Position numbers and translations under genes: made by a program. DNA of 64,000 bases from a virus: the IMG/VR virus record IMGVR_UViG_3300045988_073298; one strand, given 5' to 3'. The notes under the pieces were generated by a model. The model was not told where the DNA came from. It ran no database searches and saw only the letters and a list, made by a program, of their open reading frames with translations. Shown here one piece after another: positions 1-64,000 of this stretch; the stretch's first letter is position 1, and each line of letters opens with the position of its first letter.

Positions 1-90
1 TCTTTTTTCATAGGTAATAATTTTGTATTTCAAAAGGAAATAGTACGAAGTCGTCTAAAGAGGTACCTAATCCAAGGTTACTAGTTTCAG

Positions 91-210
91 CTTTATATAT
101 AAAGTCTTATATATAAGTCCAAACACTGCCTTGAAATATATAGATATATAATATACTACGTATATATATCTATATATTTATCTGCGTATATATAGCTATT
201 CATATATCAT
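91..210. repeat. cluster of short (TA)n-cored palindromes in a non-coding AT-rich region
   Basis: Read directly. CTTTATATATAAAG (91-104) and CTTATATATAAG (106-117) are self-complementary. Further TATATA blocks follow every 10-20 nt up to about 210. No ORF covers this stretch. Confidence 0.8.
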
Positions 211-221
211 ATCGTAAGTAG

Positions 222-229
222 TATATTTG
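222..229 (+). promoter_or_regulatory. candidate Bacteroidota-type -7 promoter box TATATTTG (fits TAnnTTTG)
   Basis: Exact TAnnTTTG match about 100 nt upstream of the first + strand ORF. The same octamer forms the core of the two 20-nt promoter copies at 38128-38147(-) and 61922-61941(+). A short motif in AT-rich DNA is weak evidence on its own. Confidence 0.3.
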
Positions 230-255
230 GATATTATCTCACTTCGTTCGATAAA

Positions 256-276
256 GGTAATCGCTAAGCGATTACC
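256..276. repeat. perfect 10-bp inverted repeat GGTAATCGCT-A-AGCGATTACC
   Basis: 256-265 is the exact reverse complement of 267-276, with a 1-nt spacer. It lies between the candidate promoter box and the ORF at 326. It could be an operator, a leader hairpin or a packaging/replication site. The function cannot be determined from sequence. Confidence 0.9.
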
Positions 277-325
277 GAATAGATAGTATCCTTAGCGTGT
301 ACGAACTTTCCTAAAATTTTGAACC

Positions 326-937
326 ATGAAGAATTTAAAGAATGCCTTGTTTATTGTACTTCTAGGATTTACTATTTACCTTTGCTTCAGGAATTATAAA
401 CTTTCTCGAGAGGTTGATTCCTTGGAACAAGCGGTCAATGAAATCCCAGATACAGTTTACAAAGACAAACCATTCAAACCAGAGAAGAAGTACTCTGAAG
501 GAAAAGAACCAGATAGAATCTTAGTTTACGATGATAGGCAGTCAACTCTCTTTCCTGATTCCATGCCAAGACAGCCAGTTATCAGTAAACAAGATTCACT
601 GGTTCAGATCGTATTAAAGAAGAATCGGTTGAACTTAAGTCTATTCAATCAACAGACTGAAACTTATTCTACTAGACTATTCAATATCAATCTGGATAAG
701 TACAACTATAACTGGTATGAAGGTCAATTAACTCGAAAGAAAGTTGCAAGGTTATCACTTAACCCTTACGTTTACGGTAAGTATAGACCTTTCAATAATC
801 TCTTCGATATGGGAGCTGGTCTTTCAATCAAGACTAAGAGATTTAATTACAAACTCGGAGTCAATACCTTTTACTACCCGAAGATAAAATCCGGAATTGG
901 TACTGACATCGAATTTCAAATAACGTATAACTTTTAA
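326..937 (+). CDS. hypothetical membrane-anchored protein with a beta-rich C-terminus
   Basis: 203 aa. N-terminal hydrophobic helix 'ALFIVLLGFTIYLCF'. The C-terminal third has alternating aromatic/hydrophilic strands and ends in '...DIEFQITYNF' (terminal Phe). The stop is 2 nt before the terL start. Confidence 0.55.
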   Translation: MKNLKNALFIVLLGFTIYLCFRNYKLSREVDSLEQAVNEIPDTVYKDKPFKPEKKYSEGKEPDRILVYDDRQSTLFPDSMPRQPVISKQDSLVQIVLKKNRLNLSLFNQQTETYSTRLFNINLDKYNYNWYEGQLTRKKVARLSLNPYVYGKYRPFNNLFDMGAGLSIKTKRFNYKLGVNTFYYPKIKSGIGTDIEFQITYNF

Positions 938-939
938 GT

Positions 940-2442
940 ATGGCAAAGACTATCTCAGAAACTAGAACTACTTTAACTCGAGAGGAGCTATCAAACCTTT
1001 CAAGAGTTACGGTAGATGTTTTCTTTTTCAGTCTTTTCTGTTATGTGATACACCCAGTGAGGGGAAAGGTAAGATTTGAATTATATCCATTTCAAAAATC
1101 GGTTCTGTATAACTTTATTGCCCAACGATTCAATATCATTCTCAAGTTCCGTCAGGCAGGTATTACAGAACTAATTTCAATGTACTGTCTTTGGTTAGCG
1201 ATGTATCATCCTAACAAGAAGATAAACATTATTTCTATCAAAGATACAACGGCAAAGAAGGTTCTTAAAAAGATTAAGTTCATGTATAAGAATCTCCCAT
1301 GGTATCTTCAAACTCCCATTATAAACGGTAGAGCTGGTGAATACGGTTCTGCATCAATGATAGAATTTGATAATGGGTCTTTTATTGAATCAATTCCGAC
1401 ATCATCCGAAGCCGGTCGTTCGGAATCCCTTTCCCTTCTGGTAATTGACGAGGCAGCAGTAGTTAGATGGGCTGCTCAAATTTGGGCTGCTGCTTTTCCT
1501 ACTCTTTCCACTGGTGGAGCTGCTATCGTCAATTCCACTCCTTATGGAGTCGGTAACTTCTATCATTCAACTTGGGTAGATGCCATTGCTGGAGGTAACC
1601 CCTTCAATCCAATTAGATTATACTGGCAGATGCACCCGGAACGAGATATCAATTGGTATAATCAGATGTCTTCTGCCTTGGGAGCAAAACGAACCGCACA
1701 GGAAATAGATGGTGACTTCTTATCATCTGGTAATACAGTCTTCGATTTAGCTGATATTAAGGCTATCGAAGACTGCCTTAGTGATTACCCAGTTATTAAG
1801 AAAAGGTTTAATGGTCAATACAGACAATTTTGTGAACCTGACCCAGATAAAGAATATTTTATTGGTGCAGACGTTGCCACTGGTAGAGCTTCTGACTACT
1901 CATCATTTACCGTTATGGATAAACCTGGAGAAGAACAGGCCATATATAAAGGGAGAATGGCAGTTGGAGCTTATGCTAAGTTACTTGGGGACACCGGTCA
2001 ATTATATAATTGGGCTATAATAGCTCCGGAATCTAATGACGTGGGTTTGGCAGTAACTTCTAAACTTCAAGATGAAGGTTATCCAAAGCTGTACTACTAC
2101 CAAAAAATGCTCAAGAAAAAGGGCAAAAGTAGACCAGAAATGGACCAATCTCCTGGTTGGTTAACTACTCAAAAGAATCGTTCAGTGATAATAGAAAACT
2201 TGGAAGAAGATATTAGAAATGATAACGTAATCATAAAGGACCCATTTTTTGTTCAAGAAGCTTATACTTTCATTTATGATGGTTTAGGTAGGCCTGTTGC
2301 AATGGGTAAACATAGAGCAAATAATTCTGCTGTTGATGTAGACCTTGAAGGAGACGTATACTCAGATGATGATATATTTGGAAAAGCTATATGCAATCAC
2401 ATAAGGAAAGGAAAAACTAACGTAATCGTACAACCAAGATGA
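940..2442 (+). CDS. terL: terminase large subunit
   Basis: 500 aa. ATPase motifs 'KFRQAGITELIS' (Walker A-like) and 'SLLVIDEAAVV' (Walker B), followed by a nuclease-sized C-terminal half. Its stop overlaps the start of the portal gene. Confidence 0.85.
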   Translation: MAKTISETRTTLTREELSNLSRVTVDVFFFSLFCYVIHPVRGKVRFELYPFQKSVLYNFIAQRFNIILKFRQAGITELISMYCLWLAMYHPNKKINIISIKDTTAKKVLKKIKFMYKNLPWYLQTPIINGRAGEYGSASMIEFDNGSFIESIPTSSEAGRSESLSLLVIDEAAVVRWAAQIWAAAFPTLSTGGAAIVNSTPYGVGNFYHSTWVDAIAGGNPFNPIRLYWQMHPERDINWYNQMSSALGAKRTAQEIDGDFLSSGNTVFDLADIKAIEDCLSDYPVIKKRFNGQYRQFCEPDPDKEYFIGADVATGRASDYSSFTVMDKPGEEQAIYKGRMAVGAYAKLLGDTGQLYNWAIIAPESNDVGLAVTSKLQDEGYPKLYYYQKMLKKKGKSRPEMDQSPGWLTTQKNRSVIIENLEEDIRNDNVIIKDPFFVQEAYTFIYDGLGRPVAMGKHRANNSAVDVDLEGDVYSDDDIFGKAICNHIRKGKTNVIVQPR

Positions 2443-3929
2443 AAAAGTACTTCAATTTTAATTGGGTTTGGGGACGTAAGAAGGACCCTCCCAAAGATGG
2501 TACCTCCTCTAATAAAGAGCAAAAGCCTACCACTCCGATATCACCCGGTAGGGTTTCAGTTGACGATGATAGCGATAACTTAATCACATCATTACAGGGG
2601 TTGACTAAATTAGTCGAGCCCTCTTTTCGTGTTGATGTAATACCTTTAATCCGAGATTTATATAAAGTAAATCCGGATATGGGCATCGCATTACAAGATA
2701 TGTTTAAGTTAGCTAACACCAGTCATACAGTAACCTTTCCAAACAATACAGATGAAGAGGCTTCTAAGATGAGAGACCATCTTAAAAAGGCCACCAAGGG
2801 ATGGACCCGATATACTGCTGGTATAGATGGTTTAGTTAACAAAATGATTGTTCAACTTCTTGTAAGTGGAGCAATATCTGTAGAGGGAGTTCCCAATGAT
2901 AAACTAGATGGTTTGGCTACGGTATTATTCCTTAAACCTGAATACATCAAGTTTAAACGGGAATTAAATGGTGTGTATCACCCTTACCAAAAGAATCATA
3001 ATTACTGGAATAAGCAACAAGATTACATTAAGCTTAACCCAGAAACTTATTTCTATGTTGGTATGTTTAATGATACAGATGAACCTTATGGAGTCCCTCC
3101 ATTTATGCCTGCATTGGATTCTCTAAAAGGTCAAAATGATATGAAGATTAATTTCAAACATATCATGGAGATTTGCGGTATGGTTGGTTTTCTTGAAGCG
3201 AAAATGCAGAAATCACCACAAAGGTCTAACGAAAGTATAAATGCCTATGAATCTAGACTAAACCGAGAGCTTAATACTTTAAAACGTAATGTTAAGGATG
3301 GCATGAAGGATGGAGTTGTTGCAGGTTATATTGATGACCACGAATTTAAACTCAACTCTACTACTAAAGAGCTTGGTAATATCGAAAAGCCATGGAATAT
3401 GAATCAACAATCTGTGGCTAATGGTTTGGGAGTTAATGGCTCTATCATTGGAGTATCTGCTACTACTGGTGAAGGGGCAACGGGTATAATGCTGTCTAAG
3501 ATGATTAGCCAGTTAAAAAATATCCAAATGCTTGTAGCTTATGTATTAGATAGACTTTATTCTCTAGAACTGCGTCTGGCAGGCTTTAATAATAAGGGAA
3601 TGAAGATTGATTGGGGAACTTCTACAGTTTCTGATGAAGTTAAAATCCAACAGGGTCTTCAGTATAAGATACAGAACCTTGACTTACTGTATAAGGCTGG
3701 TATTATTAGCCAAGAACAGTATGCTTGGGCAATGGGCTATGATTCCCCGGATGAGAAAGAACCAAGAGTTTCATTGGAAGATCAATTTGCTAAAGGTGGT
3801 AATTCAGATCCTCAAGAGGGAACTAAAAAGAAACAAAGGCAGGATGATAAAAACCAATCTGCTCGTAGGTCAAGAGATAAGAATAACCCGGCTCCTTCTC
3901 GAGGAGACCAAAATACTAAACCAAGATGA
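2439..3929 (+). CDS. portal protein
   Basis: 496 aa, translationally coupled (ATGA overlaps) to terL upstream and to the protease/scaffold gene downstream. Size and position are canonical. The call rests on synteny, not on a motif. Confidence 0.7.
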   Translation: MKKYFNFNWVWGRKKDPPKDGTSSNKEQKPTTPISPGRVSVDDDSDNLITSLQGLTKLVEPSFRVDVIPLIRDLYKVNPDMGIALQDMFKLANTSHTVTFPNNTDEEASKMRDHLKKATKGWTRYTAGIDGLVNKMIVQLLVSGAISVEGVPNDKLDGLATVLFLKPEYIKFKRELNGVYHPYQKNHNYWNKQQDYIKLNPETYFYVGMFNDTDEPYGVPPFMPALDSLKGQNDMKINFKHIMEICGMVGFLEAKMQKSPQRSNESINAYESRLNRELNTLKRNVKDGMKDGVVAGYIDDHEFKLNSTTKELGNIEKPWNMNQQSVANGLGVNGSIIGVSATTGEGATGIMLSKMISQLKNIQMLVAYVLDRLYSLELRLAGFNNKGMKIDWGTSTVSDEVKIQQGLQYKIQNLDLLYKAGIISQEQYAWAMGYDSPDEKEPRVSLEDQFAKGGNSDPQEGTKKKQRQDDKNQSARRSRDKNNPAPSRGDQNTKPR

Positions 3930-5443
3930 GTAAATTTACAAAGAAAAACAAAGAGCATCTTGATTCTATGGTGATAGGTCAAGGCCATACCATTATGGCT
4001 GGTTATATACCAGAAGCAGTGGGAGCCCAGACTTTCTCAGAGAATTACTATAAATGGAAGAATCCTACACCGGACTCCATTGCTCAATTCGGATTTTGGG
4101 GAGGGGATATAGATTATAATACCTATTATCCTAACCTGGATAAATCGGAATTAACTCCTAAGGATGAAGAGTTCATTGAACCCATGTTCAGATTACTTTC
4201 GGAAACGATTGTATCTAAGAATTGGAATCCTACAGATTTTGGTCAAAATGGAGTATTGAAAGCTTCTATGAAAATGTTACTTGGTCAAACAGTAAACTGT
4301 GACCATGAAACTAACATAGGTAATGCTATCGGTGCTGTATCTCAGGTAATGTGGCAAGAGTCTTACAAAGATGGAAGCTTCACTATACCTGCAGGTATCA
4401 ACGGTATTCTGAAAATTGATGGTAAAGCCAATCCAAGGATTGCTAGAGGTATACTTATGGAACCACCATCAATTCACAGTAACTCGGTCACAGTACAATT
4501 CAAGTGGGATAAATCACATCCCCAAATGGAGGACAACGAATTCTATCAGAAACTCGGTACCTATGATTCTAAGGGAGTGATGGTACGTAGAATGGTTACT
4601 GAGATAGTTCGTTACCTGGAGACTTCATTGGTATCTCATGGAGCTGATTCTTTTGCTCAAAAAATCGGTTCTGATGGTAAGATTATTAATCCTACTTTTG
4701 CTAAAAGAACTTGGGCATCTTATGAAGAATATAGAGACGATAAATCGAAGCAATACTTCTTTACCGATTATAAATCTGACCTAACTTCTTATCAAGAAAA
4801 GGACGATACTCAAGGTTCTTTTAATGATAATGATGCCAAGGATAATCAATCAAACGAAAAAAATAGTATGAACGAATTAGAAAAATTTCTAGAGAGCCTC
4901 TTCGGGGATAATCTGCTTACCCTTGAGGAAGGTAAAGAAATGAATCAGGAAACAGTAGTTGCCTGTATTCAAAGTTTGGTATCATCCAGAAATGAACTGC
5001 AAACTTCAGTAGATAACCTTACTACAGAGAAGAATTCTCTTACGGAACAGGTTACTAACTTGAATGCAGAAGTGGCTAATCTGAAAGAGATGGCAACTGT
5101 AGGAAAGAATCACATTGCTTCTCTCCGTGAAGATGCAGTAGCAACTTACAAAAAATTGATGGGTGATAATGCTGATGAAACCATTGTTACAATGCTTAAT
5201 GCAGAAACAACTGGTATTACTACTCTTATTTCCTTGACTAAGGATTACCAAGCTCGCTTGGAAGAGAAGTTCCCTCTCACCTGCTCTAAGTGTGGTTCTA
5301 AGGATGTTAACCGTGCATCTTCAGTAACTGAAGATGATACTCAAGGTAAAGAAACTACCGACGGTACAAATACAACCAAGAATTCCGAATCACCGAGTAC
5401 TAAGAATGTGATCGATAATTTGTATCGAAACAAAATTAAATAA
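3926..5443 (+). CDS. putative prohead protease / scaffolding protein
   Basis: 505 aa between portal and capsid genes. The C-terminal third is coiled-coil-like ('ELQTSVDNLTTEKNSLTEQVTNLNAEVANLKE') and acidic/Ser-Thr rich, as in scaffolds. No catalytic residues were identified with confidence. Confidence 0.45.
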   Translation: MSKFTKKNKEHLDSMVIGQGHTIMAGYIPEAVGAQTFSENYYKWKNPTPDSIAQFGFWGGDIDYNTYYPNLDKSELTPKDEEFIEPMFRLLSETIVSKNWNPTDFGQNGVLKASMKMLLGQTVNCDHETNIGNAIGAVSQVMWQESYKDGSFTIPAGINGILKIDGKANPRIARGILMEPPSIHSNSVTVQFKWDKSHPQMEDNEFYQKLGTYDSKGVMVRRMVTEIVRYLETSLVSHGADSFAQKIGSDGKIINPTFAKRTWASYEEYRDDKSKQYFFTDYKSDLTSYQEKDDTQGSFNDNDAKDNQSNEKNSMNELEKFLESLFGDNLLTLEEGKEMNQETVVACIQSLVSSRNELQTSVDNLTTEKNSLTEQVTNLNAEVANLKEMATVGKNHIASLREDAVATYKKLMGDNADETIVTMLNAETTGITTLISLTKDYQARLEEKFPLTCSKCGSKDVNRASSVTEDDTQGKETTDGTNTTKNSESPSTKNVIDNLYRNKIK

Positions 5444-5466
5444 GTTATTATATAAATATCCGCATT

Positions 5467-5937
5467 ATGGAAACAACGAAAATCGTAAACGATCCTCAGC
5501 AACTTACTCTCTTTGGGGAAAGAACTCCGAGAGCAGTGATTTACAAGAGTGAATCCCACAAATTGCATCAGGCTTTCAATGTTAAAGCTGGAGAGAAAAT
5601 TGTACAAGGTATGCCGGTAGCTTTAAATGAAGATGGTTTGATCTACCCTTGTACTGATCCGTCTACTCAAGTTTACTTGGGTGTGGCAGTAACGGATAAC
5701 GTTAACCCGGCTTATCAGCCTCAAAGAAACTTCCCAGTAGAAGTAACCGTGGCTGTAGAAGGTTATATGATTTGTAACTGGGTATCAAACGGAACTATCG
5801 AAGCTGGCTATGTAACTCCCGATGGGGCATTGCTTAACGACCGTTTCGTTAAGGCTAACCAAGGTATTTCAACTCCGTTCATTGCCCTTAATCCTGCAGA
5901 AGAGGCAAATGAGGTAATCCAAGTACTCATTAAATAA
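5467..5937 (+). CDS. putative head decoration/cement protein (DUF2190-like pattern)
   Basis: 156 aa immediately upstream of the capsid gene. The pattern 'AGEKIVQGMPVAL...GVAVTDNV...VEVTVAVEGYMI...IEAGYVTP' resembles small beta-rich decoration proteins. Judged by eye only. Confidence 0.45.
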   Translation: METTKIVNDPQQLTLFGERTPRAVIYKSESHKLHQAFNVKAGEKIVQGMPVALNEDGLIYPCTDPSTQVYLGVAVTDNVNPAYQPQRNFPVEVTVAVEGYMICNWVSNGTIEAGYVTPDGALLNDRFVKANQGISTPFIALNPAEEANEVIQVLIK

Positions 5938-5951
5938 GAGAAAAGAAAGTT

Positions 5952-7073
5952 ATGGAAAATAAGATTGATATTACAAAAATGAAGGCTCAGGACTTTATGA
6001 ATGAGCTGCCGGAAATGGTAAGAAGCTTGGAAGCTGTTCGTTCCGGTTCACAGGATAAGAAGCCTGTAGAAGTAACCTTTGAAGAATTGGTTACAGGTAA
6101 ATGGGGGATTTCACAGGATGAACTCTTCGAAAAGATGGGCATCAATCCAAAAGTTGATACCATGCAGAACATCTTTACTATGCCTCAGCAGAATATCCGT
6201 TGGATTGTTCCGGAAATTATCCGTGCTGCTATCACTCTGGGTATGCGACAGGCACCATTCTATCCGAACATCATCGCATCTGACCAATCAATCAATGGTT
6301 TGCAAGCGATCATGCCGATGGTTAATATGTCTGATGCTGCTCCTGCAAAGGTTAACGAAGCAGAAACTATCCCCTTGGGTGATGTTAGCTTCGGACAGAA
6401 ATCAGTTAGCCTCTTCAAAATCGGAAAAGGTTTCAAACTTACTGATGAAGTTCGTAACTATGTTTCGCTTGATGTCTTGGGAATCTATCTTCGTGACTTC
6501 GGTGTTCAGTTGGGTTATGCTCTGGATACTCTGGCTATGGACGTGGCTATTAATGGTAACAACCCTGATGGTTCTGAGTCAGCCCCAGTAATTGGTGTAT
6601 ACGAAACAACCAATGGCATTACTTATAAAGATCTGTTGCATATCTGGGTACGTGCTGCTCGTATGGGACGTAACTTTACTACTATGATTGGTGGTGAAGA
6701 CCAGGCAATTGAAATGCTGAATTTACCCGAATTCAAAGACCGTCACTCTGGTACAACAGAAGCTACACTGAATGTGAAGTCTCCGGTTCCCAAGAATGCT
6801 GACTTCTATATTCACCCGGGAACACCTGACCAACAGCTGTTGTTGATTGATACATCTGCTGCCTTGATTAAGCTTACCGCTCGTCAATTGATGTTGGAAT
6901 CTGAAAGAATCGTTTCTAACCAAACCGAGGCTGTTTATGCAAGCTTAACTACTGGCTTCTCCAAGATGTACCAAGATGCTGCTCTGTTGCTGGCTGCAGA
7001 TAAGAAGTTCTCCGAATTCGGATTCCCAGAATTCATGAACGTAGATCCTTACCTGATGGTTAATCTTGAATAA
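5952..7073 (+). CDS. major capsid protein
   Basis: 373 aa in the canonical position after scaffold/decoration genes. It is followed by a hairpin terminator (7104-7140), typical of highly expressed capsid genes. Confidence 0.75.
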   Translation: MENKIDITKMKAQDFMNELPEMVRSLEAVRSGSQDKKPVEVTFEELVTGKWGISQDELFEKMGINPKVDTMQNIFTMPQQNIRWIVPEIIRAAITLGMRQAPFYPNIIASDQSINGLQAIMPMVNMSDAAPAKVNEAETIPLGDVSFGQKSVSLFKIGKGFKLTDEVRNYVSLDVLGIYLRDFGVQLGYALDTLAMDVAINGNNPDGSESAPVIGVYETTNGITYKDLLHIWVRAARMGRNFTTMIGGEDQAIEMLNLPEFKDRHSGTTEATLNVKSPVPKNADFYIHPGTPDQQLLLIDTSAALIKLTARQLMLESERIVSNQTEAVYASLTTGFSKMYQDAALLLAADKKFSEFGFPEFMNVDPYLMVNLE

Positions 7074-7103
7074 GAACGTCCGGTTTCATCTATATAAATT
7101 CCC

Positions 7104-7140
7104 AGAGAGGGTGGGTAACTAAAAAACCCATCCCCTCTTT
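7104..7140 (+). terminator. hairpin terminator after the capsid gene
   Basis: AGAGAGGGTGGGT-aactaaaaa-ACCCATCCCCTCTTT. GC-rich stem with one bulge, followed by T residues, 30 nt after the stop codon. Confidence 0.6.
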
Positions 7141-7169
7141 AATCATTTTTTATTTTAATCTTAGGAAAT

Positions 7170-7571
7170 ATGGCTAAAGATAAATATATATTAACTGTGG
7201 GACCAAGAGCTTACAGTTTTCATGACCAATCAACTGGTATTACCATTTGTAGAGGAGAAGAAAAAGAACTCACTCGTCGTCAATTCCGTACACCGAAAAT
7301 TCAGAAGGCTGTTGCTTCGGGTCATCTGATTATTATTGCCGATAAATCGGAAATCGAAAAGTATTCAGAGGCTGATATCGAAAAGTTGGACAAGAGGTTA
7401 AATGCCCAGTTTAAAAAAGGCATGACTTTGGAAAAGCTTTCAAAGGGATATTCTCTTGAAGAACTGAAGCTGGTAGCTGGTTTACATGAAATCGTTGCCG
7501 AGAAAGATGATACAGTAGAAACACTTCTCCAGGCTTTGCTGGAAGAATTTGAATCTTCTTCTAAAGGTTAA
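7170..7571 (+). CDS. hypothetical protein (head module)
   Basis: 133-aa ORF with the same strand and packing as its neighbours. No motif recognised. Confidence 0.55.
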   Translation: MAKDKYILTVGPRAYSFHDQSTGITICRGEEKELTRRQFRTPKIQKAVASGHLIIIADKSEIEKYSEADIEKLDKRLNAQFKKGMTLEKLSKGYSLEELKLVAGLHEIVAEKDDTVETLLQALLEEFESSSKG

Positions 7572-7598
7572 TATGAAAATTACATAAGACAGACTAAT

Positions 7599-8495
7599 AT
7601 GAAAAATAATCTGGACTTTTTGTACGTTACGTCAGGTCTGGAAGTTTCATTCAGAGTCATATCCAAAGTCCCGGCCAAATCTATTTTTGACTGGGACTTT
7701 GGCGATGATAAGGGAGAGGTTTTCAATGGTGGAAGACATGTTTCCTATTCTTATGAAGCTCCCGGTTTCTATACAGTAACCCTACATGTAACTAACTCGA
7801 ATGGTTTAGATATCACCGTAGATAAGACTCTGGTAGTTTGTGATTATGGGCATACGGCATTAGCCGATACAATATATAATTTAATTGACCATTATATACC
7901 ATCAGAAATCTCCGATGGTATGACACGAGAGGATAAATCCATCTACATCACCAAGTGGCAATATTATATTGGACCTCTAGTAAATCATACAATTCCACTA
8001 GATAAATATACTGACGAATTATGGTATGAAGCACTAGAAAACCAATTAATAATGGAATTGGCAGCATGGGATTTTCTTAATGTGAAGATACTTAACTTAT
8101 TAACGAGTACTTCTGAATATTTAAGTCAATTAACTTCTACCAAAGAACAAACCGGTGATGGTACCTCTAAACCTGAACTTGCCCGGGGTGATAGAATTAA
8201 ACAAATCACTACTGGGCCTACTGAAGTGCAATATTATGATACCCTGGCAGATGCTACAAGTTCCCTATGGAAAACACTCTCTCAAGCAATGCAACCTGGT
8301 GGATTAATAGATGAATTAAGAAAGAACCTTTGTATGTTAGCTTCACGGTTGGAAATCTACTTACCGTTCTGCGATGAAGTATTCAGAACTGTAACACCCA
8401 GAGTAGTTAACAGAAGAAAACCTGGTGTATTGGATGGACCAAACCCAAGTGCACCAGTGAAAGGTGGTAATGATTCAATTTTAACTAAGTTATGA
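7599..8495 (+). CDS. PKD-domain-containing virion protein (possible head-tail adaptor)
   Basis: The N-terminal 'FDWDFGDDKGEVFNGGRHVSYSYEAPGFYTVTLHVTNSNGL' matches the classic PKD signature (WDFGDG...H.Y...G.Y.V.L.V.N). The helical C-terminal half sits in the connector region of the module. Confidence 0.65.
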   Translation: MKNNLDFLYVTSGLEVSFRVISKVPAKSIFDWDFGDDKGEVFNGGRHVSYSYEAPGFYTVTLHVTNSNGLDITVDKTLVVCDYGHTALADTIYNLIDHYIPSEISDGMTREDKSIYITKWQYYIGPLVNHTIPLDKYTDELWYEALENQLIMELAAWDFLNVKILNLLTSTSEYLSQLTSTKEQTGDGTSKPELARGDRIKQITTGPTEVQYYDTLADATSSLWKTLSQAMQPGGLIDELRKNLCMLASRLEIYLPFCDEVFRTVTPRVVNRRKPGVLDGPNPSAPVKGGNDSILTKL

Positions 8496-8968
8496 CAAAA
8501 GAGCCCTGGAGAATGGTAAAGAACCGCTCTTGGGATAGATACAAGAAAATTATCACTGATTTCTTAGATTGGGATGCTGGTAGACAAACCATAACTTGGG
8601 CTAAAAATGTTAACCAACTCCTCAGTCATGCCGAAGATAGTATACCCAAATATTATAACATCCAAATCGAAGCATTATGTTATTACAATGCTTTCAGAAA
8701 CTGGCCAATCAATAAGGCTACTATAACTGGTGAATTGGATGATGAAAACTTATCAATACTAATTTCTAAATCTTATATAGAACAAATCGGTTATCTTACA
8801 CCGGAAGGCTATTGGGATTTTAATTGGGAACAAGATAGGTTTGTAATTAATGGTATAACGTATAAACCTTCTGGTGATACTCAAACTGCTCAGGCAAAGG
8901 ATGAGGCTCTAGTTTTCATGGTTATCCTAAAGAGAGACCGAGATACCAAAATTGAATTTGTAGAATAA
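8492..8968 (+). CDS. hypothetical head-tail joining region protein
   Basis: 158 aa, ATGA-coupled to the upstream gene. Called from position only. Confidence 0.5.
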   Translation: MTKEPWRMVKNRSWDRYKKIITDFLDWDAGRQTITWAKNVNQLLSHAEDSIPKYYNIQIEALCYYNAFRNWPINKATITGELDDENLSILISKSYIEQIGYLTPEGYWDFNWEQDRFVINGITYKPSGDTQTAQAKDEALVFMVILKRDRDTKIEFVE

Positions 8969-8980
8969 AACATTAAATGT

Positions 8981-9406
8981 ATGGCAAAGATGTTAGTACT
9001 GAGGTGGACTCCAATTACTACTTCTAGTGGAATCTGGTTTGATAGTAATTTGGTTATCCTTAATGGTACATCTGGAGTTCATATTGAAATGAAAGGTAAT
9101 GGCAATGATGTAACGGCATTTCAATCAATGACCGGAAACAAATTTGTCACCTGCTTTCAAGATTACTTCGGTGATATCTGGGATAAAATAATACCTCATC
9201 CTGGTATAGGCCAGGTAATAAAATTCCGTGTAAATAGACTCCCGGATTATGCTTGCATAAGGGGAGATATTGAAGATGGTGGAGATGTAGACCCCGAAAA
9301 TCCGGATGTACCAATGAATGCCTTCTGTGGTTCAGAAGGAGAACCATTTAGGGATATCGATTCGGAATTCTTATTGGGTCGTCAACGTGCAGTAATTAAT
9401 CCTTAA
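8981..9406 (+). CDS. hypothetical head-tail joining region protein
   Basis: 141 aa. Called from position only. Confidence 0.5.
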   Translation: MAKMLVLRWTPITTSSGIWFDSNLVILNGTSGVHIEMKGNGNDVTAFQSMTGNKFVTCFQDYFGDIWDKIIPHPGIGQVIKFRVNRLPDYACIRGDIEDGGDVDPENPDVPMNAFCGSEGEPFRDIDSEFLLGRQRAVINP

Positions 9407-9418
9407 ATTTTATAAAAT

Positions 9419-12400
9419 ATGTATGTAAGTAAGTATTATACCTGCGAAGAAATTGATCAGCGGTTGTTACAAGGTTATTATGATGATTTTGTTCGTGCTG
9501 GCTTTGGAGGAACTATTAATGAGTTCTGGGCTTTCGTACTTTCTATCAGGAATAAGGTGGATAAGAAAGAAGGCTATGACTTATCTAAAAATGACTTTAC
9601 AGATGAGTTAAAAGCTAAACTAGATGGCATTGAGGAACATGCTAACTATATCACTAAGGTATCTCAGCTTGAGAATGACTTAAAGTACCAAACTGAGGAC
9701 GAAGTTAAAAAGATGATTAGTGATTTAGTTGATGGTGCCGATGATGCTCTTGATACTCTTAAAGAGTTGGCAGAGGCTTTGGGAAATGACCCCAACTTTG
9801 CAACTACAATTACCAATAAGTTAACTGATCTTCGTACTGCTTTAACCGAAGAAGTTAATCGGGCTAAAGAGGCAGAAGCTGCTTTGGGGGCAGCAGTAGC
9901 AGCAGTTCAGGATAACCTTGAATATGGGCTGGACCAAATCAATAAGAAGATTGATACAGTAAAGGCAGACTTAAAAGCCGAGATTGATCGGGTAGAAAAG
10001 AAGGTAGACAAGAATGCAGAAGCTATCAAGGACCTGGAAGATAAGGTAAATGATAAGAATGATGAACTTGAAGATGAACTCAAGGGACTTATTCAACAAG
10101 AGAAAGAAGAACGTATTGCAACAGATAATGAAATTAAGGAAAGTGTAAACGAACTTAAGACTCTTCATATCAATGATAAGGCTGCACTTGAGGCAAAAAT
10201 TGCAGAAGAAACTGCTAATCGTACCAATGCCGATACTATCTTGGATTCTAAGATTAATGAAGAAATCACTAATCGCCAATCCGATACCCAATCACTTCAA
10301 AGTAAGATTGACCAGGAAAAGGTAGATCGTCATTCAGAGGACCAAGTCCTTCATCATGAGATCTCTAAAGAGGTAGCAGACCGTACCAATGCCGATAATC
10401 TTCTTCAAGGTAACATTGATAAAGAAGCACAAGCTCGTATTTCAGCTGACCAGGTGTTACAAAATAACATTGATTCAGAAGCCACTACTAGAGCTGCTCA
10501 GGATTTAGTTCTCGACCATAAAATTGAGGATGTAAAATTACAGGGACAAGCAGATAAAGCTCAGTTACTTGAGGCTATTGCTGCAGAGGCTACTGCTCGT
10601 GAAAATGCTGATATCGACCTTGATAATCAAAAGGTAGATAAACGGGAAGGTTATTCATTAACCAAGAATGACTTCACCGATATACTCAAAGCTAAGTTGG
10701 ATGGTATTGAAGAGAAGGCAAATTACATTACTCACCTTTCCCAGCTCATCAACGATTCTGGTTTCCAAACTGAAGAAGAAGTTGAGGCAGCAATCCAAAA
10801 GATTGTGGGCTCTGCCCCAGAAGTACTTGATACGCTTAAGGAAATTGCCGATGCTTTAGGAAATGACCCCAACTTTGCAGCAACCATTACTAAGAAACTT
10901 GCTGCAATAACCGAACAGGTTAACCAAGAGATTCAGGACCGTATTGCCGGTGATGAAGCCAACAGTGCTGAGGTAGCTGCAGAAACTCAAGCTCGTAAAG
11001 ATGCAGATACCGCTCTTGAAGCTAAGTTGAAAGAATATGTTGATAATATATCCGACGATAATGATACTGCTCTTGGGGTTATAAGAGATAACCTTAACAG
11101 AGAAATTCAGGACAGAAAGGATGCCGATGCTGCAATTCAGTCTAGCTTGGATAAGGAAATTGCCGAAAGAAAGACTGCCGATGAAGCTTATAACACTAGC
11201 TTGGCTAATGTTAATAAACGTATCTCAGATTTGGCTCTGAATATCCAAGAGTCTATTAATACTTTGAGAAATGAACTTACAGAGCAGGTAAATGCTAATA
11301 CTACGGCTATTGCCACTAATCAGCATAACATAGAAAGAAATTCTGAGGCAATTACTAATTTAACCAAGACTGTTAGTGATAACTACAAAGAGGTTAAGGA
11401 TATGATTAACGAGGAAATCGTTGACCGTACCAATGCCGATAGTGCTTTAAGTTCTCGTATTGATAACCTAAATATTGACCTTAATACTGAGAGAGTAGAA
11501 AGAATTGCTGCTGACCAAGTTCTTCAAGTAAACTTGGATAAGGAAGTGGCAGACCGTACTGCAGCAGATAAGGCTTTAAGTACTGAGTTTACTTCTAAAT
11601 TAGACAATGCTAAACAAGCTTTGGAATCTGAGGTAGATAAACTTAATACTAAGGTTGAACAAGAGAAGGCCGATAGAATTGCCGGAGATACTGCCTTGGG
11701 AAATCGTATTGATTCTCTAGAATCGGGTAATACCGATGCTATGAATGACTTAAAAGCAAAGGTAAATGCCAATACCCTTGCTATTAGCACCGAGAAAGAC
11801 CGGGCTATTGCTAAAGAGACTTCACTTGAGGCAAAAATTGATACTAACCTTCAGAACCATAAAGATGATATGGCTGGTATCAATAAGGATATGCTTACCG
11901 AGAAGAATGACCGTTTGGCTGCAGATACTTTACTTCAAACTAATATTGATAAGGAAGCAACTGAAAGAGCTAATCAGGACACACTTATTAATAATGCCCT
12001 TGCTCAAGAGAAGGCCGATAGAATTGCTGCTGACCAGGCAATGGATGATAAAAAAGTAGATAAGGTAGATGGTAAGGTACTTTCCTCTAACGATTTTACC
12101 GATTTATTATATGCTAAACTAGATGGCATTGAGGAACATGCTAACTATATCACTAAGGTATCCGAATTGTTAAATGATTCAGATTTTCAGAATGCAGAAC
12201 AAGTAGAAGCAGCTATTCAAAGTATTATTGGTTCTGCTCCTGAGGTACTTGATACATTGGCCGAAATTGCTAAGGCTCTTGGTGATGACCCAAACTTTGC
12301 AGCAACTATGACTGCTAAGCTCACAGAGATAGAAAATAAACTTGAAGCAGAAAAGAACTTGCGTGAACAAGGCGATAATAACCTGCAGCAATCTTTCACT

Positions 12401-15400
12401 AACTTAAGTAATACACTTACTACTACAGTAAATGAATTAAGAACTTTTGTAAGTGAAACTCGTACCGAGTTATTGACTTCTCTGAATGCTACTAATGCTT
12501 TGGTAACTCAGAATACGGCAAATATCCAACGTAACTTGGAATTAATCCAGGGTATTCAAGATAATATTAATGGTAATTATACTGCCATTACAGACTTATT
12601 GAATAACGAGATAGCAGCTCGTAAAGCCGAGGATATTCGATTAGAAGCAAAGATTGACCAAAATACTTCGGACCTTAATACAGAAAGGGAAGAACGTATT
12701 GCAGCAGATAAGGTTCTTCAGGCTAATATAGATGCAGAAGAAGCAGCTCGTATTGCAGCAGATACCGCTTTGGGTAAACGTATTGACAAAGAGATTCAAG
12801 ATAGAATCGATGCAGATACCGCTTTGGATAATAAGTTTACTAATATTACCAATGATCATGAAGAAAGATTGGTAGCTGAAGAAGCAGTTACAGAATCATT
12901 GCCAGCTACAATTATAACTAGAATAGGTAAACCTTTCAACCAGAGCCGTAATGATGTATCATTTTCATTTAAGAATTCTCAAAAACAGGCCGATAACACT
13001 TATATTCACGAGATAGACAATACATCATTACTTTACTCGGCTACTCAAGAGAAAGCTGGTGTAATGTCTGCCGATGATAAGACTAAGTTGGATGGGCTAG
13101 ATGAAAATTCTATTATTGGGCTTTCTGCTGATTCAGATGCTGAAAAAGTTACTGTAACAGTAACTAAGGATAATGGTCTGAATGCTGATACTACAGAAAC
13201 CTTTGATTTGCCTCAGGTATCTGATACTAAGGCGGGTACGATGACTGCTAAGGATAAGGTAGAGTTAGACAGAATCAATAGTGTTAACTTTAAGATTGGG
13301 CCGATAGAGAGTGAAATGAACTTTATTAGAATCCCCTTTGTCTCAACTAACATTGAGGATGGTACAGAAGAATCGGGAAGACTCCTCATATACTCAGCAA
13401 CCCATGATGGTGCAGGAGTCATGTCTGGGGCAGATAGATCTAAAATGGATTCTATACCAGAGAGTATTATTGCTCAGTTATGGATAGGTTCTGAAGCTAC
13501 TGATGATGAATATTATGATGGGCCTCTCGATTTTGATTCAGCTACTGATGTCCCATTTATTTATACTCCTTGGGAATATAATGGGCTTGAGTATGCTTAT
13601 GAGATAAAAGGTCCTCAAGTACACTATATACCGCATGCTACCCCAGAAAAGGCTGGTGTACAAACTGCAGCTGATAAAAAACTGTTTGATTCACTACCTA
13701 AGAAGTTTGTAAGCTATCATAGGAATACCGTTCCCTATTCAGACCATGTAGATTTTGTATCTATGCCATCAGTTTTTAATAAAGATACCGGGATATACGA
13801 GTTAACAGGTACCGATAATATAACTATATATAAGGCAACCAAAACTGCTGCAGGTGTAATGACTGCAGCTGATAAGGTTAATCTTGATGAGACCTTACCC
13901 AATGCTATTGCTAAAGAGGCAGAGGATAGACAAGAGGCAATTGATACAGCCATTAAAAATCTGGGAGATTCTCAGACTGCTGCTTTAGAAAAAGAGATTC
14001 AAGATAGAAAGGATGCTGATACTGCCCTTGATACTAAACTGCAGAATAATATTGATACTCTAGAAGCTAAGCATGATGCCTTTGTAGCAACTAAGGGACA
14101 ACCAGATGGGTTTGCTCCATTGGATGGTAATGGATTGGTACCGGCTAACCATTTGCCTTCATATGTAGATGATGTTATTGAGGTATATGCTACCTATGAT
14201 ATAAGTCCTACTGGAGGTCTAACGAATGTACAACTGTATACAGATGCTACTCACCAAACTACAGTAACCGGAGAATCGGGTAAAATTTATATAAATGTCT
14301 CAAATGGAGAACCTCCCTATCAATTCCGTTGGTCAGGTACTAAATTCGTAGATAGTAATACTTCTTCCCTTATTATTGGAGAAATTACCGGTACTGCTTT
14401 CGAGGGTAGTAGAGGTAAACATCTTGAGGATGTGGTATCTAGTATGCCTAGAAATTTAATTAGTAATGTTTCAATAGCTAACAGAAACAAGAGGAATATA
14501 ATTATTCAGTGTAATTATTCTTCTTTAGATGACCAGGGTCATTACATAGATCAGCCTGAGGGGATACTTATTCCACTAACCAATGCCACTACTCAAGAAG
14601 CCGGTTTGATGGAGGCAGAAAGTGTAATAAAACTTAATCAAACCCTACCGAAAGCTATAGAAGATGAACAAGAGGCTCGTATTGCAAAAGACCTTAAACA
14701 AGAGGGTATTTTTAAATCCATGCCTAACAACTTGGTATGGGATGTTAAACAGCCAGTAGCTAGTTCTACTAATATGACCTTTGAAATAGGGTATTCAATT
14801 AAAGATCAGGTTGGTGCATTTGAATCAGAATATACCCCAGCTCCAAAGAATATAATAAGAACTATACCTGTAGCAACTAAATCTCTGGCAGGTATAATGA
14901 CTGCACAGGATAAAGTTAATCTTGATGATACGGTACAGGGATTGGCAAATGAGATTACTGATAGAACTAATGCCATCAATTCTCTTCGTACAGAATTGAA
15001 AACTTACGTTGATGATTTGATTGCTGATACTGGTACTGATTTGACTGCCTTAGAAACTAAGGTAAATAATCACATTGCTAATAAATCTAATCCTCATGCA
15101 GTTACTAAAACTCAGGTTGGATTGGGTAATGTTAATAATACTTCCGATGCAGATAAGCCAGTATCTACTGCTCAAGCTACTGCTATTGCTGATGCTAAGG
15201 CTGCAGGTACTGCTGCTCAGACTTCTATCAATAGCCATGCTGGTAGAAGAGATAATCCTCACGTAGTAACTAGAGCTCAATTGAGTTTGGCAACTACCGA
15301 CCAGGTAGTATTTGCTAAGACCACGGCTCCTTCCGGTTTCTTCAAAGAGTCTTCAGATGTTCGACTCAAATCTAATATTAAGGATTTGAATCATACTCTG

Positions 15401-15703
15401 GAACAGATTTGCCAGATACCAACTAAGTCATTCGAAATGCTTGGTAAAGAGGATGAGGGAACTATTGCTCAGAATCTTGAGGGATTGGGATTTGGTAAAT
15501 ATGTAGAGGAAGTTCCAGTAGAGAAATCTACAGTACCTAATCCCGAGGAATTCAAAACTTTGGAAATCAATGGGGAAGAATATGTACTCGTAAAACAAGT
15601 TAAATATCACAAGATGTCAACTTTGGCAATCGAAGGTGTTAAACTTCTCTATGATGAGATTAAGACTTTGAAGGCTGAGATTCAAGAACTTAAAAATAAA
15701 TAA
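9419..15703 (+). CDS. giant fibre protein (2094 aa) with C-terminal intramolecular-chaperone (peptidase S74-like) domain
   Basis: Three copies of an ~85-aa module ('EGY.L.KNDFTD.LKAKLDGIEE.ANYIT...VLDTLKE.A.ALGNDPNFA.T.T.KL'). Long runs of 18-aa repeats of the '..DR.NAD..L...ID' type. Seven 'AG(V/I/L)M(S/T)A.DK.KLD' motifs. 'NPHAVTK.QVGLGNVNNTSDADKPVS' box. C-terminal 'SSDVRLKSNIKD...' auto-cleaving chaperone signature. Confidence 0.9.
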   Translation: MYVSKYYTCEEIDQRLLQGYYDDFVRAGFGGTINEFWAFVLSIRNKVDKKEGYDLSKNDFTDELKAKLDGIEEHANYITKVSQLENDLKYQTEDEVKKMISDLVDGADDALDTLKELAEALGNDPNFATTITNKLTDLRTALTEEVNRAKEAEAALGAAVAAVQDNLEYGLDQINKKIDTVKADLKAEIDRVEKKVDKNAEAIKDLEDKVNDKNDELEDELKGLIQQEKEERIATDNEIKESVNELKTLHINDKAALEAKIAEETANRTNADTILDSKINEEITNRQSDTQSLQSKIDQEKVDRHSEDQVLHHEISKEVADRTNADNLLQGNIDKEAQARISADQVLQNNIDSEATTRAAQDLVLDHKIEDVKLQGQADKAQLLEAIAAEATARENADIDLDNQKVDKREGYSLTKNDFTDILKAKLDGIEEKANYITHLSQLINDSGFQTEEEVEAAIQKIVGSAPEVLDTLKEIADALGNDPNFAATITKKLAAITEQVNQEIQDRIAGDEANSAEVAAETQARKDADTALEAKLKEYVDNISDDNDTALGVIRDNLNREIQDRKDADAAIQSSLDKEIAERKTADEAYNTSLANVNKRISDLALNIQESINTLRNELTEQVNANTTAIATNQHNIERNSEAITNLTKTVSDNYKEVKDMINEEIVDRTNADSALSSRIDNLNIDLNTERVERIAADQVLQVNLDKEVADRTAADKALSTEFTSKLDNAKQALESEVDKLNTKVEQEKADRIAGDTALGNRIDSLESGNTDAMNDLKAKVNANTLAISTEKDRAIAKETSLEAKIDTNLQNHKDDMAGINKDMLTEKNDRLAADTLLQTNIDKEATERANQDTLINNALAQEKADRIAADQAMDDKKVDKVDGKVLSSNDFTDLLYAKLDGIEEHANYITKVSELLNDSDFQNAEQVEAAIQSIIGSAPEVLDTLAEIAKALGDDPNFAATMTAKLTEIENKLEAEKNLREQGDNNLQQSFTNLSNTLTTTVNELRTFVSETRTELLTSLNATNALVTQNTANIQRNLELIQGIQDNINGNYTAITDLLNNEIAARKAEDIRLEAKIDQNTSDLNTEREERIAADKVLQANIDAEEAARIAADTALGKRIDKEIQDRIDADTALDNKFTNITNDHEERLVAEEAVTESLPATIITRIGKPFNQSRNDVSFSFKNSQKQADNTYIHEIDNTSLLYSATQEKAGVMSADDKTKLDGLDENSIIGLSADSDAEKVTVTVTKDNGLNADTTETFDLPQVSDTKAGTMTAKDKVELDRINSVNFKIGPIESEMNFIRIPFVSTNIEDGTEESGRLLIYSATHDGAGVMSGADRSKMDSIPESIIAQLWIGSEATDDEYYDGPLDFDSATDVPFIYTPWEYNGLEYAYEIKGPQVHYIPHATPEKAGVQTAADKKLFDSLPKKFVSYHRNTVPYSDHVDFVSMPSVFNKDTGIYELTGTDNITIYKATKTAAGVMTAADKVNLDETLPNAIAKEAEDRQEAIDTAIKNLGDSQTAALEKEIQDRKDADTALDTKLQNNIDTLEAKHDAFVATKGQPDGFAPLDGNGLVPANHLPSYVDDVIEVYATYDISPTGGLTNVQLYTDATHQTTVTGESGKIYINVSNGEPPYQFRWSGTKFVDSNTSSLIIGEITGTAFEGSRGKHLEDVVSSMPRNLISNVSIANRNKRNIIIQCNYSSLDDQGHYIDQPEGILIPLTNATTQEAGLMEAESVIKLNQTLPKAIEDEQEARIAKDLKQEGIFKSMPNNLVWDVKQPVASSTNMTFEIGYSIKDQVGAFESEYTPAPKNIIRTIPVATKSLAGIMTAQDKVNLDDTVQGLANEITDRTNAINSLRTELKTYVDDLIADTGTDLTALETKVNNHIANKSNPHAVTKTQVGLGNVNNTSDADKPVSTAQATAIADAKAAGTAAQTSINSHAGRRDNPHVVTRAQLSLATTDQVVFAKTTAPSGFFKESSDVRLKSNIKDLNHTLEQICQIPTKSFEMLGKEDEGTIAQNLEGLGFGKYVEEVPVEKSTVPNPEEFKTLEINGEEYVLVKQVKYHKMSTLAIEGVKLLYDEIKTLKAEIQELKNK
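9614..9663 (+). repeat. 50-nt perfect direct repeat, copy 1 (inside fibre gene)
   Basis: GCTAAACTAGATGGCATTGAGGAACATGCTAACTATATCACTAAGGTATC is identical to 12113-12162. The offset is 2499 nt (833 codons, in frame). Confidence 0.95.
12113..12162 (+). repeat. 50-nt perfect direct repeat, copy 2 (inside fibre gene)
   Basis: Identical to 9614-9663, compared base by base. Confidence 0.95.
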
Positions 15704-15705
15704 TC

Positions 15706-17490
15706 ATGGGAGAGATAGCAACCTGGAGTGCTGTCAAAACTAAAGTAGGCCTTGGTAAGACAGGAAATGACTGCCCTACCAAGGCTGAATTGTTAGCACT
15801 CTCCTCGACAGGAACAGGGGAGAATTATGTGGGGTTGGAACTATCCAATGCCAGTTCCTATGGAAATAACGAATGTGTCAAACTCGAAGATATTCATAAG
15901 GTAACCTATAAGTATACTTTTACAGCTATAAATACTTCCTTTACTTTCACTGCTATAGGGGGGGAATCGACTCCAGCTCGATTAGGCTTAACTTCAACTA
16001 AACAAAAGTATTTAGATGGAGTAGTTCATGGTTCTTCTATAGCAGTAGGTCATACCGGAACCCCTTTACCCGACTGGTTAAAAGGTTCTACTGATACGAT
16101 TGGATTTACCGCTACAGAAAATTTAACCCTATCACCAAGAACTCATACTAGAACCTATACCCAGGACGAAACCGGTAAAACGGTCTCGGTTACTTTCACT
16201 CAAGCAGCAGCTTCTCAGTCTTGGAGTTATGGATTTAGTGTAAACCCAACTTCTATGTCTTTTGGGGCTACTGGAGGTACCAAAACCTTTTCTGTAACTT
16301 CATACAAGCAGGAAATTAGAAATGGACATAATTATGGTAGTCAAATTACTCTAACTTATACTAGAGCGAATACTGGTGTCACTGGTACGGGTACTTCTGT
16401 AACTATGTCCAATAATACCTCTACTTCAACTAAGTCGGGTAGTGTAGTATTAACCCAAGCAGAGACCAGTAAGAAGCTAACCATTTCTTGTTCTCAATCG
16501 GCAGGTTATAGAACTTACAGTGAAATTACTGCAAGTGGTGGAGCAGTAACAGATATACCTGCAAGTGGAGGTACTAGAAGTTCATTCACTACCTTACCTA
16601 CATATTCCCAGACCTGGGGATGGAATGGTTCTACAACGGGAGGAGGTACGATTACAAGTGGTGCTAGTATTAGTTATGGTACTGCAGTTAGTGCAAGTTC
16701 TTTGGGAACTACAGTAAAATCTAGAACCCAAGTGGGCACACTTACTGGAACTCTATCATTAAATGGTAAAACTAAATCGGTAAGCATTCCAGTATATCAA
16801 GGAGCTAACGAATTTACTGGTTACACTTATGGTTCATGGGACGTAACCTTAACTGCTAGTTCTTATACTATTGCTAATACTGGAGGTAGTGTAACTTTGT
16901 ACCCAAGTGCAAGTAGACCAAGGTATGCTAACTATACGTCTGGCTCAAGTGTAAGGGATGGTTCTGATACTGCTTCTCCAACTTTGAGTACTAATGGTAT
17001 TTCTGGTTTTACCCTATCTGGTACTACACTTACGGCTTCTAATAATGCTAGTACAAACTCTAGAACCGTTAGAGTTTTTGCCCATTATGGAGGGGCTTCT
17101 GATTATGTAGATATTACTCAAGGTGCTGCTTCCGTAAGTTATAATTACTACTTTTATTGGAATGGTATGGTTACAAGTGAATCTGTTTACCATGCTGCTG
17201 TTGGAGATACTTTATATCGATATTTCTCATCCTTTAAGACAAAAGTAATCAATGGTTCTGAAACTTCAGATATTTATGATGTGGGTGTAAGCTTATCAGG
17301 TGCTCCATCTTGGTCTTCCGTTTCAGCTAGTAGTGGTAAGGTAACCAGTAAAGCTTCAGAAAACGTTGAAGAATCTTCAAGGTCTGCTACGGTTACAGTT
17401 ACACAGAATGAATCAGGTAAGAAGATTACGCTTGTCATTAATCAAAGTGCTGCAACAATTACCTATGAATATGTATTTAATTTGGGATAG
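15706..17490 (+). CDS. Ser/Thr-rich fibre-associated protein with BACON-like/Ig-like repeats
   Basis: 594 aa starting 2 nt after the fibre stop. At least five modules end in '...(R/K)S.(T/S)V.(V/L)TQ..(S/T)GK..T...(T/S)Q.AA' (e.g. 'RSATVTVTQNESGKKITLVINQSAA', 'GKTVSVTFTQAAAS', 'KSGSVVLTQAETSKKLTISCSQSAG'), as in BACON domains. Confidence 0.6.
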   Translation: MGEIATWSAVKTKVGLGKTGNDCPTKAELLALSSTGTGENYVGLELSNASSYGNNECVKLEDIHKVTYKYTFTAINTSFTFTAIGGESTPARLGLTSTKQKYLDGVVHGSSIAVGHTGTPLPDWLKGSTDTIGFTATENLTLSPRTHTRTYTQDETGKTVSVTFTQAAASQSWSYGFSVNPTSMSFGATGGTKTFSVTSYKQEIRNGHNYGSQITLTYTRANTGVTGTGTSVTMSNNTSTSTKSGSVVLTQAETSKKLTISCSQSAGYRTYSEITASGGAVTDIPASGGTRSSFTTLPTYSQTWGWNGSTTGGGTITSGASISYGTAVSASSLGTTVKSRTQVGTLTGTLSLNGKTKSVSIPVYQGANEFTGYTYGSWDVTLTASSYTIANTGGSVTLYPSASRPRYANYTSGSSVRDGSDTASPTLSTNGISGFTLSGTTLTASNNASTNSRTVRVFAHYGGASDYVDITQGAASVSYNYYFYWNGMVTSESVYHAAVGDTLYRYFSSFKTKVINGSETSDIYDVGVSLSGAPSWSSVSASSGKVTSKASENVEESSRSATVTVTQNESGKKITLVINQSAATITYEYVFNLG

Positions 17491-17510
17491 GCAATATACA
17501 ACACTATCCC
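17484..17510 (+). terminator. weak hairpin overlapping the stop codon of the upstream gene
   Basis: GGGATAG-13 nt-CTATCCC, a 7-bp perfect stem with no clear T-run. Confidence 0.3.
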
Positions 17511-17561
17511 ATATTTAATGTAATAATTAATCTAAGTATTAATCTTTAAAACCTTAAAATT

Positions 17562-18272
17562 ATGGGAGTAGAAGTAAAAGGTGCCGGCGATGGCGTTGTA
17601 ATCGCGGACAGAGGTTGTTGTAATGATGGTTGCTGTAATAAAGACCATTCTGGTTGGGGCTCTGGTTGGGGAGCCGTTGGTGGTGCATTGGTAGGCGGTG
17701 GTTTTGGTGCTGCTGCAGTTTCTGTATGGGACAAAATCAATGATACCAAGGCCGATATCATGGGAGTAAACTCAACTGTAAAAGACTCTCAGTATAACTT
17801 GGGAAGAGACATTGCTTCGGCATCAGGCGAGGTAATCTCTGCAGTTAACGGAGTTGGTGATAAGGTAGACGGTACTGCCCGAGAAGTTTTGAATAACCGT
17901 TTCACTACTGAAAGAGGACTTTGTGATTTGGGTTACAAAACGAATTCGGATATCCGTGATTCCCGTGACCAAATGGGAGCTGGGTTCAACCGGGTTATGG
18001 ACCGCCTTTGCCAAATGGGCTTTGAGCAACAGAATTGTTGCTGTGAAACTAAGGGTTTGATTAAAGAGGTAAAAGCAGACTTGGCTCTTCAGCTTGAACG
18101 TTGCTGCTGTGATCTTAAGAATGGTCAACAAGAGATCAAGTGTCTCATCGAGAACACTGCAAAGGACCAGGAGATTGCCCGTTTGAATCGAGTGGTAGAT
18201 GCCCAGAGAGACCAGAACATTATCAACCAGGTAGTGGCTGCTCTGAGACCGACTACAACTACAACAGCTTAA
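17562..18272 (+). CDS. Cys-cluster / glycine-zipper protein of unknown function
   Basis: 236 aa with 13 Cys, mostly in clusters ('GCCNDGCCN', 'NCCCETK', 'RCCCDLK'). Gly-zipper hydrophobic segment 'GWGSGWGAVGGALVGGGFGAAAVSVW'. Helical Q/D/R-rich C-terminal half and a poly-Thr tail. Flanked by a 71-nt non-coding gap and a strong terminator. Confidence 0.7.
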   Translation: MGVEVKGAGDGVVIADRGCCNDGCCNKDHSGWGSGWGAVGGALVGGGFGAAAVSVWDKINDTKADIMGVNSTVKDSQYNLGRDIASASGEVISAVNGVGDKVDGTAREVLNNRFTTERGLCDLGYKTNSDIRDSRDQMGAGFNRVMDRLCQMGFEQQNCCCETKGLIKEVKADLALQLERCCCDLKNGQQEIKCLIENTAKDQEIARLNRVVDAQRDQNIINQVVAALRPTTTTTA

Positions 18273-18301
18273 CAGTTTGTATTTACGTAAGCCAAATTTA
18301 G

Positions 18302-18338
18302 AAAAGGAGTACATCTATCAGGGGTGTACTCCTTTTTT
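18302..18338 (+). terminator. rho-independent terminator
   Basis: AAAAGGAGTACA-tctatcagggg-TGTACTCCTTTTTT. Perfect stem of 10 bp or more followed by a T-run, 30 nt after the stop. Confidence 0.85.
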
Positions 18339-18365
18339 CGTTTTAATTAGTTAAACTAAGGAATT

Positions 18366-18566
18366 ATGGAACAAGAACAACTCACCGAATTTAAGATACA
18401 GCTAGCATTACCTGCTCCGAATATAGAGATTGCACAAGAAGTAGCAAATAAAGCTCAGGTACTCATTAATCAATTTGGATACTATCAATTCTTAAAACTG
18501 GTAGATTTCATGCAAAAGAATCCAGGTGCAGTTTCATTTGGTTTAAATTTAATAAATAAGAAATGA
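18366..18566 (+). CDS. hypothetical small protein
   Basis: 66 aa, ATGA-coupled to the next gene. Confidence 0.45.
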   Translation: MEQEQLTEFKIQLALPAPNIEIAQEVANKAQVLINQFGYYQFLKLVDFMQKNPGAVSFGLNLINKK

Positions 18567-19078
18567 TTATGGAAGAATTGATTTTTCAGAAAGTACAAAA
18601 GGGTGATACTATTTTCACCTTAGAAAGAGACCGTAGGTCTGGTTATCCCATCTTTGACCAAGCTAATATCTTAAAAGTTGGGGAAAGTAAACCTATGGCG
18701 GCTAATGGTAAAGAGGGTTTTGTTAACAGTATAGAATTAGTGATACAAGATTCAGTATCTCAAGTTACTATCTATTTGCCTACTACTGTAAATGAGGGCA
18801 TTTATAATGGTATATATTATACTACCGATATTGGGAATATTATTAATGAGGTAACTATGCAAAAACAGAATGCCTTGAATATACTCAATAACAGGCCTAA
18901 GTATGAGGCAATAGTTTCAGAATGTGATAATATCCTTGGTTCAATAAACCACATGGCTAATCCAAAAAATATTCCTCCTGCTCCAGCTTTTGAGGAGTTT
19001 AGCCAAAGACTCTCAAATCAAGAACTCCTTTTACAAAGAATAGCTCAGGAATTGGGATTAGATAAACCTAAACAGTAA
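18563..19078 (+). CDS. hypothetical neck/tail-completion region protein
   Basis: 171 aa. Called from position only. Confidence 0.5.
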   Translation: MIMEELIFQKVQKGDTIFTLERDRRSGYPIFDQANILKVGESKPMAANGKEGFVNSIELVIQDSVSQVTIYLPTTVNEGIYNGIYYTTDIGNIINEVTMQKQNALNILNNRPKYEAIVSECDNILGSINHMANPKNIPPAPAFEEFSQRLSNQELLLQRIAQELGLDKPKQ

Positions 19079-19083
19079 GAGTT

Positions 19084-19641
19084 ATGCCAAGTAAGTCGGT
19101 TAATATTACACTATCGACTCCAATTGGTCCTCTAGAAATATACGTAGATAAACGAGAACAAGCTCGTGCAGAAAGGTTGATTGCTAAAACTCCAAGTATC
19201 TTAACTAAGGGCTATGCGAAAGGTACAGAAAAGTTTGGCAATCAACTTCTTCGTATAGTAAGGAGAAGTTTAAATACTGGAGTACCTCCAAGAGGTTCTG
19301 GGGTATCTTGGCCACCTCATGCTCCCGGTACCCTAAAAAAATATGGAGACCATACTATGTTAAACCTCACCGGACAATATGCTCGGTCAGTTACTTTAGT
19401 AAAAGGTAAAAAGAGGACTTTTGTAGGTTTACCAATTGGAATCAGGAAGATTACTTATACTGGTAAGACTTCTAGAAAAACTTTGAATCAGATAGCTATC
19501 ATGTTAGAATACGGTAGCAGGGATGGTAATTTACCACCTCGTCCTCTATGGGGTCCTGCTTATAAAGCTGCTGGTGGAAAAGCAGCTTTACAAAAGGAGA
19601 TACGTAATGCGGTTAGAAATGAATTAAGAAAAGTAAAATAG
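19084..19641 (+). CDS. putative neck / tail-completion protein (HK97 gp10- or Mu G-like pattern)
   Basis: 185 aa. 'LRIVRRSLNTGVPPRGSGVSWPPHAPGTLKKYG...LTGQYARSVT' resembles the pattern of gp10-family connector proteins. Weak, by eye. Confidence 0.4.
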   Translation: MPSKSVNITLSTPIGPLEIYVDKREQARAERLIAKTPSILTKGYAKGTEKFGNQLLRIVRRSLNTGVPPRGSGVSWPPHAPGTLKKYGDHTMLNLTGQYARSVTLVKGKKRTFVGLPIGIRKITYTGKTSRKTLNQIAIMLEYGSRDGNLPPRPLWGPAYKAAGGKAALQKEIRNAVRNELRKVK

Positions 19642-19642
19642 T

Positions 19643-20572
19643 ATGTCGGATTTCGAAATATCTTCTTTATCAGGGACTGGTACTGCTACTATTAGAGTGA
19701 AGCCTAAAGCAGCTAATGAATCAGAATCTAGTAAAGAACAAGTAATAAAAGTGATAGTTCAGGGAGTAGAAAGGGAAGTTACTTTTATACAAAAGGGAAA
19801 ACCCCAAGTAGTAGAAACTTGGAAGCCCTTCCTTACTATTTCACCTGATAGTGATAGTTATACTTTTGAGGGTACCAAAAGGCTTGAGATTTGGGGAGTA
19901 TTAGTTTATAGTTATGAACAAAAATATATTGGTGGTGAACCTCAAGAAGAATATAGAGCCTTAGATTGGACTGTTGAAAATTCTTTGGATTGGTTAAATA
20001 TAACCAAAGAAATTGGGGAAGGTAATAATGCTGGAAAATTAACAGTTGAGACGCTCTCTTATAACAATGAATATGAAGCAGGCACCTATAACCCGAAGGA
20101 AAGAAGCGGCGTTATACGAATAGTATCTCAGGCTGGTACGAAAGATATAACTATAAAACAATCTCCTGGTAAAAGAACTACTGAGTATGGTTTTGAACCA
20201 ACTCCTAATATACCATTTCCCGGTATTGGACAAGGCAGTAGTACTGCTTCTATTAGGGGTGTAAAGGGATACCAATACTACCATATCAATGGTTATGAAG
20301 TGGCTAAGTTTGTAAAACAGTTTAAGATAATCGACATTAGTAAAACCATAGAAGGTACTCTTCCTGCTCTTGGGACAGACCCCGTTCCCTATAAAGTATG
20401 GCTTACTGATTACCCATCTAATATAAGTACTACTTGGGTTAGTGAATTAAATTGTACTGGCCATCTTGAAACCAACATATTCTCGATGGGGGGTATAGTT
20501 GTAACTTATAATGGGTACATAAATGATAACGGTAACAAAGAAGTTCAACTAACAATTAGATTAGGAAATTAA
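19643..20572 (+). CDS. BACON-like/Ig-like domain virion protein
   Basis: 309 aa. 'SGTGTATIRVKPKAANESESSKEQVIKVIVQGVEREVTFIQKG' and 'ERSGVIRIVSQAGTKDITIKQSPG' repeat the BACON-like signature seen in 15706-17490. Confidence 0.55.
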   Translation: MSDFEISSLSGTGTATIRVKPKAANESESSKEQVIKVIVQGVEREVTFIQKGKPQVVETWKPFLTISPDSDSYTFEGTKRLEIWGVLVYSYEQKYIGGEPQEEYRALDWTVENSLDWLNITKEIGEGNNAGKLTVETLSYNNEYEAGTYNPKERSGVIRIVSQAGTKDITIKQSPGKRTTEYGFEPTPNIPFPGIGQGSSTASIRGVKGYQYYHINGYEVAKFVKQFKIIDISKTIEGTLPALGTDPVPYKVWLTDYPSNISTTWVSELNCTGHLETNIFSMGGIVVTYNGYINDNGNKEVQLTIRLGN

Positions 20573-21276
20573 TGGTAAATTCAGAAGAGATAGTAGAGAG
20601 AACTTTTTATATCTCTTTACTAAGTACAATGTTAGAAATGGGTCTAACTCTGAATCCAGAAGACTTCTTACCTTTGTCTCAAGAAAACGAAAAAAGATTT
20701 CAAGAGGCAATTAAGAGTATGAAGAAGTTTATACCCTTATTTGGTATCGGGAATAATCAAGTGAAAGGCCCTAAAACTCTCCCAAGAATAACCATAGAAT
20801 TACAAGGTTATTATGCTGGGGATATAGGCGTGAATAAATACATAATAGGTGATAAACTTGAAGACGGTAATTACCAAGCTTCAGAGTTTCCTTATGAAAC
20901 AAAGGATATCACTATAGATGTACATCTAGTCTCTCAAACTCAAGCCGATATGAGATTACTTCATACGATTTTATATACCGGCTTACCTGCTAGAGGATAT
21001 ATAAGACCCTATTTTAATGACTTAGAGGAATGGGACAAGGGCAGGCTTGCACCAACCGGAAACCTATTCATTGAAATTGGTAACTATTATGATCATCCAG
21101 ATGTAGAACATGGTATACTCGAAAAGGTGTATACCTATGTATGTAAAGACGGTATTCTACCAGAAAAACTTTTGGAAGAGGGTACACTTACACCTATCAA
21201 GGATATATCAGTTCTCATTGGTTTGTTAGAACAAAATGAAAATGAAATGTTAGAGTTAAAAGTACCTAAGGCATAG
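20572..21276 (+). CDS. hypothetical protein upstream of sheath (possible tail terminator/sheath-associated)
   Basis: 234 aa. Called from position only. Confidence 0.45.
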   Translation: MVNSEEIVERTFYISLLSTMLEMGLTLNPEDFLPLSQENEKRFQEAIKSMKKFIPLFGIGNNQVKGPKTLPRITIELQGYYAGDIGVNKYIIGDKLEDGNYQASEFPYETKDITIDVHLVSQTQADMRLLHTILYTGLPARGYIRPYFNDLEEWDKGRLAPTGNLFIEIGNYYDHPDVEHGILEKVYTYVCKDGILPEKLLEEGTLTPIKDISVLIGLLEQNENEMLELKVPKA

Positions 21277-21332
21277 GTACAATACTCTAGGGTATAAATT
21301 AAACAAGTAATAACTTTAATCACAATAGAATT

Positions 21333-23102
21333 ATGCCAACTTCACCTCATGTAGACTTTAAGTTTAAGAACAATAATGTTCTTCAAACTACTCCTATGTT
21401 AGGAGTTTCTTGTGTATTGGCTAGAACTACTAAAGGTCCTTATGATGACCCTTCAGAAATCATCTCAACATTTACTCAGTTCCAAAGAATTTATGGTTCC
21501 GAGATAGTACCCGATGGATCTGTATCGAATATCGAAAAGGCTTTGCAAGGTGGTTCTAAGCTTCGTGTTATTCGAGTACTCGGTAAGGGAGCTACTCAAG
21601 GTACAGTAGCTGCAACTGCAGGTAAAGCCAAAACAGTTGCTAAATCAGAAGAGGAAGGTATATTACCTGCTTCTGCTACTCCAGACTCTGCTACTCCTGC
21701 AGCATTGATAACCATTGCTTCTGAGGGAACTACTTATAGTTTGGGATTGGTAACCAAAGGTTACGGTGACCCAATCGGTAGTACTGATACATTCCAAGTA
21801 GGTTTTTATAAACAAGCTAACACTTTGTATTATAAAATCTACTCGGGCAATGGCCAGGTACTTGAACAAGGTCCGGTAGTAACTTATAAAACTGCCGATG
21901 ATAACAATAATACTTCGGTAGATTACCTTGCTCTTAGTGCCTTTGCTAAGAACTCAGAGTATATCAAACCGGTAGTTGTAGCTGGCTCATCTTTTGAGAA
22001 CCTTATAAAATGGTTAACTGATGCTGTAGATGGTACAAAAAATGCAGTTACAGTGACTGTAGGTGGGGCTGCTCCTACTGATACCGAGAAAATGTTTACT
22101 GGTACAGTGGGTAGTGCTGGAACTACCCCTACTGCAGATGAATGGATTGCTTCCTTGGACTTGGTAAAAGACTACACTGATTTCTACCAATTATTCATTT
22201 CCCATATCTCTCAACATCTTACGGCTGATGCCGATGTACTTAAGGTATATAAGGCTGCTGCAGATATGGCAAAAGAATTGATGGAATGGGTACTTTATAT
22301 CGAAGTTCCGAAACACCTAACCCATTATACTCAAGGTACACAACCCAGAGATTACAAAGCTCAGGTTACTTGGGTACAGACTTGTCTTGGTACTGTAGGT
22401 AATTCTAAGTACATTGCTTATTTTGGTGGTGGACTTAAATATTACAATGAAAATGGAAACCTTCAGGATTCCGATGTAGTGGGTACTATCACTGGTTTGG
22501 GAGATGCTTCTGCTACTCAGTATGGGCCTTGGAAATCATTTGCTGGTATGAACCGTGGAGTAATTGGGGATGCCGTTGGACCAGTATGTCCGAACTATGG
22601 CTCTCCTTCTCGATATAATGAACTGAACACCCTTGCTCAGAATTATATCAATGAGATGGTAATCAAAGATACTCCCGATGCAGGTAAACAAACCATGCTA
22701 TGGCATTGCTTCTCTTCTCAGGTAAAACAGGATTCAGAAAGATTCCTTTCAATCGTAAGATTGAATTTGTATCTGAAGAAGTTCCTTCGTCCAGTACTTA
22801 ACAAGTATTTGGAAGAACCAAACGTTTGGAGTACTTGGAAGAGAATCTGGTTGGAAGTTAAACCTACTCTGGATTCATTGGTAGATGAAGATGCCATGAC
22901 AGAATATACCTGGATGGGTGACCAGGATGCAACTTCTTGGGATGACCTTTCGGTAAATAACGAAGCAGATGCTCGTCAAGGTAAGTACCGTGCTATCCTT
23001 AAGTATAAGGATGTAGTTCCTATGCAAGAGGTAACTATGGAGATTGTAATTGATGCAGCTTCTAAAGCTGTATCAGTCATAGAAACAAGTAATAACCTAT
23101 AA
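21333..23102 (+). CDS. tail sheath protein
   Basis: 589 aa immediately upstream of the tube gene. The C-terminal region 'WKSFAGMNRGVIGDAVGPV...LNTLAQNYINEMVIKDTP..GKQTMLWHCFSS' fits the conserved sheath C-terminal pattern. Confidence 0.75.
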   Translation: MPTSPHVDFKFKNNNVLQTTPMLGVSCVLARTTKGPYDDPSEIISTFTQFQRIYGSEIVPDGSVSNIEKALQGGSKLRVIRVLGKGATQGTVAATAGKAKTVAKSEEEGILPASATPDSATPAALITIASEGTTYSLGLVTKGYGDPIGSTDTFQVGFYKQANTLYYKIYSGNGQVLEQGPVVTYKTADDNNNTSVDYLALSAFAKNSEYIKPVVVAGSSFENLIKWLTDAVDGTKNAVTVTVGGAAPTDTEKMFTGTVGSAGTTPTADEWIASLDLVKDYTDFYQLFISHISQHLTADADVLKVYKAAADMAKELMEWVLYIEVPKHLTHYTQGTQPRDYKAQVTWVQTCLGTVGNSKYIAYFGGGLKYYNENGNLQDSDVVGTITGLGDASATQYGPWKSFAGMNRGVIGDAVGPVCPNYGSPSRYNELNTLAQNYINEMVIKDTPDAGKQTMLWHCFSSQVKQDSERFLSIVRLNLYLKKFLRPVLNKYLEEPNVWSTWKRIWLEVKPTLDSLVDEDAMTEYTWMGDQDATSWDDLSVNNEADARQGKYRAILKYKDVVPMQEVTMEIVIDAASKAVSVIETSNNL

Positions 23103-23112
23103 ACATATAACG

Positions 23113-23577
23113 ATGGGAGCAAAAGTAAAAAATCCCCGGAAGAAATTCTTGTGGAGTATCATGTTCCCCAAACACCCTATCAATACTTATCTATTCCAAA
23201 GTTGTACTTTGCCTGATATTGAGATTGACCAGGTGGCTCATGGGGATGTCAATAGAGATGTTAAAACTGCTGGTAGGGTTACTATAGGTAATCTTATCGT
23301 AGAGAAACTTATGACTACTGCGGGTTCAGATACCTGGCTTCATGACTGGCTCTATTCTTGCCAAGACCATATAGTTGGTGGTGGCTTAGTACCAAGCCAA
23401 TATTGGGAAACGGCTATTGTAAACGAACTTGCCGAAGATGGAGTTTCGGTTCTTAATACCCACGTCTTCGAAGAGGTATGGCCATGTAAGATTACCGGCT
23501 TAGACTTGGACAGAATGGCTTCAGAGAATACCATAGAGTCCATAGAGTTCTCGGTGGGTACTGCAGACAAATACTAA
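23113..23577 (+). CDS. tail tube protein
   Basis: 154 aa. 'FLWSIMFPK...YLFQSCTLPDIEIDQV' resembles T4 gp19-type tube proteins. Sheath-tube-chaperone-tape measure order. Confidence 0.75.
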   Translation: MGAKVKNPRKKFLWSIMFPKHPINTYLFQSCTLPDIEIDQVAHGDVNRDVKTAGRVTIGNLIVEKLMTTAGSDTWLHDWLYSCQDHIVGGGLVPSQYWETAIVNELAEDGVSVLNTHVFEEVWPCKITGLDLDRMASENTIESIEFSVGTADKY

Positions 23578-23609
23578 TTCCTTAGTCTATTTTCACTAAG
23601 ATTCGGTGG

Positions 23610-23650
23610 AGGGGTGGGATTCCTGTGATAGGAGCTCACCCCTTTCTTGT
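23610..23650 (+). terminator. hairpin terminator after tube gene
   Basis: AGGGGTG...(inner TCCT/AGGA stem)...CACCCCT followed by TTTCTTGTTGTT. Confidence 0.5.
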
Positions 23651-23700
23651 TGTTATACGGAGTACTATGAACATTTGTAAACATTAAATATATCAAAATT

Positions 23701-24465
23701 ATGGAATTTAGAACATTTAGATTTACCGGACCCTCTGGTTTCGAATATGAAATTAGAGAACAAAATGGAGCTGATGAAGACATTCTCAGTAATCTTTCAG
23801 ACATGAAAACTTTAATGAACCTTACTAAGTTCATTGCAGCAATCGTAATTAGAACTAATGCCACTCCTAACGGTAAGCTAACCGTTGATGATGCTCTTAA
23901 TTTACCAGTCCATGACCGATATGCTATTATCTTCAATTCTCGAATTTTCTCATTGGGTGAAGAAGTAGAATTTGAATATGATTGGGGTAAAGAGAACGGT
24001 GGTAAAGTTACTTATGGCCAAGACCTTCATGAGTTCCTTTTCGATTATTCAGAAGTACCCACTGATAGTAGTGCATTCGATGAAAAACCCGATGCCATCC
24101 CTTATTATCCGAAGGGTATTCAATTAACCGGCCATGAATATCTTCTTTCATCGGGCAAGAAAATTAAATTCGATTGTATGACTGGTAAGGGAGAACAAGA
24201 GGTCATGAAGTTACCCTTGGATAAACAAACTAAGAATGCCCCACTACTTTGTCGGAATCTTTACTTAGAAGTAGATGGTAATTGGGAGAAGGTAGAAAAC
24301 TTTACTCCCTTTACTGCAAAGGATATGGCTGAGATGAGAAAGTATATAATCTCCATTGACCCTATCTTTAAGGGAGAATCCCATATTACTAATCCCTTAA
24401 CTGGAGAAGAAAGAACTTATCCTATAGTTTGGGCACCAAATTTTTTCTACCTGACGGAAGAGTAA
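23701..24465 (+). CDS. tail assembly chaperone (zero-frame product)
   Basis: 254 aa, acidic, located between tube and tape measure. Carries an in-frame slippery heptamer near its 3' end. Confidence 0.65.
   Translation: MEFRTFRFTGPSGFEYEIREQNGADEDILSNLSDMKTLMNLTKFIAAIVIRTNATPNGKLTVDDALNLPVHDRYAIIFNSRIFSLGEEVEFEYDWGKENGGKVTYGQDLHEFLFDYSEVPTDSSAFDEKPDAIPYYPKGIQLTGHEYLLSSGKKIKFDCMTGKGEQEVMKLPLDKQTKNAPLLCRNLYLEVDGNWEKVENFTPFTAKDMAEMRKYIISIDPIFKGESHITNPLTGEERTYPIVWAPNFFYLTEE
24438..24444 (+). other. candidate -1 programmed ribosomal frameshift site A_AAT_TTT
   Basis: The zero frame reads ccA AAT TTT ttc, i.e. X_XXY_YYZ in the correct phase, 19 nt before the stop. The -1 frame is open from here to 24608. 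Confidence 0.5.
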
Positions 24466-24608
24466 TGTTAGAAAGTGATTTTGTTTATATCACCAGAGCC
24501 GAGATAGCCTTAGACTATTTCGGCTTTTTACGTCTTCCGTATAGAATTAGAAAAATCTTCAAAGAGATGGCCGAACAGTATTATAAACAATTAAAGAAAA
24601 GAAAATAA
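24465..24608 (+). CDS. -1 frame extension of the tail chaperone (47 codons; could also be read as a separate TAATG-coupled mini-ORF)
   Basis: Open frame 'MLESDFVYITRAEIALDYFGFLRLPYRIRKIFKEMAEQYYKQLKKRK' fills the whole gap to the tape measure start (24612). It is in the -1 frame relative to 23701-24465. Confidence 0.5.
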   Translation: MLESDFVYITRAEIALDYFGFLRLPYRIRKIFKEMAEQYYKQLKKRK

Positions 24609-24611
24609 ATT

Positions 24612-26552
24612 ATGAATACCAGTAGGAGTATAGTAGAGGTCGGTGTTGCCATGGTATTAAAAGACCGATTCTCTCAAGAGGCTGGCAAGATATCTGGGTC
24701 ATTCAGAACTATGATGAATGACATGAGTACCTGGAATAGAGGTATACAGATGTCAGCTTCTAATACAATGGACTTCGGAATGCAGCTCGTAGGGGGAATG
24801 GCAAGGGCCTATAAATACTCTGCGGGTGTTCAGAATGAAGTTTGGACTGCTTCAAAAATTGCTGGTGCTACCATTGCAGAACAAAGAGAAATGTTACAAT
24901 TGGCAAAGGATGTCAATGAGATAACTCCTCTTACTGCTTCCGATGTTGCATCAGGACAAAGGTACCTGGCTATGGCAGGTAATAAATTCGATGCTATTAA
25001 GGAGATGATTGGGCCGGCATCCAAGCTGGCTTCAATCTTTACTATGCCAGTGGGACAGAAAGGTGGTGTAGCTGACTTGATGACTAATATCATGTCAATG
25101 TACCAAATCCCAATGGGAGAAGCCGCTAGAGTAACCGATGACTTATATACTGCAGTTACTAATGCAAATATATCTTTGACAGACTTAGCCCAGTCCATAT
25201 CTTATGCCGGGGCAGATATGGCAACTGCTGGAGTAGACCTTCGGCAAACGGCTGCTGCTATTGGTGTATTGGGAGATATGGGTATACAAGGTTCTATGGC
25301 AGGTACTTCACTGGCTAATATGATTCGTTACTTACAACTCTCTCTTGTTAATCAAAAAAAGAAAGGCTATAACGCTTTAGCAGACTTGGGCTTAAGTCCG
25401 GATGAGTTTTTCGATGCTCAGGGTAACCTTATAGATCTTTACACCATCTATCAGAAATTTGCCAAGGCGGCAGTAGATTTACCTTCACGAATAGAAACAC
25501 CAACCTTCTTCAATATATTTGGTGTTCGTGGTAATCGAGGCATGCTTCCAGTACTTAGAGATATTGCTTCGGGTAGAGATAAGATGGGTAAGATACTTGC
25601 AACCTATGACCAAAATATGGGGGCAGTAAATAGACTTAATGAAGAACGTCTTAAAACCGATGCGGGTGTTATTGACCAATTCGAATCAAGTCTAGAAAAC
25701 TTAACCGTTACTGCAGGAGCAGCTTTGGGTAGAATATTTACCCCAGTACTTAATGTGGGCCATTCTATCATCAAAATAATAAATTCTATCTCTGAAACTT
25801 GGGCTGGTAGCTTTGCTCTTAGAGTAGGGGCTACAGCAGTAGTGGTTGGTACCATTGTTGCAGGGTTTAATACTGTAAGAGGTATTATAAGGTCGGTTGG
25901 ATATTTACAAACTATTGCCACTGCTTCTACTGAGGGTATGTCTGCAGCAGCCATTAAAACAAACACCCAATTCGCTATCATGGAAGCTCATATGATAAGT
26001 ATGGTAAATCTCATGAGAACTATGGTTCAATTGCAGATGATGATGGGTGGAGTTAGTATGAATAGAGCTGGTAGATTTTATAATACCCAAACTGGTAGAT
26101 ATGTTAAGACCCCAAATCCTGGAATGTCTCCAGCCACTTCACTCATTGGAGGTGTAGTTGGGGGTACTGTAGCTAACCAAGCTGGTAAACAAGCTGCTAA
26201 AACTGTTGCTACTAAGGGTTTAGCTTCGGTAGGCGGTAGATTATTGGGCTTACTTGGTGGACCATGGGGATTAGCTATTACCGTAGGTTTACCCTTACTA
26301 ATAGAAGTAGGTAGTAGACTTATAGATTCAGTAGATAGAAATACTAATGCCCAAGGGGATAAGAATAAAGAAGACCCAACAACTATTCGGGCTCAAAATG
26401 AAGAGAGATTTATTAATGCTGTAAGATTAGCCATCAAGGAGGGTATGAGAGATTCTCGGATTAATATTTCTGTAGATGGCCAAGCAGTTGGGGATTATGC
26501 CCCAGGTTCTCAACAAGATTTTACTGGGGCAGCATTTGTAATGGGCTTATAA
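24612..26552 (+). CDS. tail tape measure protein
   Basis: 646 aa. 'DLRQTAAAIGVLGDMGIQGSMAGTSLANMIRYL' matches the TP901-type tape measure core. Gly/Ala-rich hydrophobic C-terminal segments. Confidence 0.85.
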   Translation: MNTSRSIVEVGVAMVLKDRFSQEAGKISGSFRTMMNDMSTWNRGIQMSASNTMDFGMQLVGGMARAYKYSAGVQNEVWTASKIAGATIAEQREMLQLAKDVNEITPLTASDVASGQRYLAMAGNKFDAIKEMIGPASKLASIFTMPVGQKGGVADLMTNIMSMYQIPMGEAARVTDDLYTAVTNANISLTDLAQSISYAGADMATAGVDLRQTAAAIGVLGDMGIQGSMAGTSLANMIRYLQLSLVNQKKKGYNALADLGLSPDEFFDAQGNLIDLYTIYQKFAKAAVDLPSRIETPTFFNIFGVRGNRGMLPVLRDIASGRDKMGKILATYDQNMGAVNRLNEERLKTDAGVIDQFESSLENLTVTAGAALGRIFTPVLNVGHSIIKIINSISETWAGSFALRVGATAVVVGTIVAGFNTVRGIIRSVGYLQTIATASTEGMSAAAIKTNTQFAIMEAHMISMVNLMRTMVQLQMMMGGVSMNRAGRFYNTQTGRYVKTPNPGMSPATSLIGGVVGGTVANQAGKQAAKTVATKGLASVGGRLLGLLGGPWGLAITVGLPLLIEVGSRLIDSVDRNTNAQGDKNKEDPTTIRAQNEERFINAVRLAIKEGMRDSRINISVDGQAVGDYAPGSQQDFTGAAFVMGL

Positions 26553-26563
26553 ACTAAAACACT

Positions 26564-27481
26564 ATGGCTAGAGTATTAAATAAGGCAGCAGGTAAGGTTG
26601 TTGAAAAGTATAATGACCTTACAAGGGATACCGCAGGAGTTCTTACGGGTCCCTTAAATAAACTATGGAGAGCCAGGATATTACTCAATAGGAATACATC
26701 TACACTTCCAAAAGATGATGCTCTAAAAGGTAAACTCTATAATCCTAATGGGGTTATAGGAGAGGCTCAGATATCTTCCAAGAATCCAACATTGAATAAA
26801 CAACTCCAGGAAAAATGGCGAATGGAATTGCAATTCCCTAGAATAGAAGAAGGTGAAGGAGTGGATCCTGCAAAAGGTAACAAGAATACTACCAATCATC
26901 GAAACTTTGAAGTAAAAGCCGATATTATGTATCAGAATGAGGTAAGGATATATAATATGACCGTTAATCCAACTCAATACATTGTTTTACAAAATAGACC
27001 TCCAGAATTGGATTTTCGAGGTGAAACAACATGGGCAACCATTAAGTCTATGGGACGCAATGTACCAATGTATCACTATACTGGGGCTGAAGACATTATT
27101 CAATTTAATGTATCATGGTACTGTAATGACCCAGAGAATCCCGAAGAGGTAATAAATAAATGTAGGTTATTAGAAGCATGGTCTAAATCAAATGGTTACC
27201 AAGCTGCTCCTCCAATTGTTAAAATAGAATGGGGTGATTCTGGTATATTTGATAATCACAATTACATACTTACTTCAGCAACTTATACTCTGAAGAATTT
27301 TCAGAATGGTTATAGGATAAGGGTACCGGGAAAGCCGGCTACTTTTGGAAATGGTAGGTTATTACCTGCAGCAGCAACCCAAGAATTGATTTTCAAGAGA
27401 GTAAGTGCATATAACTTATCCTATGGAGATTTTATAAATTCTGATTCACTTAAAAAGACGGGAGGTATTAAATATGATTGA
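26564..27481 (+). CDS. putative baseplate tube-initiator-like protein
   Basis: 305 aa between tape measure and LysM protein. 'PPELDFRGETTWATIKSMGRNVPMYHYTGAEDIIQFNVSW...APPIVKIEWGDSGIF' resembles tube-fold proteins that are fused to LysM in other contractile systems. Inference. Confidence 0.4.
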   Translation: MARVLNKAAGKVVEKYNDLTRDTAGVLTGPLNKLWRARILLNRNTSTLPKDDALKGKLYNPNGVIGEAQISSKNPTLNKQLQEKWRMELQFPRIEEGEGVDPAKGNKNTTNHRNFEVKADIMYQNEVRIYNMTVNPTQYIVLQNRPPELDFRGETTWATIKSMGRNVPMYHYTGAEDIIQFNVSWYCNDPENPEEVINKCRLLEAWSKSNGYQAAPPIVKIEWGDSGIFDNHNYILTSATYTLKNFQNGYRIRVPGKPATFGNGRLLPAAATQELIFKRVSAYNLSYGDFINSDSLKKTGGIKYD

Positions 27482-27764
27482 TGTTAACCAATATATAAAG
27501 GGAGCTAGCCCATATAATGATGCCTATGCTTTGAAATACGAAGATGGGGATTATTCCTTAGAGGCCAATCCCCCAGTAGTACCCTCATCTGCAAACGATA
27601 TTCAGCATACCGTTAAAGATGGGGAAACTTTACAGAATATCGCTTTTAGATATTATGGAGATTCTGGGAAATGGTATATTATAGCAGAAGCTAATAAGAT
27701 ACTAAATCCCTTTAGGGAATTAGAAATGGGAACTTTAATAAGAATACCAATCTATGGCAGCTAA
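27474..27764 (+). CDS. LysM-domain tail protein (P2 gpX-like)
   Basis: 96 aa. 'HTVKDGETLQNIAFRYYGDSGKWYIIAEANKILNP..LEMGTLIRIP' is a clear LysM motif. Position is upstream of the hub. Confidence 0.7.
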   Translation: MIDVNQYIKGASPYNDAYALKYEDGDYSLEANPPVVPSSANDIQHTVKDGETLQNIAFRYYGDSGKWYIIAEANKILNPFRELEMGTLIRIPIYGS

Positions 27765-28245
27765 ACAGAAACCAATACTGTATAATGGAATGGGTCAACC
27801 ATATTTGGCCCTTTTCAATTTTGGAGGTATGCCCATAATGAATCCTCTTACGGGTATACCCCTTGGAGCGTATATAAGCACCTGGAATTATAGATATGAC
27901 GAAGAAAAAGAAAATTTGGCTACACTTACCTTTGATACGGGTAATCCTGATACTGTAGATATTGCTGATATACAAGAGAATCAACAAATCTGTCTTCAGT
28001 GGGGTTATATTTACCCAGATGGTCAATTTATATCGGGACCTATAAAAATACTAAAGGTAAGAGAATTCGAGGCAGTATTCGATTCTACAGGTACTCATGT
28101 AACTATCAAGTGCATTGATTCTACTGGGGATTTAAGATTTCAACCGGCTTATGTTCATTCGGATATGGAGGGTTATAAATTATCTACCTATTTAGATAAT
28201 GGCTGTGGGAATGCTACTGGTGTAATCATAGAAATATTTCAGTAA
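27754..28245 (+). CDS. baseplate hub-associated protein (resembles the N-terminal part of gpD/Mu gpP)
   Basis: 163 aa. 'ICLQWGYIYPDGQFISGPIKILKVREFEAVFDSTGTHVTIKCID'. TAATG-coupled to the next gene. Confidence 0.45.
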   Translation: MAAKQKPILYNGMGQPYLALFNFGGMPIMNPLTGIPLGAYISTWNYRYDEEKENLATLTFDTGNPDTVDIADIQENQQICLQWGYIYPDGQFISGPIKILKVREFEAVFDSTGTHVTIKCIDSTGDLRFQPAYVHSDMEGYKLSTYLDNGCGNATGVIIEIFQ

Positions 28246-30152
28246 TGGAACAACAGATAATAAGTAATAAAGTATACGAGTCACTACAAGTGCCAACAGA
28301 AAATACTCGTACTACTACTGGAAAAGTACTTTATGCTAACAAATACAGTGGAGTAGCTGAAGTAGCAATGCCTGAAGATTTAAAGGCTTTGATAGATAGC
28401 GATTTTGGGCTAGTGGGAAAGAATGTCTTGGTTCAGTTAGAACAAAAGATGAAGGGTTATACCAATGGCCCCTGGTATGTGGATTCAAGGGATGGGGTTA
28501 TTTATATACATAATAGAAAGTTTAATGAGGAGCCGGTATGTACTTATACTTATCAGGGTGAGCATGGTGAAGTACTCAGAGTATCATTTGCTACTCAAAA
28601 GGTAACTAAACGAGTTAAAGCAGTACTAGCACCGTCTTTAGATCCCGATAGTAAAGACCTATCTGTATTATCAACCAACATTAATGAACCAGAAGATAAA
28701 CCCTCTTTAGCTTTAAGCCCATATATAGCTAGAGTAGATAATGTTGAAGTATCTAATTTTACCAGTAACGGGTTTGAGGATTATCAAAGCCATCCTACTA
28801 CTCCTACCGAAGTAATGGATACTTGGGATATGAAAGTCCAATATAATAGGGAAAAAGAAGCCGAGTATAAAAAGAGGGTAGCAGAATATGAAGCTGTTGG
28901 TCCAGTTGGAGCTTATGAAGCTGGTAAACAAAGGAGATTTGATGAGATGTCTATTGAAGATATACGTACCACCATTAATCAAGCCGCCAGTGAATTACCC
29001 GATGATAAAAAAAGAGCTCTTCAACAAGTACTAAAGAATTCCAGAAATGGTAAAGAATTAGAAGCCAATCTCAAAAAGTTATTAGAATACGAAATGTACC
29101 TTTTTGAGGATGAAGATGGCATGGAATTTATGGTAACCGAATATGTAGATCCTCTAGATTATGACCCAGAGGGTTATACCTCTAAACAAGCGGGAGCAGG
29201 TATAGCTTCAGGTATCAATTTTAAAAAGGGGGTATTACCAGCATCTGAAAGGGGGTTTGAGGCTTTGAATAAAGACCCTTATACTGAAGTATTATCAGGT
29301 ATGGAAATTGATACTACTAAACACTATGGCCAAGGTCAATATGGTAAAAAGGTTAAGGTAAGGCATATGAAAAGAGTAAATCTTAAAGTACCCATCTATA
29401 AGCTTTATCACAACTTATTCAGTAGATACGGAGGAGCCGATAAGTATGCTTGGGCAGCCAATGCCAATGCCAATGGTGGCTTAAAGCAAACAGAAAAAAG
29501 ATTGGTATGTCAACTTCAAGTAGTTGGTAGACCTATGCTAGCAACTTCTCAAATAATCAATTTAGAGAACGTGGGTAAACGATGGTCTGGGCTTTGGTAT
29601 ATAAAACAATGCACCCATTCAATGGATGCTGGTCAAGGTTATATAACCAATATGGAGTTAGTAAAAAATAATTCTAAGTCTGGTTCTGTAACTTCTCGAA
29701 CTGATCTATCTACTCAGAGTATTGTAGAAAATGATGCTAAGGCCAATGCTAAGACTGATAGGGGCAAAGATAAAAAGGCTTTAAGCTCTTCTCAAAATCT
29801 TAACCTTAACTTTACTTATAATGAGGAAGTATACTACAATGAGCATTTCCTTAATGAAAAGGGGGAAATAATTGACATCAAAGGTCAAGCCGAGTTTATT
29901 AGAAAAAAGGCTTACTATACCGAAGTAAATGCTAAAGATCCCAAAGCTTTGGCAGAAGGCATAGTTTTATCTACTGGTAATACAGTTACTTCTAAGGGTA
30001 AACTAATACCAGGTAAGATAACTATCAAGGAAATCCAAGTCCCTGAAGACTATTGGGTTAAGTTTAATTATATGGCTATAGCTAATCGGGTATATCGTGA
30101 TATGGCTAAAAAGCATAAACGAATAGCAAGTCAAATATACGTAGAGGAATAA
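28245..30152 (+). CDS. baseplate hub protein (P2 gpD / Mu gpP-like)
   Basis: 635 aa. 'GKRWSGLWYIKQCTHSMDAGQGYITNMEL' fits the conserved gpD-family motif. Position is upstream of the spike. Confidence 0.65.
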   Translation: MEQQIISNKVYESLQVPTENTRTTTGKVLYANKYSGVAEVAMPEDLKALIDSDFGLVGKNVLVQLEQKMKGYTNGPWYVDSRDGVIYIHNRKFNEEPVCTYTYQGEHGEVLRVSFATQKVTKRVKAVLAPSLDPDSKDLSVLSTNINEPEDKPSLALSPYIARVDNVEVSNFTSNGFEDYQSHPTTPTEVMDTWDMKVQYNREKEAEYKKRVAEYEAVGPVGAYEAGKQRRFDEMSIEDIRTTINQAASELPDDKKRALQQVLKNSRNGKELEANLKKLLEYEMYLFEDEDGMEFMVTEYVDPLDYDPEGYTSKQAGAGIASGINFKKGVLPASERGFEALNKDPYTEVLSGMEIDTTKHYGQGQYGKKVKVRHMKRVNLKVPIYKLYHNLFSRYGGADKYAWAANANANGGLKQTEKRLVCQLQVVGRPMLATSQIINLENVGKRWSGLWYIKQCTHSMDAGQGYITNMELVKNNSKSGSVTSRTDLSTQSIVENDAKANAKTDRGKDKKALSSSQNLNLNFTYNEEVYYNEHFLNEKGEIIDIKGQAEFIRKKAYYTEVNAKDPKALAEGIVLSTGNTVTSKGKLIPGKITIKEIQVPEDYWVKFNYMAIANRVYRDMAKKHKRIASQIYVEE

Positions 30153-30156
30153 GGAT

Positions 30157-30879
30157 ATGAGTTACGAAACAGCAAAAATAATAACCGATGAAGGCTTAGA
30201 GGGCCTTGGTCGGTATTACTCTGTTTATAGAGGCATCGTTGTTGATAATAATGATGTAGAGAAAAACATGAACAGAATAAAGGTATGTGTCCCAGAAGTA
30301 ATGGGCGGAGTATTTGCTTGGGCATATCCGAAAGGACAGCATGGTTCACTGAGTTCAGGCTTTAAATACTTAGCTCCTAAAGTTGGAGACATGGTATTTA
30401 TTACTTTTGAATTTGGGGATCCCACTAAGCCTCTCTGGGAATACCATGGTTGGGGGATGAATCAAATACCTCAACCTTTAAATGGGCCAAATAAAATTGG
30501 TATAATTACACCTGAAGGTAATCTTATGGTTATTGATGATGATAGTGGAGAACTCAACTTACACTTTAATGGCCCAGTAAATGTTCATTCAGAAAAAGAG
30601 GTAGTTATAAATGCCGATGGAGATATTAATGTGGCCTCTGGGGATTCAGTAATATTAAATACGGGGGAGAATGGTGGAGTAATCAATATATTCCAATTAA
30701 CCGAGAAATTAAATCAAACCGTTAAAGAATTAGAACAACTTCGCATTATGTTCAACTCTCATGTACACTCTGGTGTAACTACTGGGCCAGGTTCTTCTGG
30801 CCCAACCTTAACTCAAGTAACTAAACCCTTCTCACAATTCGTTGTAGACGATTATGAGGATAAAACCTGCATACACTAA
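30157..30879 (+). CDS. baseplate central spike (gpV / gp5 OB-fold / VgrG-like)
   Basis: 240 aa. 'YRGIVVDNND...RIKVCVPEVMGGVFAWAYP...PKVGDMVFITFEFGDPTKPLW' is the typical spike OB-fold signature. Confidence 0.8.
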   Translation: MSYETAKIITDEGLEGLGRYYSVYRGIVVDNNDVEKNMNRIKVCVPEVMGGVFAWAYPKGQHGSLSSGFKYLAPKVGDMVFITFEFGDPTKPLWEYHGWGMNQIPQPLNGPNKIGIITPEGNLMVIDDDSGELNLHFNGPVNVHSEKEVVINADGDINVASGDSVILNTGENGGVINIFQLTEKLNQTVKELEQLRIMFNSHVHSGVTTGPGSSGPTLTQVTKPFSQFVVDDYEDKTCIH

Positions 30880-31283
30880 TGGAAAAGAATTACTTTACAG
30901 ATTTAGTTGGTATAGGTGTAACTTATCCTATCCAACTTACAACTAATGAAAATGGGGAAAGAGGTTGGTACCCAGTAAACGGGGATTTTAAACTTATCAG
31001 GGATAATATAAGTTCGATATTATATTATATGATAGGCCAGAGATTTCGACAGGAAAATTTTGGTAGTAAATTATGGCAATGTATTGAAGAACCAAACTCA
31101 CAAGCCCTAAGTTTTATAATTAAAGAGTTTTTAAAACAAGCCATAGGTGCATGGGAACAGAGAATAACATTCCAAAATATCACAGTTACTAGAGTTGATG
31201 CAAAAATACATATAGAAGTAGCTTATGTAGTAAATGGAACAAATTCTAGTCAATACCTTGATATCACCTATGATAGTTTCTGA
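30879..31283 (+). CDS. baseplate wedge protein gp25/gpW-like
   Basis: 134 aa. 'GVTYPIQL...IRDNISSILYYMIGQRFRQENFGSKLWQCIEEPN...AIGAWEQRI' matches the GPW/gp25 pattern. Confidence 0.8.
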   Translation: MEKNYFTDLVGIGVTYPIQLTTNENGERGWYPVNGDFKLIRDNISSILYYMIGQRFRQENFGSKLWQCIEEPNSQALSFIIKEFLKQAIGAWEQRITFQNITVTRVDAKIHIEVAYVVNGTNSSQYLDITYDSF

Positions 31284-31306
31284 TAATTCATTAAATACAC
31301 AATAAT

Positions 31307-33028
31307 ATGGGAATCACAAATAAATGGCTTAACCCATACCAGAGGTCTTATCAACAGATTAAGGCCAAGCTGGTTGAATCTCTTATGGGGCTAAAAGACT
31401 CTCAAGGTCAGAAACTCATAACGGATTATTCGGAGGGTAATATCTTAATTATTATCCTCTCTTTGTTTGCGGCAATTGCCGAAGTACTCCATTACTATGT
31501 AGATAATATGGCAAGGGAAACTTTTCTATCTACTGCAAGGAGGTATGATTCGGTAGTTAAACATGGAGCATTGGTAGATTACCATGCTCGAGCAGCAATC
31601 GCAGCTACGGTAGATGTAATCTTATCTAGAAGTATTACTGGTAATTCTATCGGGGCCAAATTAACTATACCTCAGGGTACTGTATTTACAGACTCTAATG
31701 GTAATTCTTGGTTATCTGCCAGAGATGTAATATGGTATTCAAATGTAACTACATGTAAAGTACCCCTTATACAGCATGAGAAATATACTTCGAGTGCTCT
31801 TAATAATATGGTAATACCCAGTGGAGATAGAGTAATACTCAACCTTGGTACATTACCAAACGGTAAATACTATGAACAAGGTTCTATGTCTTTACAGATA
31901 GGTGGAGAATCCTGGGTATTAGTAGATACCTTTGCAAAATCCAAACCTACAGATAAACATTTCATGGTATCAGTAGATGAAGCTCTCAACCCTTATATAA
32001 TGTTTGGGGATGGTACTTTTGGTAAGAAGCCTGCAGCAGGTGCAAAGATAACCAATGTGGTATTTTATTTAACCAATGGTTCTCAGGGTAACGTAAAGAG
32101 TAATACCATTACTTCTATACCTTCAGTAATATCTTCATCAATTACGGATGCTACAGTAAGTAATGCTTATGATGCTGCAGGAGGTTCAAACTACGAAAAC
32201 TTTACAATGCTCAAGGAACATATACCTTTGAGTGTAAAAACATTGGGAGTAGCAATTACCAAAGAGGATTTCGAAAGTTTGGCAATGTTAGTAGATGGGG
32301 TAAACAAAGCTAAGGCAGATTATGAATGCGGTAGAAAACTTACCGTATATATTAGCCCAGATGGAGGAGCAGTAGCATCTTCTGAATTAATAAGTAGAGT
32401 ATACAATCTATTATCTCAAAGAGCTCCGATGACTACCTGGCTTAAGGTTAAATCTGCAGGCAAGGTTCAGATAATATTAGAGATGGATGTTACTGGTAAG
32501 AAATCTTATAAGACTGCCGAGATACAAACTCAGATACTTACTGCATTATATAATGCCTATTCTCCGGAACAAGCTCAGATAGGTGGTGATGTAAGAATAT
32601 CTGATATCTATGCTTTGATAGATAACCTTTCTACGGTAGACTATCTACACCTTACTAAGTTCTATATTAAACCTTGGCCTATCACTATTTACGGTAATAA
32701 AGAGTTAAGCTTGGGTCAGTTTAAATTAAACAAAGCTACTGGGTCAATGACCTATTACATAACCTTCAATTCTTCAACTACATTTACTGTACGTTCTGTA
32801 TCTAATGGTTATGTAACTACCGGGACAGTAGGTAACTCTATTCAGATAATCGATAAAGCAAATGGTTTTGATTTCTCTTTGGACATTCAGAATAACAGTT
32901 ATAAGTCTGGGTATAGGTATTCTATTACCATATCAGAACCCAACCATGATTATGAAGACCCTGGGTTTAACTTACCGGTATTCGAAAATGCTTCACAACT
33001 AACACTAACCGTAAAAGAGATAGTATAA
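31307..33028 (+). CDS. baseplate wedge protein gpJ / gp6-like
   Basis: 573 aa directly after the gp25-like gene. The size and order are canonical for P2 J / Mu gp47 / T4 gp6. Confidence 0.7.
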   Translation: MGITNKWLNPYQRSYQQIKAKLVESLMGLKDSQGQKLITDYSEGNILIIILSLFAAIAEVLHYYVDNMARETFLSTARRYDSVVKHGALVDYHARAAIAATVDVILSRSITGNSIGAKLTIPQGTVFTDSNGNSWLSARDVIWYSNVTTCKVPLIQHEKYTSSALNNMVIPSGDRVILNLGTLPNGKYYEQGSMSLQIGGESWVLVDTFAKSKPTDKHFMVSVDEALNPYIMFGDGTFGKKPAAGAKITNVVFYLTNGSQGNVKSNTITSIPSVISSSITDATVSNAYDAAGGSNYENFTMLKEHIPLSVKTLGVAITKEDFESLAMLVDGVNKAKADYECGRKLTVYISPDGGAVASSELISRVYNLLSQRAPMTTWLKVKSAGKVQIILEMDVTGKKSYKTAEIQTQILTALYNAYSPEQAQIGGDVRISDIYALIDNLSTVDYLHLTKFYIKPWPITIYGNKELSLGQFKLNKATGSMTYYITFNSSTTFTVRSVSNGYVTTGTVGNSIQIIDKANGFDFSLDIQNNSYKSGYRYSITISEPNHDYEDPGFNLPVFENASQLTLTVKEIV

Positions 33029-35490
33029 TGATAAACCTAAAAAATCTAATCGATTTTTTACCATTCGAATATAAGGACCAAGATACTTATAGGGTAAATG
33101 GTAAAGGCATCTTAGAAAGGTTTCTAGAAATTTGCGGAGAGCATTTTGAAGATTATATTACTAAGGACATTGAGAATATTCTGGATATTATCAATATAGA
33201 TAAAACCCCAGATATGTACCTTAACTTCCTTTGGCAATTTCTCGGAGAAATGCCCTTTGCTTATGGGAACACTATAGATGCTCAAAAATGGTCAGAGTAC
33301 TTTAATGGGTTCTATTCTGATAGTAAACTTCAAGAGCTATCAAAACTTTGGATAATTCCTAAGGAAGGCCCATTTACTTTAACAAGTACTCAAGTAAGAA
33401 ACATACTGAAATACTCAGTATCACTTTTCAAAATACGAGGAACTTCAGAGTTCTTCGAAATTATGATGAGGTTATATGGATTAACCTGTACAGTAACTGA
33501 CCCAGCTAAGGCAGACTCTTACGATGGTTGGGTAAAGAGCAATCCAAGATTCGACCAGTACTATCAATATGATGATAGATATACCTTTGATAATACCTTT
33601 GATTGTTCTCAATGTATACCAGTAACTTTCAGACTCACCGGTCATGGATATACTTCTAATTCGGAAAGCTTTAAGAGATTTAGGGAAGCAGTAGAAAGTT
33701 TCTTTAAAAGGTTCATACCCTATCATGTATCATTTATCATACAGTATGGATTTACCATAAATGATGGGTATACAATTAAGGCAGAATTAGTAAATCCCGA
33801 ACAACCTAATCTTATTACTTCTGAAGTATATGAAGTACCTGTAAGAGTAACCGTAACTGCAGATTGGGTAAATGCCGATTTGAGATATCAGATATCAAGT
33901 GATGGTGTTAATTGGGGTTATACTAAACATGCAAGTGGTTCGGTATTTTATATACCAAGAGCTGGTACTTATTACTTCAGAAGTGTAGGGGATAATTCTA
34001 AGGTAACCCAAATCACTGTAAATCAGGAATCCTATAATAGGGTATATTCCATTACCTGTGAACCAATCTCAGAAAAGATAACTCCCAGTAAGTTAAAGGT
34101 TAGTACTGTAGTAAGGGCTAACGTATCTTACAAGGGTACAGTTAAGATTTGTAAGGTAAGGTTATCTGGTACTGACCAAGTAAAAGGCTCAGGCTCAACT
34201 TGGGAATTTACAGAGCCAGGTACTTATGTTTTTGAGATAGTAGAGTTTCCTGTAAAACAAACTTCTTTTGTAGTAACTCGAGAAGAGATTACCTATAAGG
34301 TAAGATGTACACCTTCCGAATTTAGAGTGGGTGATAAACAAAGTATTAGGGATGCAGTTACTACTCTAACCATAGAATCAAATTACCCAGAATCATTTAC
34401 TGGTGATTTATACTGTAGGCTAATAGGTGATACCAAACTGTTTAAGAATGAGGATAAGTTTACTGCCAGTAGTTACGGTACTTACAAATTCAAATGTACA
34501 CTGGATAAAAGGGAAACCGATGAAGGTGTAGGTATCTTCGAAGTAACCTCTGGTAAAACTGCAATATATAGAATAAGTGTTAACCCATCAACTTCTACTC
34601 TATTCAATGGCTCAGCTAAAACTACTGTAAACATCCAGCGTATTTCTGGTAATGGTGACGATTATAGGGTAAGGGTAGTAGAGACTGGGGAAACCTTCGA
34701 TGCAGCTAATGGGTATGTATATACCACTAATAGAGCAGGGACTTATACTTTCCAATCAGTAGCTTATCCTACTGCTAAGACTACATGGGTTGTTAATAAC
34801 TCACCTACAGTATATCAAAATAAACTTAAGATAGTTCCCTCAGATGCTACTGATTCAAAATGGAAAGAACCTAATTGGTCACTACCAGAAGATCAGATTG
34901 ATGATACTTATGCCATTTACCAATTGTTGGATGAAATTTCTGCTTGTAAGTTCCACCTTGAAGAAATGAAGAATGGTGTTAATGTAAGTGGTACTGCAAC
35001 TTGCGATGAAACAGGGGAAACCTATAATCTTGAATCAGAGATTACTTTAACTAAGGCTGGTACTTATACTTTTACTGCCGACGATGGTTCTTCTCTAAGA
35101 TGTCAAGTAATACTTGAAGATTATCCAACTATTATCGAAATTTCTTGTACTCCTGAGTATGCAGAATTAAAAGGTACCATTAAGCAGGTTTCTACTTTAA
35201 TCAAATGTGTATCTAATAAATCGGATTTCGATAGTAGAGTTAGGGAAGTTGGTAAAGTAAATACATATGATGCAGGAGGTGCTGGATACGAATTTATAAC
35301 GGCTACTGCTGGAGAATATATTTTCGAATCTGTAGCAGATACTTCAAAGAGAACTAAATTCACCGTAGTAGATGCAGACCTTTTAAGTGTTAGTCCTCGG
35401 GTATTGGAGTGGGAACATGATGACTTATCCGAGAAAACCTTTACCATTACAACATACAGTAATCAATCTTGGCAAATAGTAGAACAATGA
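33028..35490 (+). CDS. baseplate gpI-like protein fused to six Ig-like repeats
   Basis: 820 aa. The N-terminus 'LPFEYKDQ...GILERFLEICGEHFEDY...MYLNFLWQFLGE...LFKIRGTSEFFEIMMRLYG' follows the P2 gpI pattern. It is followed by six ~85-aa modules, each with 'G(T/E)Y.F' (e.g. 'AGTYYFRSVGD', 'PGTYVFEIVEF', 'AGTYTFQSVAY'). Confidence 0.6.
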   Translation: MINLKNLIDFLPFEYKDQDTYRVNGKGILERFLEICGEHFEDYITKDIENILDIINIDKTPDMYLNFLWQFLGEMPFAYGNTIDAQKWSEYFNGFYSDSKLQELSKLWIIPKEGPFTLTSTQVRNILKYSVSLFKIRGTSEFFEIMMRLYGLTCTVTDPAKADSYDGWVKSNPRFDQYYQYDDRYTFDNTFDCSQCIPVTFRLTGHGYTSNSESFKRFREAVESFFKRFIPYHVSFIIQYGFTINDGYTIKAELVNPEQPNLITSEVYEVPVRVTVTADWVNADLRYQISSDGVNWGYTKHASGSVFYIPRAGTYYFRSVGDNSKVTQITVNQESYNRVYSITCEPISEKITPSKLKVSTVVRANVSYKGTVKICKVRLSGTDQVKGSGSTWEFTEPGTYVFEIVEFPVKQTSFVVTREEITYKVRCTPSEFRVGDKQSIRDAVTTLTIESNYPESFTGDLYCRLIGDTKLFKNEDKFTASSYGTYKFKCTLDKRETDEGVGIFEVTSGKTAIYRISVNPSTSTLFNGSAKTTVNIQRISGNGDDYRVRVVETGETFDAANGYVYTTNRAGTYTFQSVAYPTAKTTWVVNNSPTVYQNKLKIVPSDATDSKWKEPNWSLPEDQIDDTYAIYQLLDEISACKFHLEEMKNGVNVSGTATCDETGETYNLESEITLTKAGTYTFTADDGSSLRCQVILEDYPTIIEISCTPEYAELKGTIKQVSTLIKCVSNKSDFDSRVREVGKVNTYDAGGAGYEFITATAGEYIFESVADTSKRTKFTVVDADLLSVSPRVLEWEHDDLSEKTFTITTYSNQSWQIVEQ

Positions 35491-36017
35491 TAAGTACCGT
35501 TGATAAAATTACAGAGACCACGACTCAGTCTTTATTTAAGACCTTTACTGTGGGAATAGTAGGAGAGTGTACACAAATCTTATACGATTTGAGGTGGATG
35601 ATAGTACTTGCAATAATCTTAATCTTATCAGATTTATGGTTTGGGTTATCAGCAAGTAGGCTACATAATATAGAGATTCGAAAATCCAGAGCTGGAAGAA
35701 GAACTCTAAATAAGATAGTAGATTATATCTGCTATGTCTTACTCGGAGCCGTACTTGGTAAAGCTATAGGTGAACCTTATGGGATGAATCCCATAGTTGT
35801 ATCTATAACTGCTATGGTATTATGTTATTGTTTCGAAATAGATAGTATATATGGGCATATTTGTGAAATACATGGTATTAAGAAACGATACAGTATATGG
35901 GGGATTCTCTTTAAACTACTAACCCTTAAGTTCAAGGACTTGGGCGAAGCCTTTAAAGATATGGCAGAACAGAAAAATAACTTTAAAAATACTAAGGATA
36001 ATGAAGACGTACTTTAA
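35487..36017 (+). CDS. holin-like membrane protein (phage holin 4_1 / TcdE-like pattern)
   Basis: The start is moved to the ATG at 35487 (ATGA overlap with the upstream stop); the track start at 35469 is TTG. Three hydrophobic helices, 'SRLHNIEIRKSRAGRRTLNK' and 'CFEIDSIYGHICEIHG' resemble this holin family. Confidence 0.5.
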   Translation: MISTVDKITETTTQSLFKTFTVGIVGECTQILYDLRWMIVLAIILILSDLWFGLSASRLHNIEIRKSRAGRRTLNKIVDYICYVLLGAVLGKAIGEPYGMNPIVVSITAMVLCYCFEIDSIYGHICEIHGIKKRYSIWGILFKLLTLKFKDLGEAFKDMAEQKNNFKNTKDNEDVL

Positions 36018-37356
36018 GTATGAAGGTATTATTAAATCGAAGGAAGCAGCAGAAGCAATTGCTGCTCCTTCTGGTTTAGGACCATTCTGTGGATTTGGCT
36101 CAGCTACCATAAATGGTAATAAATTAACGGTATCTCCTCGGGGAGTTTCTGGAAGTAAATATGCTAATGTGATTAAGGATAGAATCCTTGCAAGGTACAT
36201 GGCAAAAGATTCTGAGGATGGGGAATTACCTGATGTGAACTTCGGATGTATTTCAAGGGATGGTTATGTATTCATTTCCGATGAGCAAACTCTTACGATT
36301 GAAAACATCCAAGGTACTCAAGGCTCAACTGAAGAAGTATTACTATTTGCAGTACATACTCCTATACCAGAGCCAGTAGATAACCCAGTTGATTTTGTAG
36401 CATACTGGAATGAATCATCCGAAAGCTTTTACACTTTATTCAAAAAGTCTCAGGATATTTACTACCCCATTGCCGAGGATAATCGTACTCCGGATATACT
36501 TAATAATGATGTATATTCCGATTATGATATGACGTTTAGCAATCTTCTAGAGATGGCAGAGAGTGCTTGCCCTTATTACTCTAATAATAAGAATTCCGTT
36601 GTTCTTATTGGAGTATACGGTAAGGGTACAGATGCAATGACCAAACGAAATGAGAACTTTGCTATCGTACCTTATCAAGGAAAATTTCAAGAAATCCCAT
36701 ACACTACTGCCGCTCATAGTATGGTAAAGGAATCGGTAAAAAGGGTAGAAGATATTAATAAAGGATTCCCAGTAGTAGATGAATCCGGGAATAAATTTAA
36801 TATTAAGCAGTATATCGATAATCAGATTGAGGCAATTCGAAAAGAGTTTGCTGACCAGCTGAGTACTGCTAACCTTCCTATTGGTTCTATAATCTTATGG
36901 GAAACAGATGTAATCCCAGATGGTTGGGCAGAGTATACTAAAGCAGCCGGTAGAATAGTTATAGGTTATCAAGCCGGAGGTATTCAAATTGGTAATGATG
37001 TAATGTTACAAAATGTGGGTGATTACTATACACCTACTCAGGGTAATTTCATTATAACTCTTAAGGGGGATGACTTACCTAAACACCGTCATGCTCTTGG
37101 TGTATCTAAAGGTAAACAAGATGATGCCAATAACTGGGAAAACGTTAGACCTCAGTCTTTCTTTAATAGGGAGACAGGTTTAAATGGAGACTTCGGTAGA
37201 GGAACTCCTACCAAGGGTATTCAAGATGGTGCTATTGTAGTAAGTTGGAACTTGATAGGGGAATCTTTCTTACAAGAGACTTCGGTAGATACTTTGAATA
37301 TAGAAAAATTACCGCCGACTATTACTTTAAGATATATCCAAAAGATATCATCATAA
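36001..37356 (+). CDS. tail fibre / receptor-binding protein with tail-collar domain
   Basis: 451 aa. 'LPIGSIILWETDVIPDGWAEY...GDDLPKHRHAL' matches the phage tail-collar (MdpB-like) motif. It is the last gene of the virion module. Confidence 0.65.
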   Translation: MKTYFKYEGIIKSKEAAEAIAAPSGLGPFCGFGSATINGNKLTVSPRGVSGSKYANVIKDRILARYMAKDSEDGELPDVNFGCISRDGYVFISDEQTLTIENIQGTQGSTEEVLLFAVHTPIPEPVDNPVDFVAYWNESSESFYTLFKKSQDIYYPIAEDNRTPDILNNDVYSDYDMTFSNLLEMAESACPYYSNNKNSVVLIGVYGKGTDAMTKRNENFAIVPYQGKFQEIPYTTAAHSMVKESVKRVEDINKGFPVVDESGNKFNIKQYIDNQIEAIRKEFADQLSTANLPIGSIILWETDVIPDGWAEYTKAAGRIVIGYQAGGIQIGNDVMLQNVGDYYTPTQGNFIITLKGDDLPKHRHALGVSKGKQDDANNWENVRPQSFFNRETGLNGDFGRGTPTKGIQDGAIVVSWNLIGESFLQETSVDTLNIEKLPPTITLRYIQKISS

Positions 37357-37423
37357 TCGTAAACACTCATGTATTAGTTGTATTGTTAGTATGTAAACAA
37401 ATCTAGTTTTGCATAATTACTTT

Positions 37424-37460
37424 AAGGGAAGGGACGTTGGGAAACGCCCCTTTTCTTTTG
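37424..37460. terminator. hairpin terminator between convergent genes
   Basis: GGGACGTT-ggga-AACGCCCC (one mismatch) with A-rich 5' and T-rich 3' flanks. It lies between the + strand fibre gene and the - strand gene ending at 37464. Confidence 0.6.
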
Positions 37461-37463
37461 TGT

Positions 37464-38117
37464 TTAATATTTGAGTTCTTCCTTAGCCCTATCTTCCCAA
37501 TATTGTATATCTTGCCTGAGTTCTGAGATATACCTCATGGAATCATTAGTCTTAGGCATTTCGAAAAACTCTATTAGCATTATATTAGTAATTCGAGTGC
37601 TATTCCCAAGTTTCTCTTTAATGAAGGGTGGAGGAGTGATTAATACTTCGAAAAGTAAATAAGCATCGGAAGAAAGATTAGCCTTCATATATTTATACAT
37701 CATATCAATCATTTCTGATTTGGCCTTTTCTTCTTCGCTATCATCTTCTAATTCCTTATCATTGTCAAATAAATCATCAAGCTTAAAAAGACTTTGATTA
37801 TACTCGGCTTGTTCTCCATAAGCAGAACGAAGTAATTTATTCTTGAATGTACTAAGAGATGCAAGGATTCTTGCTTTAAGATGTTCTTCAGTACACTCAC
37901 CATAGTATTTGTTAAAAACAAATAACATCTTATCCCAGAAATATGATTGAATAATATCCGGTGTAAGGTTAAACCGTTTATAATCAATCTGACGGGTAAG
38001 ATTCTTGATTACCGGCTTACAGACTTTATAAAGTCTGTTAAATGTAGCTTCATCATAATCCTTCATAGGTTTTAATCTGTGAAGCTCAGAGCCATTATTT
38101 CCTTTACTTTTTCCCAT
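37464..38117 (-). CDS. putative phage sigma-70-family factor
   Basis: 217 aa and the only convincing minus-strand gene. 'EATFNRLYKVCKPVIKNLTRQI...DIIQSYFWDKMLFVFNKY' resembles sigma region 2. After an acidic linker, the C-terminal 'LSSDAYLLFEVL...ITNIMLIEFFEM' resembles a region-4 HTH. Judged by eye. Confidence 0.45.
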   Translation of the reverse strand: MGKSKGNNGSELHRLKPMKDYDEATFNRLYKVCKPVIKNLTRQIDYKRFNLTPDIIQSYFWDKMLFVFNKYYGECTEEHLKARILASLSTFKNKLLRSAYGEQAEYNQSLFKLDDLFDNDKELEDDSEEEKAKSEMIDMMYKYMKANLSSDAYLLFEVLITPPPFIKEKLGNSTRITNIMLIEFFEMPKTNDSMRYISELRQDIQYWEDRAKEELKY

Positions 38118-38127
38118 TGTTATAAAT

Positions 38128-38147
38128 ATTCGTTATGCAAATATAAG
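38128..38147 (-). promoter_or_regulatory. 20-nt promoter element CTTATATTTGCATAACGAAT (contains -7 box TATATTTG), copy 1
   Basis: The reverse complement of 38128-38147 is identical to 61922-61941. It ends 10 nt upstream of the ATG of the sigma-like gene. Confidence 0.65.
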
Positions 38148-38296
38148 TCTTTTTTCTTATATAAAATAATAATATTAAAAATACTTGAGCTTAAGGTAGT
38201 GGATTATAGGGTTTCTAGATAGTTGTTAACACCTTCAGAACTATCTCGGTACTATCAAAATCTATTAGTTTATAAATATTGCAATATAGATATGAT

Positions 38297-39736
38297 ATGA
38301 AGAAGTTTAAAGAGAAAATTAAATTTAGTTTTACACAGGATTTCCAATTGGAGATACTCCGGTTTATCCTAAGGGATAAAGAGGGAGGCTTAGTTTTAAA
38401 AAGGCTTAAATCTAATTACCTGGTTTTAATTGAGCATTCCCTTATATTTGAGGGTATCACTAAATACTTTAAGAAGCAAGGCAGGATGCCTTCCGAGAAT
38501 ATTCTAAAGGAGGTATTAAAAGAATTGCTAGAATCCAAGGCATACGTGGATTTGGTAACTAAGGAAGATATCCCAAGTATCAATAAGATAATCAGTAATC
38601 TTTATCACATACCCTTATCAGATGCTGATTATATAAAAGAAAAAATATACCAGTTCTCTACCTATATCGAGATGAAGAACTTAAATGATTCTTTCGATTT
38701 GGATAACTTTGAACAATACGAAGAATATTCAAGGAAGGTAGAAAAGGTACTTCAAAAAAGTAAACCTAAGAAAGAGGATGAACCTTTATACATGATTCGA
38801 GATATTGTTGAAAGACAATTTAAAAGGCAGTCAGAACCTTCGGTATTACCTTGTCCATTTAGACAATTGAATGACTTAACAAATGCAGGAGGTTACCCTG
38901 AACATTCAATCAATGTAATACTGGATAAACCTAAAGCAAAGAAAACATTCTTCATGGTAAACCTTGCAAGAGGTTATTTGAGGATGAAGAAATCCGTATT
39001 ATATATTGATACAGAGAATGGTCAAGAACAAATCATGGACCGTTTCATTCAATCCAGTATTAATAAAACCAAAAAAGAATTATATTCTGGTGAGTATGAT
39101 AAACTTGAGGCAAAGCATTTAAGGAAACTCGCCAGGTTTGGAGTTGAATTAGTAGTTGAAAGGGTACCTGCAATGATTACTAATGCCACTTATATAAGAG
39201 AAAAGATAATTCAACTGCGTAATCAAGGAATTGATATTAAGGTACTGATGGTCGATTATGCAGGTAAGCTTGCATCAATAGCTGGAGACCGAGAAGACTT
39301 TGAAAGGATATCAAATGTATATATTGACTTACAGAACCTGGCAGAAGAATTACATCTTGATATTATATGGACTGCTCACCATATTACTCGTGAGGGTAAA
39401 AAGCATAGGACTACTAGATATGACGAGAATGATATCTCGGGTTCAATTGCAATCGTTCGTAATGCCCAAGTTATTGTAGGTCTTAATTCTACCGAACAAG
39501 AAGAGAAAGATAATATTCTTCGAGTTGAAATGGTAGTACAAAGGGATGGTCTTTCCTCGGGTAGAGCATTATTCAAATGCGATGTTGAAAGGCAAAGATG
39601 TATAGAATTTACAAAGGAACAACGTAAACAATATGATGAGGTATATGGTAAAAAATTGGATGAACAATTTAAGAAGAATGGCAGCAATCCTGATGCAGAT
39701 TCTAAGAAAAGGGAAAGAACTACTGGAGATATCTAA
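38297..39736 (+). CDS. DnaB-like replicative helicase with atypical Walker A
   Basis: The start is moved to the first ATG (38297; the track start is TTG). 'LNDLTNAGGYPEHSINVILDKPKAKKTFF', 'VLMVDYAGKL', 'ISGSIAIVRNAQVIVGL' follow the DnaB C-terminal RecA-fold pattern. The P-loop reads KAKKT instead of G.GKT. Confidence 0.7.
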   Translation: MKKFKEKIKFSFTQDFQLEILRFILRDKEGGLVLKRLKSNYLVLIEHSLIFEGITKYFKKQGRMPSENILKEVLKELLESKAYVDLVTKEDIPSINKIISNLYHIPLSDADYIKEKIYQFSTYIEMKNLNDSFDLDNFEQYEEYSRKVEKVLQKSKPKKEDEPLYMIRDIVERQFKRQSEPSVLPCPFRQLNDLTNAGGYPEHSINVILDKPKAKKTFFMVNLARGYLRMKKSVLYIDTENGQEQIMDRFIQSSINKTKKELYSGEYDKLEAKHLRKLARFGVELVVERVPAMITNATYIREKIIQLRNQGIDIKVLMVDYAGKLASIAGDREDFERISNVYIDLQNLAEELHLDIIWTAHHITREGKKHRTTRYDENDISGSIAIVRNAQVIVGLNSTEQEEKDNILRVEMVVQRDGLSSGRALFKCDVERQRCIEFTKEQRKQYDEVYGKKLDEQFKKNGSNPDADSKKRERTTGDI

Positions 39737-39932
39737 ATGTAAACTCGGGTATCATGAATGGGTAGCTGTTCATTGGGCTGAGTTTAAACAGAGACCTCGT
39801 AGGGCAATCTTTTCTAAGAAAGGTGGGAGAAGAAAAGCCCAGTATTATGAGAAACGCTATGTAAAATATTACTGTAATAGATGCGGGAAGAAAAGATATG
39901 AAAACAAAAAAGATAGATATTACAAAAGATAG
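39633..39932 (+). CDS. possible small basic Cys/His protein (true start uncertain)
   Basis: The only in-frame ATGs lie inside the helicase 3' end. The non-overlapping part is 'CKLGYHEW...YYCNRCGKKRYENKK' (C..H...C..C). Confidence 0.3.
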   Translation: MMRYMVKNWMNNLRRMAAILMQILRKGKELLEISKCKLGYHEWVAVHWAEFKQRPRRAIFSKKGGRRKAQYYEKRYVKYYCNRCGKKRYENKKDRYYKR

Positions 39933-40068
39933 ATGGGCGGATGGGTTATCTTTAGAGATATCCCATAACGGTTATCAAACAACCTCTATCGGTAATTTAG
40001 ATTTAGAGGATTTGAAGAAATTAAGGAAAGTAGTTAGGAAAGCAATACGAGAATATGAAAATTACTAA
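39898..40068 (+). CDS. small hypothetical ORF (56 aa, below the track cutoff)
   Basis: ATG at 39898, 'MKTKKIDITKDRWADGLSLEISHNGYQTTSIGNLDLEDLKKLRKVVRKAIREYENY'. It fills the gap before the primase and overlaps the primase start by 14 nt. Confidence 0.35.
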   Translation: MKTKKIDITKDRWADGLSLEISHNGYQTTSIGNLDLEDLKKLRKVVRKAIREYENY

Positions 40069-41005
40069 TAAGTTTAAATCCCAGTTAAAAACCTATTTTA
40101 TTAAGAGGTTAGGTGCTTTTGAATATCGGAGAGGCTGGATGCGTATTCCAACTTGCCCCTATTGTGGGAGAGAACATAAGTTGGGAGTTAACTTATCTAT
40201 GTATCGAACTAATTGTTTTCGGTGTAATGCCCATCCCTCACCTGCTCAATTAATAATGGACATTGAGGGATTCACTGAGTATCATGAATTAATAAACTTT
40301 TTGAATAATGGACAATTTGATGAACTTCAATTTAAGGAAGAGAAACTTGAACTTGCTGAAAGTAAACCTCTGTATCTGCCAGAGGGATTTAGAAACATTT
40401 CGCTTGGAGACAGCCAACTTGCAAAAAGTATTAGGGGATATATCAAGAAACGTGGCTTTAATATCGAACAGTTTTCAAGATATGGTATCGGCTATGGCAC
40501 GATGGGGACGACTTACGGGTACCTTATTATCCCCTTCTATTATCAAGGCCAACTTAAATATTACAATGCTAGAAACGTTATCGGAAAAGGCCCCAGGTAT
40601 AATAACCCAGACAAAGATATCACAGGTCTTGGAAAACAGTTTATCATCTTTAATCATGACGCATTGGAGATGTACAGGTCGGTATTCGTTTGCGAAGGAG
40701 CACTTAATGCTCTCACCATGGGAGATAGAGGCATTGCCACAATGGGCAAAGCTATTAGTCAGTACCAAGTCAATGAGTTACTTAAATCCCAATGCGAAAG
40801 ATATATTATACTTTTGGACCCAGATGCAAAAGAATACGCAATCAATCTGGCGCTCAAACTTGTTGCCTATAAAAAGGTCAAGGTGGTGTTTCTACCAGAA
40901 GGAAAAGATTGCAATGACCTAAAAAAACCTGCAGTTATGAAACTAGTTTATAAGACTAGATATCAAACTTATCAAGAACTTATAAGAATGAAAAATGAAT
41001 TATGA
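40055..41005 (+). CDS. DNA primase (zinc finger + TOPRIM)
   Basis: 'CPYCGREHKLGVNLSMYRTNCFRCNAH' (CxxC-x17-CxxC). TOPRIM 'VFVCEGALNALTM' and 'IILLDPDAKE'. Confidence 0.8.
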   Translation: MKITNKFKSQLKTYFIKRLGAFEYRRGWMRIPTCPYCGREHKLGVNLSMYRTNCFRCNAHPSPAQLIMDIEGFTEYHELINFLNNGQFDELQFKEEKLELAESKPLYLPEGFRNISLGDSQLAKSIRGYIKKRGFNIEQFSRYGIGYGTMGTTYGYLIIPFYYQGQLKYYNARNVIGKGPRYNNPDKDITGLGKQFIIFNHDALEMYRSVFVCEGALNALTMGDRGIATMGKAISQYQVNELLKSQCERYIILLDPDAKEYAINLALKLVAYKKVKVVFLPEGKDCNDLKKPAVMKLVYKTRYQTYQELIRMKNEL

Positions 41006-41535
41006 AAAAAGAGAACATTAGCGGATATCCCCAATATCATATTACTCGTAGAGGAGAGGTTTATTCATATAAGAGAGGTGTTTGGAAACTCAGAAAAACT
41101 TCTAATAAATCTAGTACTGGGAGGATTAGAGTAAGGATACGTAATAAATGGTTACAAGTATCAAGATTAGTAGCTTTAGCTTGGGTACCTAATCCTCATC
41201 CCGAAATTTATGATGTAGTTATGCACTTGGATAATAATCCATCTAATAACTACTATAAAAACCTTAAGTGGGGTACCCAATCCCAAAATATAGCCCAAGC
41301 TTATAGAGATGGGAACCTAAAAACTCCCTCTGCTTTAATTGCTAGAGGAGAGTCCCATTCTAATGCTTCGATCACTAATCAAACTAGGAGTATGATAGTT
41401 GATCTAAGATTGAATTATCATGTACCAGAATCAAAATTGAGTATAATTTTTGGGATAAGCAAAAGGCATATCTCTAAAATTGTTTCACAGTATAAAAAAG
41501 GTATTAGATGGGATAATGAGGTTATCAAGAATTAA
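41002..41535 (+). CDS. HNH homing endonuclease (NUMOD4-like N-terminus)
   Basis: 'ISGYPQYHITRRGEVYS' followed by 'VVMHLDNNPSNNYYKNLKWGTQSQN' (H-N-N). C-terminal HTH-like 'SKLSIIFGISKRHISKIV'. Confidence 0.8.
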   Translation: MKKENISGYPQYHITRRGEVYSYKRGVWKLRKTSNKSSTGRIRVRIRNKWLQVSRLVALAWVPNPHPEIYDVVMHLDNNPSNNYYKNLKWGTQSQNIAQAYRDGNLKTPSALIARGESHSNASITNQTRSMIVDLRLNYHVPESKLSIIFGISKRHISKIVSQYKKGIRWDNEVIKN

Positions 41536-41605
41536 TTGCTATCAGAAACTCATTGAAATAAAGAGTTCCTATTATAATATATAAACTTAAAATTCATTAG
41601 AGGAT

Positions 41606-41809
41606 ATGAAAGAATTTATTATTGAATGGTGTAGAAATATGATTATAGCTATTGCTATTCTTCTTTATGTAGCTATATTTATTAGTGGTACCTATCTTTT
41701 AGATGATGGTACATTAAAAGGTTTTATATATGTGGGTTTATGGGCGGCTTTGTTTGTAGCCATAGCTATAGTAACTTGTATAATATACAATATAGAGAAA
41801 AAGAAATGA
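41606..41809 (+). CDS. small two-TM membrane protein
   Basis: 67 aa. Two hydrophobic helices ('MIIAIAILLYVAIFISGTYLL', 'FIYVGLWAALFVAIAIVTCIIY') and a charged 'EKKK' tail. The topology is holin-like or exclusion-protein-like, but the function is unknown. Confidence 0.5.
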   Translation: MKEFIIEWCRNMIIAIAILLYVAIFISGTYLLDDGTLKGFIYVGLWAALFVAIAIVTCIIYNIEKKK

Positions 41810-42627
41810 GAGAACCCAGCATTCATATAACTAAGTCTCAATTTGAGGAAATATTAAATACCTTAGAGGTAGATAATTTCCCAGTTGAGGCTTTTTTTGT
41901 TATTGCTCGGAAAGAGGCAATAAATCATAGAGCAGTCTTAGTTTCTAATAATAAGAATACTAAGCGAATTAATAACATATTACTAGCATCTAAGGGGGAT
42001 GCTGCCCTTGTTGCTGATATTTTGTATGCAACCCGTATAAAATTAAAACATAGGGGAGTTCGGAAAATAAACGAAAGTAATTCTCGGGAATGGGCAAATT
42101 GTAAAAAGCTTGCAGAGATATGTAATACATTCTGTGAAGATTTTAAATTTGATACCCGAGAAGGGTTTATTAAATACATTGAGACTGGGTTAAAAAGGAT
42201 GACCGATTATCGTAATGTTATGCAAAGGTTATTATCCATGCAAGAGAACATTACTAATCAAGTAGATGCAGAGATAGAATTACAAAATTCAGATTTAAAA
42301 CTTACTAAAGAGATACATGATTATTTCATTGGTAAGATTGCTAAGGCAACTGGTATATATGAATCTTATGAAAATCAACCAGAGAAATACGTACACTTTG
42401 CAAAGGTAGGTGAATTCTTAAAAGAAGAGGGTTGGGATTATAGGACTTTCATAGATGCACAATTCGAATCTCTTGCATGGTGTAATGGGTTACCAGATAT
42501 TGCACAAATGTATACCGATAAAGCAATTGAAAGGTATAATAAGTATTTATATAAAAATAAGAATAAACAACTACTTGAAGATGAACCCATAGTAGAGGGT
42601 AGTCTTTGGGATAAAATTAAAAAGTAA
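41806..42627 (+). CDS. hypothetical protein
   Basis: The start is moved to the ATG at 41806 (ATGA overlap with the upstream stop). 273 aa, no motif recognised. Confidence 0.55.
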   Translation: MREPSIHITKSQFEEILNTLEVDNFPVEAFFVIARKEAINHRAVLVSNNKNTKRINNILLASKGDAALVADILYATRIKLKHRGVRKINESNSREWANCKKLAEICNTFCEDFKFDTREGFIKYIETGLKRMTDYRNVMQRLLSMQENITNQVDAEIELQNSDLKLTKEIHDYFIGKIAKATGIYESYENQPEKYVHFAKVGEFLKEEGWDYRTFIDAQFESLAWCNGLPDIAQMYTDKAIERYNKYLYKNKNKQLLEDEPIVEGSLWDKIKK

Positions 42628-42628
42628 T

Positions 42629-43216
42629 ATGAAAGGTTTACAATTTTTAGGGAACAGAGTAGAGGATGCAGCTAATGCTTTTATTGACGTCCTCAAGTAT
42701 TCAGACCAGTCAGTAGATTATCCGGATTTTAAGGATATTGAACCTTGGCCTGATGAGATAGTTAATATGTTTTATGTAATTTGGAAGAACGCCAAATTCT
42801 CAGAACTAAGTGCAATCATTATGTATACTCAGCAGTCAACTAGATTTAAAGAGATTTCGGAATTGATGTTGGGTATTGGATTAGTAGAAATGAGACATTT
42901 TGATAAGATATCAGATTTCATACAATTGGCAGACCCTTATGAAGATTACTCTGTAATCAACATTAATCCTACAATTGAAATAGGTTCTACTTGGGAACAA
43001 GCTTTGAAGATTGCCTGGGATTCCGAAATAGAAACTATCGGACACTATAAAAAGATTCAAAAAGCAATTGCTCAATACAATGAACGCCCAGATTATGATG
43101 ATGTGAATTATTTCCTTGAGAAATTGATTGCCGATGAAGAACATCACATTAAACTTCTTAAGGAAGCTTTGGGAGTAGATAAAGGTACTAAGGGAGTAAC
43201 CGTAATCATTAAGTAA
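42629..43216 (+). CDS. ferritin-like di-metal protein (CotJC / Mn-catalase-like pattern)
   Basis: 195 aa. 'SELSAIIMYTQQS', 'GLVEMRHFDKI' (ExxH), 'DSEIETIGHY' and 'ADEEHHIKLL' (ExxH) give the four-helix di-metal carboxylate signature. Confidence 0.55.
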   Translation: MKGLQFLGNRVEDAANAFIDVLKYSDQSVDYPDFKDIEPWPDEIVNMFYVIWKNAKFSELSAIIMYTQQSTRFKEISELMLGIGLVEMRHFDKISDFIQLADPYEDYSVININPTIEIGSTWEQALKIAWDSEIETIGHYKKIQKAIAQYNERPDYDDVNYFLEKLIADEEHHIKLLKEALGVDKGTKGVTVIIK

Positions 43217-43217
43217 T

Positions 43218-43436
43218 ATGAGTCAAGTAGCAATTATATATAAAGAATCCCGAGATAATTATATCTCGGGCAATTCCTATACATGGTGTCCTTGTTGTGG
43301 TAAATGCTATATATTATCCGAAGAGGAAGTGGTAAATGCCATAGACAATGATTTATCAGTATATGCCGAATGTTCTTGTGGTAATTCATTTTACATAGAA
43401 ACAGAAGATGAGCAAGATAATTATTCAGAATGGTAA
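43218..43436 (+). CDS. small acidic zinc-ribbon-like protein
   Basis: 72 aa. 'CPCCGKC' ... 'CSCGNS'. Confidence 0.5.
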   Translation: MSQVAIIYKESRDNYISGNSYTWCPCCGKCYILSEEEVVNAIDNDLSVYAECSCGNSFYIETEDEQDNYSEW

Positions 43437-44895
43437 TATGTGTGAACTCGACTTACCTCTTAAGTTCGCACAGAAACTTTATAATGAGTTTGCCATTCGA
43501 CACCCAAATGCTTTCTACTTACGTACAAGGCAAAGAGGTATGCAGAATTGGGATGGTAAGATTCACTACATCACTAAGACTGGACAATTTAAAATAGGTT
43601 TACTTCCAAGGGTATACGAAAGATGTATTGAGATGGGAGTTAAACCTAAAGTTGTAGATATGCGTCAACCTTTACCTAAAGTCAGTAAAGTCGTTACGAA
43701 GATAGGCAAATATAAATTAAGACCAGAACAAGAGAAAGCAGTCAAGGCTGTAATTAATAATACCATTGGAGGTAAACCTTTTCATATCGGAGTATTAGAT
43801 TATACGGTTAATGCAGGTAAAACTCTTATCATGACCTCTCTTTATTTATCCTATAAGAAACAGTTAAAGACTTTGCTAATAACTAATGATTCCGATTGGT
43901 TAAACCAGGCTAGAGAAGAATTTAAGCAATATCTCCCGGGAGAAAACATCACCTTTGTTCAAGGTAAAGTCTTAAACTGGAGTAACTTCACTATAGGTAT
44001 GGTTCAATCTATTTCTCGTAATATGAGATTCTATCAGAAGGAATTATCTCAAGTAGATATGGTACTAATTGATGAGGCTGACCAAGGAGGTAGTAAGCAA
44101 TATCAGAATGTAATTACTCGGTTATTTAATACTCGTATTCGTATAGGATTATCTGGTACGATTTATATGAGTAAGCTTGCTAAGGATAAGGTTAAGAATA
44201 TGAACCTTGAATGTTTCTTTGGTAAGGTAATTGCTGAGTTCAAACTTAAGGATTCTATTAAGAAAGGTTACTCAACTAAAACCATAGTAAAGATGGTACC
44301 TGGTAAACCCTGGTATGGTAATTGGGAATCAGATTGTATATCTTATAAGGAAATATATGATGATTCTATTACGGATAATAACACTGCCTGGACTATGGCT
44401 TGGGATAGATTAAGGTGGAATTTAAGGCAAGGTAGATTTCCTGCACTTGTAGTATGTAAGCATATTGCACATTGTGAAAATTTATATAAGTTCTTTAAAA
44501 ATAGACTGGATGATGCCTATAATATTGCTTATGTGCATGTTAATACTCCCACTAAATTAAGACAACAAATAATGAAAGATTTTAGAGAAGGTAAGATTGA
44601 TATCTTGGTATCAACTACAATCATAGCTCGAGGTAAAAACTTTCCTAAGCTTAGGTATTTATTAAATACTGCCAGTATGGATAGCCAAGAAAAATCTATT
44701 CAGTTTTTAGGCCGTTTGGTAAGAACCGATGAATCTAAAAAGAAAGTGTACCTTGATGATCTTCATTATCCGGGTAATTATTTAGATAGGCATGGTAAGC
44801 ATAGGAAGCAATATTATCAGAGACAAGAATTGAAAGTAATATTGTTAGATAAGCTTTGGAAGAACCATACTAACCATAGCCTTAATCAGAGTTAA
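43408..44895 (+). CDS. superfamily-2 DEAD/DEAH-type DNA helicase
   Basis: 'TVNAGKTLIM' (motif I), 'LIDEADQ' (II), 'LSGT' (III), 'IIARGKNFP', 'QFLGRLVR' (VI). An alternative start at 43438 would avoid the 29-nt overlap. Confidence 0.8.
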   Translation: MSKIIIQNGNMCELDLPLKFAQKLYNEFAIRHPNAFYLRTRQRGMQNWDGKIHYITKTGQFKIGLLPRVYERCIEMGVKPKVVDMRQPLPKVSKVVTKIGKYKLRPEQEKAVKAVINNTIGGKPFHIGVLDYTVNAGKTLIMTSLYLSYKKQLKTLLITNDSDWLNQAREEFKQYLPGENITFVQGKVLNWSNFTIGMVQSISRNMRFYQKELSQVDMVLIDEADQGGSKQYQNVITRLFNTRIRIGLSGTIYMSKLAKDKVKNMNLECFFGKVIAEFKLKDSIKKGYSTKTIVKMVPGKPWYGNWESDCISYKEIYDDSITDNNTAWTMAWDRLRWNLRQGRFPALVVCKHIAHCENLYKFFKNRLDDAYNIAYVHVNTPTKLRQQIMKDFREGKIDILVSTTIIARGKNFPKLRYLLNTASMDSQEKSIQFLGRLVRTDESKKKVYLDDLHYPGNYLDRHGKHRKQYYQRQELKVILLDKLWKNHTNHSLNQS

Positions 44896-44910
44896 CTAGA
44901 AGTACTATGA

Positions 44911-44944
44911 GTAATTACTTTTCTCCGTAGGAGGAAATAATTAC
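44911..44944 (+). terminator. imperfect long hairpin after the helicase gene
   Basis: GTAATTACTTTTCTCC-gta-GGAGGAAATAATTAC, with a bulge and a mismatch and no T-run. Confidence 0.3.
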
Positions 44945-44974
44945 ATCCTAATAAGCATACGGGCATTATGAATT

Positions 44975-45127
44975 ATGAATAATGATAAGTTAATATGTAT
45001 CAGAGAAGAGGATGATAGTAAACTAATCCAATTACAATCAGAAGGGTATAAGATAATCCAAATCTCTGCCTCAGGTATCTACTGTTGGGTATTACTAAGG
45101 AAACCTAATTTCACTAAAAGACATTAA
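44975..45127 (+). CDS. small hypothetical ORF (50 aa, below the track cutoff)
   Basis: 'MNNDKLICIREEDDSKLIQLQSEGYKIIQISASGIYCWVLLRKPNFTKRH' occupies most of an otherwise empty 243-nt gap. Confidence 0.3.
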   Translation: MNNDKLICIREEDDSKLIQLQSEGYKIIQISASGIYCWVLLRKPNFTKRH

Positions 45128-45138
45128 AGGATTTTTCA

Positions 45139-45462
45139 ATGAAAACACTAAGCCAAATATTAAACCGGGTGAGGGCATTATTAAAAGGACCTGAACCTAA
45201 TCCTCAACATGTATTTAATTGTAGGGATATTGCATGGATAACCGACATTAGACATTGGAGATATACTCCGGATGTTTATACCCATTCGTTTAGTTTATAT
45301 TGGGGATCTGGATTAGAGATCAAATTACAACAAGATACTACTGACCCAGAATCTTGCCCAGAATTATCTAAACTCAGGGAACTATTTATTAATAACATAG
45401 GTTATTCATATGTAACCATAGATGATATTACTAACATATACATTTATAAAGAAAAAAAATGA
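45139..45462 (+). CDS. hypothetical protein
   Basis: 107-aa ORF, no motif recognised. Confidence 0.5.
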   Translation: MKTLSQILNRVRALLKGPEPNPQHVFNCRDIAWITDIRHWRYTPDVYTHSFSLYWGSGLEIKLQQDTTDPESCPELSKLRELFINNIGYSYVTIDDITNIYIYKEKK

Positions 45463-45463
45463 T

Positions 45464-45853
45464 ATGGCAAAGAAAAAGAAACAACTACCAGACTTATCAA
45501 AACATGATGTACTTACTCCCATAGACGTTAGTACTTTGGGAACTAATGGAGACCCATGCTTTGGTATTGGGTATGATTTATCCACTAAAGAATGTAAATT
45601 ATGCGGAGATTCAGAACTATGTGCATTCAAGATGTCTCAGAACTTGAACATTACAAGGAAAGAATTAGAACAGAAGAATCAATACAAAGATTTGGATGTA
45701 CTAGAAGATACGGTTGGTATCAAGAAGTACATCCGAGGCTTGATTCGGAAAGGGAAAGACAGAAAAGAAATTATCTCGAAGACAGTTGAGAAATTCGAAG
45801 TACCAAAGAAACGTATTAGAGAACTTTATAGAGAATGCAATGCAAAAGATTGA
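45464..45853 (+). CDS. hypothetical Cys-containing basic protein
   Basis: The start is moved to the ATG at 45464 ('MAKKKKQLPD'), 1 nt after the upstream stop. 'CFGIGYDLSTKECKLCGDSELC' cluster. Confidence 0.5.
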   Translation: MAKKKKQLPDLSKHDVLTPIDVSTLGTNGDPCFGIGYDLSTKECKLCGDSELCAFKMSQNLNITRKELEQKNQYKDLDVLEDTVGIKKYIRGLIRKGKDRKEIISKTVEKFEVPKKRIRELYRECNAKD

Positions 45854-46046
45854 TATGATATGGGCTATGTTCAAGGTATACCTTAACAACCCAAATTATT
45901 TTGTAAAGCAAGGAGACGTACTTGCTAATCTGTGTATGGAAGGTTCTACCGATGTAATTAGAATATGCAATTCATTGGGAGTAAGGGTTTCCAGACCAGA
46001 GAGATTAACCTTTGGACAACTATTAAACAAGTGTAATATATTATGA
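45840..46046 (+). CDS. hypothetical small protein
   Basis: The start is moved to the ATG at 45840 ('MQKIDMIWAMF'). 68 aa, ATGA-coupled to the dUTPase gene. Confidence 0.4.
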   Translation: MQKIDMIWAMFKVYLNNPNYFVKQGDVLANLCMEGSTDVIRICNSLGVRVSRPERLTFGQLLNKCNIL

Positions 46047-46582
46047 ACAGATTTAGATTTATCAAAGTACGGGAGGTAATATCTCCCAACAGAGCAAACC
46101 CAAATGATGCTGGGTTAGATTTTTATGTACCAACTGATTTATACCCAGAGCATATTCATTCTAAAAATGAATTCGACTCCGAAGGTTATGATTTAGATGT
46201 TCCTTTTGGTGAAGTATTTGTAAGACATATAGCTTTAAAACCTGGGCATCGTATACTTATCCCCTCCGGTATCATGGGATTGCTTGAACCCCCCTCATCA
46301 ATGTTAATGGCAGCTAATAAGTCAGGAATTGCTACTAAGCAAGGTCTGATATTTACTGCAGAGATAGTAGATTCCCCCTATGTGGGAGAGATACACATCG
46401 GAGTATATAACACCTCTCAAGAAGTACAAATAATTGAATGTGGTAAGAAGTTAGTACAATTCATACACGTTCCCATTTATATTACGGAACCCAAGGAGAT
46501 TCAACAAGAGGAGTTCTATTCAGAATCTCAAATGTGGGGGAGTAGAGGTAGTAATGGATTTGGTTCATCTCAAAATAGATAG
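46043..46582 (+). CDS. dut: trimeric dUTPase-fold dNTP pyrophosphatase (dUTPase, possibly dCTPase/dUTPase)
   Basis: The five dUTPase motifs are recognisable: 'AGLDFYVP', 'IPSGI', 'ANKSGIATKQGL', 'IVDSPYVGEIHIGVYN', 'RGSNGFGSS'. Confidence 0.85.
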   Translation: MNRFRFIKVREVISPNRANPNDAGLDFYVPTDLYPEHIHSKNEFDSEGYDLDVPFGEVFVRHIALKPGHRILIPSGIMGLLEPPSSMLMAANKSGIATKQGLIFTAEIVDSPYVGEIHIGVYNTSQEVQIIECGKKLVQFIHVPIYITEPKEIQQEEFYSESQMWGSRGSNGFGSSQNR

Positions 46583-46585
46583 GCT

Positions 46586-47422
46586 GTGGATATAAGAAAC
46601 ATACGAAAAGAGGTACCCAATGTAGAAAGCAATAAGATACTTTCAAAAATGTACGAATTGGGATTAGAACAATTGAATGGGTATAGGCAAATAGAATCAT
46701 TACCAGAATACCCATTGGATATCAATAACCCAAAAAGCCAAGTTATACTCAAGGATTTTATTGGTAGGGTAATCGAAGAATTAACTGAAGGCTTTGAATC
46801 TACCGATGAGGTATTCGAACTTTGTCAAAAGAAAGGCTGGAATATTGAGATGTTCAATGAAGATGAATGCCAATCTATATTGAATTCCCTTGCTAATGCC
46901 AATGAAGAACAAGCAGATGCTTTAGGCTTTTTCTTTACTCTTCTAGTATATTCAAATATACTTCCTGAAGATATTCTTAGCTATAATAAAGCAAGGAACT
47001 TATTTGAAGTGATGGCTACCGGTGTTAAAGAGCTGGTAATAAAATATCCAGATTATCAGAATTTATTGAAATTTGATATCATTTGTGAAGAGGATTTCTT
47101 TGATGAAGAGGGTAAATGGGAACAGATAATTTCCTATACTCCGGGTTTTCATCAGATGAACGAATTATCACATGAGGCTGAGAAGTTATACTTATGGGAG
47201 GTAATATATGAACTCAATAAAGCAAGGAATTTTCTTAAGTGTAGACCATGGAAACAAACTCAAGTAATGACTAAAGAGATAGATTTCCAAGAATCTTTGG
47301 TAAAGTCATTTTACTTATATATGGGATTCCTTGCATTAAACGGATTTACCGATAAAGGATTGTTTAGTTTATTCTTTAAAAAACAAAGTCTCAATTTATG
47401 GAGACAGACCAGCAATTATTAG
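46586..47422 (+). CDS. all-alpha NTP pyrophosphohydrolase-like protein (dimeric dUTPase/dCTPase / MazG superfamily)
   Basis: 278 aa with a GTG start. Acidic metal-binding helices 'VIEELTEGFES' and 'NANEEQADALGFF', and 'KCRPWKQ', resemble the dimeric dUTPase (dUTPase_2) motifs. Confidence 0.5.
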   Translation: MDIRNIRKEVPNVESNKILSKMYELGLEQLNGYRQIESLPEYPLDINNPKSQVILKDFIGRVIEELTEGFESTDEVFELCQKKGWNIEMFNEDECQSILNSLANANEEQADALGFFFTLLVYSNILPEDILSYNKARNLFEVMATGVKELVIKYPDYQNLLKFDIICEEDFFDEEGKWEQIISYTPGFHQMNELSHEAEKLYLWEVIYELNKARNFLKCRPWKQTQVMTKEIDFQESLVKSFYLYMGFLALNGFTDKGLFSLFFKKQSLNLWRQTSNY

Positions 47423-47460
47423 TTACTATATTCTCTCCGTGTCTACTATAAAGAAGAATT

Positions 47461-47562
47461 ATGAGATTAAGAAAAATGAATAAATCACAAGCTTATATAG
47501 CAAGTAGAGTAAAATTACATCAGACTGCTATAAGTAAATTTTTGAAAGGAGACTTAGGGTGA
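47461..47562 (+). CDS. 33-codon mini-ORF with HTH-like sequence
   Basis: 'MRLRKMNKSQAYIASRVKLHQTAISKFLKGDLG' resembles helices 2-3 of Xre/Cro HTH domains. Its stop overlaps (GTGA) the GTG start of the next gene. It is too short for a full domain. Confidence 0.3.
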   Translation: MRLRKMNKSQAYIASRVKLHQTAISKFLKGDLG

Positions 47563-48479
47563 GTGGGTGGAATAAAAAATTAGAGGGACTTCAACTCAAT
47601 ACGGAGGAGTCCCTCCATTCGTTAGAATTTGCTACTTCACAAGAAGCATGGGAAAAACTCAATGAGGGTTTCCTAAGATTAGACCCAATCCTATTTGGGA
47701 AAGGGGCTATTGCTAATAGTGGGGTAGCAGTAGTGTATAATGTATTTATAAAAATACGTAAAGCATGGGTAGACCCAGAATTTGATTATGGGAGATGTTT
47801 CAATTACAAAGAAACTAAGTGGACTAGCTTATTGAATAACTACATAGATTTTAATAAGCTTGACTTGTTGCGTAGTAAACTGAGAGTACTAAGGAATAAG
47901 TACAATCAGAATTACAATATAACCTATATGTTTAACAATCATCATGATAATGGTAAACAATGTCTAATAGCTGCTACATTCTCAAAACGATTTGGGGAAG
48001 ATATACCTGTTATTACAATGGTAATCAGGGCATCCGAAATAACAAAAAGGTTAATCTTCGACTTCTTACTAATACAACGAATGGCGGAATATGTGTACGG
48101 ACCAGAACAATCAGTACAAATCAATTTATTTGCTACTCAAATGTATGGGAATGTAGAGACCCTCTTGATGTATCATACCCATAAACCCTTAAAGAAAGTA
48201 TTAAAAGGGGCAGAAGAAAATTCCTGGAATAAGAGGGTGAAGGAAATATGGAAGAAATTCCAAAAGGGTACCGAGAAAGAATTCTCTTCATTCAAGGTAT
48301 TTTTTAGAAGTTTTAAAGTACTCAGACCTGATTTATATGAGGAAACATATAAATCAATGAAAGCAAAGGAATTACTCCTTGAGTATGAGGATATAGAATA
48401 CCCAGAGAACGTAATTTCTTACTCTCAACGGAAAGCTTATAAAAAGAAACTTTTAAAACAAAAGAACAATGGAAGCTAA
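47559..48479 (+). CDS. divergent thymidylate-synthase-fold paralogue
   Basis: 306 aa. 'GKQCLIAATF...VIRASEITKRLIFDFLLIQRMAEYV...FATQMYGN' aligns with the same spacing to 'IPCSMYYDF...YHQRSSDFVTHFGNDVYLAWRLMEYV...IDSLHSY' of 48678-49433. It retains the Cys, the Arg and the Asp but lacks an obvious Arg-Arg/Arg-Lys phosphate loop. Confidence 0.5.
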   Translation: MSGWNKKLEGLQLNTEESLHSLEFATSQEAWEKLNEGFLRLDPILFGKGAIANSGVAVVYNVFIKIRKAWVDPEFDYGRCFNYKETKWTSLLNNYIDFNKLDLLRSKLRVLRNKYNQNYNITYMFNNHHDNGKQCLIAATFSKRFGEDIPVITMVIRASEITKRLIFDFLLIQRMAEYVYGPEQSVQINLFATQMYGNVETLLMYHTHKPLKKVLKGAEENSWNKRVKEIWKKFQKGTEKEFSSFKVFFRSFKVLRPDLYEETYKSMKAKELLLEYEDIEYPENVISYSQRKAYKKKLLKQKNNGS

Positions 48480-48663
48480 GGAGTTTTTAAATCAGAAGCG
48501 TATAGGATTGGTAAACAGATTCTATTACCAAATTTTAGGGATTAAAAAGAAAGGTGCAGAACCAGATATACCCTTGTTAATGAAAGAGGTAGAGGATTTT
48601 GATGATTTTGTATCTCGCTACTGGAATATGACCTGGGATAATTTTACAATGTCGTACAATTAA
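48469..48663 (+). CDS. hypothetical small protein
   Basis: 64 aa, overlapping the upstream stop by 11 nt. Confidence 0.4.
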   Translation: MEAKEFLNQKRIGLVNRFYYQILGIKKKGAEPDIPLLMKEVEDFDDFVSRYWNMTWDNFTMSYN

Positions 48664-48677
48664 ATATTTATATTATC

Positions 48678-49433
48678 GTGAGGATTTATAGTAATTCTTT
48701 TGAGTTAATGTCGGAGATGGGCAGAGAACTCAACAGTTATGGTCAATTGGTAAAACCAAAGACCTATCAGAATAAAGTAATTGAAGGTAAGGAGGAGTTT
48801 GAAACAAAAGAACTCATTTGCCAACAATATTGCTTAACCTCATTGGGAGACCCAGTATGGTTGTTTGTATTCTCCCATTCAAAGGAATGGGCAGATGCAG
48901 AGTTTAAAGAGAGGATTGGTTGGTATGAATTAAACCCAGGTAAAGCTTGGGAACTAAGAAAAGATTTATGGGAACAGTTTTTGGTAAAGGGTAGATTTGA
49001 TTATACCTATCCAGAACGTATTTGGAGTCAACTTAGTCCCTTCAATAGTGATATGGCTTTACAAGCAGTTATTGAATTACTCAAAAGAGATAATGATACT
49101 CGTAAGGCAGTACTCCCTATATTTCATGGTACAGACTTAAGATTCCTTGATGGGAGTAAACGTATCCCCTGTTCTATGTATTACGATTTTCTTATCCGTC
49201 AGAATGGTAAAGGAGAGAAGGTATTACATATCTGCTATCATCAAAGAAGTTCTGACTTTGTTACCCACTTTGGTAATGATGTATACCTTGCATGGAGACT
49301 TATGGAATACGTAGCTCAAGAAGTTGGTATTAAACCAGGTTACTTATACCATACCATTGATTCTCTTCATTCTTATAAGAAAGATTGGTTAGCATTAGCA
49401 TCTAATCTGGAAGACTTACAAGAGAAATACTAA
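48678..49433 (+). CDS. thymidylate-synthase-family enzyme, dCMP hydroxymethylase/methylase-like
   Basis: 251 aa with a GTG start. 'AEFKERIGWYEL', 'DTRKAVLPIF', catalytic 'IPCSMYYDFLIR', 'YHQRSSDFVTHFGNDVYLAW', 'IDSLHSY'. The spacing matches T4 gp42 as I recall it, with Asp rather than Asn at the base-specificity position. Confidence 0.7.
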   Translation: MRIYSNSFELMSEMGRELNSYGQLVKPKTYQNKVIEGKEEFETKELICQQYCLTSLGDPVWLFVFSHSKEWADAEFKERIGWYELNPGKAWELRKDLWEQFLVKGRFDYTYPERIWSQLSPFNSDMALQAVIELLKRDNDTRKAVLPIFHGTDLRFLDGSKRIPCSMYYDFLIRQNGKGEKVLHICYHQRSSDFVTHFGNDVYLAWRLMEYVAQEVGIKPGYLYHTIDSLHSYKKDWLALASNLEDLQEKY

Positions 49434-49438
49434 TAATG

Positions 49439-49477
49439 AGGGATGTATCTACTACGGGTGGGTATGTCCCTTTTTCT
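49439..49477 (+). terminator. rho-independent terminator
   Basis: AGGGATGTATC-11 nt-GGTATGTCCCT (11 pairs including 3 G-U) followed by TTTTTCTATTTT, 6 nt after the stop. Confidence 0.6.
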
Positions 49478-49487
49478 ATTTTAAAAT

Positions 49488-51818
49488 ATGGAGACACGGT
49501 ATACAATAATAAAAAACAAGAGAGAGCTTAAAAAACTTATTGCTTGTTGTAAAGCTACAGGTTATGCTTGCTGTGATTATGAATCAAATGCAGAACCAAT
49601 TTATAATAAAAGTTTTAAGCCAACTATACTCTCGGTATCTTGGATGCCAGGATTTGGTGCTTCTATTCCCTTAGACCATTTCCAAACAAAAGAATACACT
49701 TCACCTGGATGGAACTGGAAGAAGATGTTAAGGAAATTTGGGGAAGAAGTAATTGAGAATTATGATATTGTAAAGGTTGCATGGAACTGGAAATTTGATG
49801 ATCAGATTAACCAGAAGTATAATATCTATTATCGAGGTACATGCTTAGATGGGATGCTTGCCAAATATGTTCTCAATGAGGAAAAACCACATGATTTAAA
49901 GTCAATGGTAAGAAGGTATCTACCCGAACATGGAGACTATGAAAAGCAAGATGCTTTTGATAAAATACCATGGGATAAAAAAGAATTAGACCCATTATGT
50001 CACTACGGATGTCAAGATACAGATTATACTCTTCGGTTAATGCTATTCTTCGAAAAGAAATTGATGGACTTGGGTATGTATTCAGTATTCCGTAATTTAT
50101 TTATGTGTAATTCACGAGTACTCACATCAGTAGAGAAGGAGGGATTATATCTAGATACTGAGTTCAATAAAAAGCTTTTGGAAGAATATAAACCAAAAAT
50201 AGATGCTGCTAGACAAGCCATATATGACTTGCCAAGAGTAAAGAAGTTTACCGAGAAATATAATCAAGGTAAAATTGAAAGATATATAGAATCTATTGAG
50301 GCTGAACTAGAAGAATTAGATTATAATGACCCAAAAGATAAACGCAAGATTGATTCAAGGGAACAGAAAATATCGAATATTCGTGCAGGAGTATTTACTA
50401 CTAAGAAAGAACAGGACCTTATAAGACCCATTAACCTGGGTAGTACGAAGGATTTACCTGAACTTATGTATTCCGAAAGGGGTTTTAAATTCCCAATTAT
50501 CAAATATACTGTAGATAGTAAAACTGGTAAACAAACCGATAGACCAAGTACTGATGAAGAAACTCTCATTAACTTAAGATTAACGGTTAAAAATCAAGAT
50601 TCACCTAAGGCAGTATTTCTTGATAAACTTCTTGAATTAAGAGGTTTACAGAAAATGTATACTACATATATAGAAGGTTGGCATGAAAAAGTTCAGGATG
50701 ATTCTCGATTACATGGTAGATATAATATACATGGTACTGACTCTAATCGGTTTAGTTCTGCAGACCCAAATATGCAGCAGATACCTAAGACATCAGTAGA
50801 TCCAAATATTAAGAAACAATTAGTAGCTCCCAAAGGTTATCTATATATGGCTTTTGACTATTCCCAAGCAGAGTTAAGAATGATGGCTCACCTATCCGGC
50901 GATGAAACCTATTTGGAAGCTTTTGCTAAGGGAGTAGATCCACATCTTGGTATAGCAGCAGCAAAATATGGGGTATCAATTGAAGAGGCAAGTAAAGCTT
51001 ACGAAGATGAAAGTCATCCAGATCATAAACTTTGGAAGATGAGGAGAAAGCAAGCTAAACAAATTGCATTTGGACTTATTTATGGTATTGGAGACGCTTT
51101 ACTAGCAGTAAAATTATCCGACCCAAAAGCTGGTATTATAGTTACTAAAGAAGAAGCCCATAAAGAAATGGATGAGTTCTTTAAGAAACATCCAAAGATA
51201 CTTAAGTTTAAAGAGAAACAAGAGAAATTTTTACGTAAGCATGGGTATTATACCCAATTATTTGGTACTAAACGAAGACTCCCACAGATATATTCAAATG
51301 ATAAGCAAGAAGTTGCTTATGCCATTCGTTTAGGTCTTAACTTCCCATGTCAAGGTGCTGCAGCAAATATGACTAATTTTGGAGCTATCCTTGTTTATTG
51401 GTTAATGAGACAAGGTAAATTACCAATGATGAAAGAGGCTTGTACAGTACATGATGCTGTATATATGTATTCTAAACCTCAAGATATTAACACATGGACT
51501 GTATATACAATCTGGAATATCCTACGTAACCCAAGTACAAAAAGATATTTCGGATTTCAAGTTGATGATGTAACTTTATCAATGGATTTTACTATTGGTA
51601 GGTCAATGGCAGAGGAATTACCTTTTATGCCAGGTTACGATTATACTAAAATGTTACAACCAGATTTTTCAGTAGATGAGTATATGGAAGAATACCATAA
51701 GCTTAAGACTCATAAAATTGGAAATTTTAGTGCTGCTTCGCCTGAGGTATTTATGGAACTCTATAAAAAGGAAATCCATAAATATCAACAAGAATATGAA
51801 AAATCGAGAAAAAGGTAA
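49488..51818 (+). CDS. family A DNA polymerase with 3'-5' exonuclease domain
   Basis: Exo 'CCDYESNAE'. 'TDSNRFSSADPNMQQIPK'. Motif A 'FDYSQAELRMMAH', motif B 'RRKQAKQIAFGLIYG', motif C 'CTVHDAV'. Confidence 0.95.
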   Translation: METRYTIIKNKRELKKLIACCKATGYACCDYESNAEPIYNKSFKPTILSVSWMPGFGASIPLDHFQTKEYTSPGWNWKKMLRKFGEEVIENYDIVKVAWNWKFDDQINQKYNIYYRGTCLDGMLAKYVLNEEKPHDLKSMVRRYLPEHGDYEKQDAFDKIPWDKKELDPLCHYGCQDTDYTLRLMLFFEKKLMDLGMYSVFRNLFMCNSRVLTSVEKEGLYLDTEFNKKLLEEYKPKIDAARQAIYDLPRVKKFTEKYNQGKIERYIESIEAELEELDYNDPKDKRKIDSREQKISNIRAGVFTTKKEQDLIRPINLGSTKDLPELMYSERGFKFPIIKYTVDSKTGKQTDRPSTDEETLINLRLTVKNQDSPKAVFLDKLLELRGLQKMYTTYIEGWHEKVQDDSRLHGRYNIHGTDSNRFSSADPNMQQIPKTSVDPNIKKQLVAPKGYLYMAFDYSQAELRMMAHLSGDETYLEAFAKGVDPHLGIAAAKYGVSIEEASKAYEDESHPDHKLWKMRRKQAKQIAFGLIYGIGDALLAVKLSDPKAGIIVTKEEAHKEMDEFFKKHPKILKFKEKQEKFLRKHGYYTQLFGTKRRLPQIYSNDKQEVAYAIRLGLNFPCQGAAANMTNFGAILVYWLMRQGKLPMMKEACTVHDAVYMYSKPQDINTWTVYTIWNILRNPSTKRYFGFQVDDVTLSMDFTIGRSMAEELPFMPGYDYTKMLQPDFSVDEYMEEYHKLKTHKIGNFSAASPEVFMELYKKEIHKYQQEYEKSRKR

Positions 51819-51823
51819 TTTTG
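51816..51823 (+). promoter_or_regulatory. candidate -7 box TAATTTTG (TAnnTTTG)
   Basis: Overlaps the polymerase stop codon, 78 nt upstream of the next ORF (51901). A single short motif. Confidence 0.25.
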
Positions 51824-51900
51824 TATACTCAAAGAATTCGGTATATCAACTGGAGTTTTATATATAAAGTATTAAAGTACAATAACATAAAATTACGAAG

Positions 51901-52122
51901 ATGAAAAAGATTTTGAACGGGCCCACAGTATGGAGAGCTAAATGTCCATGCTGTGATTGTGAATTTGAATATGATGTCAGTGAAACTTTCAGGGTTTATG
52001 ATAAGAGTAATTCAAGTGTTTTTAGGATATTACAATGCCCCTCTTGTAAAACTAATATAAGGCATTCTGATTCAGTATCTACATCTACAGAAATGAAGAG
52101 AGAGGATACTATGTCCACATAA
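51901..52122 (+). CDS. small zinc-ribbon protein
   Basis: 73 aa. 'CPCCDCEF' ... 'CPSCKTN'. Confidence 0.5.
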   Translation: MKKILNGPTVWRAKCPCCDCEFEYDVSETFRVYDKSNSSVFRILQCPSCKTNIRHSDSVSTSTEMKREDTMST

Positions 52123-52144
52123 ATAAAATAAAATTTATGGAATC

Positions 52145-52666
52145 ATGGCAACAAATGAGGAATATCAAAATGCAAGTAAATTAACTGCCCTTACTTATAT
52201 GATTGCAGGATGTTTGGGTTATTCTATCGAGAATCTGTTTAAATATCTGGATGCTACGAATTTAAAGGTAAGCGGACAAGAAAAAATGTTATTCAATCGA
52301 GTAAAGACCCAATTACATCAACTACAGACTAACCTTACTACATTAGAAGGTATGGCTTTTAAAGTAATGGCTACAGATGAGGATGGGAAACTTGCTTATG
52401 AAGATGCTACTCATATCTACTGGGCAGCTTTCTTAGTATTATTAGATAGAGGGGGAACCGATGCTTTATGTGATTTACGATTAAGAGCTTTAGTAGATAA
52501 GATTAGTCCTTATAAATCTCTTCTTAAGTTGCCTGGTATGAGTTTAGCTTATCAGATGGCTTTTGCTCAGGTATCTAATGCTATCGGTAAAGGTGAATAT
52601 AGTAAGGAAGACTTTAAAAACCTATTAGAAGTTTATGAAGACAGAACTGAAAAAACTAAAGGTTAA
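52145..52666 (+). CDS. hypothetical protein
   Basis: 173-aa helical ORF, no motif recognised. Confidence 0.55.
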   Translation: MATNEEYQNASKLTALTYMIAGCLGYSIENLFKYLDATNLKVSGQEKMLFNRVKTQLHQLQTNLTTLEGMAFKVMATDEDGKLAYEDATHIYWAAFLVLLDRGGTDALCDLRLRALVDKISPYKSLLKLPGMSLAYQMAFAQVSNAIGKGEYSKEDFKNLLEVYEDRTEKTKG

Positions 52667-53051
52667 GTTTGAAGGTAAGGTTCTCGAAATAGATATTCAA
52701 AAAGAATTATCCATTAATGAGAATATCATTAATTCTCAGCTACGAGAATCTCCTTCTAGTTATTATGTACTTTGTTCTTTAAGAGATAAGTATATAAAAG
52801 AAAGAGATTTACTAGCAAGGGAAAAGGATGAAGCTTATTCTAATGCTTGGGTATATTATAAGGATGCTAACGAGAGATGGAATAACGAGTACGTATCTCA
52901 TAAGGCAAACCTTAACAAGAAATACTCTTCTATCAATGAAAGGTATTTAAAAGCAGTAGAGAAAGCAAATAAGTTCATAACAATTTGTAGATGTTACGAG
53001 TCACGAGAAAACATCTTAAGAACTATTAATGCAAACCTAAGAAAAGGTTAA
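52635..53051 (+). CDS. hypothetical protein
   Basis: 138 aa, overlaps the upstream gene by 32 nt, K/E-rich. Confidence 0.45.
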   Translation: MKTELKKLKVKFEGKVLEIDIQKELSINENIINSQLRESPSSYYVLCSLRDKYIKERDLLAREKDEAYSNAWVYYKDANERWNNEYVSHKANLNKKYSSINERYLKAVEKANKFITICRCYESRENILRTINANLRKG

Positions 53052-53099
53052 TATATTGAACTATAATAGATTACTAACTTTTAAAAACAGTATTAGAAT

Positions 53100-53492
53100 A
53101 TGAATTATTCAATGTCATTTATCTCACCTCTTGTAGCTGAGAAATTTAATCAGGAATTACCGGGATGTCCAACAGAAAACCGAGTACTTATTTTATCACC
53201 AAAGGAAGTAAATCAAACTAAATCCGGTTTGATTATCCCGGAACAGGTAAAAGAAGGAGTACCTCGTAAGGGAGTAGTAGTAAAAAGTGGTATAATCACT
53301 GAAGACTACAAAACTTACAGAGAGTTGGTTGAAATAGGTAGAGTAGTTACTTATGGATTGTATGCAGGCAAGGAATTGGAATTTGAAACAGACAAACTAT
53401 CTCCTGCTTTGCAACAACTTTTGGAAAAGAACATCCTTACCGTATTGAGTATGAATGAGGTAGTCTATTCAGAACCGAACAATCAAAATTAA
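53100..53492 (+). CDS. GroES-like co-chaperonin (Cpn10 / T4 gp31 analogue)
   Basis: 'RVLILSPKEVNQTKSGLIIPEQVKEGVPRKGVVVKSG...GRVVTYGLYAGKELEF...LTVLSMNEVV' follows the Cpn10 pattern, including the mobile-loop region. Confidence 0.65.
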   Translation: MNYSMSFISPLVAEKFNQELPGCPTENRVLILSPKEVNQTKSGLIIPEQVKEGVPRKGVVVKSGIITEDYKTYRELVEIGRVVTYGLYAGKELEFETDKLSPALQQLLEKNILTVLSMNEVVYSEPNNQN

Positions 53493-53497
53493 TCATC

Positions 53498-54298
53498 ATG
53501 ATAAAAGATAAGAAGAAAAAGAAAGTTTCATCAGAAGGACTTTCTACAAAAGAAAAGATGCTAGCTAGAAAAAAACAGCTAGAGTCTAAGGGAAATGGTA
53601 GTGGGTTAGTATACCCAAAAGAAGGTACACTTCGAATGAGAATTAAATCTCCGGGTGATGACCAGGAGTTGGGTATAGAAATTATTCAATTCTATTTGGG
53701 AGGCAATTTGGGAGGAGTAATATCTCCTGCTACCTTCGATGAATCATGCCCATTTATGGAGAAGTATCAAGAATTGAAAAACTCTAAAGATGAGGATGAT
53801 AAAGAACTTGCAAAGAATCTGGTACCAAGAAGAAGGTATGTAATAGGTGGTATAGTTTATTCCGATGAAAAGGGTAGCAAAGTTGATTATGAAGGTAAAG
53901 ATAAGGGAGTTTTAGTTCCACGCTCTGTATATCAGGATATTATTGACCTTTACCTTGATGAAGATGAGGCTGGTGATATGACCGACCCAAAAACTGGCTA
54001 CGATATTAAAGTAATCCGTTCAGGGTCTGGTAAACTAGATACTACTTATTCTGCTCGTGCTTGCAAACCGACTAAGTTGGACAAGAAATATCAGGGTACT
54101 ATTGATTTGGAGGGCATAGTTCGTTCTCAAATTAAATCCTACGATGAGTTAGAAGATTTACTTTCACAGTATTTAAATGAGGATCATGGAGATGGGGATG
54201 AGGACGATAAACCAAAGAAGAAAAAGAAGAAAGGTATTCACAAGGACCATTACATGGATGAGAAACCAAAGAAGAAAAAATATAAGTCGGACATTTAA
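53498..54298 (+). CDS. putative ssDNA-binding protein (T4 gp32-like pattern)
   Basis: 'GTLRMRIKSPGDD', 'CPFMEKYQEL', 'RRRYVIGGIVYSDEKG', 'GYDIKVIRSGSGKLDTTYS' parallel my recollection of gp32 blocks. Acidic 'DHGDGDEDD' tail. Sits next to the recombinase gene. Confidence 0.5.
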   Translation: MIKDKKKKKVSSEGLSTKEKMLARKKQLESKGNGSGLVYPKEGTLRMRIKSPGDDQELGIEIIQFYLGGNLGGVISPATFDESCPFMEKYQELKNSKDEDDKELAKNLVPRRRYVIGGIVYSDEKGSKVDYEGKDKGVLVPRSVYQDIIDLYLDEDEAGDMTDPKTGYDIKVIRSGSGKLDTTYSARACKPTKLDKKYQGTIDLEGIVRSQIKSYDELEDLLSQYLNEDHGDGDEDDKPKKKKKKGIHKDHYMDEKPKKKKYKSDI

Positions 54299-54324
54299 GG
54301 GTTAGTAATAATATGGTTTCATTC

Positions 54325-54367
54325 GAAGGTGATAATTAGATTCGTTCGGTTATCACCTTCTTTAGTT
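54325..54367 (+). terminator. hairpin terminator
   Basis: GAAGGTGATAA-14 nt-TTATCACCTTC, a perfect 11-bp stem followed by TTTAGTTT. Confidence 0.65.
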
Positions 54368-54382
54368 TAAATACATTACATT

Positions 54383-55531
54383 ATGGCAAAGAAATCTAAG
54401 GTGGGTTTAAAAGTACCTACAAAAAATGATATATTAAAGAAATATGGGGGCATGATGAGATTGGCTTCAGAAACTGTAGAATCAAACCTATGGTTACCAT
54501 CAACATTTTTTGCTCTCAACTATACCTTTGGTGGTGGTATACCATTCGGTAAAATTTTAGAAGTAGCTGGAGAAGAATCATCTGGTAAATCTCTTATTGC
54601 CTATAACTTTGCATATACTTGTCAACAACTCGGAGGACATGTTATATGGGTAGATGCCGAACAATCTTGGATGAACTCTTGGGCAGAAATTAATGGAGTA
54701 GACCCCGAAAGAGTTACAGTATTAAATGATACTCGTATAGAATATATTTCTGATGCCGTAGCAGATTTAGCAATATACCTTCGTTCCCAATTAACTAATA
54801 ATGAACCGATTCTCTTAGTGATAGATTCTATTGCTGCTATGGATTGTGCAGATAACATAGATTCTAAAATGGTAGAGGGTAAAGCTGAAATGGGAGGTAG
54901 AGCAAAAGCCCTTTACAAATACTTCCGTATCAGAAGTGAATTATTCTACAGATTGGGAGTTACACAGATTTACATTAATCAATTAAGAACTGCTTTAAAT
55001 GTCGGATTCGGAAAAGATAACACAACTACTACAGGAGGTGCAGCACTTAAGTTCTACGCTTCAATCAGAGCTGCCTTTTACTCAGGCAGGTCTATCACTG
55101 TTAAACAGAAAGGTAAAGAACGGAAAGCTGGTAAATTGGTCACAATCCGACTTATTAAAAATAAGGTTGCTCCTCCAAGACCTACAATCAGTAAGTGCCC
55201 GGTTTACTTCAATCATAAGTTCCATGAAGTAGGTTTTGATAGATGTTATGCTCTTGAGGATGTATTGGTAGAAAATGACATCATAGAAAAATCTTCAGGT
55301 GGAGTATATAAATTCAAGGATAAGACACTTGCAAGAGGGGAAGAGAAATTCCAAAAGCTATTAGAAGAAGACGATGAACTTCGTCGTAAGCTACTTCGTA
55401 AAGCTGATATAAATACTATTGGTACAACTAGAAAGAAGATAGTAGCATTGACTACTAATCTATATCCAGTAGATGGAGTAGAATATGAGTCATATAATGA
55501 ATCAGAGGACGAGGAGGAAGAAGATGAGTAA
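54383..55531 (+). CDS. RecA/UvsX-family recombinase
   Basis: 'VAGEESSGKSL' (Walker A), 'LLVIDSIAAM' (Walker B), 'YINQLR', 'TTGGAALKFYASIR'. Acidic C-terminus. Confidence 0.9.
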   Translation: MAKKSKVGLKVPTKNDILKKYGGMMRLASETVESNLWLPSTFFALNYTFGGGIPFGKILEVAGEESSGKSLIAYNFAYTCQQLGGHVIWVDAEQSWMNSWAEINGVDPERVTVLNDTRIEYISDAVADLAIYLRSQLTNNEPILLVIDSIAAMDCADNIDSKMVEGKAEMGGRAKALYKYFRIRSELFYRLGVTQIYINQLRTALNVGFGKDNTTTTGGAALKFYASIRAAFYSGRSITVKQKGKERKAGKLVTIRLIKNKVAPPRPTISKCPVYFNHKFHEVGFDRCYALEDVLVENDIIEKSSGGVYKFKDKTLARGEEKFQKLLEEDDELRRKLLRKADINTIGTTRKKIVALTTNLYPVDGVEYESYNESEDEEEEDE

Positions 55532-56396
55532 GAAAACAATATTATTGATTGATGGGGAAAATATTCTACACCAATCTTTCCACAAGTTCGAAAAACTTAA
55601 ATCTACGGATGGAAAACCAAGTGGGGCAATATTCGGATTTTTTAAATCACTACATATGTACCTTACAAGGTTTGAACCGGATGATATTTATATATCATTT
55701 GATAATGGTCATTCTCCAGTAAGGATGGAGTTACTGCCTAACTATAAGGAGCATAGGAAAAATATCTCAGTAGATTATGAATCATTGCAAAAGCAAAAGG
55801 CAATCATAATGAAAATGCTGGGTATGCTAAGAATTAATTATATATTCGATAAAAAGAAATCCACAGTATATGAGGGAGATGATTTCTTAGCATACCTTGC
55901 AATTAAAAAATTCCAATCTGAAAAAATGATATTAATATCATCAGACAAGGATTTTAATCAGTTATTATCAAACAACTTAAGGATATATAATCCAAGAAAG
56001 GATGAAATGATAAGGATGGATAATTGTAAAGAGTTATTCGGATATCATTCTCATGAGACGGTAGAATATCTTGCAATGGTTGGAGATACTTCTGATGATA
56101 TACCTGGGTTTCCAGGTATTGGGCCAGTAAAGGCAAGGAAAATCCTTGATGAGGGTAGGATTGAAAAATTCATTGCTCACAGTAAAAATAAAGAATATCT
56201 TCAGATATGGAAAAGGAATGAGCAATTGATTGACCTTTTTTGGTTTGTAAGACATAATCCTTTAAAGGAATTACCTGTAAAATCAAAAAGACAGTTCAAA
56301 TATGAGAAATTCAAGAAAGTATGTATCGAATACTCTTTAGCATCTTTCTTGACAAATGAATTTATAAAACCATTTAAAGAATTACATCATGAGTAA
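55524..56396 (+). CDS. 5'-3' exonuclease / flap endonuclease (RNase H-like)
   Basis: The start is moved to the ATG at 55524 ('MSKKTILLIDGENILHQSFH'). 'ISSDKDFNQLL'. H3TH 'MVGDTSDDIPGFPGIGPVKARKIL'. Confidence 0.9.
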   Translation: MSKKTILLIDGENILHQSFHKFEKLKSTDGKPSGAIFGFFKSLHMYLTRFEPDDIYISFDNGHSPVRMELLPNYKEHRKNISVDYESLQKQKAIIMKMLGMLRINYIFDKKKSTVYEGDDFLAYLAIKKFQSEKMILISSDKDFNQLLSNNLRIYNPRKDEMIRMDNCKELFGYHSHETVEYLAMVGDTSDDIPGFPGIGPVKARKILDEGRIEKFIAHSKNKEYLQIWKRNEQLIDLFWFVRHNPLKELPVKSKRQFKYEKFKKVCIEYSLASFLTNEFIKPFKELHHE

Positions 56397-56976
56397 AAGA
56401 ATAATGTTTGTAGGTCCTTCTGGTATAGGGAAAACTACTTTAGCACAATACGTGGCTAAATCACAAAATATCCCTTTCATATCAGGTAGTATGTCAGATT
56501 TATTGCCCGCTACTAAGGATATATCACATAATGAAATACTCTCTTTGGGTTCAGAGGCAATGTATAAATCAGATTTTCAACTTCTGAATTTGAGGAACAA
56601 ATTATTTAAGGATAGAGAATACTTTGTAACTGATAGGAGTTATGCAGACTTGGCTGCTTACTTCTGGTATAAGCAATCAAGAAGTATTCCAGAGTGTGAA
56701 ATGGAACACTTCCTATGTCAGTGTAAAACATTAATGGAAGAACAATGTGACTTGGCAATCTTCTTACCTTTGAATTTGTATACTTACCAGAACTGGCAAA
56801 TGGAAAACAATGGTAAGAGAATACTAAACAGATTTTTTCAAGTTCAGATATCCTCACTCATGAGTGAATTACTTGCAAATTGGGAAATATCTACTGCTTG
56901 TATATCAGAACTTGATTTAGAGATGAGAATAAAACAAATAGATTACCATCTTGATAGGATATGGGGAAAGAAGTAA
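56389..56976 (+). CDS. P-loop (deoxy)nucleotide kinase-like protein
   Basis: 'FVGPSGIGKTTLAQ' Walker A. 'VTDRSYADLAAYF' resembles the DRS motif of deoxynucleoside/nucleotide kinases. Confidence 0.5.
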   Translation: MSKRIMFVGPSGIGKTTLAQYVAKSQNIPFISGSMSDLLPATKDISHNEILSLGSEAMYKSDFQLLNLRNKLFKDREYFVTDRSYADLAAYFWYKQSRSIPECEMEHFLCQCKTLMEEQCDLAIFLPLNLYTYQNWQMENNGKRILNRFFQVQISSLMSELLANWEISTACISELDLEMRIKQIDYHLDRIWGKK

Positions 56977-57935
56977 TAGCAATAGCCTTTTCGGATTTAC
57001 ACTTGAATCTTTGGGCTAAATTCAATGAGAATAATCATAGAACCCTGAATAGTTTCAGGGTTTTGTCGATTATACAAAAGCAATGTAGGAAGTATAATTG
57101 CCCAGCTTTATTCTGCGGAGACCTATTTCATAAGCCAGAGACTATGGACCAAGAACTTGATGAGATATGCTACAAGGAATTTAATAAGTATAATGATTAT
57201 GACCCTCTATGGATATACGCTATTTCAGGGAATCATGATATTAAGAAGGTAAGTAAAGCTGGTACACCTCCCTATAGCTGGCTTTATAGAGTAGAAAGGT
57301 ATGGGATTTATATATTAGATTATGGGTCTGCTATCTTATCTTCTAATCACAAGGATATAAAAGTATATGGTGTACCCTATATTGATAATAATGTGGGTCT
57401 AAATGAATATCTTAAGAAACTCGAATTAGATAAGAGTCTTAAGAATATACTTTTACTACACACTGATTATCCGGGAGCAAGGGATACTGATGGTAGAGAA
57501 ATAGACTCTGTAGAGAATCTTAATGTTAATCTTCTTAATAAGTTTGACTTAGTATTATGTGGGCATATACATAAACCTCAAAGGCTTTCGAAAAAGGTTT
57601 ATATGATTGGGGCAACTAATCACCAAAGAAGAACTGATAGGGATTGCGAATTGGGGTATTGGAAAATTTACGGAGATCTATCTATGAAGTTCATACCCTT
57701 AAAAGAATTTCCGAAATTCATAGATGTAGAATCTGAGAAAGATATTAAAGATGATGGCAATTATTATACTGTGATTCCTAAAAAAACTAGTACTCCAGTT
57801 AATAATAAACATAAGATTACTAAGCAACTTTCTAAGAAAACTCTAGCAAAGAGATACTTAAAAGAGAAAGGTATAAAAGATGAGGTTAAAACCAATCTTT
57901 TAATAGAAACACTTAAAAAAGCTGAATCATGTTAA
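56961..57935 (+). CDS. SbcD/Mre11-like nuclease (T4 gp47-like)
   Basis: Calcineurin-type phosphoesterase motifs 'IAFSDLHLN', 'CGDLFH', 'ISGNHD', 'LLLHTD', 'CGHIHKP'. Confidence 0.9.
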   Translation: MGKEVIAIAFSDLHLNLWAKFNENNHRTLNSFRVLSIIQKQCRKYNCPALFCGDLFHKPETMDQELDEICYKEFNKYNDYDPLWIYAISGNHDIKKVSKAGTPPYSWLYRVERYGIYILDYGSAILSSNHKDIKVYGVPYIDNNVGLNEYLKKLELDKSLKNILLLHTDYPGARDTDGREIDSVENLNVNLLNKFDLVLCGHIHKPQRLSKKVYMIGATNHQRRTDRDCELGYWKIYGDLSMKFIPLKEFPKFIDVESEKDIKDDGNYYTVIPKKTSTPVNNKHKITKQLSKKTLAKRYLKEKGIKDEVKTNLLIETLKKAESC

Positions 57936-59641
57936 CATTTCTAAGTATGGACGCAGAGGGATTCTGTTCAATAGAATCCCTACATTTGTTATTGAATACT
58001 CAATGTACCATACTAATCAAAGCTCCGAATGGCAAAGGGAAATCCACTATCCTTTCAGCTTTGGTATGGGCAATATATGGGAAGAATCTAAAGGGAGTTT
58101 CTGAGGTAAATACCTGGAAACAAGTAAGACCTAAGGATTATAAGGGTACAAAGGTACAAGTATACTTTCAAAAAGACTCACATACTTATAAGATACTAAG
58201 ATGTCAAAAATATGAAGGGGTACTTGATGATGGGGCTAAAGGTAAAGACCGACTTATATTTATCAAGGATGGAGATGTAATTGATATAAAGGGGAAAGGT
58301 AAGATACAGGATGCAATAAACAGAGAAATAGGTTTATCGTATACTCTGTTCATGAATTCAATTATGTTTGGCCAGGGTATAAGGAGGCTTATACAAGAGT
58401 CTAATTCAGACAAGAAAAAAATATTCGAAGAAGTATTTGATTTAGAGTTCTTAAACCTTGCTAAGGGCATTGCATTGCAGGATAAGAATAACCTTATATC
58501 TCAGATAAACGAAGTAGAGCATGAGTCTCAAATGTTGAAGAAAGAATTAGAGGCTAATAAAGAGGCTTACTTTGATATGAGAGATAGGGAAAAATCCTTC
58601 AAACAAAAGATTAGGGAAGAAAGGAAAGAACTAAAACAAGATAGAGAGAAGCTAACTAAGTTACTGATTGAAAAACAAAAACAGATTAAAGATGAAGTAG
58701 ATGCCTCACTTCATATAAAGATTAAGAAACAGAATAGACTAATCCTTGATTTAAGGGGTAAGATAAAAGATGCTAAAAGTTTATCAAATGTACCTCTCAA
58801 GACGGTAATTAAGGAATTAGTAATACAGTTAGAGGCAGGTCACTACAAACGTGCATTACGTGATGCTAAATCAATATATAAAGCGTTCTCTGACCTTGAT
58901 AAATATGATAGAGAGTATCAAGAGGCTTTAGAAAGGTTAGAGGAACTTGGTAGTGTAAATGATAAGTATAGGAAATTAAAATCTGATTGTGATGATATTG
59001 CTTCTGATATTGCTTCTGTTGATGAAGATTTGGCTAAGCTCAAACAGGAAAAACTTAAAGTCATGTCTCCCAAGTATAAACAGAAACTTAAAGAGATTAG
59101 GAAAAAATTACGGAAGGTTGATGAGGATTTTCACAACAAAGAATTAGAGCTTGAGAATTATAATTGGTTAATCAATGACCCATTGGGCAATAATGGGATT
59201 AAAGCTTATTTATTCGATTCTTCTCTTGAGTTCTTGAATAAGTGTTTAGAAAAGTATTCTGAAGTATTAGGATTTAGAATTGAATTTAATATTGATTTGG
59301 GTACTGCTAGAAAAGAATTTGTTACTCTTATAGAAAGAGATGGGCAAATAATTGATTATGATGAACTTAGTGGAGGAGAAAAACAATTGTGTAATGTTGC
59401 AATGGCATTTGCAATGAACGAAGCTCTTACTGCTTCTAAAGGTATTAACCTAGCATTCCTTGATGAGGTATTTGAATCTTTGAGTTCAGATAATGTTGAA
59501 GTAGTTACATCATTGATACGTCACATATTCAAAGAAAAAACTTTATTCTTGATAACCCATCTAGATTCACTTCCGTTAAGTAATACTAAAATCCTGCAAG
59601 TGGAAAAGGTTAATGGCCTGAGTAATTATAAACTACTATGA
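57929..59641 (+). CDS. SbcC/Rad50-like ATPase (T4 gp46-like)
   Basis: 'IKAPNGKGKST' Walker A, a long K/E-rich coiled coil, the 'LSGGEKQL' signature and 'LAFLDEVFESL' Walker B. Confidence 0.9.
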   Translation: MLTFLSMDAEGFCSIESLHLLLNTQCTILIKAPNGKGKSTILSALVWAIYGKNLKGVSEVNTWKQVRPKDYKGTKVQVYFQKDSHTYKILRCQKYEGVLDDGAKGKDRLIFIKDGDVIDIKGKGKIQDAINREIGLSYTLFMNSIMFGQGIRRLIQESNSDKKKIFEEVFDLEFLNLAKGIALQDKNNLISQINEVEHESQMLKKELEANKEAYFDMRDREKSFKQKIREERKELKQDREKLTKLLIEKQKQIKDEVDASLHIKIKKQNRLILDLRGKIKDAKSLSNVPLKTVIKELVIQLEAGHYKRALRDAKSIYKAFSDLDKYDREYQEALERLEELGSVNDKYRKLKSDCDDIASDIASVDEDLAKLKQEKLKVMSPKYKQKLKEIRKKLRKVDEDFHNKELELENYNWLINDPLGNNGIKAYLFDSSLEFLNKCLEKYSEVLGFRIEFNIDLGTARKEFVTLIERDGQIIDYDELSGGEKQLCNVAMAFAMNEALTASKGINLAFLDEVFESLSSDNVEVVTSLIRHIFKEKTLFLITHLDSLPLSNTKILQVEKVNGLSNYKLL

Positions 59642-59671
59642 TGTTATATTAAAAACTAATATAACAAGACA

Positions 59672-60187
59672 ATGGCAAATAGTAAACGTAAAGGTAATCG
59701 TTTTGAATTAAAAGTTTCTAAATGGTTTACCGAATGGACTTCATATAAGTTCGGAAGAACTCCCTACTCTGGAGCAAATCATCAGAGTAGGGATTTAGCT
59801 TCTGATATCATGTGTACGGATGAAAAACATGCTCATAGATGTAAAATATCGGTTGAGTGTAAAAACTATAAAGATATCAAATTCGAACATGTACTTCTCG
59901 GCAATAAAACTTGTGATATCCTAAGATTCTGGGAACAAGCAAGTAAGGATGCTAAAAGGGCAAATAAACTCCCAATACTGTGTATGAGGTATAACTCTAT
60001 GCCTGCAAATGAATTTTTCTTTGTAGTTGGAGTAAAACTGGGAGACATTATTGCAGAATATGTTACTAAAGTAATGTATATTCAGGTACCGGGGAATACT
60101 CTTATGGTATTTATGGCTAGTGAGGTTTTAAATGTACCCTACAAGTTAATTCATAAACAAGCAAAGTCAATTCTTAAAAACTCCTAA
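59672..60187 (+). CDS. PD-(D/E)xK nuclease, Holliday-junction-resolvase-like
   Basis: 'KRKGNRFELKV', 'ASDIMC', 'ISVECKNYK' give the Hjc-like E...D...ExK arrangement. Confidence 0.55.
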   Translation: MANSKRKGNRFELKVSKWFTEWTSYKFGRTPYSGANHQSRDLASDIMCTDEKHAHRCKISVECKNYKDIKFEHVLLGNKTCDILRFWEQASKDAKRANKLPILCMRYNSMPANEFFFVVGVKLGDIIAEYVTKVMYIQVPGNTLMVFMASEVLNVPYKLIHKQAKSILKNS

Positions 60188-60191
60188 ACTT

Positions 60192-60908
60192 ATGAAAAAG
60201 CATACCCCATACTCGTATTGTATATTTTACCTTGAAAGGAAATACTGTGATAGGATAAACCAAGAACTCAAAGAAAAGGGGTATGACCAAATCAAGGCAA
60301 TAATTCCGATGGTGAATGTATTAAGGAAAACTACAAAAGGTAAAATGGTATTCGAAGAAGTACCTGTATTATTCAATTATGGTTTTATGAGAATGCCAAC
60401 TAAATTAGCATTCTCAAGGCCTTTTCTTAATAAATTACGTAGAAATATATCTGGTATCAGAACTTGGTTACGTAATACTGAGACAATGCACCCCAGGAAG
60501 AAAAAAGTAAGGATAGATAATGCCGAAGACTTCGATGATTTTTCTTTAGTAGCTACTTGTAGTAGAAAAGAAGTAAGGCGATTTAAACGAATTGCTAAAG
60601 AGAACAAGAAATTTTCTGTAGATGATTTAGTTAATGTAAAGCCTGGAGATTACTTAGTATTAAGGGGATACCCTTATGAGGGTGTTGATGCTACTGTATT
60701 AGAAGTAGATCATCTATGTAAAAGAGTAAAAGTACTTATATATCCAGAGATGGGTAAAATGGAGGTATGGTTACCCTTTGATAATGTTATATATAGCGTA
60801 TATTTAAATCATGACCCAGATAAGCTATTTGCTAATTCGGGTGATTATGACCCTAATCAGATAACCGATGAAGCAATTGATAGTATAATGAATTTTAGAA
60901 GAAGTTAA
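60192..60908 (+). CDS. NusG/UpxY-like transcription elongation factor (NGN + KOW)
   Basis: NGN-like 'YCIFYLERKYCDRINQELKEKGYDQIKAIIPMVNVLRKTTKGKMVFEEVPVLFNYGFMRM'. KOW-like 'FSVDDLVNVKPGDYLVLRGYPYEGVDATVLEVDHLCKRVKVLIY'. Confidence 0.55.
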   Translation: MKKHTPYSYCIFYLERKYCDRINQELKEKGYDQIKAIIPMVNVLRKTTKGKMVFEEVPVLFNYGFMRMPTKLAFSRPFLNKLRRNISGIRTWLRNTETMHPRKKKVRIDNAEDFDDFSLVATCSRKEVRRFKRIAKENKKFSVDDLVNVKPGDYLVLRGYPYEGVDATVLEVDHLCKRVKVLIYPEMGKMEVWLPFDNVIYSVYLNHDPDKLFANSGDYDPNQITDEAIDSIMNFRRS

Positions 60909-60909
60909 T

Positions 60910-61893
60910 ATGATGAACGAAGCTCAACAAAAAGCCTGGAGTTGTTTGATAGATAAAGAACAACAATCATTATTCCTTCAACTATCAGAAAGTAAATCTT
61001 CATGGGAAGCTGGTGAAATTTTAAAGTTATCTCATTACAAGTATCTTGAAATCCGAGAACGGTCTGAAAAATTTTTTAGGCTATTTTCGGATTTTTTTGA
61101 GAAACACACTTCTATTTTTCGACCAGACTGCCCATGTGAGAGAAATTTTCAGGATTACATTGAGGGGTGTTTAGAGAAACGACTGAAGCGAAAAGAAGCA
61201 AGTGTGTATACTGGGGATTCTACTCAATTACTACCCAAGGTGAATTCTAAAAACCTCGAAAGGAATATAAAGCGATTAAAAGAGTCGGAAGATGAATGGG
61301 ATAGGGACACTCTAAGATTAATTCTTGAGTTTGACAGGTGGAATAATTTTAGAATACTTCCAAGAATGCTACAGCAGCCTTCTGCATTTAAAAGAAGGTC
61401 AAATAAGAAGGATAAGATATATATTAAATATCTTCTTAGTAGGGTACCGGATTGGATGCACACTAAATTAAAAGAGAGGTTTAAGTATAAAGTAAAACCT
61501 GGTAAAAAGAAATATTGGGTAGCTTTAATATCAGAGGATTTGTATACTGATGGTTATCTACTATTACCTGTAAGACCCTTAGATGAAGTAGTTAGTGAAT
61601 TTAGTAGATTCTACATGTATGTGTTTGAAACAAAAGACGATGCCGATACTTTTGGTTTTATGGTATCTAAATTTATGATTAAAACAGGTACAGTAAAGCT
61701 TGGACAAAAATTCTGGCCAGAGTACAGATGCTGTGTGGAAAGAGCAGTAAACTATAATCAAGTGAATAACATAGAATTCAATATCAAGAAATTAGATATG
61801 GCTTATAATACCCATACTTATAGAAAACCGAAGAAACCCAAATCTACTGCCGTAGAACGGGCAAAAACCTCAGATTTTTATAAAAATAAATAG
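60910..61893 (+). CDS. hypothetical protein with N-terminal sigma-region-4/LuxR-like HTH
   Basis: 'LIDKEQQSLFLQLSESKSSWEAGEILKLSHYKYLEIRERSEKFF' resembles a region-4-type HTH. The remaining ~270 aa are unassigned. Confidence 0.4.
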   Translation: MMNEAQQKAWSCLIDKEQQSLFLQLSESKSSWEAGEILKLSHYKYLEIRERSEKFFRLFSDFFEKHTSIFRPDCPCERNFQDYIEGCLEKRLKRKEASVYTGDSTQLLPKVNSKNLERNIKRLKESEDEWDRDTLRLILEFDRWNNFRILPRMLQQPSAFKRRSNKKDKIYIKYLLSRVPDWMHTKLKERFKYKVKPGKKKYWVALISEDLYTDGYLLLPVRPLDEVVSEFSRFYMYVFETKDDADTFGFMVSKFMIKTGTVKLGQKFWPEYRCCVERAVNYNQVNNIEFNIKKLDMAYNTHTYRKPKKPKSTAVERAKTSDFYKNK

Positions 61894-61921
61894 ATTAATA
61901 AGATATAATTAAAATATTATT

Positions 61922-61941
61922 CTTATATTTGCATAACGAAT
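61922..61941 (+). promoter_or_regulatory. 20-nt promoter element CTTATATTTGCATAACGAAT (contains -7 box TATATTTG), copy 2
   Basis: Identical to the reverse complement of 38128-38147. It ends 16 nt upstream of the ATG at 61958, in a 64-nt non-coding gap. Confidence 0.65.
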
Positions 61942-61957
61942 TAATGAATACTTAAAT

Positions 61958-62542
61958 ATGACAAGAAAAAAAGATAAAAAAGAAAAGAAAGCTCCCTCTA
62001 AAGAGAAATCGAATTTCTTGGGGGCATCTGGGAGAAACATGACTTACAAGGATTTAAAGAGAAAGGCCATCATATTGGGTATGCCCTTTCCAGATGCTTG
62101 TTCTGCTGGTGTATTTGACTTATTACATTTTATAAATGTATCGGAAGAAAAACCAGATAAGTCATTAATAGATAAATATGATGATTGGATGGATAAGCAA
62201 TTAGAGAATATTGGCTATTCAAAGGATGATCCGCTAAGGAATTCTCGGTTAAGACTCGGGTTTCTTGGAGAAGAAGGGGAAAATGGGCAAAGAAGAACAA
62301 AACGGGTACCAGGGATAAAGAAACCTCGGGAAAAGAAACCACCAAGAGAAAGAGATGAATTCAATCTTATCAAGGGTACTAAAAAATCTTACGTATTCGA
62401 ATTGACTGCAAAGGGTTTTGAACTTGATAGGGTTATTCGGAGAATGAAAAAGAAATTCCCAGAGGCAAATGAGAAATCAATTAACCTTTGGTATAGAATG
62501 GCAAAAAGGAATATCAATGGTAAAACTAAGGGAGGGAAATAA
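61958..62542 (+). CDS. hypothetical basic protein
   Basis: 194 aa, Lys/Arg-rich N-terminus and middle. Driven by the conserved promoter element. Confidence 0.55.
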   Translation: MTRKKDKKEKKAPSKEKSNFLGASGRNMTYKDLKRKAIILGMPFPDACSAGVFDLLHFINVSEEKPDKSLIDKYDDWMDKQLENIGYSKDDPLRNSRLRLGFLGEEGENGQRRTKRVPGIKKPREKKPPRERDEFNLIKGTKKSYVFELTAKGFELDRVIRRMKKKFPEANEKSINLWYRMAKRNINGKTKGGK

Positions 62543-63080
62543 TGAACCGATACGACCAGATAGGTATTATATTTGGACTTGGAGACCAGATACCACCAAC
62601 AAGTATATAACTGAAAAAAGTTTATATAGGAAACACTTAACTGGTATCCCCTATTTTACTAGACATCACGTAAAAGTTACTTTAGTTTACCTTTATGGAG
62701 TTGATGTTCTTCAATATATCCATATAATATCTGGAAGGAAACTAATAAGGCAGGGTATTAAAGAATTATCCGATATGAATGGTACCCGGTATAAATGGGG
62801 ATACACTAAATTCTGGTACAAGGGTAAATTCGTAAAAGCGAAAAAATTTATAATACCCGAGGAATATCATATTGATAAACATAGGCGAAGAAGATTCATG
62901 GTTCAAATGCACAGAGTCTTTAAGTCTAAAGGAAAAAAGGAATTCGATGAAAGATACTCAATTAAACTCTATGGACAACGGCAGGGCATATCTACCGAGC
63001 ATCTCCACAAAAAGAGATTACAGGTCCGTCTTGCTATCCTACAGGATTTACAACAGGCTGAATCCAGAGGAGAAAAATAG
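62517..63080 (+). CDS. hypothetical protein
   Basis: The start is moved to the ATG at 62517 ('MVKLREGNNEP'), which reduces the overlap with the upstream gene to 26 nt. 187 aa. Confidence 0.45.
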   Translation: MVKLREGNNEPIRPDRYYIWTWRPDTTNKYITEKSLYRKHLTGIPYFTRHHVKVTLVYLYGVDVLQYIHIISGRKLIRQGIKELSDMNGTRYKWGYTKFWYKGKFVKAKKFIIPEEYHIDKHRRRRFMVQMHRVFKSKGKKEFDERYSIKLYGQRQGISTEHLHKKRLQVRLAILQDLQQAESRGEK

Positions 63081-63147
63081 GTTCAATATATTTTTTCTTC
63101 AGTACCCTCCATTGGTAAGTTCACTAGCTTTATATTTAAGAAAGAAA

Positions 63148-63492
63148 ATGAACATCCCAATACAGAAGGTACTATTTATCAAAGCACAAAGGGATATGCT
63201 TGATATATTCGATGAGGCATCACTTAAATTTATTGGGTATTTGCCAAAAGAAAGGTTCATCAAGAAATCGCTTTTGTTCCAAGGATTTATATCATTGGGG
63301 GATATTAAGCTTAGAAGTTCTTATGCTTATATAATGACCAATAGGATGATAGAAAATAAGATATGGGTATACCCAATTCGACTATCGGATAACTATAAAT
63401 CAATACAAAAAGGGAAATATAAATTATATACCGAAGTATTTGGTAAGGTTGGTATTCCTGGAATAACTAAAATTAGGTATAGCAATGAATAA
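63148..63492 (+). CDS. hypothetical protein (start uncertain)
   Basis: The track ORF begins at 62872, inside the upstream gene. The first ATG past the upstream stop is 63148 ('MNIPIQKVLF'). The frame stays open between 63081 and 63147, so a non-ATG start is possible. Confidence 0.4.
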   Translation: MNIPIQKVLFIKAQRDMLDIFDEASLKFIGYLPKERFIKKSLLFQGFISLGDIKLRSSYAYIMTNRMIENKIWVYPIRLSDNYKSIQKGKYKLYTEVFGKVGIPGITKIRYSNE

Positions 63493-63718
63493 TAAATTAT
63501 CAAGGGTAGGGTTAGTAACCCATGGCCCAATTAATCCTTTCATAGGTAAGACCTTTAAAAAGGTAACCTATGATAAACACCATAAGGAGGTTAAATCAGA
63601 AGTGGTAACCATAGAATCTCAAATAGAATTGAAAACAACTCTAGATGAGATTAAACAATTTAACAGTGATAACGAAAATCCCGGAAACGGTAATTATCAG
63701 AAACTTATAACAGAGTGA
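63485..63718 (+). CDS. hypothetical small protein
   Basis: 77 aa, ATGA-type coupling to the upstream gene. Confidence 0.45.
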   Translation: MNNKLSRVGLVTHGPINPFIGKTFKKVTYDKHHKEVKSEVVTIESQIELKTTLDEIKQFNSDNENPGNGNYQKLITE

Positions 63719-63757
63719 TATATTTTATATTAATTAACCAACTTAAACATTACGAAA

Positions 63758-64000
63758 ATGGCTAAGAAGAAAAAAGAAGTGGAACTGAAAGAAGTTTCCA
63801 GAACAGAAATTAATGGTGCAATTATCATCAAGTATGAAGATGGCTCAGTAAAAATCATCCCGGCTCCAATTACCTTGACCGCTGAAGAAGCTGAAGACCT
63901 CTTTGGTGCTGAATCCGAGGAAGAAGAAGAGGAAGAAGAAGAGGAAGAAGAAGAGGAAGAAGAAGAGGAAGAAGAAGAGGAAGAAGAAGAGGAAGAAGAA
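63758..64000 (+). CDS. partial CDS (5' end) with a poly-Glu tract, running off the window
   Basis: The ATG at 63758 opens a frame that stays open to the window edge (81 codons): 'MAKKKKEVELKEVSRTEINGAIIIKYEDGSVKIIPAPITLTAEEAEDLFGAESEEEEEE...'. It is absent from the ORF track because no stop is reached. Confidence 0.6.
   Translation, partial: MAKKKKEVELKEVSRTEINGAIIIKYEDGSVKIIPAPITLTAEEAEDLFGAESEEEEEEEEEEEEEEEEEEEEEEEEEEEE
63917..64000 (+). repeat. perfect 12-nt tandem repeat (GAGGAAGAAGAA) x7, truncated by the window edge
   Basis: Read directly. Seven identical units, each encoding EEEE. Confidence 0.95.

Follow-up and report, generated by a model that had tools for sequence, protein, structure and literature searches.

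Positions 46043-49477 of a 64,000-nucleotide stretch of viral DNA, the whole of which is here called the window, encode four relevant proteins on the + strand and constitute a candidate cytosine-modification gene cassette. With slightly better than even confidence, the region is read as a T4-type pre-replicative cassette for cytosine modification with an uncharacterised extra thymidylate synthase (TS) paralogue, situated directly ahead of the phage DNA polymerase gene. Its product is most likely a C5 modification of dCMP, with hydroxymethylation favoured. The evidence argues against a total, broadly protective replacement of cytosine in this genome.

Organisation of the cassette

The cassette, the elements closing and flanking it, and a nearby kinase gene are as follows:

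46043..46582, + strand: trimeric (all-beta) dUTPase, 179 aa (PF00692, phrog_135, PDB matches)
46586..47422, + strand: all-alpha dimeric NTP pyrophosphatase of the dUTPase_2 family, 278 aa, candidate dCTPase (PF08761, phrog_12184)
47559..48479, + strand: ORF3, divergent TS-fold protein of an uncharacterised family, 306 aa (AlphaFold model, Foldseek, hhalign)
48469..48663, + strand: small ORF of 64 aa, conserved, lying between ORF3 and ORF5 (tblastn)
48678..49433, + strand: ORF5, TS-family enzyme, 251 aa, predicted dCMP C5-modifying enzyme (PF00303, PDB, MAFFT alignment)
49438..49482, + strand: intrinsic-terminator-like hairpin and T-run at the end of the block (16-pair stem, loop of 3)
49488..51818, + strand: family A DNA polymerase (PolA), the next gene after the cassette (PF00476 and PF01612 in orthologues; tblastn)
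56389..56976, + strand: P-loop kinase of thymidylate-kinase/deoxynucleoside-kinase fold, 195 aa, dNMP kinase candidate with modified dCMP as its proposed substrate

A preceding sequence-only reading had placed the four principal ORFs exactly where they were found, all on the + strand. It had also closed the block with a hairpin and T-run at 49439-49477; the hairpin occupies 49438-49472 (16 pairs, loop of 3), and the tail after the stem is TTTCTATTTT. The 64-aa ORF between the TS-fold genes is present in 75 of 85 related loci by tblastn, with 76-86% identity among the matches listed, and gave no match in Pfam and PHROG scans. As that reading had noted, no glycosyltransferase is seen among the roughly 45 window ORFs, a subset of all ORFs, that were scanned against Pfam or PHROGs.

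Pyrophosphatases and kinase

The protein at 46043..46582 matches PF00692 at 1.1e-14, exceeding the curated cut-off, and the phrog_135 dUTPase at 7e-21. Its top PDB matches are all dUTPases (E. coli Dut at 2.4e-10), and BLASTP against an E. coli Dut sequence aligns motifs 1-5 (SEGYDL, NKSG, IVDSPYVGE, KLVQF and RGSNGFGSS), in agreement with the five-motif trimeric dUTPase proposed earlier. It reaches 65.6 bits against the NCBIfam equivalog, under the cut-off of 102.55, and is therefore divergent.

The motifs IEELTEGFE, NEEQADALGF and RPWKQ, from which an all-alpha NTP pyrophosphatase had been suspected at 46586-47422, are present, and the profile matches point the same way: PF08761 (dUTPase_2) at 21.5 bits, slightly below the 22.9-bit cut-off, and phrog_12184 'nucleotide pyrophosphohydrolase' at 4.8e-18. 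Orthologues in two relatives (L001 and L091) exceed the PF08761 cut-off. The protein resembles gp3 of Clostridium perfringens phage Clo-PEP-1 over its full length (3e-13), and gp3 itself matches PF08761 at 1.2e-11. T4 gp56 dCTPase matches the same Pfam family. Judged from this kinship, the all-alpha enzyme is a candidate functional analogue of gp56, with dCTP as its presumed substrate.

The P-loop kinase candidate at 56389-56976 matches Pfam AAA_28 (1.9e-6) and phrog_2107 'thymidylate kinase' (1.9e-8). Its AlphaFold2 model (pLDDT 90.1) has TMP kinases and deoxynucleoside kinases as best Foldseek matches (TM 0.65-0.72), which supports the earlier suggestion. On the basis of this modelled fold, it is a candidate for phosphorylating modified dCMP.

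ORF5, a TS-family enzyme with a cytosine-type aspartate

ORF5 matches PF00303 at 2e-13. Its best PDB sequence matches are the AfhB-type entries 9iqu and 9iqc (1.7e-8), with MilA second (1e-5). Both of these closest relatives of solved structure act on cytosine nucleotides, AfhB as a dCMP hydroxylase and MilA as a CMP hydroxymethylase. ORF5 stays below every cut-off of the NCBIfam thymidylate-synthase equivalogs (best 46 versus 174 bits), and its homologues carry the plain annotation 'thymidylate synthase' in databases.

Residue equivalences were derived by aligning ORF5 in MAFFT with the verified sequences of E. coli ThyA and T4 gp42. ORF5 retains ThyA Y94, R126, C146 (Cys165), R166, S167 and D169 (Arg190, Ser191 and Asp193), and H207 and Y209 (His231 and Tyr233). 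Changed positions are N177 (Asp201), L143 (Arg162) and H147 (Ser166). Since Asp201 aligns with ThyA Asn177 and gp42 Asp179, the claim of Asp instead of Asn at the specificity position holds in a proper alignment. The catalytic residues are invariant among 120 homologues, all of which also share Arg at 143, Ser at 147 and the pattern QRSSD...GND. N177D converts the preference of TS from dUMP to dCMP (PMC8670742), and Asp at 177 with a residue other than His at 147, here Ser, marks cytosine-modified phage contigs (PMC8670742; PMC13326640).

According to the published rule for position 143, a hydrophobic residue leads to methyl products and Asp or Glu to hydroxymethyl or hydroxy products (PMC13326640). 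Arg lies outside both parts of this rule, so the product of ORF5 is unreadable from known rules and the call on it rests on indirect arguments. ORF5 ends about 18 residues past the HxY motif, and the whole TS C-terminal tail is absent. This absence, the charged Arg in place of the water-excluding Leu143 and the non-methylating closest relatives suggest a non-reductive outcome, and 5-hydroxymethyl-dCMP is the most likely product.

ORF3, a divergent TS-fold paralogue

Pfam, NCBIfam and PDB sequence searches with ORF3 returned no match. Its AlphaFold2 model (pLDDT 91.9), however, finds TS-superfamily proteins exclusively in Foldseek at E <= 0.001 (MilA 6.8e-6, AfhB 1.3e-4, T4 dCMP hydroxymethylase 6e-4). 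The description of ORF3 and ORF5 as mutually alignable TS-fold proteins thus stands as regards the fold, whereas their similarity in sequence is weak (BLASTP E = 0.03). By hhalign to a TS alignment, Cys pairs with Cys and Arg with Arg, and Asp168 falls on the N177 position, as had been claimed.

The retained residues are the nucleophile Cys135, Arg157, Glu160 and Asp168; Glu occupies the ThyA 169 position. A family search yielded 140 cluster representatives, and at 19-57% identity Cys135, Arg157 and Asp168 occur in 62/62 sequences and Glu160 in 61/62. Such constancy in a set of 62 whose identity falls to about 20% favours catalysis over a decayed copy. ORF3 lacks the DSRR motif, which in TS is a phosphate clamp borrowed from the dimer partner, and an equivalent of His207; binding of free dNMP in the TS manner may therefore not apply. 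ORF3 founds a separate family, distant from ORF5 and invisible to Pfam, and to our knowledge this enzyme family has been described by nobody.

Conservation and comparison with known systems

The dUTPase, the all-alpha gene, ORF3 and ORF5 occur together in 85/85 related loci, and ORF5 lies upstream of PolA in all 81 loci containing PolA, separated at most by an HNH or IspD/LicD insertion. ORF3-family genes invariably sit beside an ORF5-type gene; 13 records of the phage collection carry an ORF3-family gene, and they coincide with the 13 that have the closest ORF5-type genes. One relative has IspD and LicD directly behind the TS gene, an arrangement that fits a hydroxyl-bearing base, as this pair activates a phospho-alcohol and passes it to a hydroxyl acceptor. 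In PMC8008677, ispD/licD are read as isoprenoid or teichoic-acid functions.

The core module is also found in C. perfringens phages. In Clo-PEP-1, ORF5-like, ORF3-like, all-alpha and kinase genes lie side by side as gp1-gp4, annotated as thymidylate synthase, hypothetical, dUTPase and thymidylate kinase. Of these, gp1 shares with ORF5 40% identity as well as the Arg at 143 and the Asp at 177, gp2 is a member of the ORF3 family (hhalign 99.3%), and gp3 is the homologue of the all-alpha enzyme. Unlike the window, this block has no trimeric dUTPase, its kinase is unrelated in sequence, and the phage belongs to another lineage with a Gram-positive host. We know of no functional data on the Clo-PEP-1 cassette.

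The window fits the description of the 'Flandersviridae' gut phages (Benler et al. 2021, PMC8008677) and is a candidate member of that family. Homologue contigs measure about 85-88 kb. The genes include those for capsid, sheath, baseplate and a BACON-domain protein, and the replication module comprises DnaB, Toprim primase and PolA; in some members this module has the ispD/licD insertion. Thymidylate synthase, dUTPase and hydroxymethylation are unmentioned in that paper, which assigns the group to Bacteroides/Parabacteroides (PMC8008677). Together with the sister cassette in C. perfringens phages, this assignment implies that all hosts are anaerobes. The carrier of the cassette is a very common human-gut phage.

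The T4 hydroxymethylcytosine pathway (gp56 dCTPase/dUTPase, gp42 dCMP hydroxymethylase, gp1 dNMP kinase) has the same parts list as the window: a PF08761-family all-alpha pyrophosphatase, a small P-loop nucleotide kinase and a TS-family member that combines Cys and Arg-Ser-x-Asp with Asp at the N177 position, located in the replication module. In contrast to T4, identity between ORF5 and gp42 is only about 24%, and where gp42 has Asp at ThyA 143, ORF5 has Arg; the window adds the trimeric dUTPase and a TS-fold paralogue of an undescribed family (two in some relatives); the hosts are gut anaerobes; and the scan of roughly 45 window ORFs revealed no glucosyltransferase. MilA (5b6d, 5jnh), the structure that the ORF3 model matches best, is likewise cytosine-specific with Asp at 177, but it serves antibiotic biosynthesis with a ribonucleotide as substrate, has Asp at 143 and gives TM-scores to ORF3 of just about 0.37.

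Extent of replacement and alternative readings

C-containing restriction sites are strongly avoided in the window: GATC occurs 44 times versus about 207-234 expected, GCGC and CGCG once each versus about 65, and ATGCAT not at all versus 9-21, whereas A/T-only palindromes are near expectation. Such avoidance is not expected if every cytosine bears a broadly protective group. The relative MT121964 combines the same cassette with a C5 cytosine DNA methylase (PF00145), an enzyme that would have nothing to act on if all cytosines were substituted at C5 and therefore counts against full replacement. The route to a C5-substituted dCMP put forward by the sequence-only reading is accordingly retained in its core, owing to the ORF5 residues, the Pfam family of the all-alpha protein, the nearby TMP-kinase fold and the second TS fold.

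It is unlikely that ORF5 is an XP12-type dCMP methyltransferase producing 5-methyl-dCMP, with 5-methylcytosine replacing or accompanying cytosine in DNA. 5-Methylcytosine does not stop MboI/DpnII-type cutting at GATC, an insensitivity that could square with the GATC avoidance. The C-terminal segment missing from ORF5 speaks against methylation, as mutants of L. casei TS show that the last residue of this segment is needed for reductive hydride transfer. Asp at 177 fits equally, the E. coli N177D mutant making 5-methyl-dCMP (PMC8670742), and D169 is kept, but position 143 does not hold the bulky hydrophobic residue of methyl products. A flavin-dependent 5-hydroxy-dCMP synthase like RB69 gp48 / HY126 AfhB, giving DNA with 5-hydroxycytosine, possibly derivatised, is very improbable. 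In sequence, AfhB is the closest solved relative of ORF5, and in structure it ranks among the top matches of ORF3; like ORF5, it has a short, compact TS fold that lacks the C-terminal tail, carries Asp at 177 and has no hydrophobic residue at 143. AfhB-type enzymes nevertheless have the diagnostic D169N, Glu at 143, bound flavin and a need for O2 (PMC13326640), whereas ORF5 has Asp193 in 120/120 homologues, Arg at 143 and anaerobic hosts; in ORF3, position 169 is a Glu.

Quite unlikely, too, is a cassette that only manages nucleotide pools (dTMP for an AT-rich genome, dUTP sanitising or countering host dNTP-depletion defences), with canonical virion DNA and ORF3 as a non-catalytic or regulatory paralogue. 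The persisting restriction-site avoidance, the C5 DNA methylase of one relative, the ready assembly of these phages from ordinary shotgun metagenomes (PMC8008677) and the mere thymidylate synthase label of ORF5 homologues would agree with it. Against it, both TS-fold families invariably carry Asp at 177, the reverse of the requirement for methylating dUMP, ORF5 falls far under all thymidylate-synthase equivalog cut-offs, and the conserved residues of ORF3 argue for catalysis.

Proposed pathway

In the favoured cytosine-modification pathway, the all-alpha enzyme, by analogy with the T4 gp56 family, would hydrolyse dCTP, possibly along with dUTP, to the monophosphate, thereby depleting canonical dCTP and supplying dCMP, and the trimeric dUTPase would exclude dUTP from DNA. 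Cys165 of ORF5 would then attack C6 of dCMP, with Asp201 selecting cytosine, and a one-carbon group from methylene-tetrahydrofolate would be placed on C5, most likely yielding 5-hydroxymethyl-dCMP. The kinase at 56389-56976 and the host NDP kinase could take this product to the triphosphate for incorporation by PolA. More speculatively, ORF3, given its invariant Cys, Arg, Glu and Asp, may also form a covalent adduct with the cytosine ring; its constant place beside an ORF5-type gene and its lack of the DSRR clamp suggest that it might carry out a second C5 chemistry or cooperate with ORF5. If this pathway is correct, a common gut phage would swap normal cytosine for modified cytosine in its DNA.

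The predicted modification cassette and its genome setting

The four genes that the sequence-only reading assigned to a cytosine C5-modification cassette were all found where it had placed them, directly upstream of the DNA polymerase gene. The terminator hairpin reported behind them is real as well, with 16 base pairs (49438-49472) and a T-run after it. The features concerned are:

46043-46582, plus strand: trimeric dUTPase
46586-47422, plus strand: all-alpha protein, predicted pyrophosphatase
47559-48479, plus strand: ORF3, 306 aa, probable divergent thymidylate synthase (TS)-fold enzyme
48469-48663: 64-aa ORF
48678-49433, plus strand: ORF5, 251 aa, TS-family enzyme
49488-51818, plus strand: DNA polymerase PolA
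56389-56976: candidate nucleotide kinase

Nearly all genes of the window lie on the plus strand, and its GC content is about 0.36. The first 38 kb carry the structural genes, which encode a capsid protein, a BACON-domain protein, a tail sheath, a tape measure protein and baseplate J. They are followed by a replication module comprising a DnaB-type helicase, a Toprim primase, an SF2 helicase and PolA, as well as orthologues of gp32, RecA, a 5'-3' exonuclease, Mre11 and SbcC. Human gut metagenomes contain homologues of the studied genes on contigs 84-88 kb long. The candidate family "Flandersviridae" has been described as a group of Bacteroides and Parabacteroides phages with a median genome size of 85.2 kb, a contractile tail, BACON domains and DnaB, DnaG and PolA (PMC8008677). 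The window matches this published description and may belong to the family. Thymidylate synthase, dUTPase and hydroxymethylation are not mentioned in the Flandersviridae paper (PMC8008677), and a literature search found no work tying these phages to a modification pathway.

The replication module also encodes a ferritin/rubrerythrin-like protein (42629-43216; PF00210, 5e-7; PF02915, 2e-5), which is kept in the related-phage loci L005 and L006; iron-sequestering and oxidative-stress genes of gut phages were noted by Benler et al. (PMC8008677). The window's only sizeable minus-strand ORF (37464-38117, 217 aa) is located at the junction of the structural and replication modules. It has no match in Pfam or PHROG and is kept at the same place in L005. 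The nearest cultured relatives of PolA (approximately 27-29% identity) are those of SPO1-like, SP-10 and SP8 Bacillus phages and of sequences from Salmonella records. Several of these Bacillus phages have hydroxymethyluracil-type DNA. The PolA match falls into two or three pieces in MT121964 and MT121960.

The dUTPase and the predicted all-alpha pyrophosphatase

The first gene of the cassette had been read as a trimeric dUTPase with all five motifs, and this assignment holds. Its product matches PF00692 in Pfam with 54.8 bits against a cut-off of 22 bits (1.1e-14), BLASTP aligns all five motifs to those of E. coli Dut, and its best solved relatives are all dUTPases. It falls below the NCBIfam dUTPase equivalog cut-off and is thus divergent. 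The protein has two motif-1-like segments, DAGLDFYVP (residues 22-30) and SEGYDLDVP (residues 46-54). The sequence-only reading took the former as motif 1, whereas BLASTP puts the latter on motif 1 of E. coli Dut. In motif 2, NKSG, a Lys stands where Arg is usual.

The all-alpha protein encoded at 46586-47422 does carry the motifs that had been quoted for it. Against PF08761, the dimeric all-alpha dUTPase_2 family, it scores 21.5 bits, just under the cut-off of 22.9 bits, and it matches phrog_12184 (4.8e-18). Orthologues in two related phages lie above the PF08761 cut-off, with 25.1 and 29.2 bits. Along its length, the protein is homologous to gp3 of the Clostridium perfringens phage Clo-PEP-1 (pairwise E 3e-13), which matches PF08761 at 45.6 bits (1.2e-11). 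The dCTPase/dUTPase gp56 of T4 matches the same family at 25.4 bits. BLASTP detects no similarity between the all-alpha protein and T4 gp56, and the link is their common Pfam family. Because the orthologues and gp3 pass PF08761, to which T4 gp56 also belongs, the all-alpha protein is probably a member of the gp56 family and is a predicted pyrophosphatase.

ORF5, a TS homologue with a cytosine-type pocket

ORF5 is the sole TS-like tblastn match in the window and belongs to PF00303 (50.6 bits against a cut-off of 24.3 bits, E 2e-13). It was aligned with E. coli ThyA, in a copy verified against the PDB, and with T4 gp42 from NC_000866 (alignment A2).

Table. Residues of E. coli ThyA and their counterparts in ORF5 (alignment A2)
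ThyA Y94: ORF5 Tyr111
ThyA R126: ORF5 Arg142 (DTRK)
ThyA L143: ORF5 Arg162
ThyA C146: ORF5 Cys165
ThyA H147: ORF5 Ser166
ThyA Q165-R166-S167: ORF5 Gln-Arg190-Ser191
ThyA D169: ORF5 Asp193
ThyA N177: ORF5 Asp201
ThyA H207 / Y209: ORF5 His231 / Tyr233

The claim that ORF5 has Asp at the base-specificity position is borne out, since Asp201 aligns with Asp179 of gp42 and the GND motif is present in 120/120 homologues. Arg at position 143 (ThyA numbering, as in the following), Ser at 147 and the whole QRSSD...GND motif are likewise invariant among these 120 database homologues (76-89% identity), and the motifs PC, DTRK, QRSSD...GND and SLHxY occur in essentially all of them. Asp in place of Asn at 177 is an established determinant of cytosine over uracil preference, and in metaviromes, Asp177 together with a residue other than His at 147 marks modified-cytosine contigs (PMC8670742).

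For ORF5, a canonical ThyA activity, converting dUMP to dTMP, is not supported: Asp201 stands where such an enzyme has Asn, with GND in all 120 homologues; Arg162 replaces a bulky hydrophobic residue at 143; and the C-terminus extends only about 18 residues past HxY versus 55 in E. coli ThyA, without the segment that closes over the cofactor. ORF5 is also far under every NCBIfam thymidylate-synthase equivalog cut-off, the best score being 46.2 bits against a cut-off of 174.55 bits. The structures closest to ORF5, 9iqu and 9iqc, bear the PDB title "phage HY126 dCMP hydroxylase AfhB" and are, according to tblastn and gene context, RB69ORF048c-type proteins of Mosigvirus; a literature search for these PDB codes returned nothing. 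According to Lee et al. 2026 (PMC13326640), RB69 gp48 and DLP3 gp80 synthesise 5-hydroxy-dCMP in a reaction that depends on flavin and O2; on AfhB or HY126, the literature search returned nothing further than this paper. It also provides three rules, by which N177D makes dCMP the substrate, a hydrophobic residue at 143 goes with a methyl product and Asp or Glu at 143 with a hydroxymethyl or hydroxy product, and D169N is diagnostic of the 5-hydroxy-dCMP synthases (PMC13326640). ORF5 follows the 177 rule, keeps D169 and carries an Arg at 143 for which the 143 rule makes no provision; its Arg143 subtype is outside the published rules. Although 5-hydroxy-dCMP synthases are its best PDB match, this activity was rejected on D169 and the anaerobic hosts. 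In the 169 column, Asn is found in the Mosigvirus gp48-type sequence and Asp193 in ORF5, which therefore lacks the hydroxylase signature. Since the hosts are strict anaerobes, an O2-dependent reaction is unlikely, and so are a bound flavin and O2 dependence in ORF5. With the T4-type dCMP hydroxymethylases, ORF5 shares Asp at 177 and differs from them at 143, where the rule demands Asp or Glu and ORF5 has Arg162, conserved in 120/120 homologues.

The C-terminal closure element of TS is required for hydride transfer. Because residue 143 is charged, this element is absent and the nearest relatives are all non-methylating, 5-hydroxymethyl is the most likely predicted product of ORF5. A methyl product comes next, and a hydroxy product is unlikely and ranks last.

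ORF3, a divergent branch of the TS superfamily

ORF3 is hardly accessible to sequence comparison. None of the 62/62 family members examined matches Pfam, ORF3 has no NCBIfam match, and phmmer finds nothing among the PDB sequences. An hmmsearch of the PDB with the family profile returned only 9iqc (E = 1.2). BLASTP of ORF3 against ORF5 gives E = 0.03, and hhalign pairs ORF3 with TS at a probability of 13-44%. The sequence-only reading described the two as TS-fold paralogues with Asp; the fold and the Asp are supported in both, and the relationship between them is a remote one. An exhaustive search yielded 140 ORF3 cluster representatives.

The alignment of 62 full-length members (19-57% identity) served as the source of an AlphaFold model with a pLDDT of 91.9. 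The proposed check by structure prediction and Foldseek favoured the TS assignment: at E <= 0.001, the model matches TS-superfamily structures alone in the PDB, among them MilA (6.8e-6), AfhB (1.3e-4) and T4 dCMP hydroxymethylase (6e-4). In BFVD, at the same threshold and leaving its own family aside, the matches are mostly annotated as TS or dCMP hydroxymethylase and include some unnamed and a few other entries. The TM-scores are moderate (0.37-0.52), and the strands and helices that surround the active site follow one another as in TS. The TS fold of ORF3 was settled by structure prediction alone. An uncharacterised protein of Pseudomonas phage PMBT14 (BFVD A0A2I6PI74; TM 0.59-0.68, 14% identity) stands in its structure between the ORF3 family and the classical TS homologues and may represent another unrecognised TS-fold branch.

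In the hhalign alignment, Cys135, Arg157, Glu160 and Asp168 of ORF3 are paired with the catalytic Cys, R166, D169 and the N177 position, respectively. Cys135, Arg157 and Asp168, as well as Tyr83, Lys87 and Tyr95, are found in 62/62 members and Glu160 in 61/62. The Arg-Arg pair of the DSRR loop is not conserved among these 62 sequences; near the equivalent loop, Lys is frequent (30/62 at position 117). The residue at the His207 position varies, and that at the Tyr209 position is Y, F or W in 60/62. The grip of ORF3 on the sugar-phosphate must differ from that of TS. ORF3 is probably a divergent TS-fold enzyme with a cytosine-type pocket, predicted to be catalytic, and its family is an undescribed branch of the TS superfamily.

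Conservation of the cassette

The order dUTPase, all-alpha enzyme, ORF3, ORF5 is kept in 85/85 related loci examined, and PolA follows ORF5 in all 81 loci that reach it. In about 25 relatives, an HNH endonuclease gene is located between the TS gene and PolA. The 64-aa ORF (48469-48663), which has no family match, is present in 75/85 related loci (76-86% identity among the rows printed) and is absent where the two TS-fold genes overlap directly. In IMG/VR, 532 stretches are confirmed to encode a relative of ORF3, and the window's genes have homologues in database clusters with thousands of member sequences. The loci returned by a search with a 15-sequence ORF3 alignment were all 97-99% identical to the window in ORF3. 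Two distant family members lie on contigs of 1.3-1.4 kb; for the member P0370, no IMG/VR relative was found, and the search with the member P0305 gave one informative locus, L091.

More distantly related, MT121964 (L001) and the IMG/VR contig L091 each encode two ORF3-family paralogues and one ORF5-type protein, that is, three TS-fold genes in a row with the ORF5-type gene last. The tandem paralogues are located at 3929-4918 and 4911-5696 in L001 and at 7031-8044 and 8001-8798 in L091. The extra copy is recognised by hhalign with a probability of 100%, and in the hhalign alignments the longer copies keep the Cys, the Arg, the acidic residue and the Asp.

Of approximately 50,000 deposited phage records, 13 contain a member of the ORF3 family: three records of uncultured gut phages and ten of Clo-PEP-1-group phages of C. 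perfringens. These 13 are exactly the records with the closest ORF5 relatives. The gene order in Clo-PEP-1 is kinase, all-alpha enzyme, ORF3-like gene (hhalign 99.3%) and ORF5-like gene. Since both groups carry all three genes, the all-alpha pyrophosphatase, the ORF3-type and the ORF5-type protein are an evolutionary unit common to unrelated phages of anaerobes. A literature search on DNA modification in C. perfringens phages found nothing.

A kinase candidate had been pointed out at 56389-56976. By sequence, it shows a P-loop match and nothing beyond. The top Foldseek matches of its model (pLDDT 90.1) are thymidylate kinases and deoxynucleoside kinases (TM 0.65-0.72), which supports a nucleoside-monophosphate or deoxynucleoside-kinase fold with a P-loop. 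Judged from this model, the protein is a reasonable candidate for a step like that of T4 gp1. It has no sequence relationship to the Clo-PEP-1 kinase gp4.

The IspD/LicD insertion of MT121964

An IspD and a LicD protein are encoded in the 2.1 kb that separate the ORF5-type gene from PolA in MT121964; this pair is absent from the window. The genes are:

L001 (MT121964.1) 7083-7838: IspD-family cytidylyltransferase (PF01128, 1.4e-26)
L001 (MT121964.1) 7831-8703: LicD-family phosphotransferase (PF04991, 8e-39)

Pairs of the TarI/LicC-LicD type turn an alcohol phosphate into a CDP-activated form, from which it is passed to an acceptor hydroxyl. The two genes make up the ispD/licD insertion known from Flandersviridae, which Benler et al. 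read as serving the manipulation of isoprenoids or teichoic acid (PMC8008677). The position of the two genes directly after that of a predicted cytosine C5-hydroxymethylase suggests, as a hypothesis, a phospho-alcohol hypermodification of DNA instead of a cell-wall or isoprenoid function. No paper tying LicD or IspD to DNA hypermodification was found in the literature search. A bolder and rather improbable proposal is that ORF3 and the Arg143-type ORF5 together generate an undescribed cytosine derivative in DNA, to which some members add a phospho-alcohol (for example ribitol-, glycerol- or choline-phosphate) via IspD and LicD. If this were true, phospho-alcohol-extended cytosine would be a class of DNA hypermodification without known precedent.

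Possible extent of cytosine replacement

Several restriction-type sites are avoided in the window. GATC occurs 44 times versus approximately 207-234 expected, GCGC and CGCG once each versus approximately 65 expected from base composition, and ATGCAT is absent versus 9-21 expected. A/T-only palindromes are near expectation, and some C-containing ones are strongly avoided. The CpG odds are 0.52, and among the trinucleotides that contain CG, GCG and CGC are rarer than the others by a factor of four to eight. In MT121964, the avoidance of GATC is much weaker (111 versus 137-172 expected). For this reason, the pressure on palindromes is regarded as lineage-specific; it is probably driven by restriction.

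MT121964.1 (L092) also encodes a C5 cytosine DNA methylase (4682-5677; PF00145, 6e-18) that is without a homologue in the window. Substitution of every cytosine at C5 would leave this methylase no substrate, and its presence in a relative with the same cassette is therefore hard to reconcile with complete C5 substitution. Neither site avoidance nor the methylase contradicts the enzymology. Both speak against a broadly protective group on every cytosine and are compatible with replacement that is partial, with a substituent that is small or with a function that goes beyond anti-restriction.

Implications

The predicted cytosine C5-modification cassette is supported in outline, as a T4-like pre-replicative pathway deduced from its genes; what it produces, what ORF3 does and how far cytosine is replaced are matters of prediction. 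The parts list is known, and what is new is the undescribed TS-superfamily branch and the Arg143 subtype. The published rules for positions 143, 169 and 177 predict the product of neither ORF3 nor ORF5. The ORF3 family is a target for enzyme discovery: profile databases do not see it, its nucleophile is intact, its specificity residue is of the cytosine type, and an Arg143-type TS homologue accompanies it in every case. The cassette also suggests a reading of the ispD/licD insertion other than isoprenoid or teichoic-acid manipulation.

The phage group that carries the cassette is one of the most prevalent in the human gut and among those most frequently assembled from gut metagenomes. If the DNA of these phages contains a non-canonical cytosine, this would bear on their evasion of Bacteroides restriction and CRISPR systems, on their recovery in library preparations, on long-read basecallers and on abundance estimates for the gut virome.
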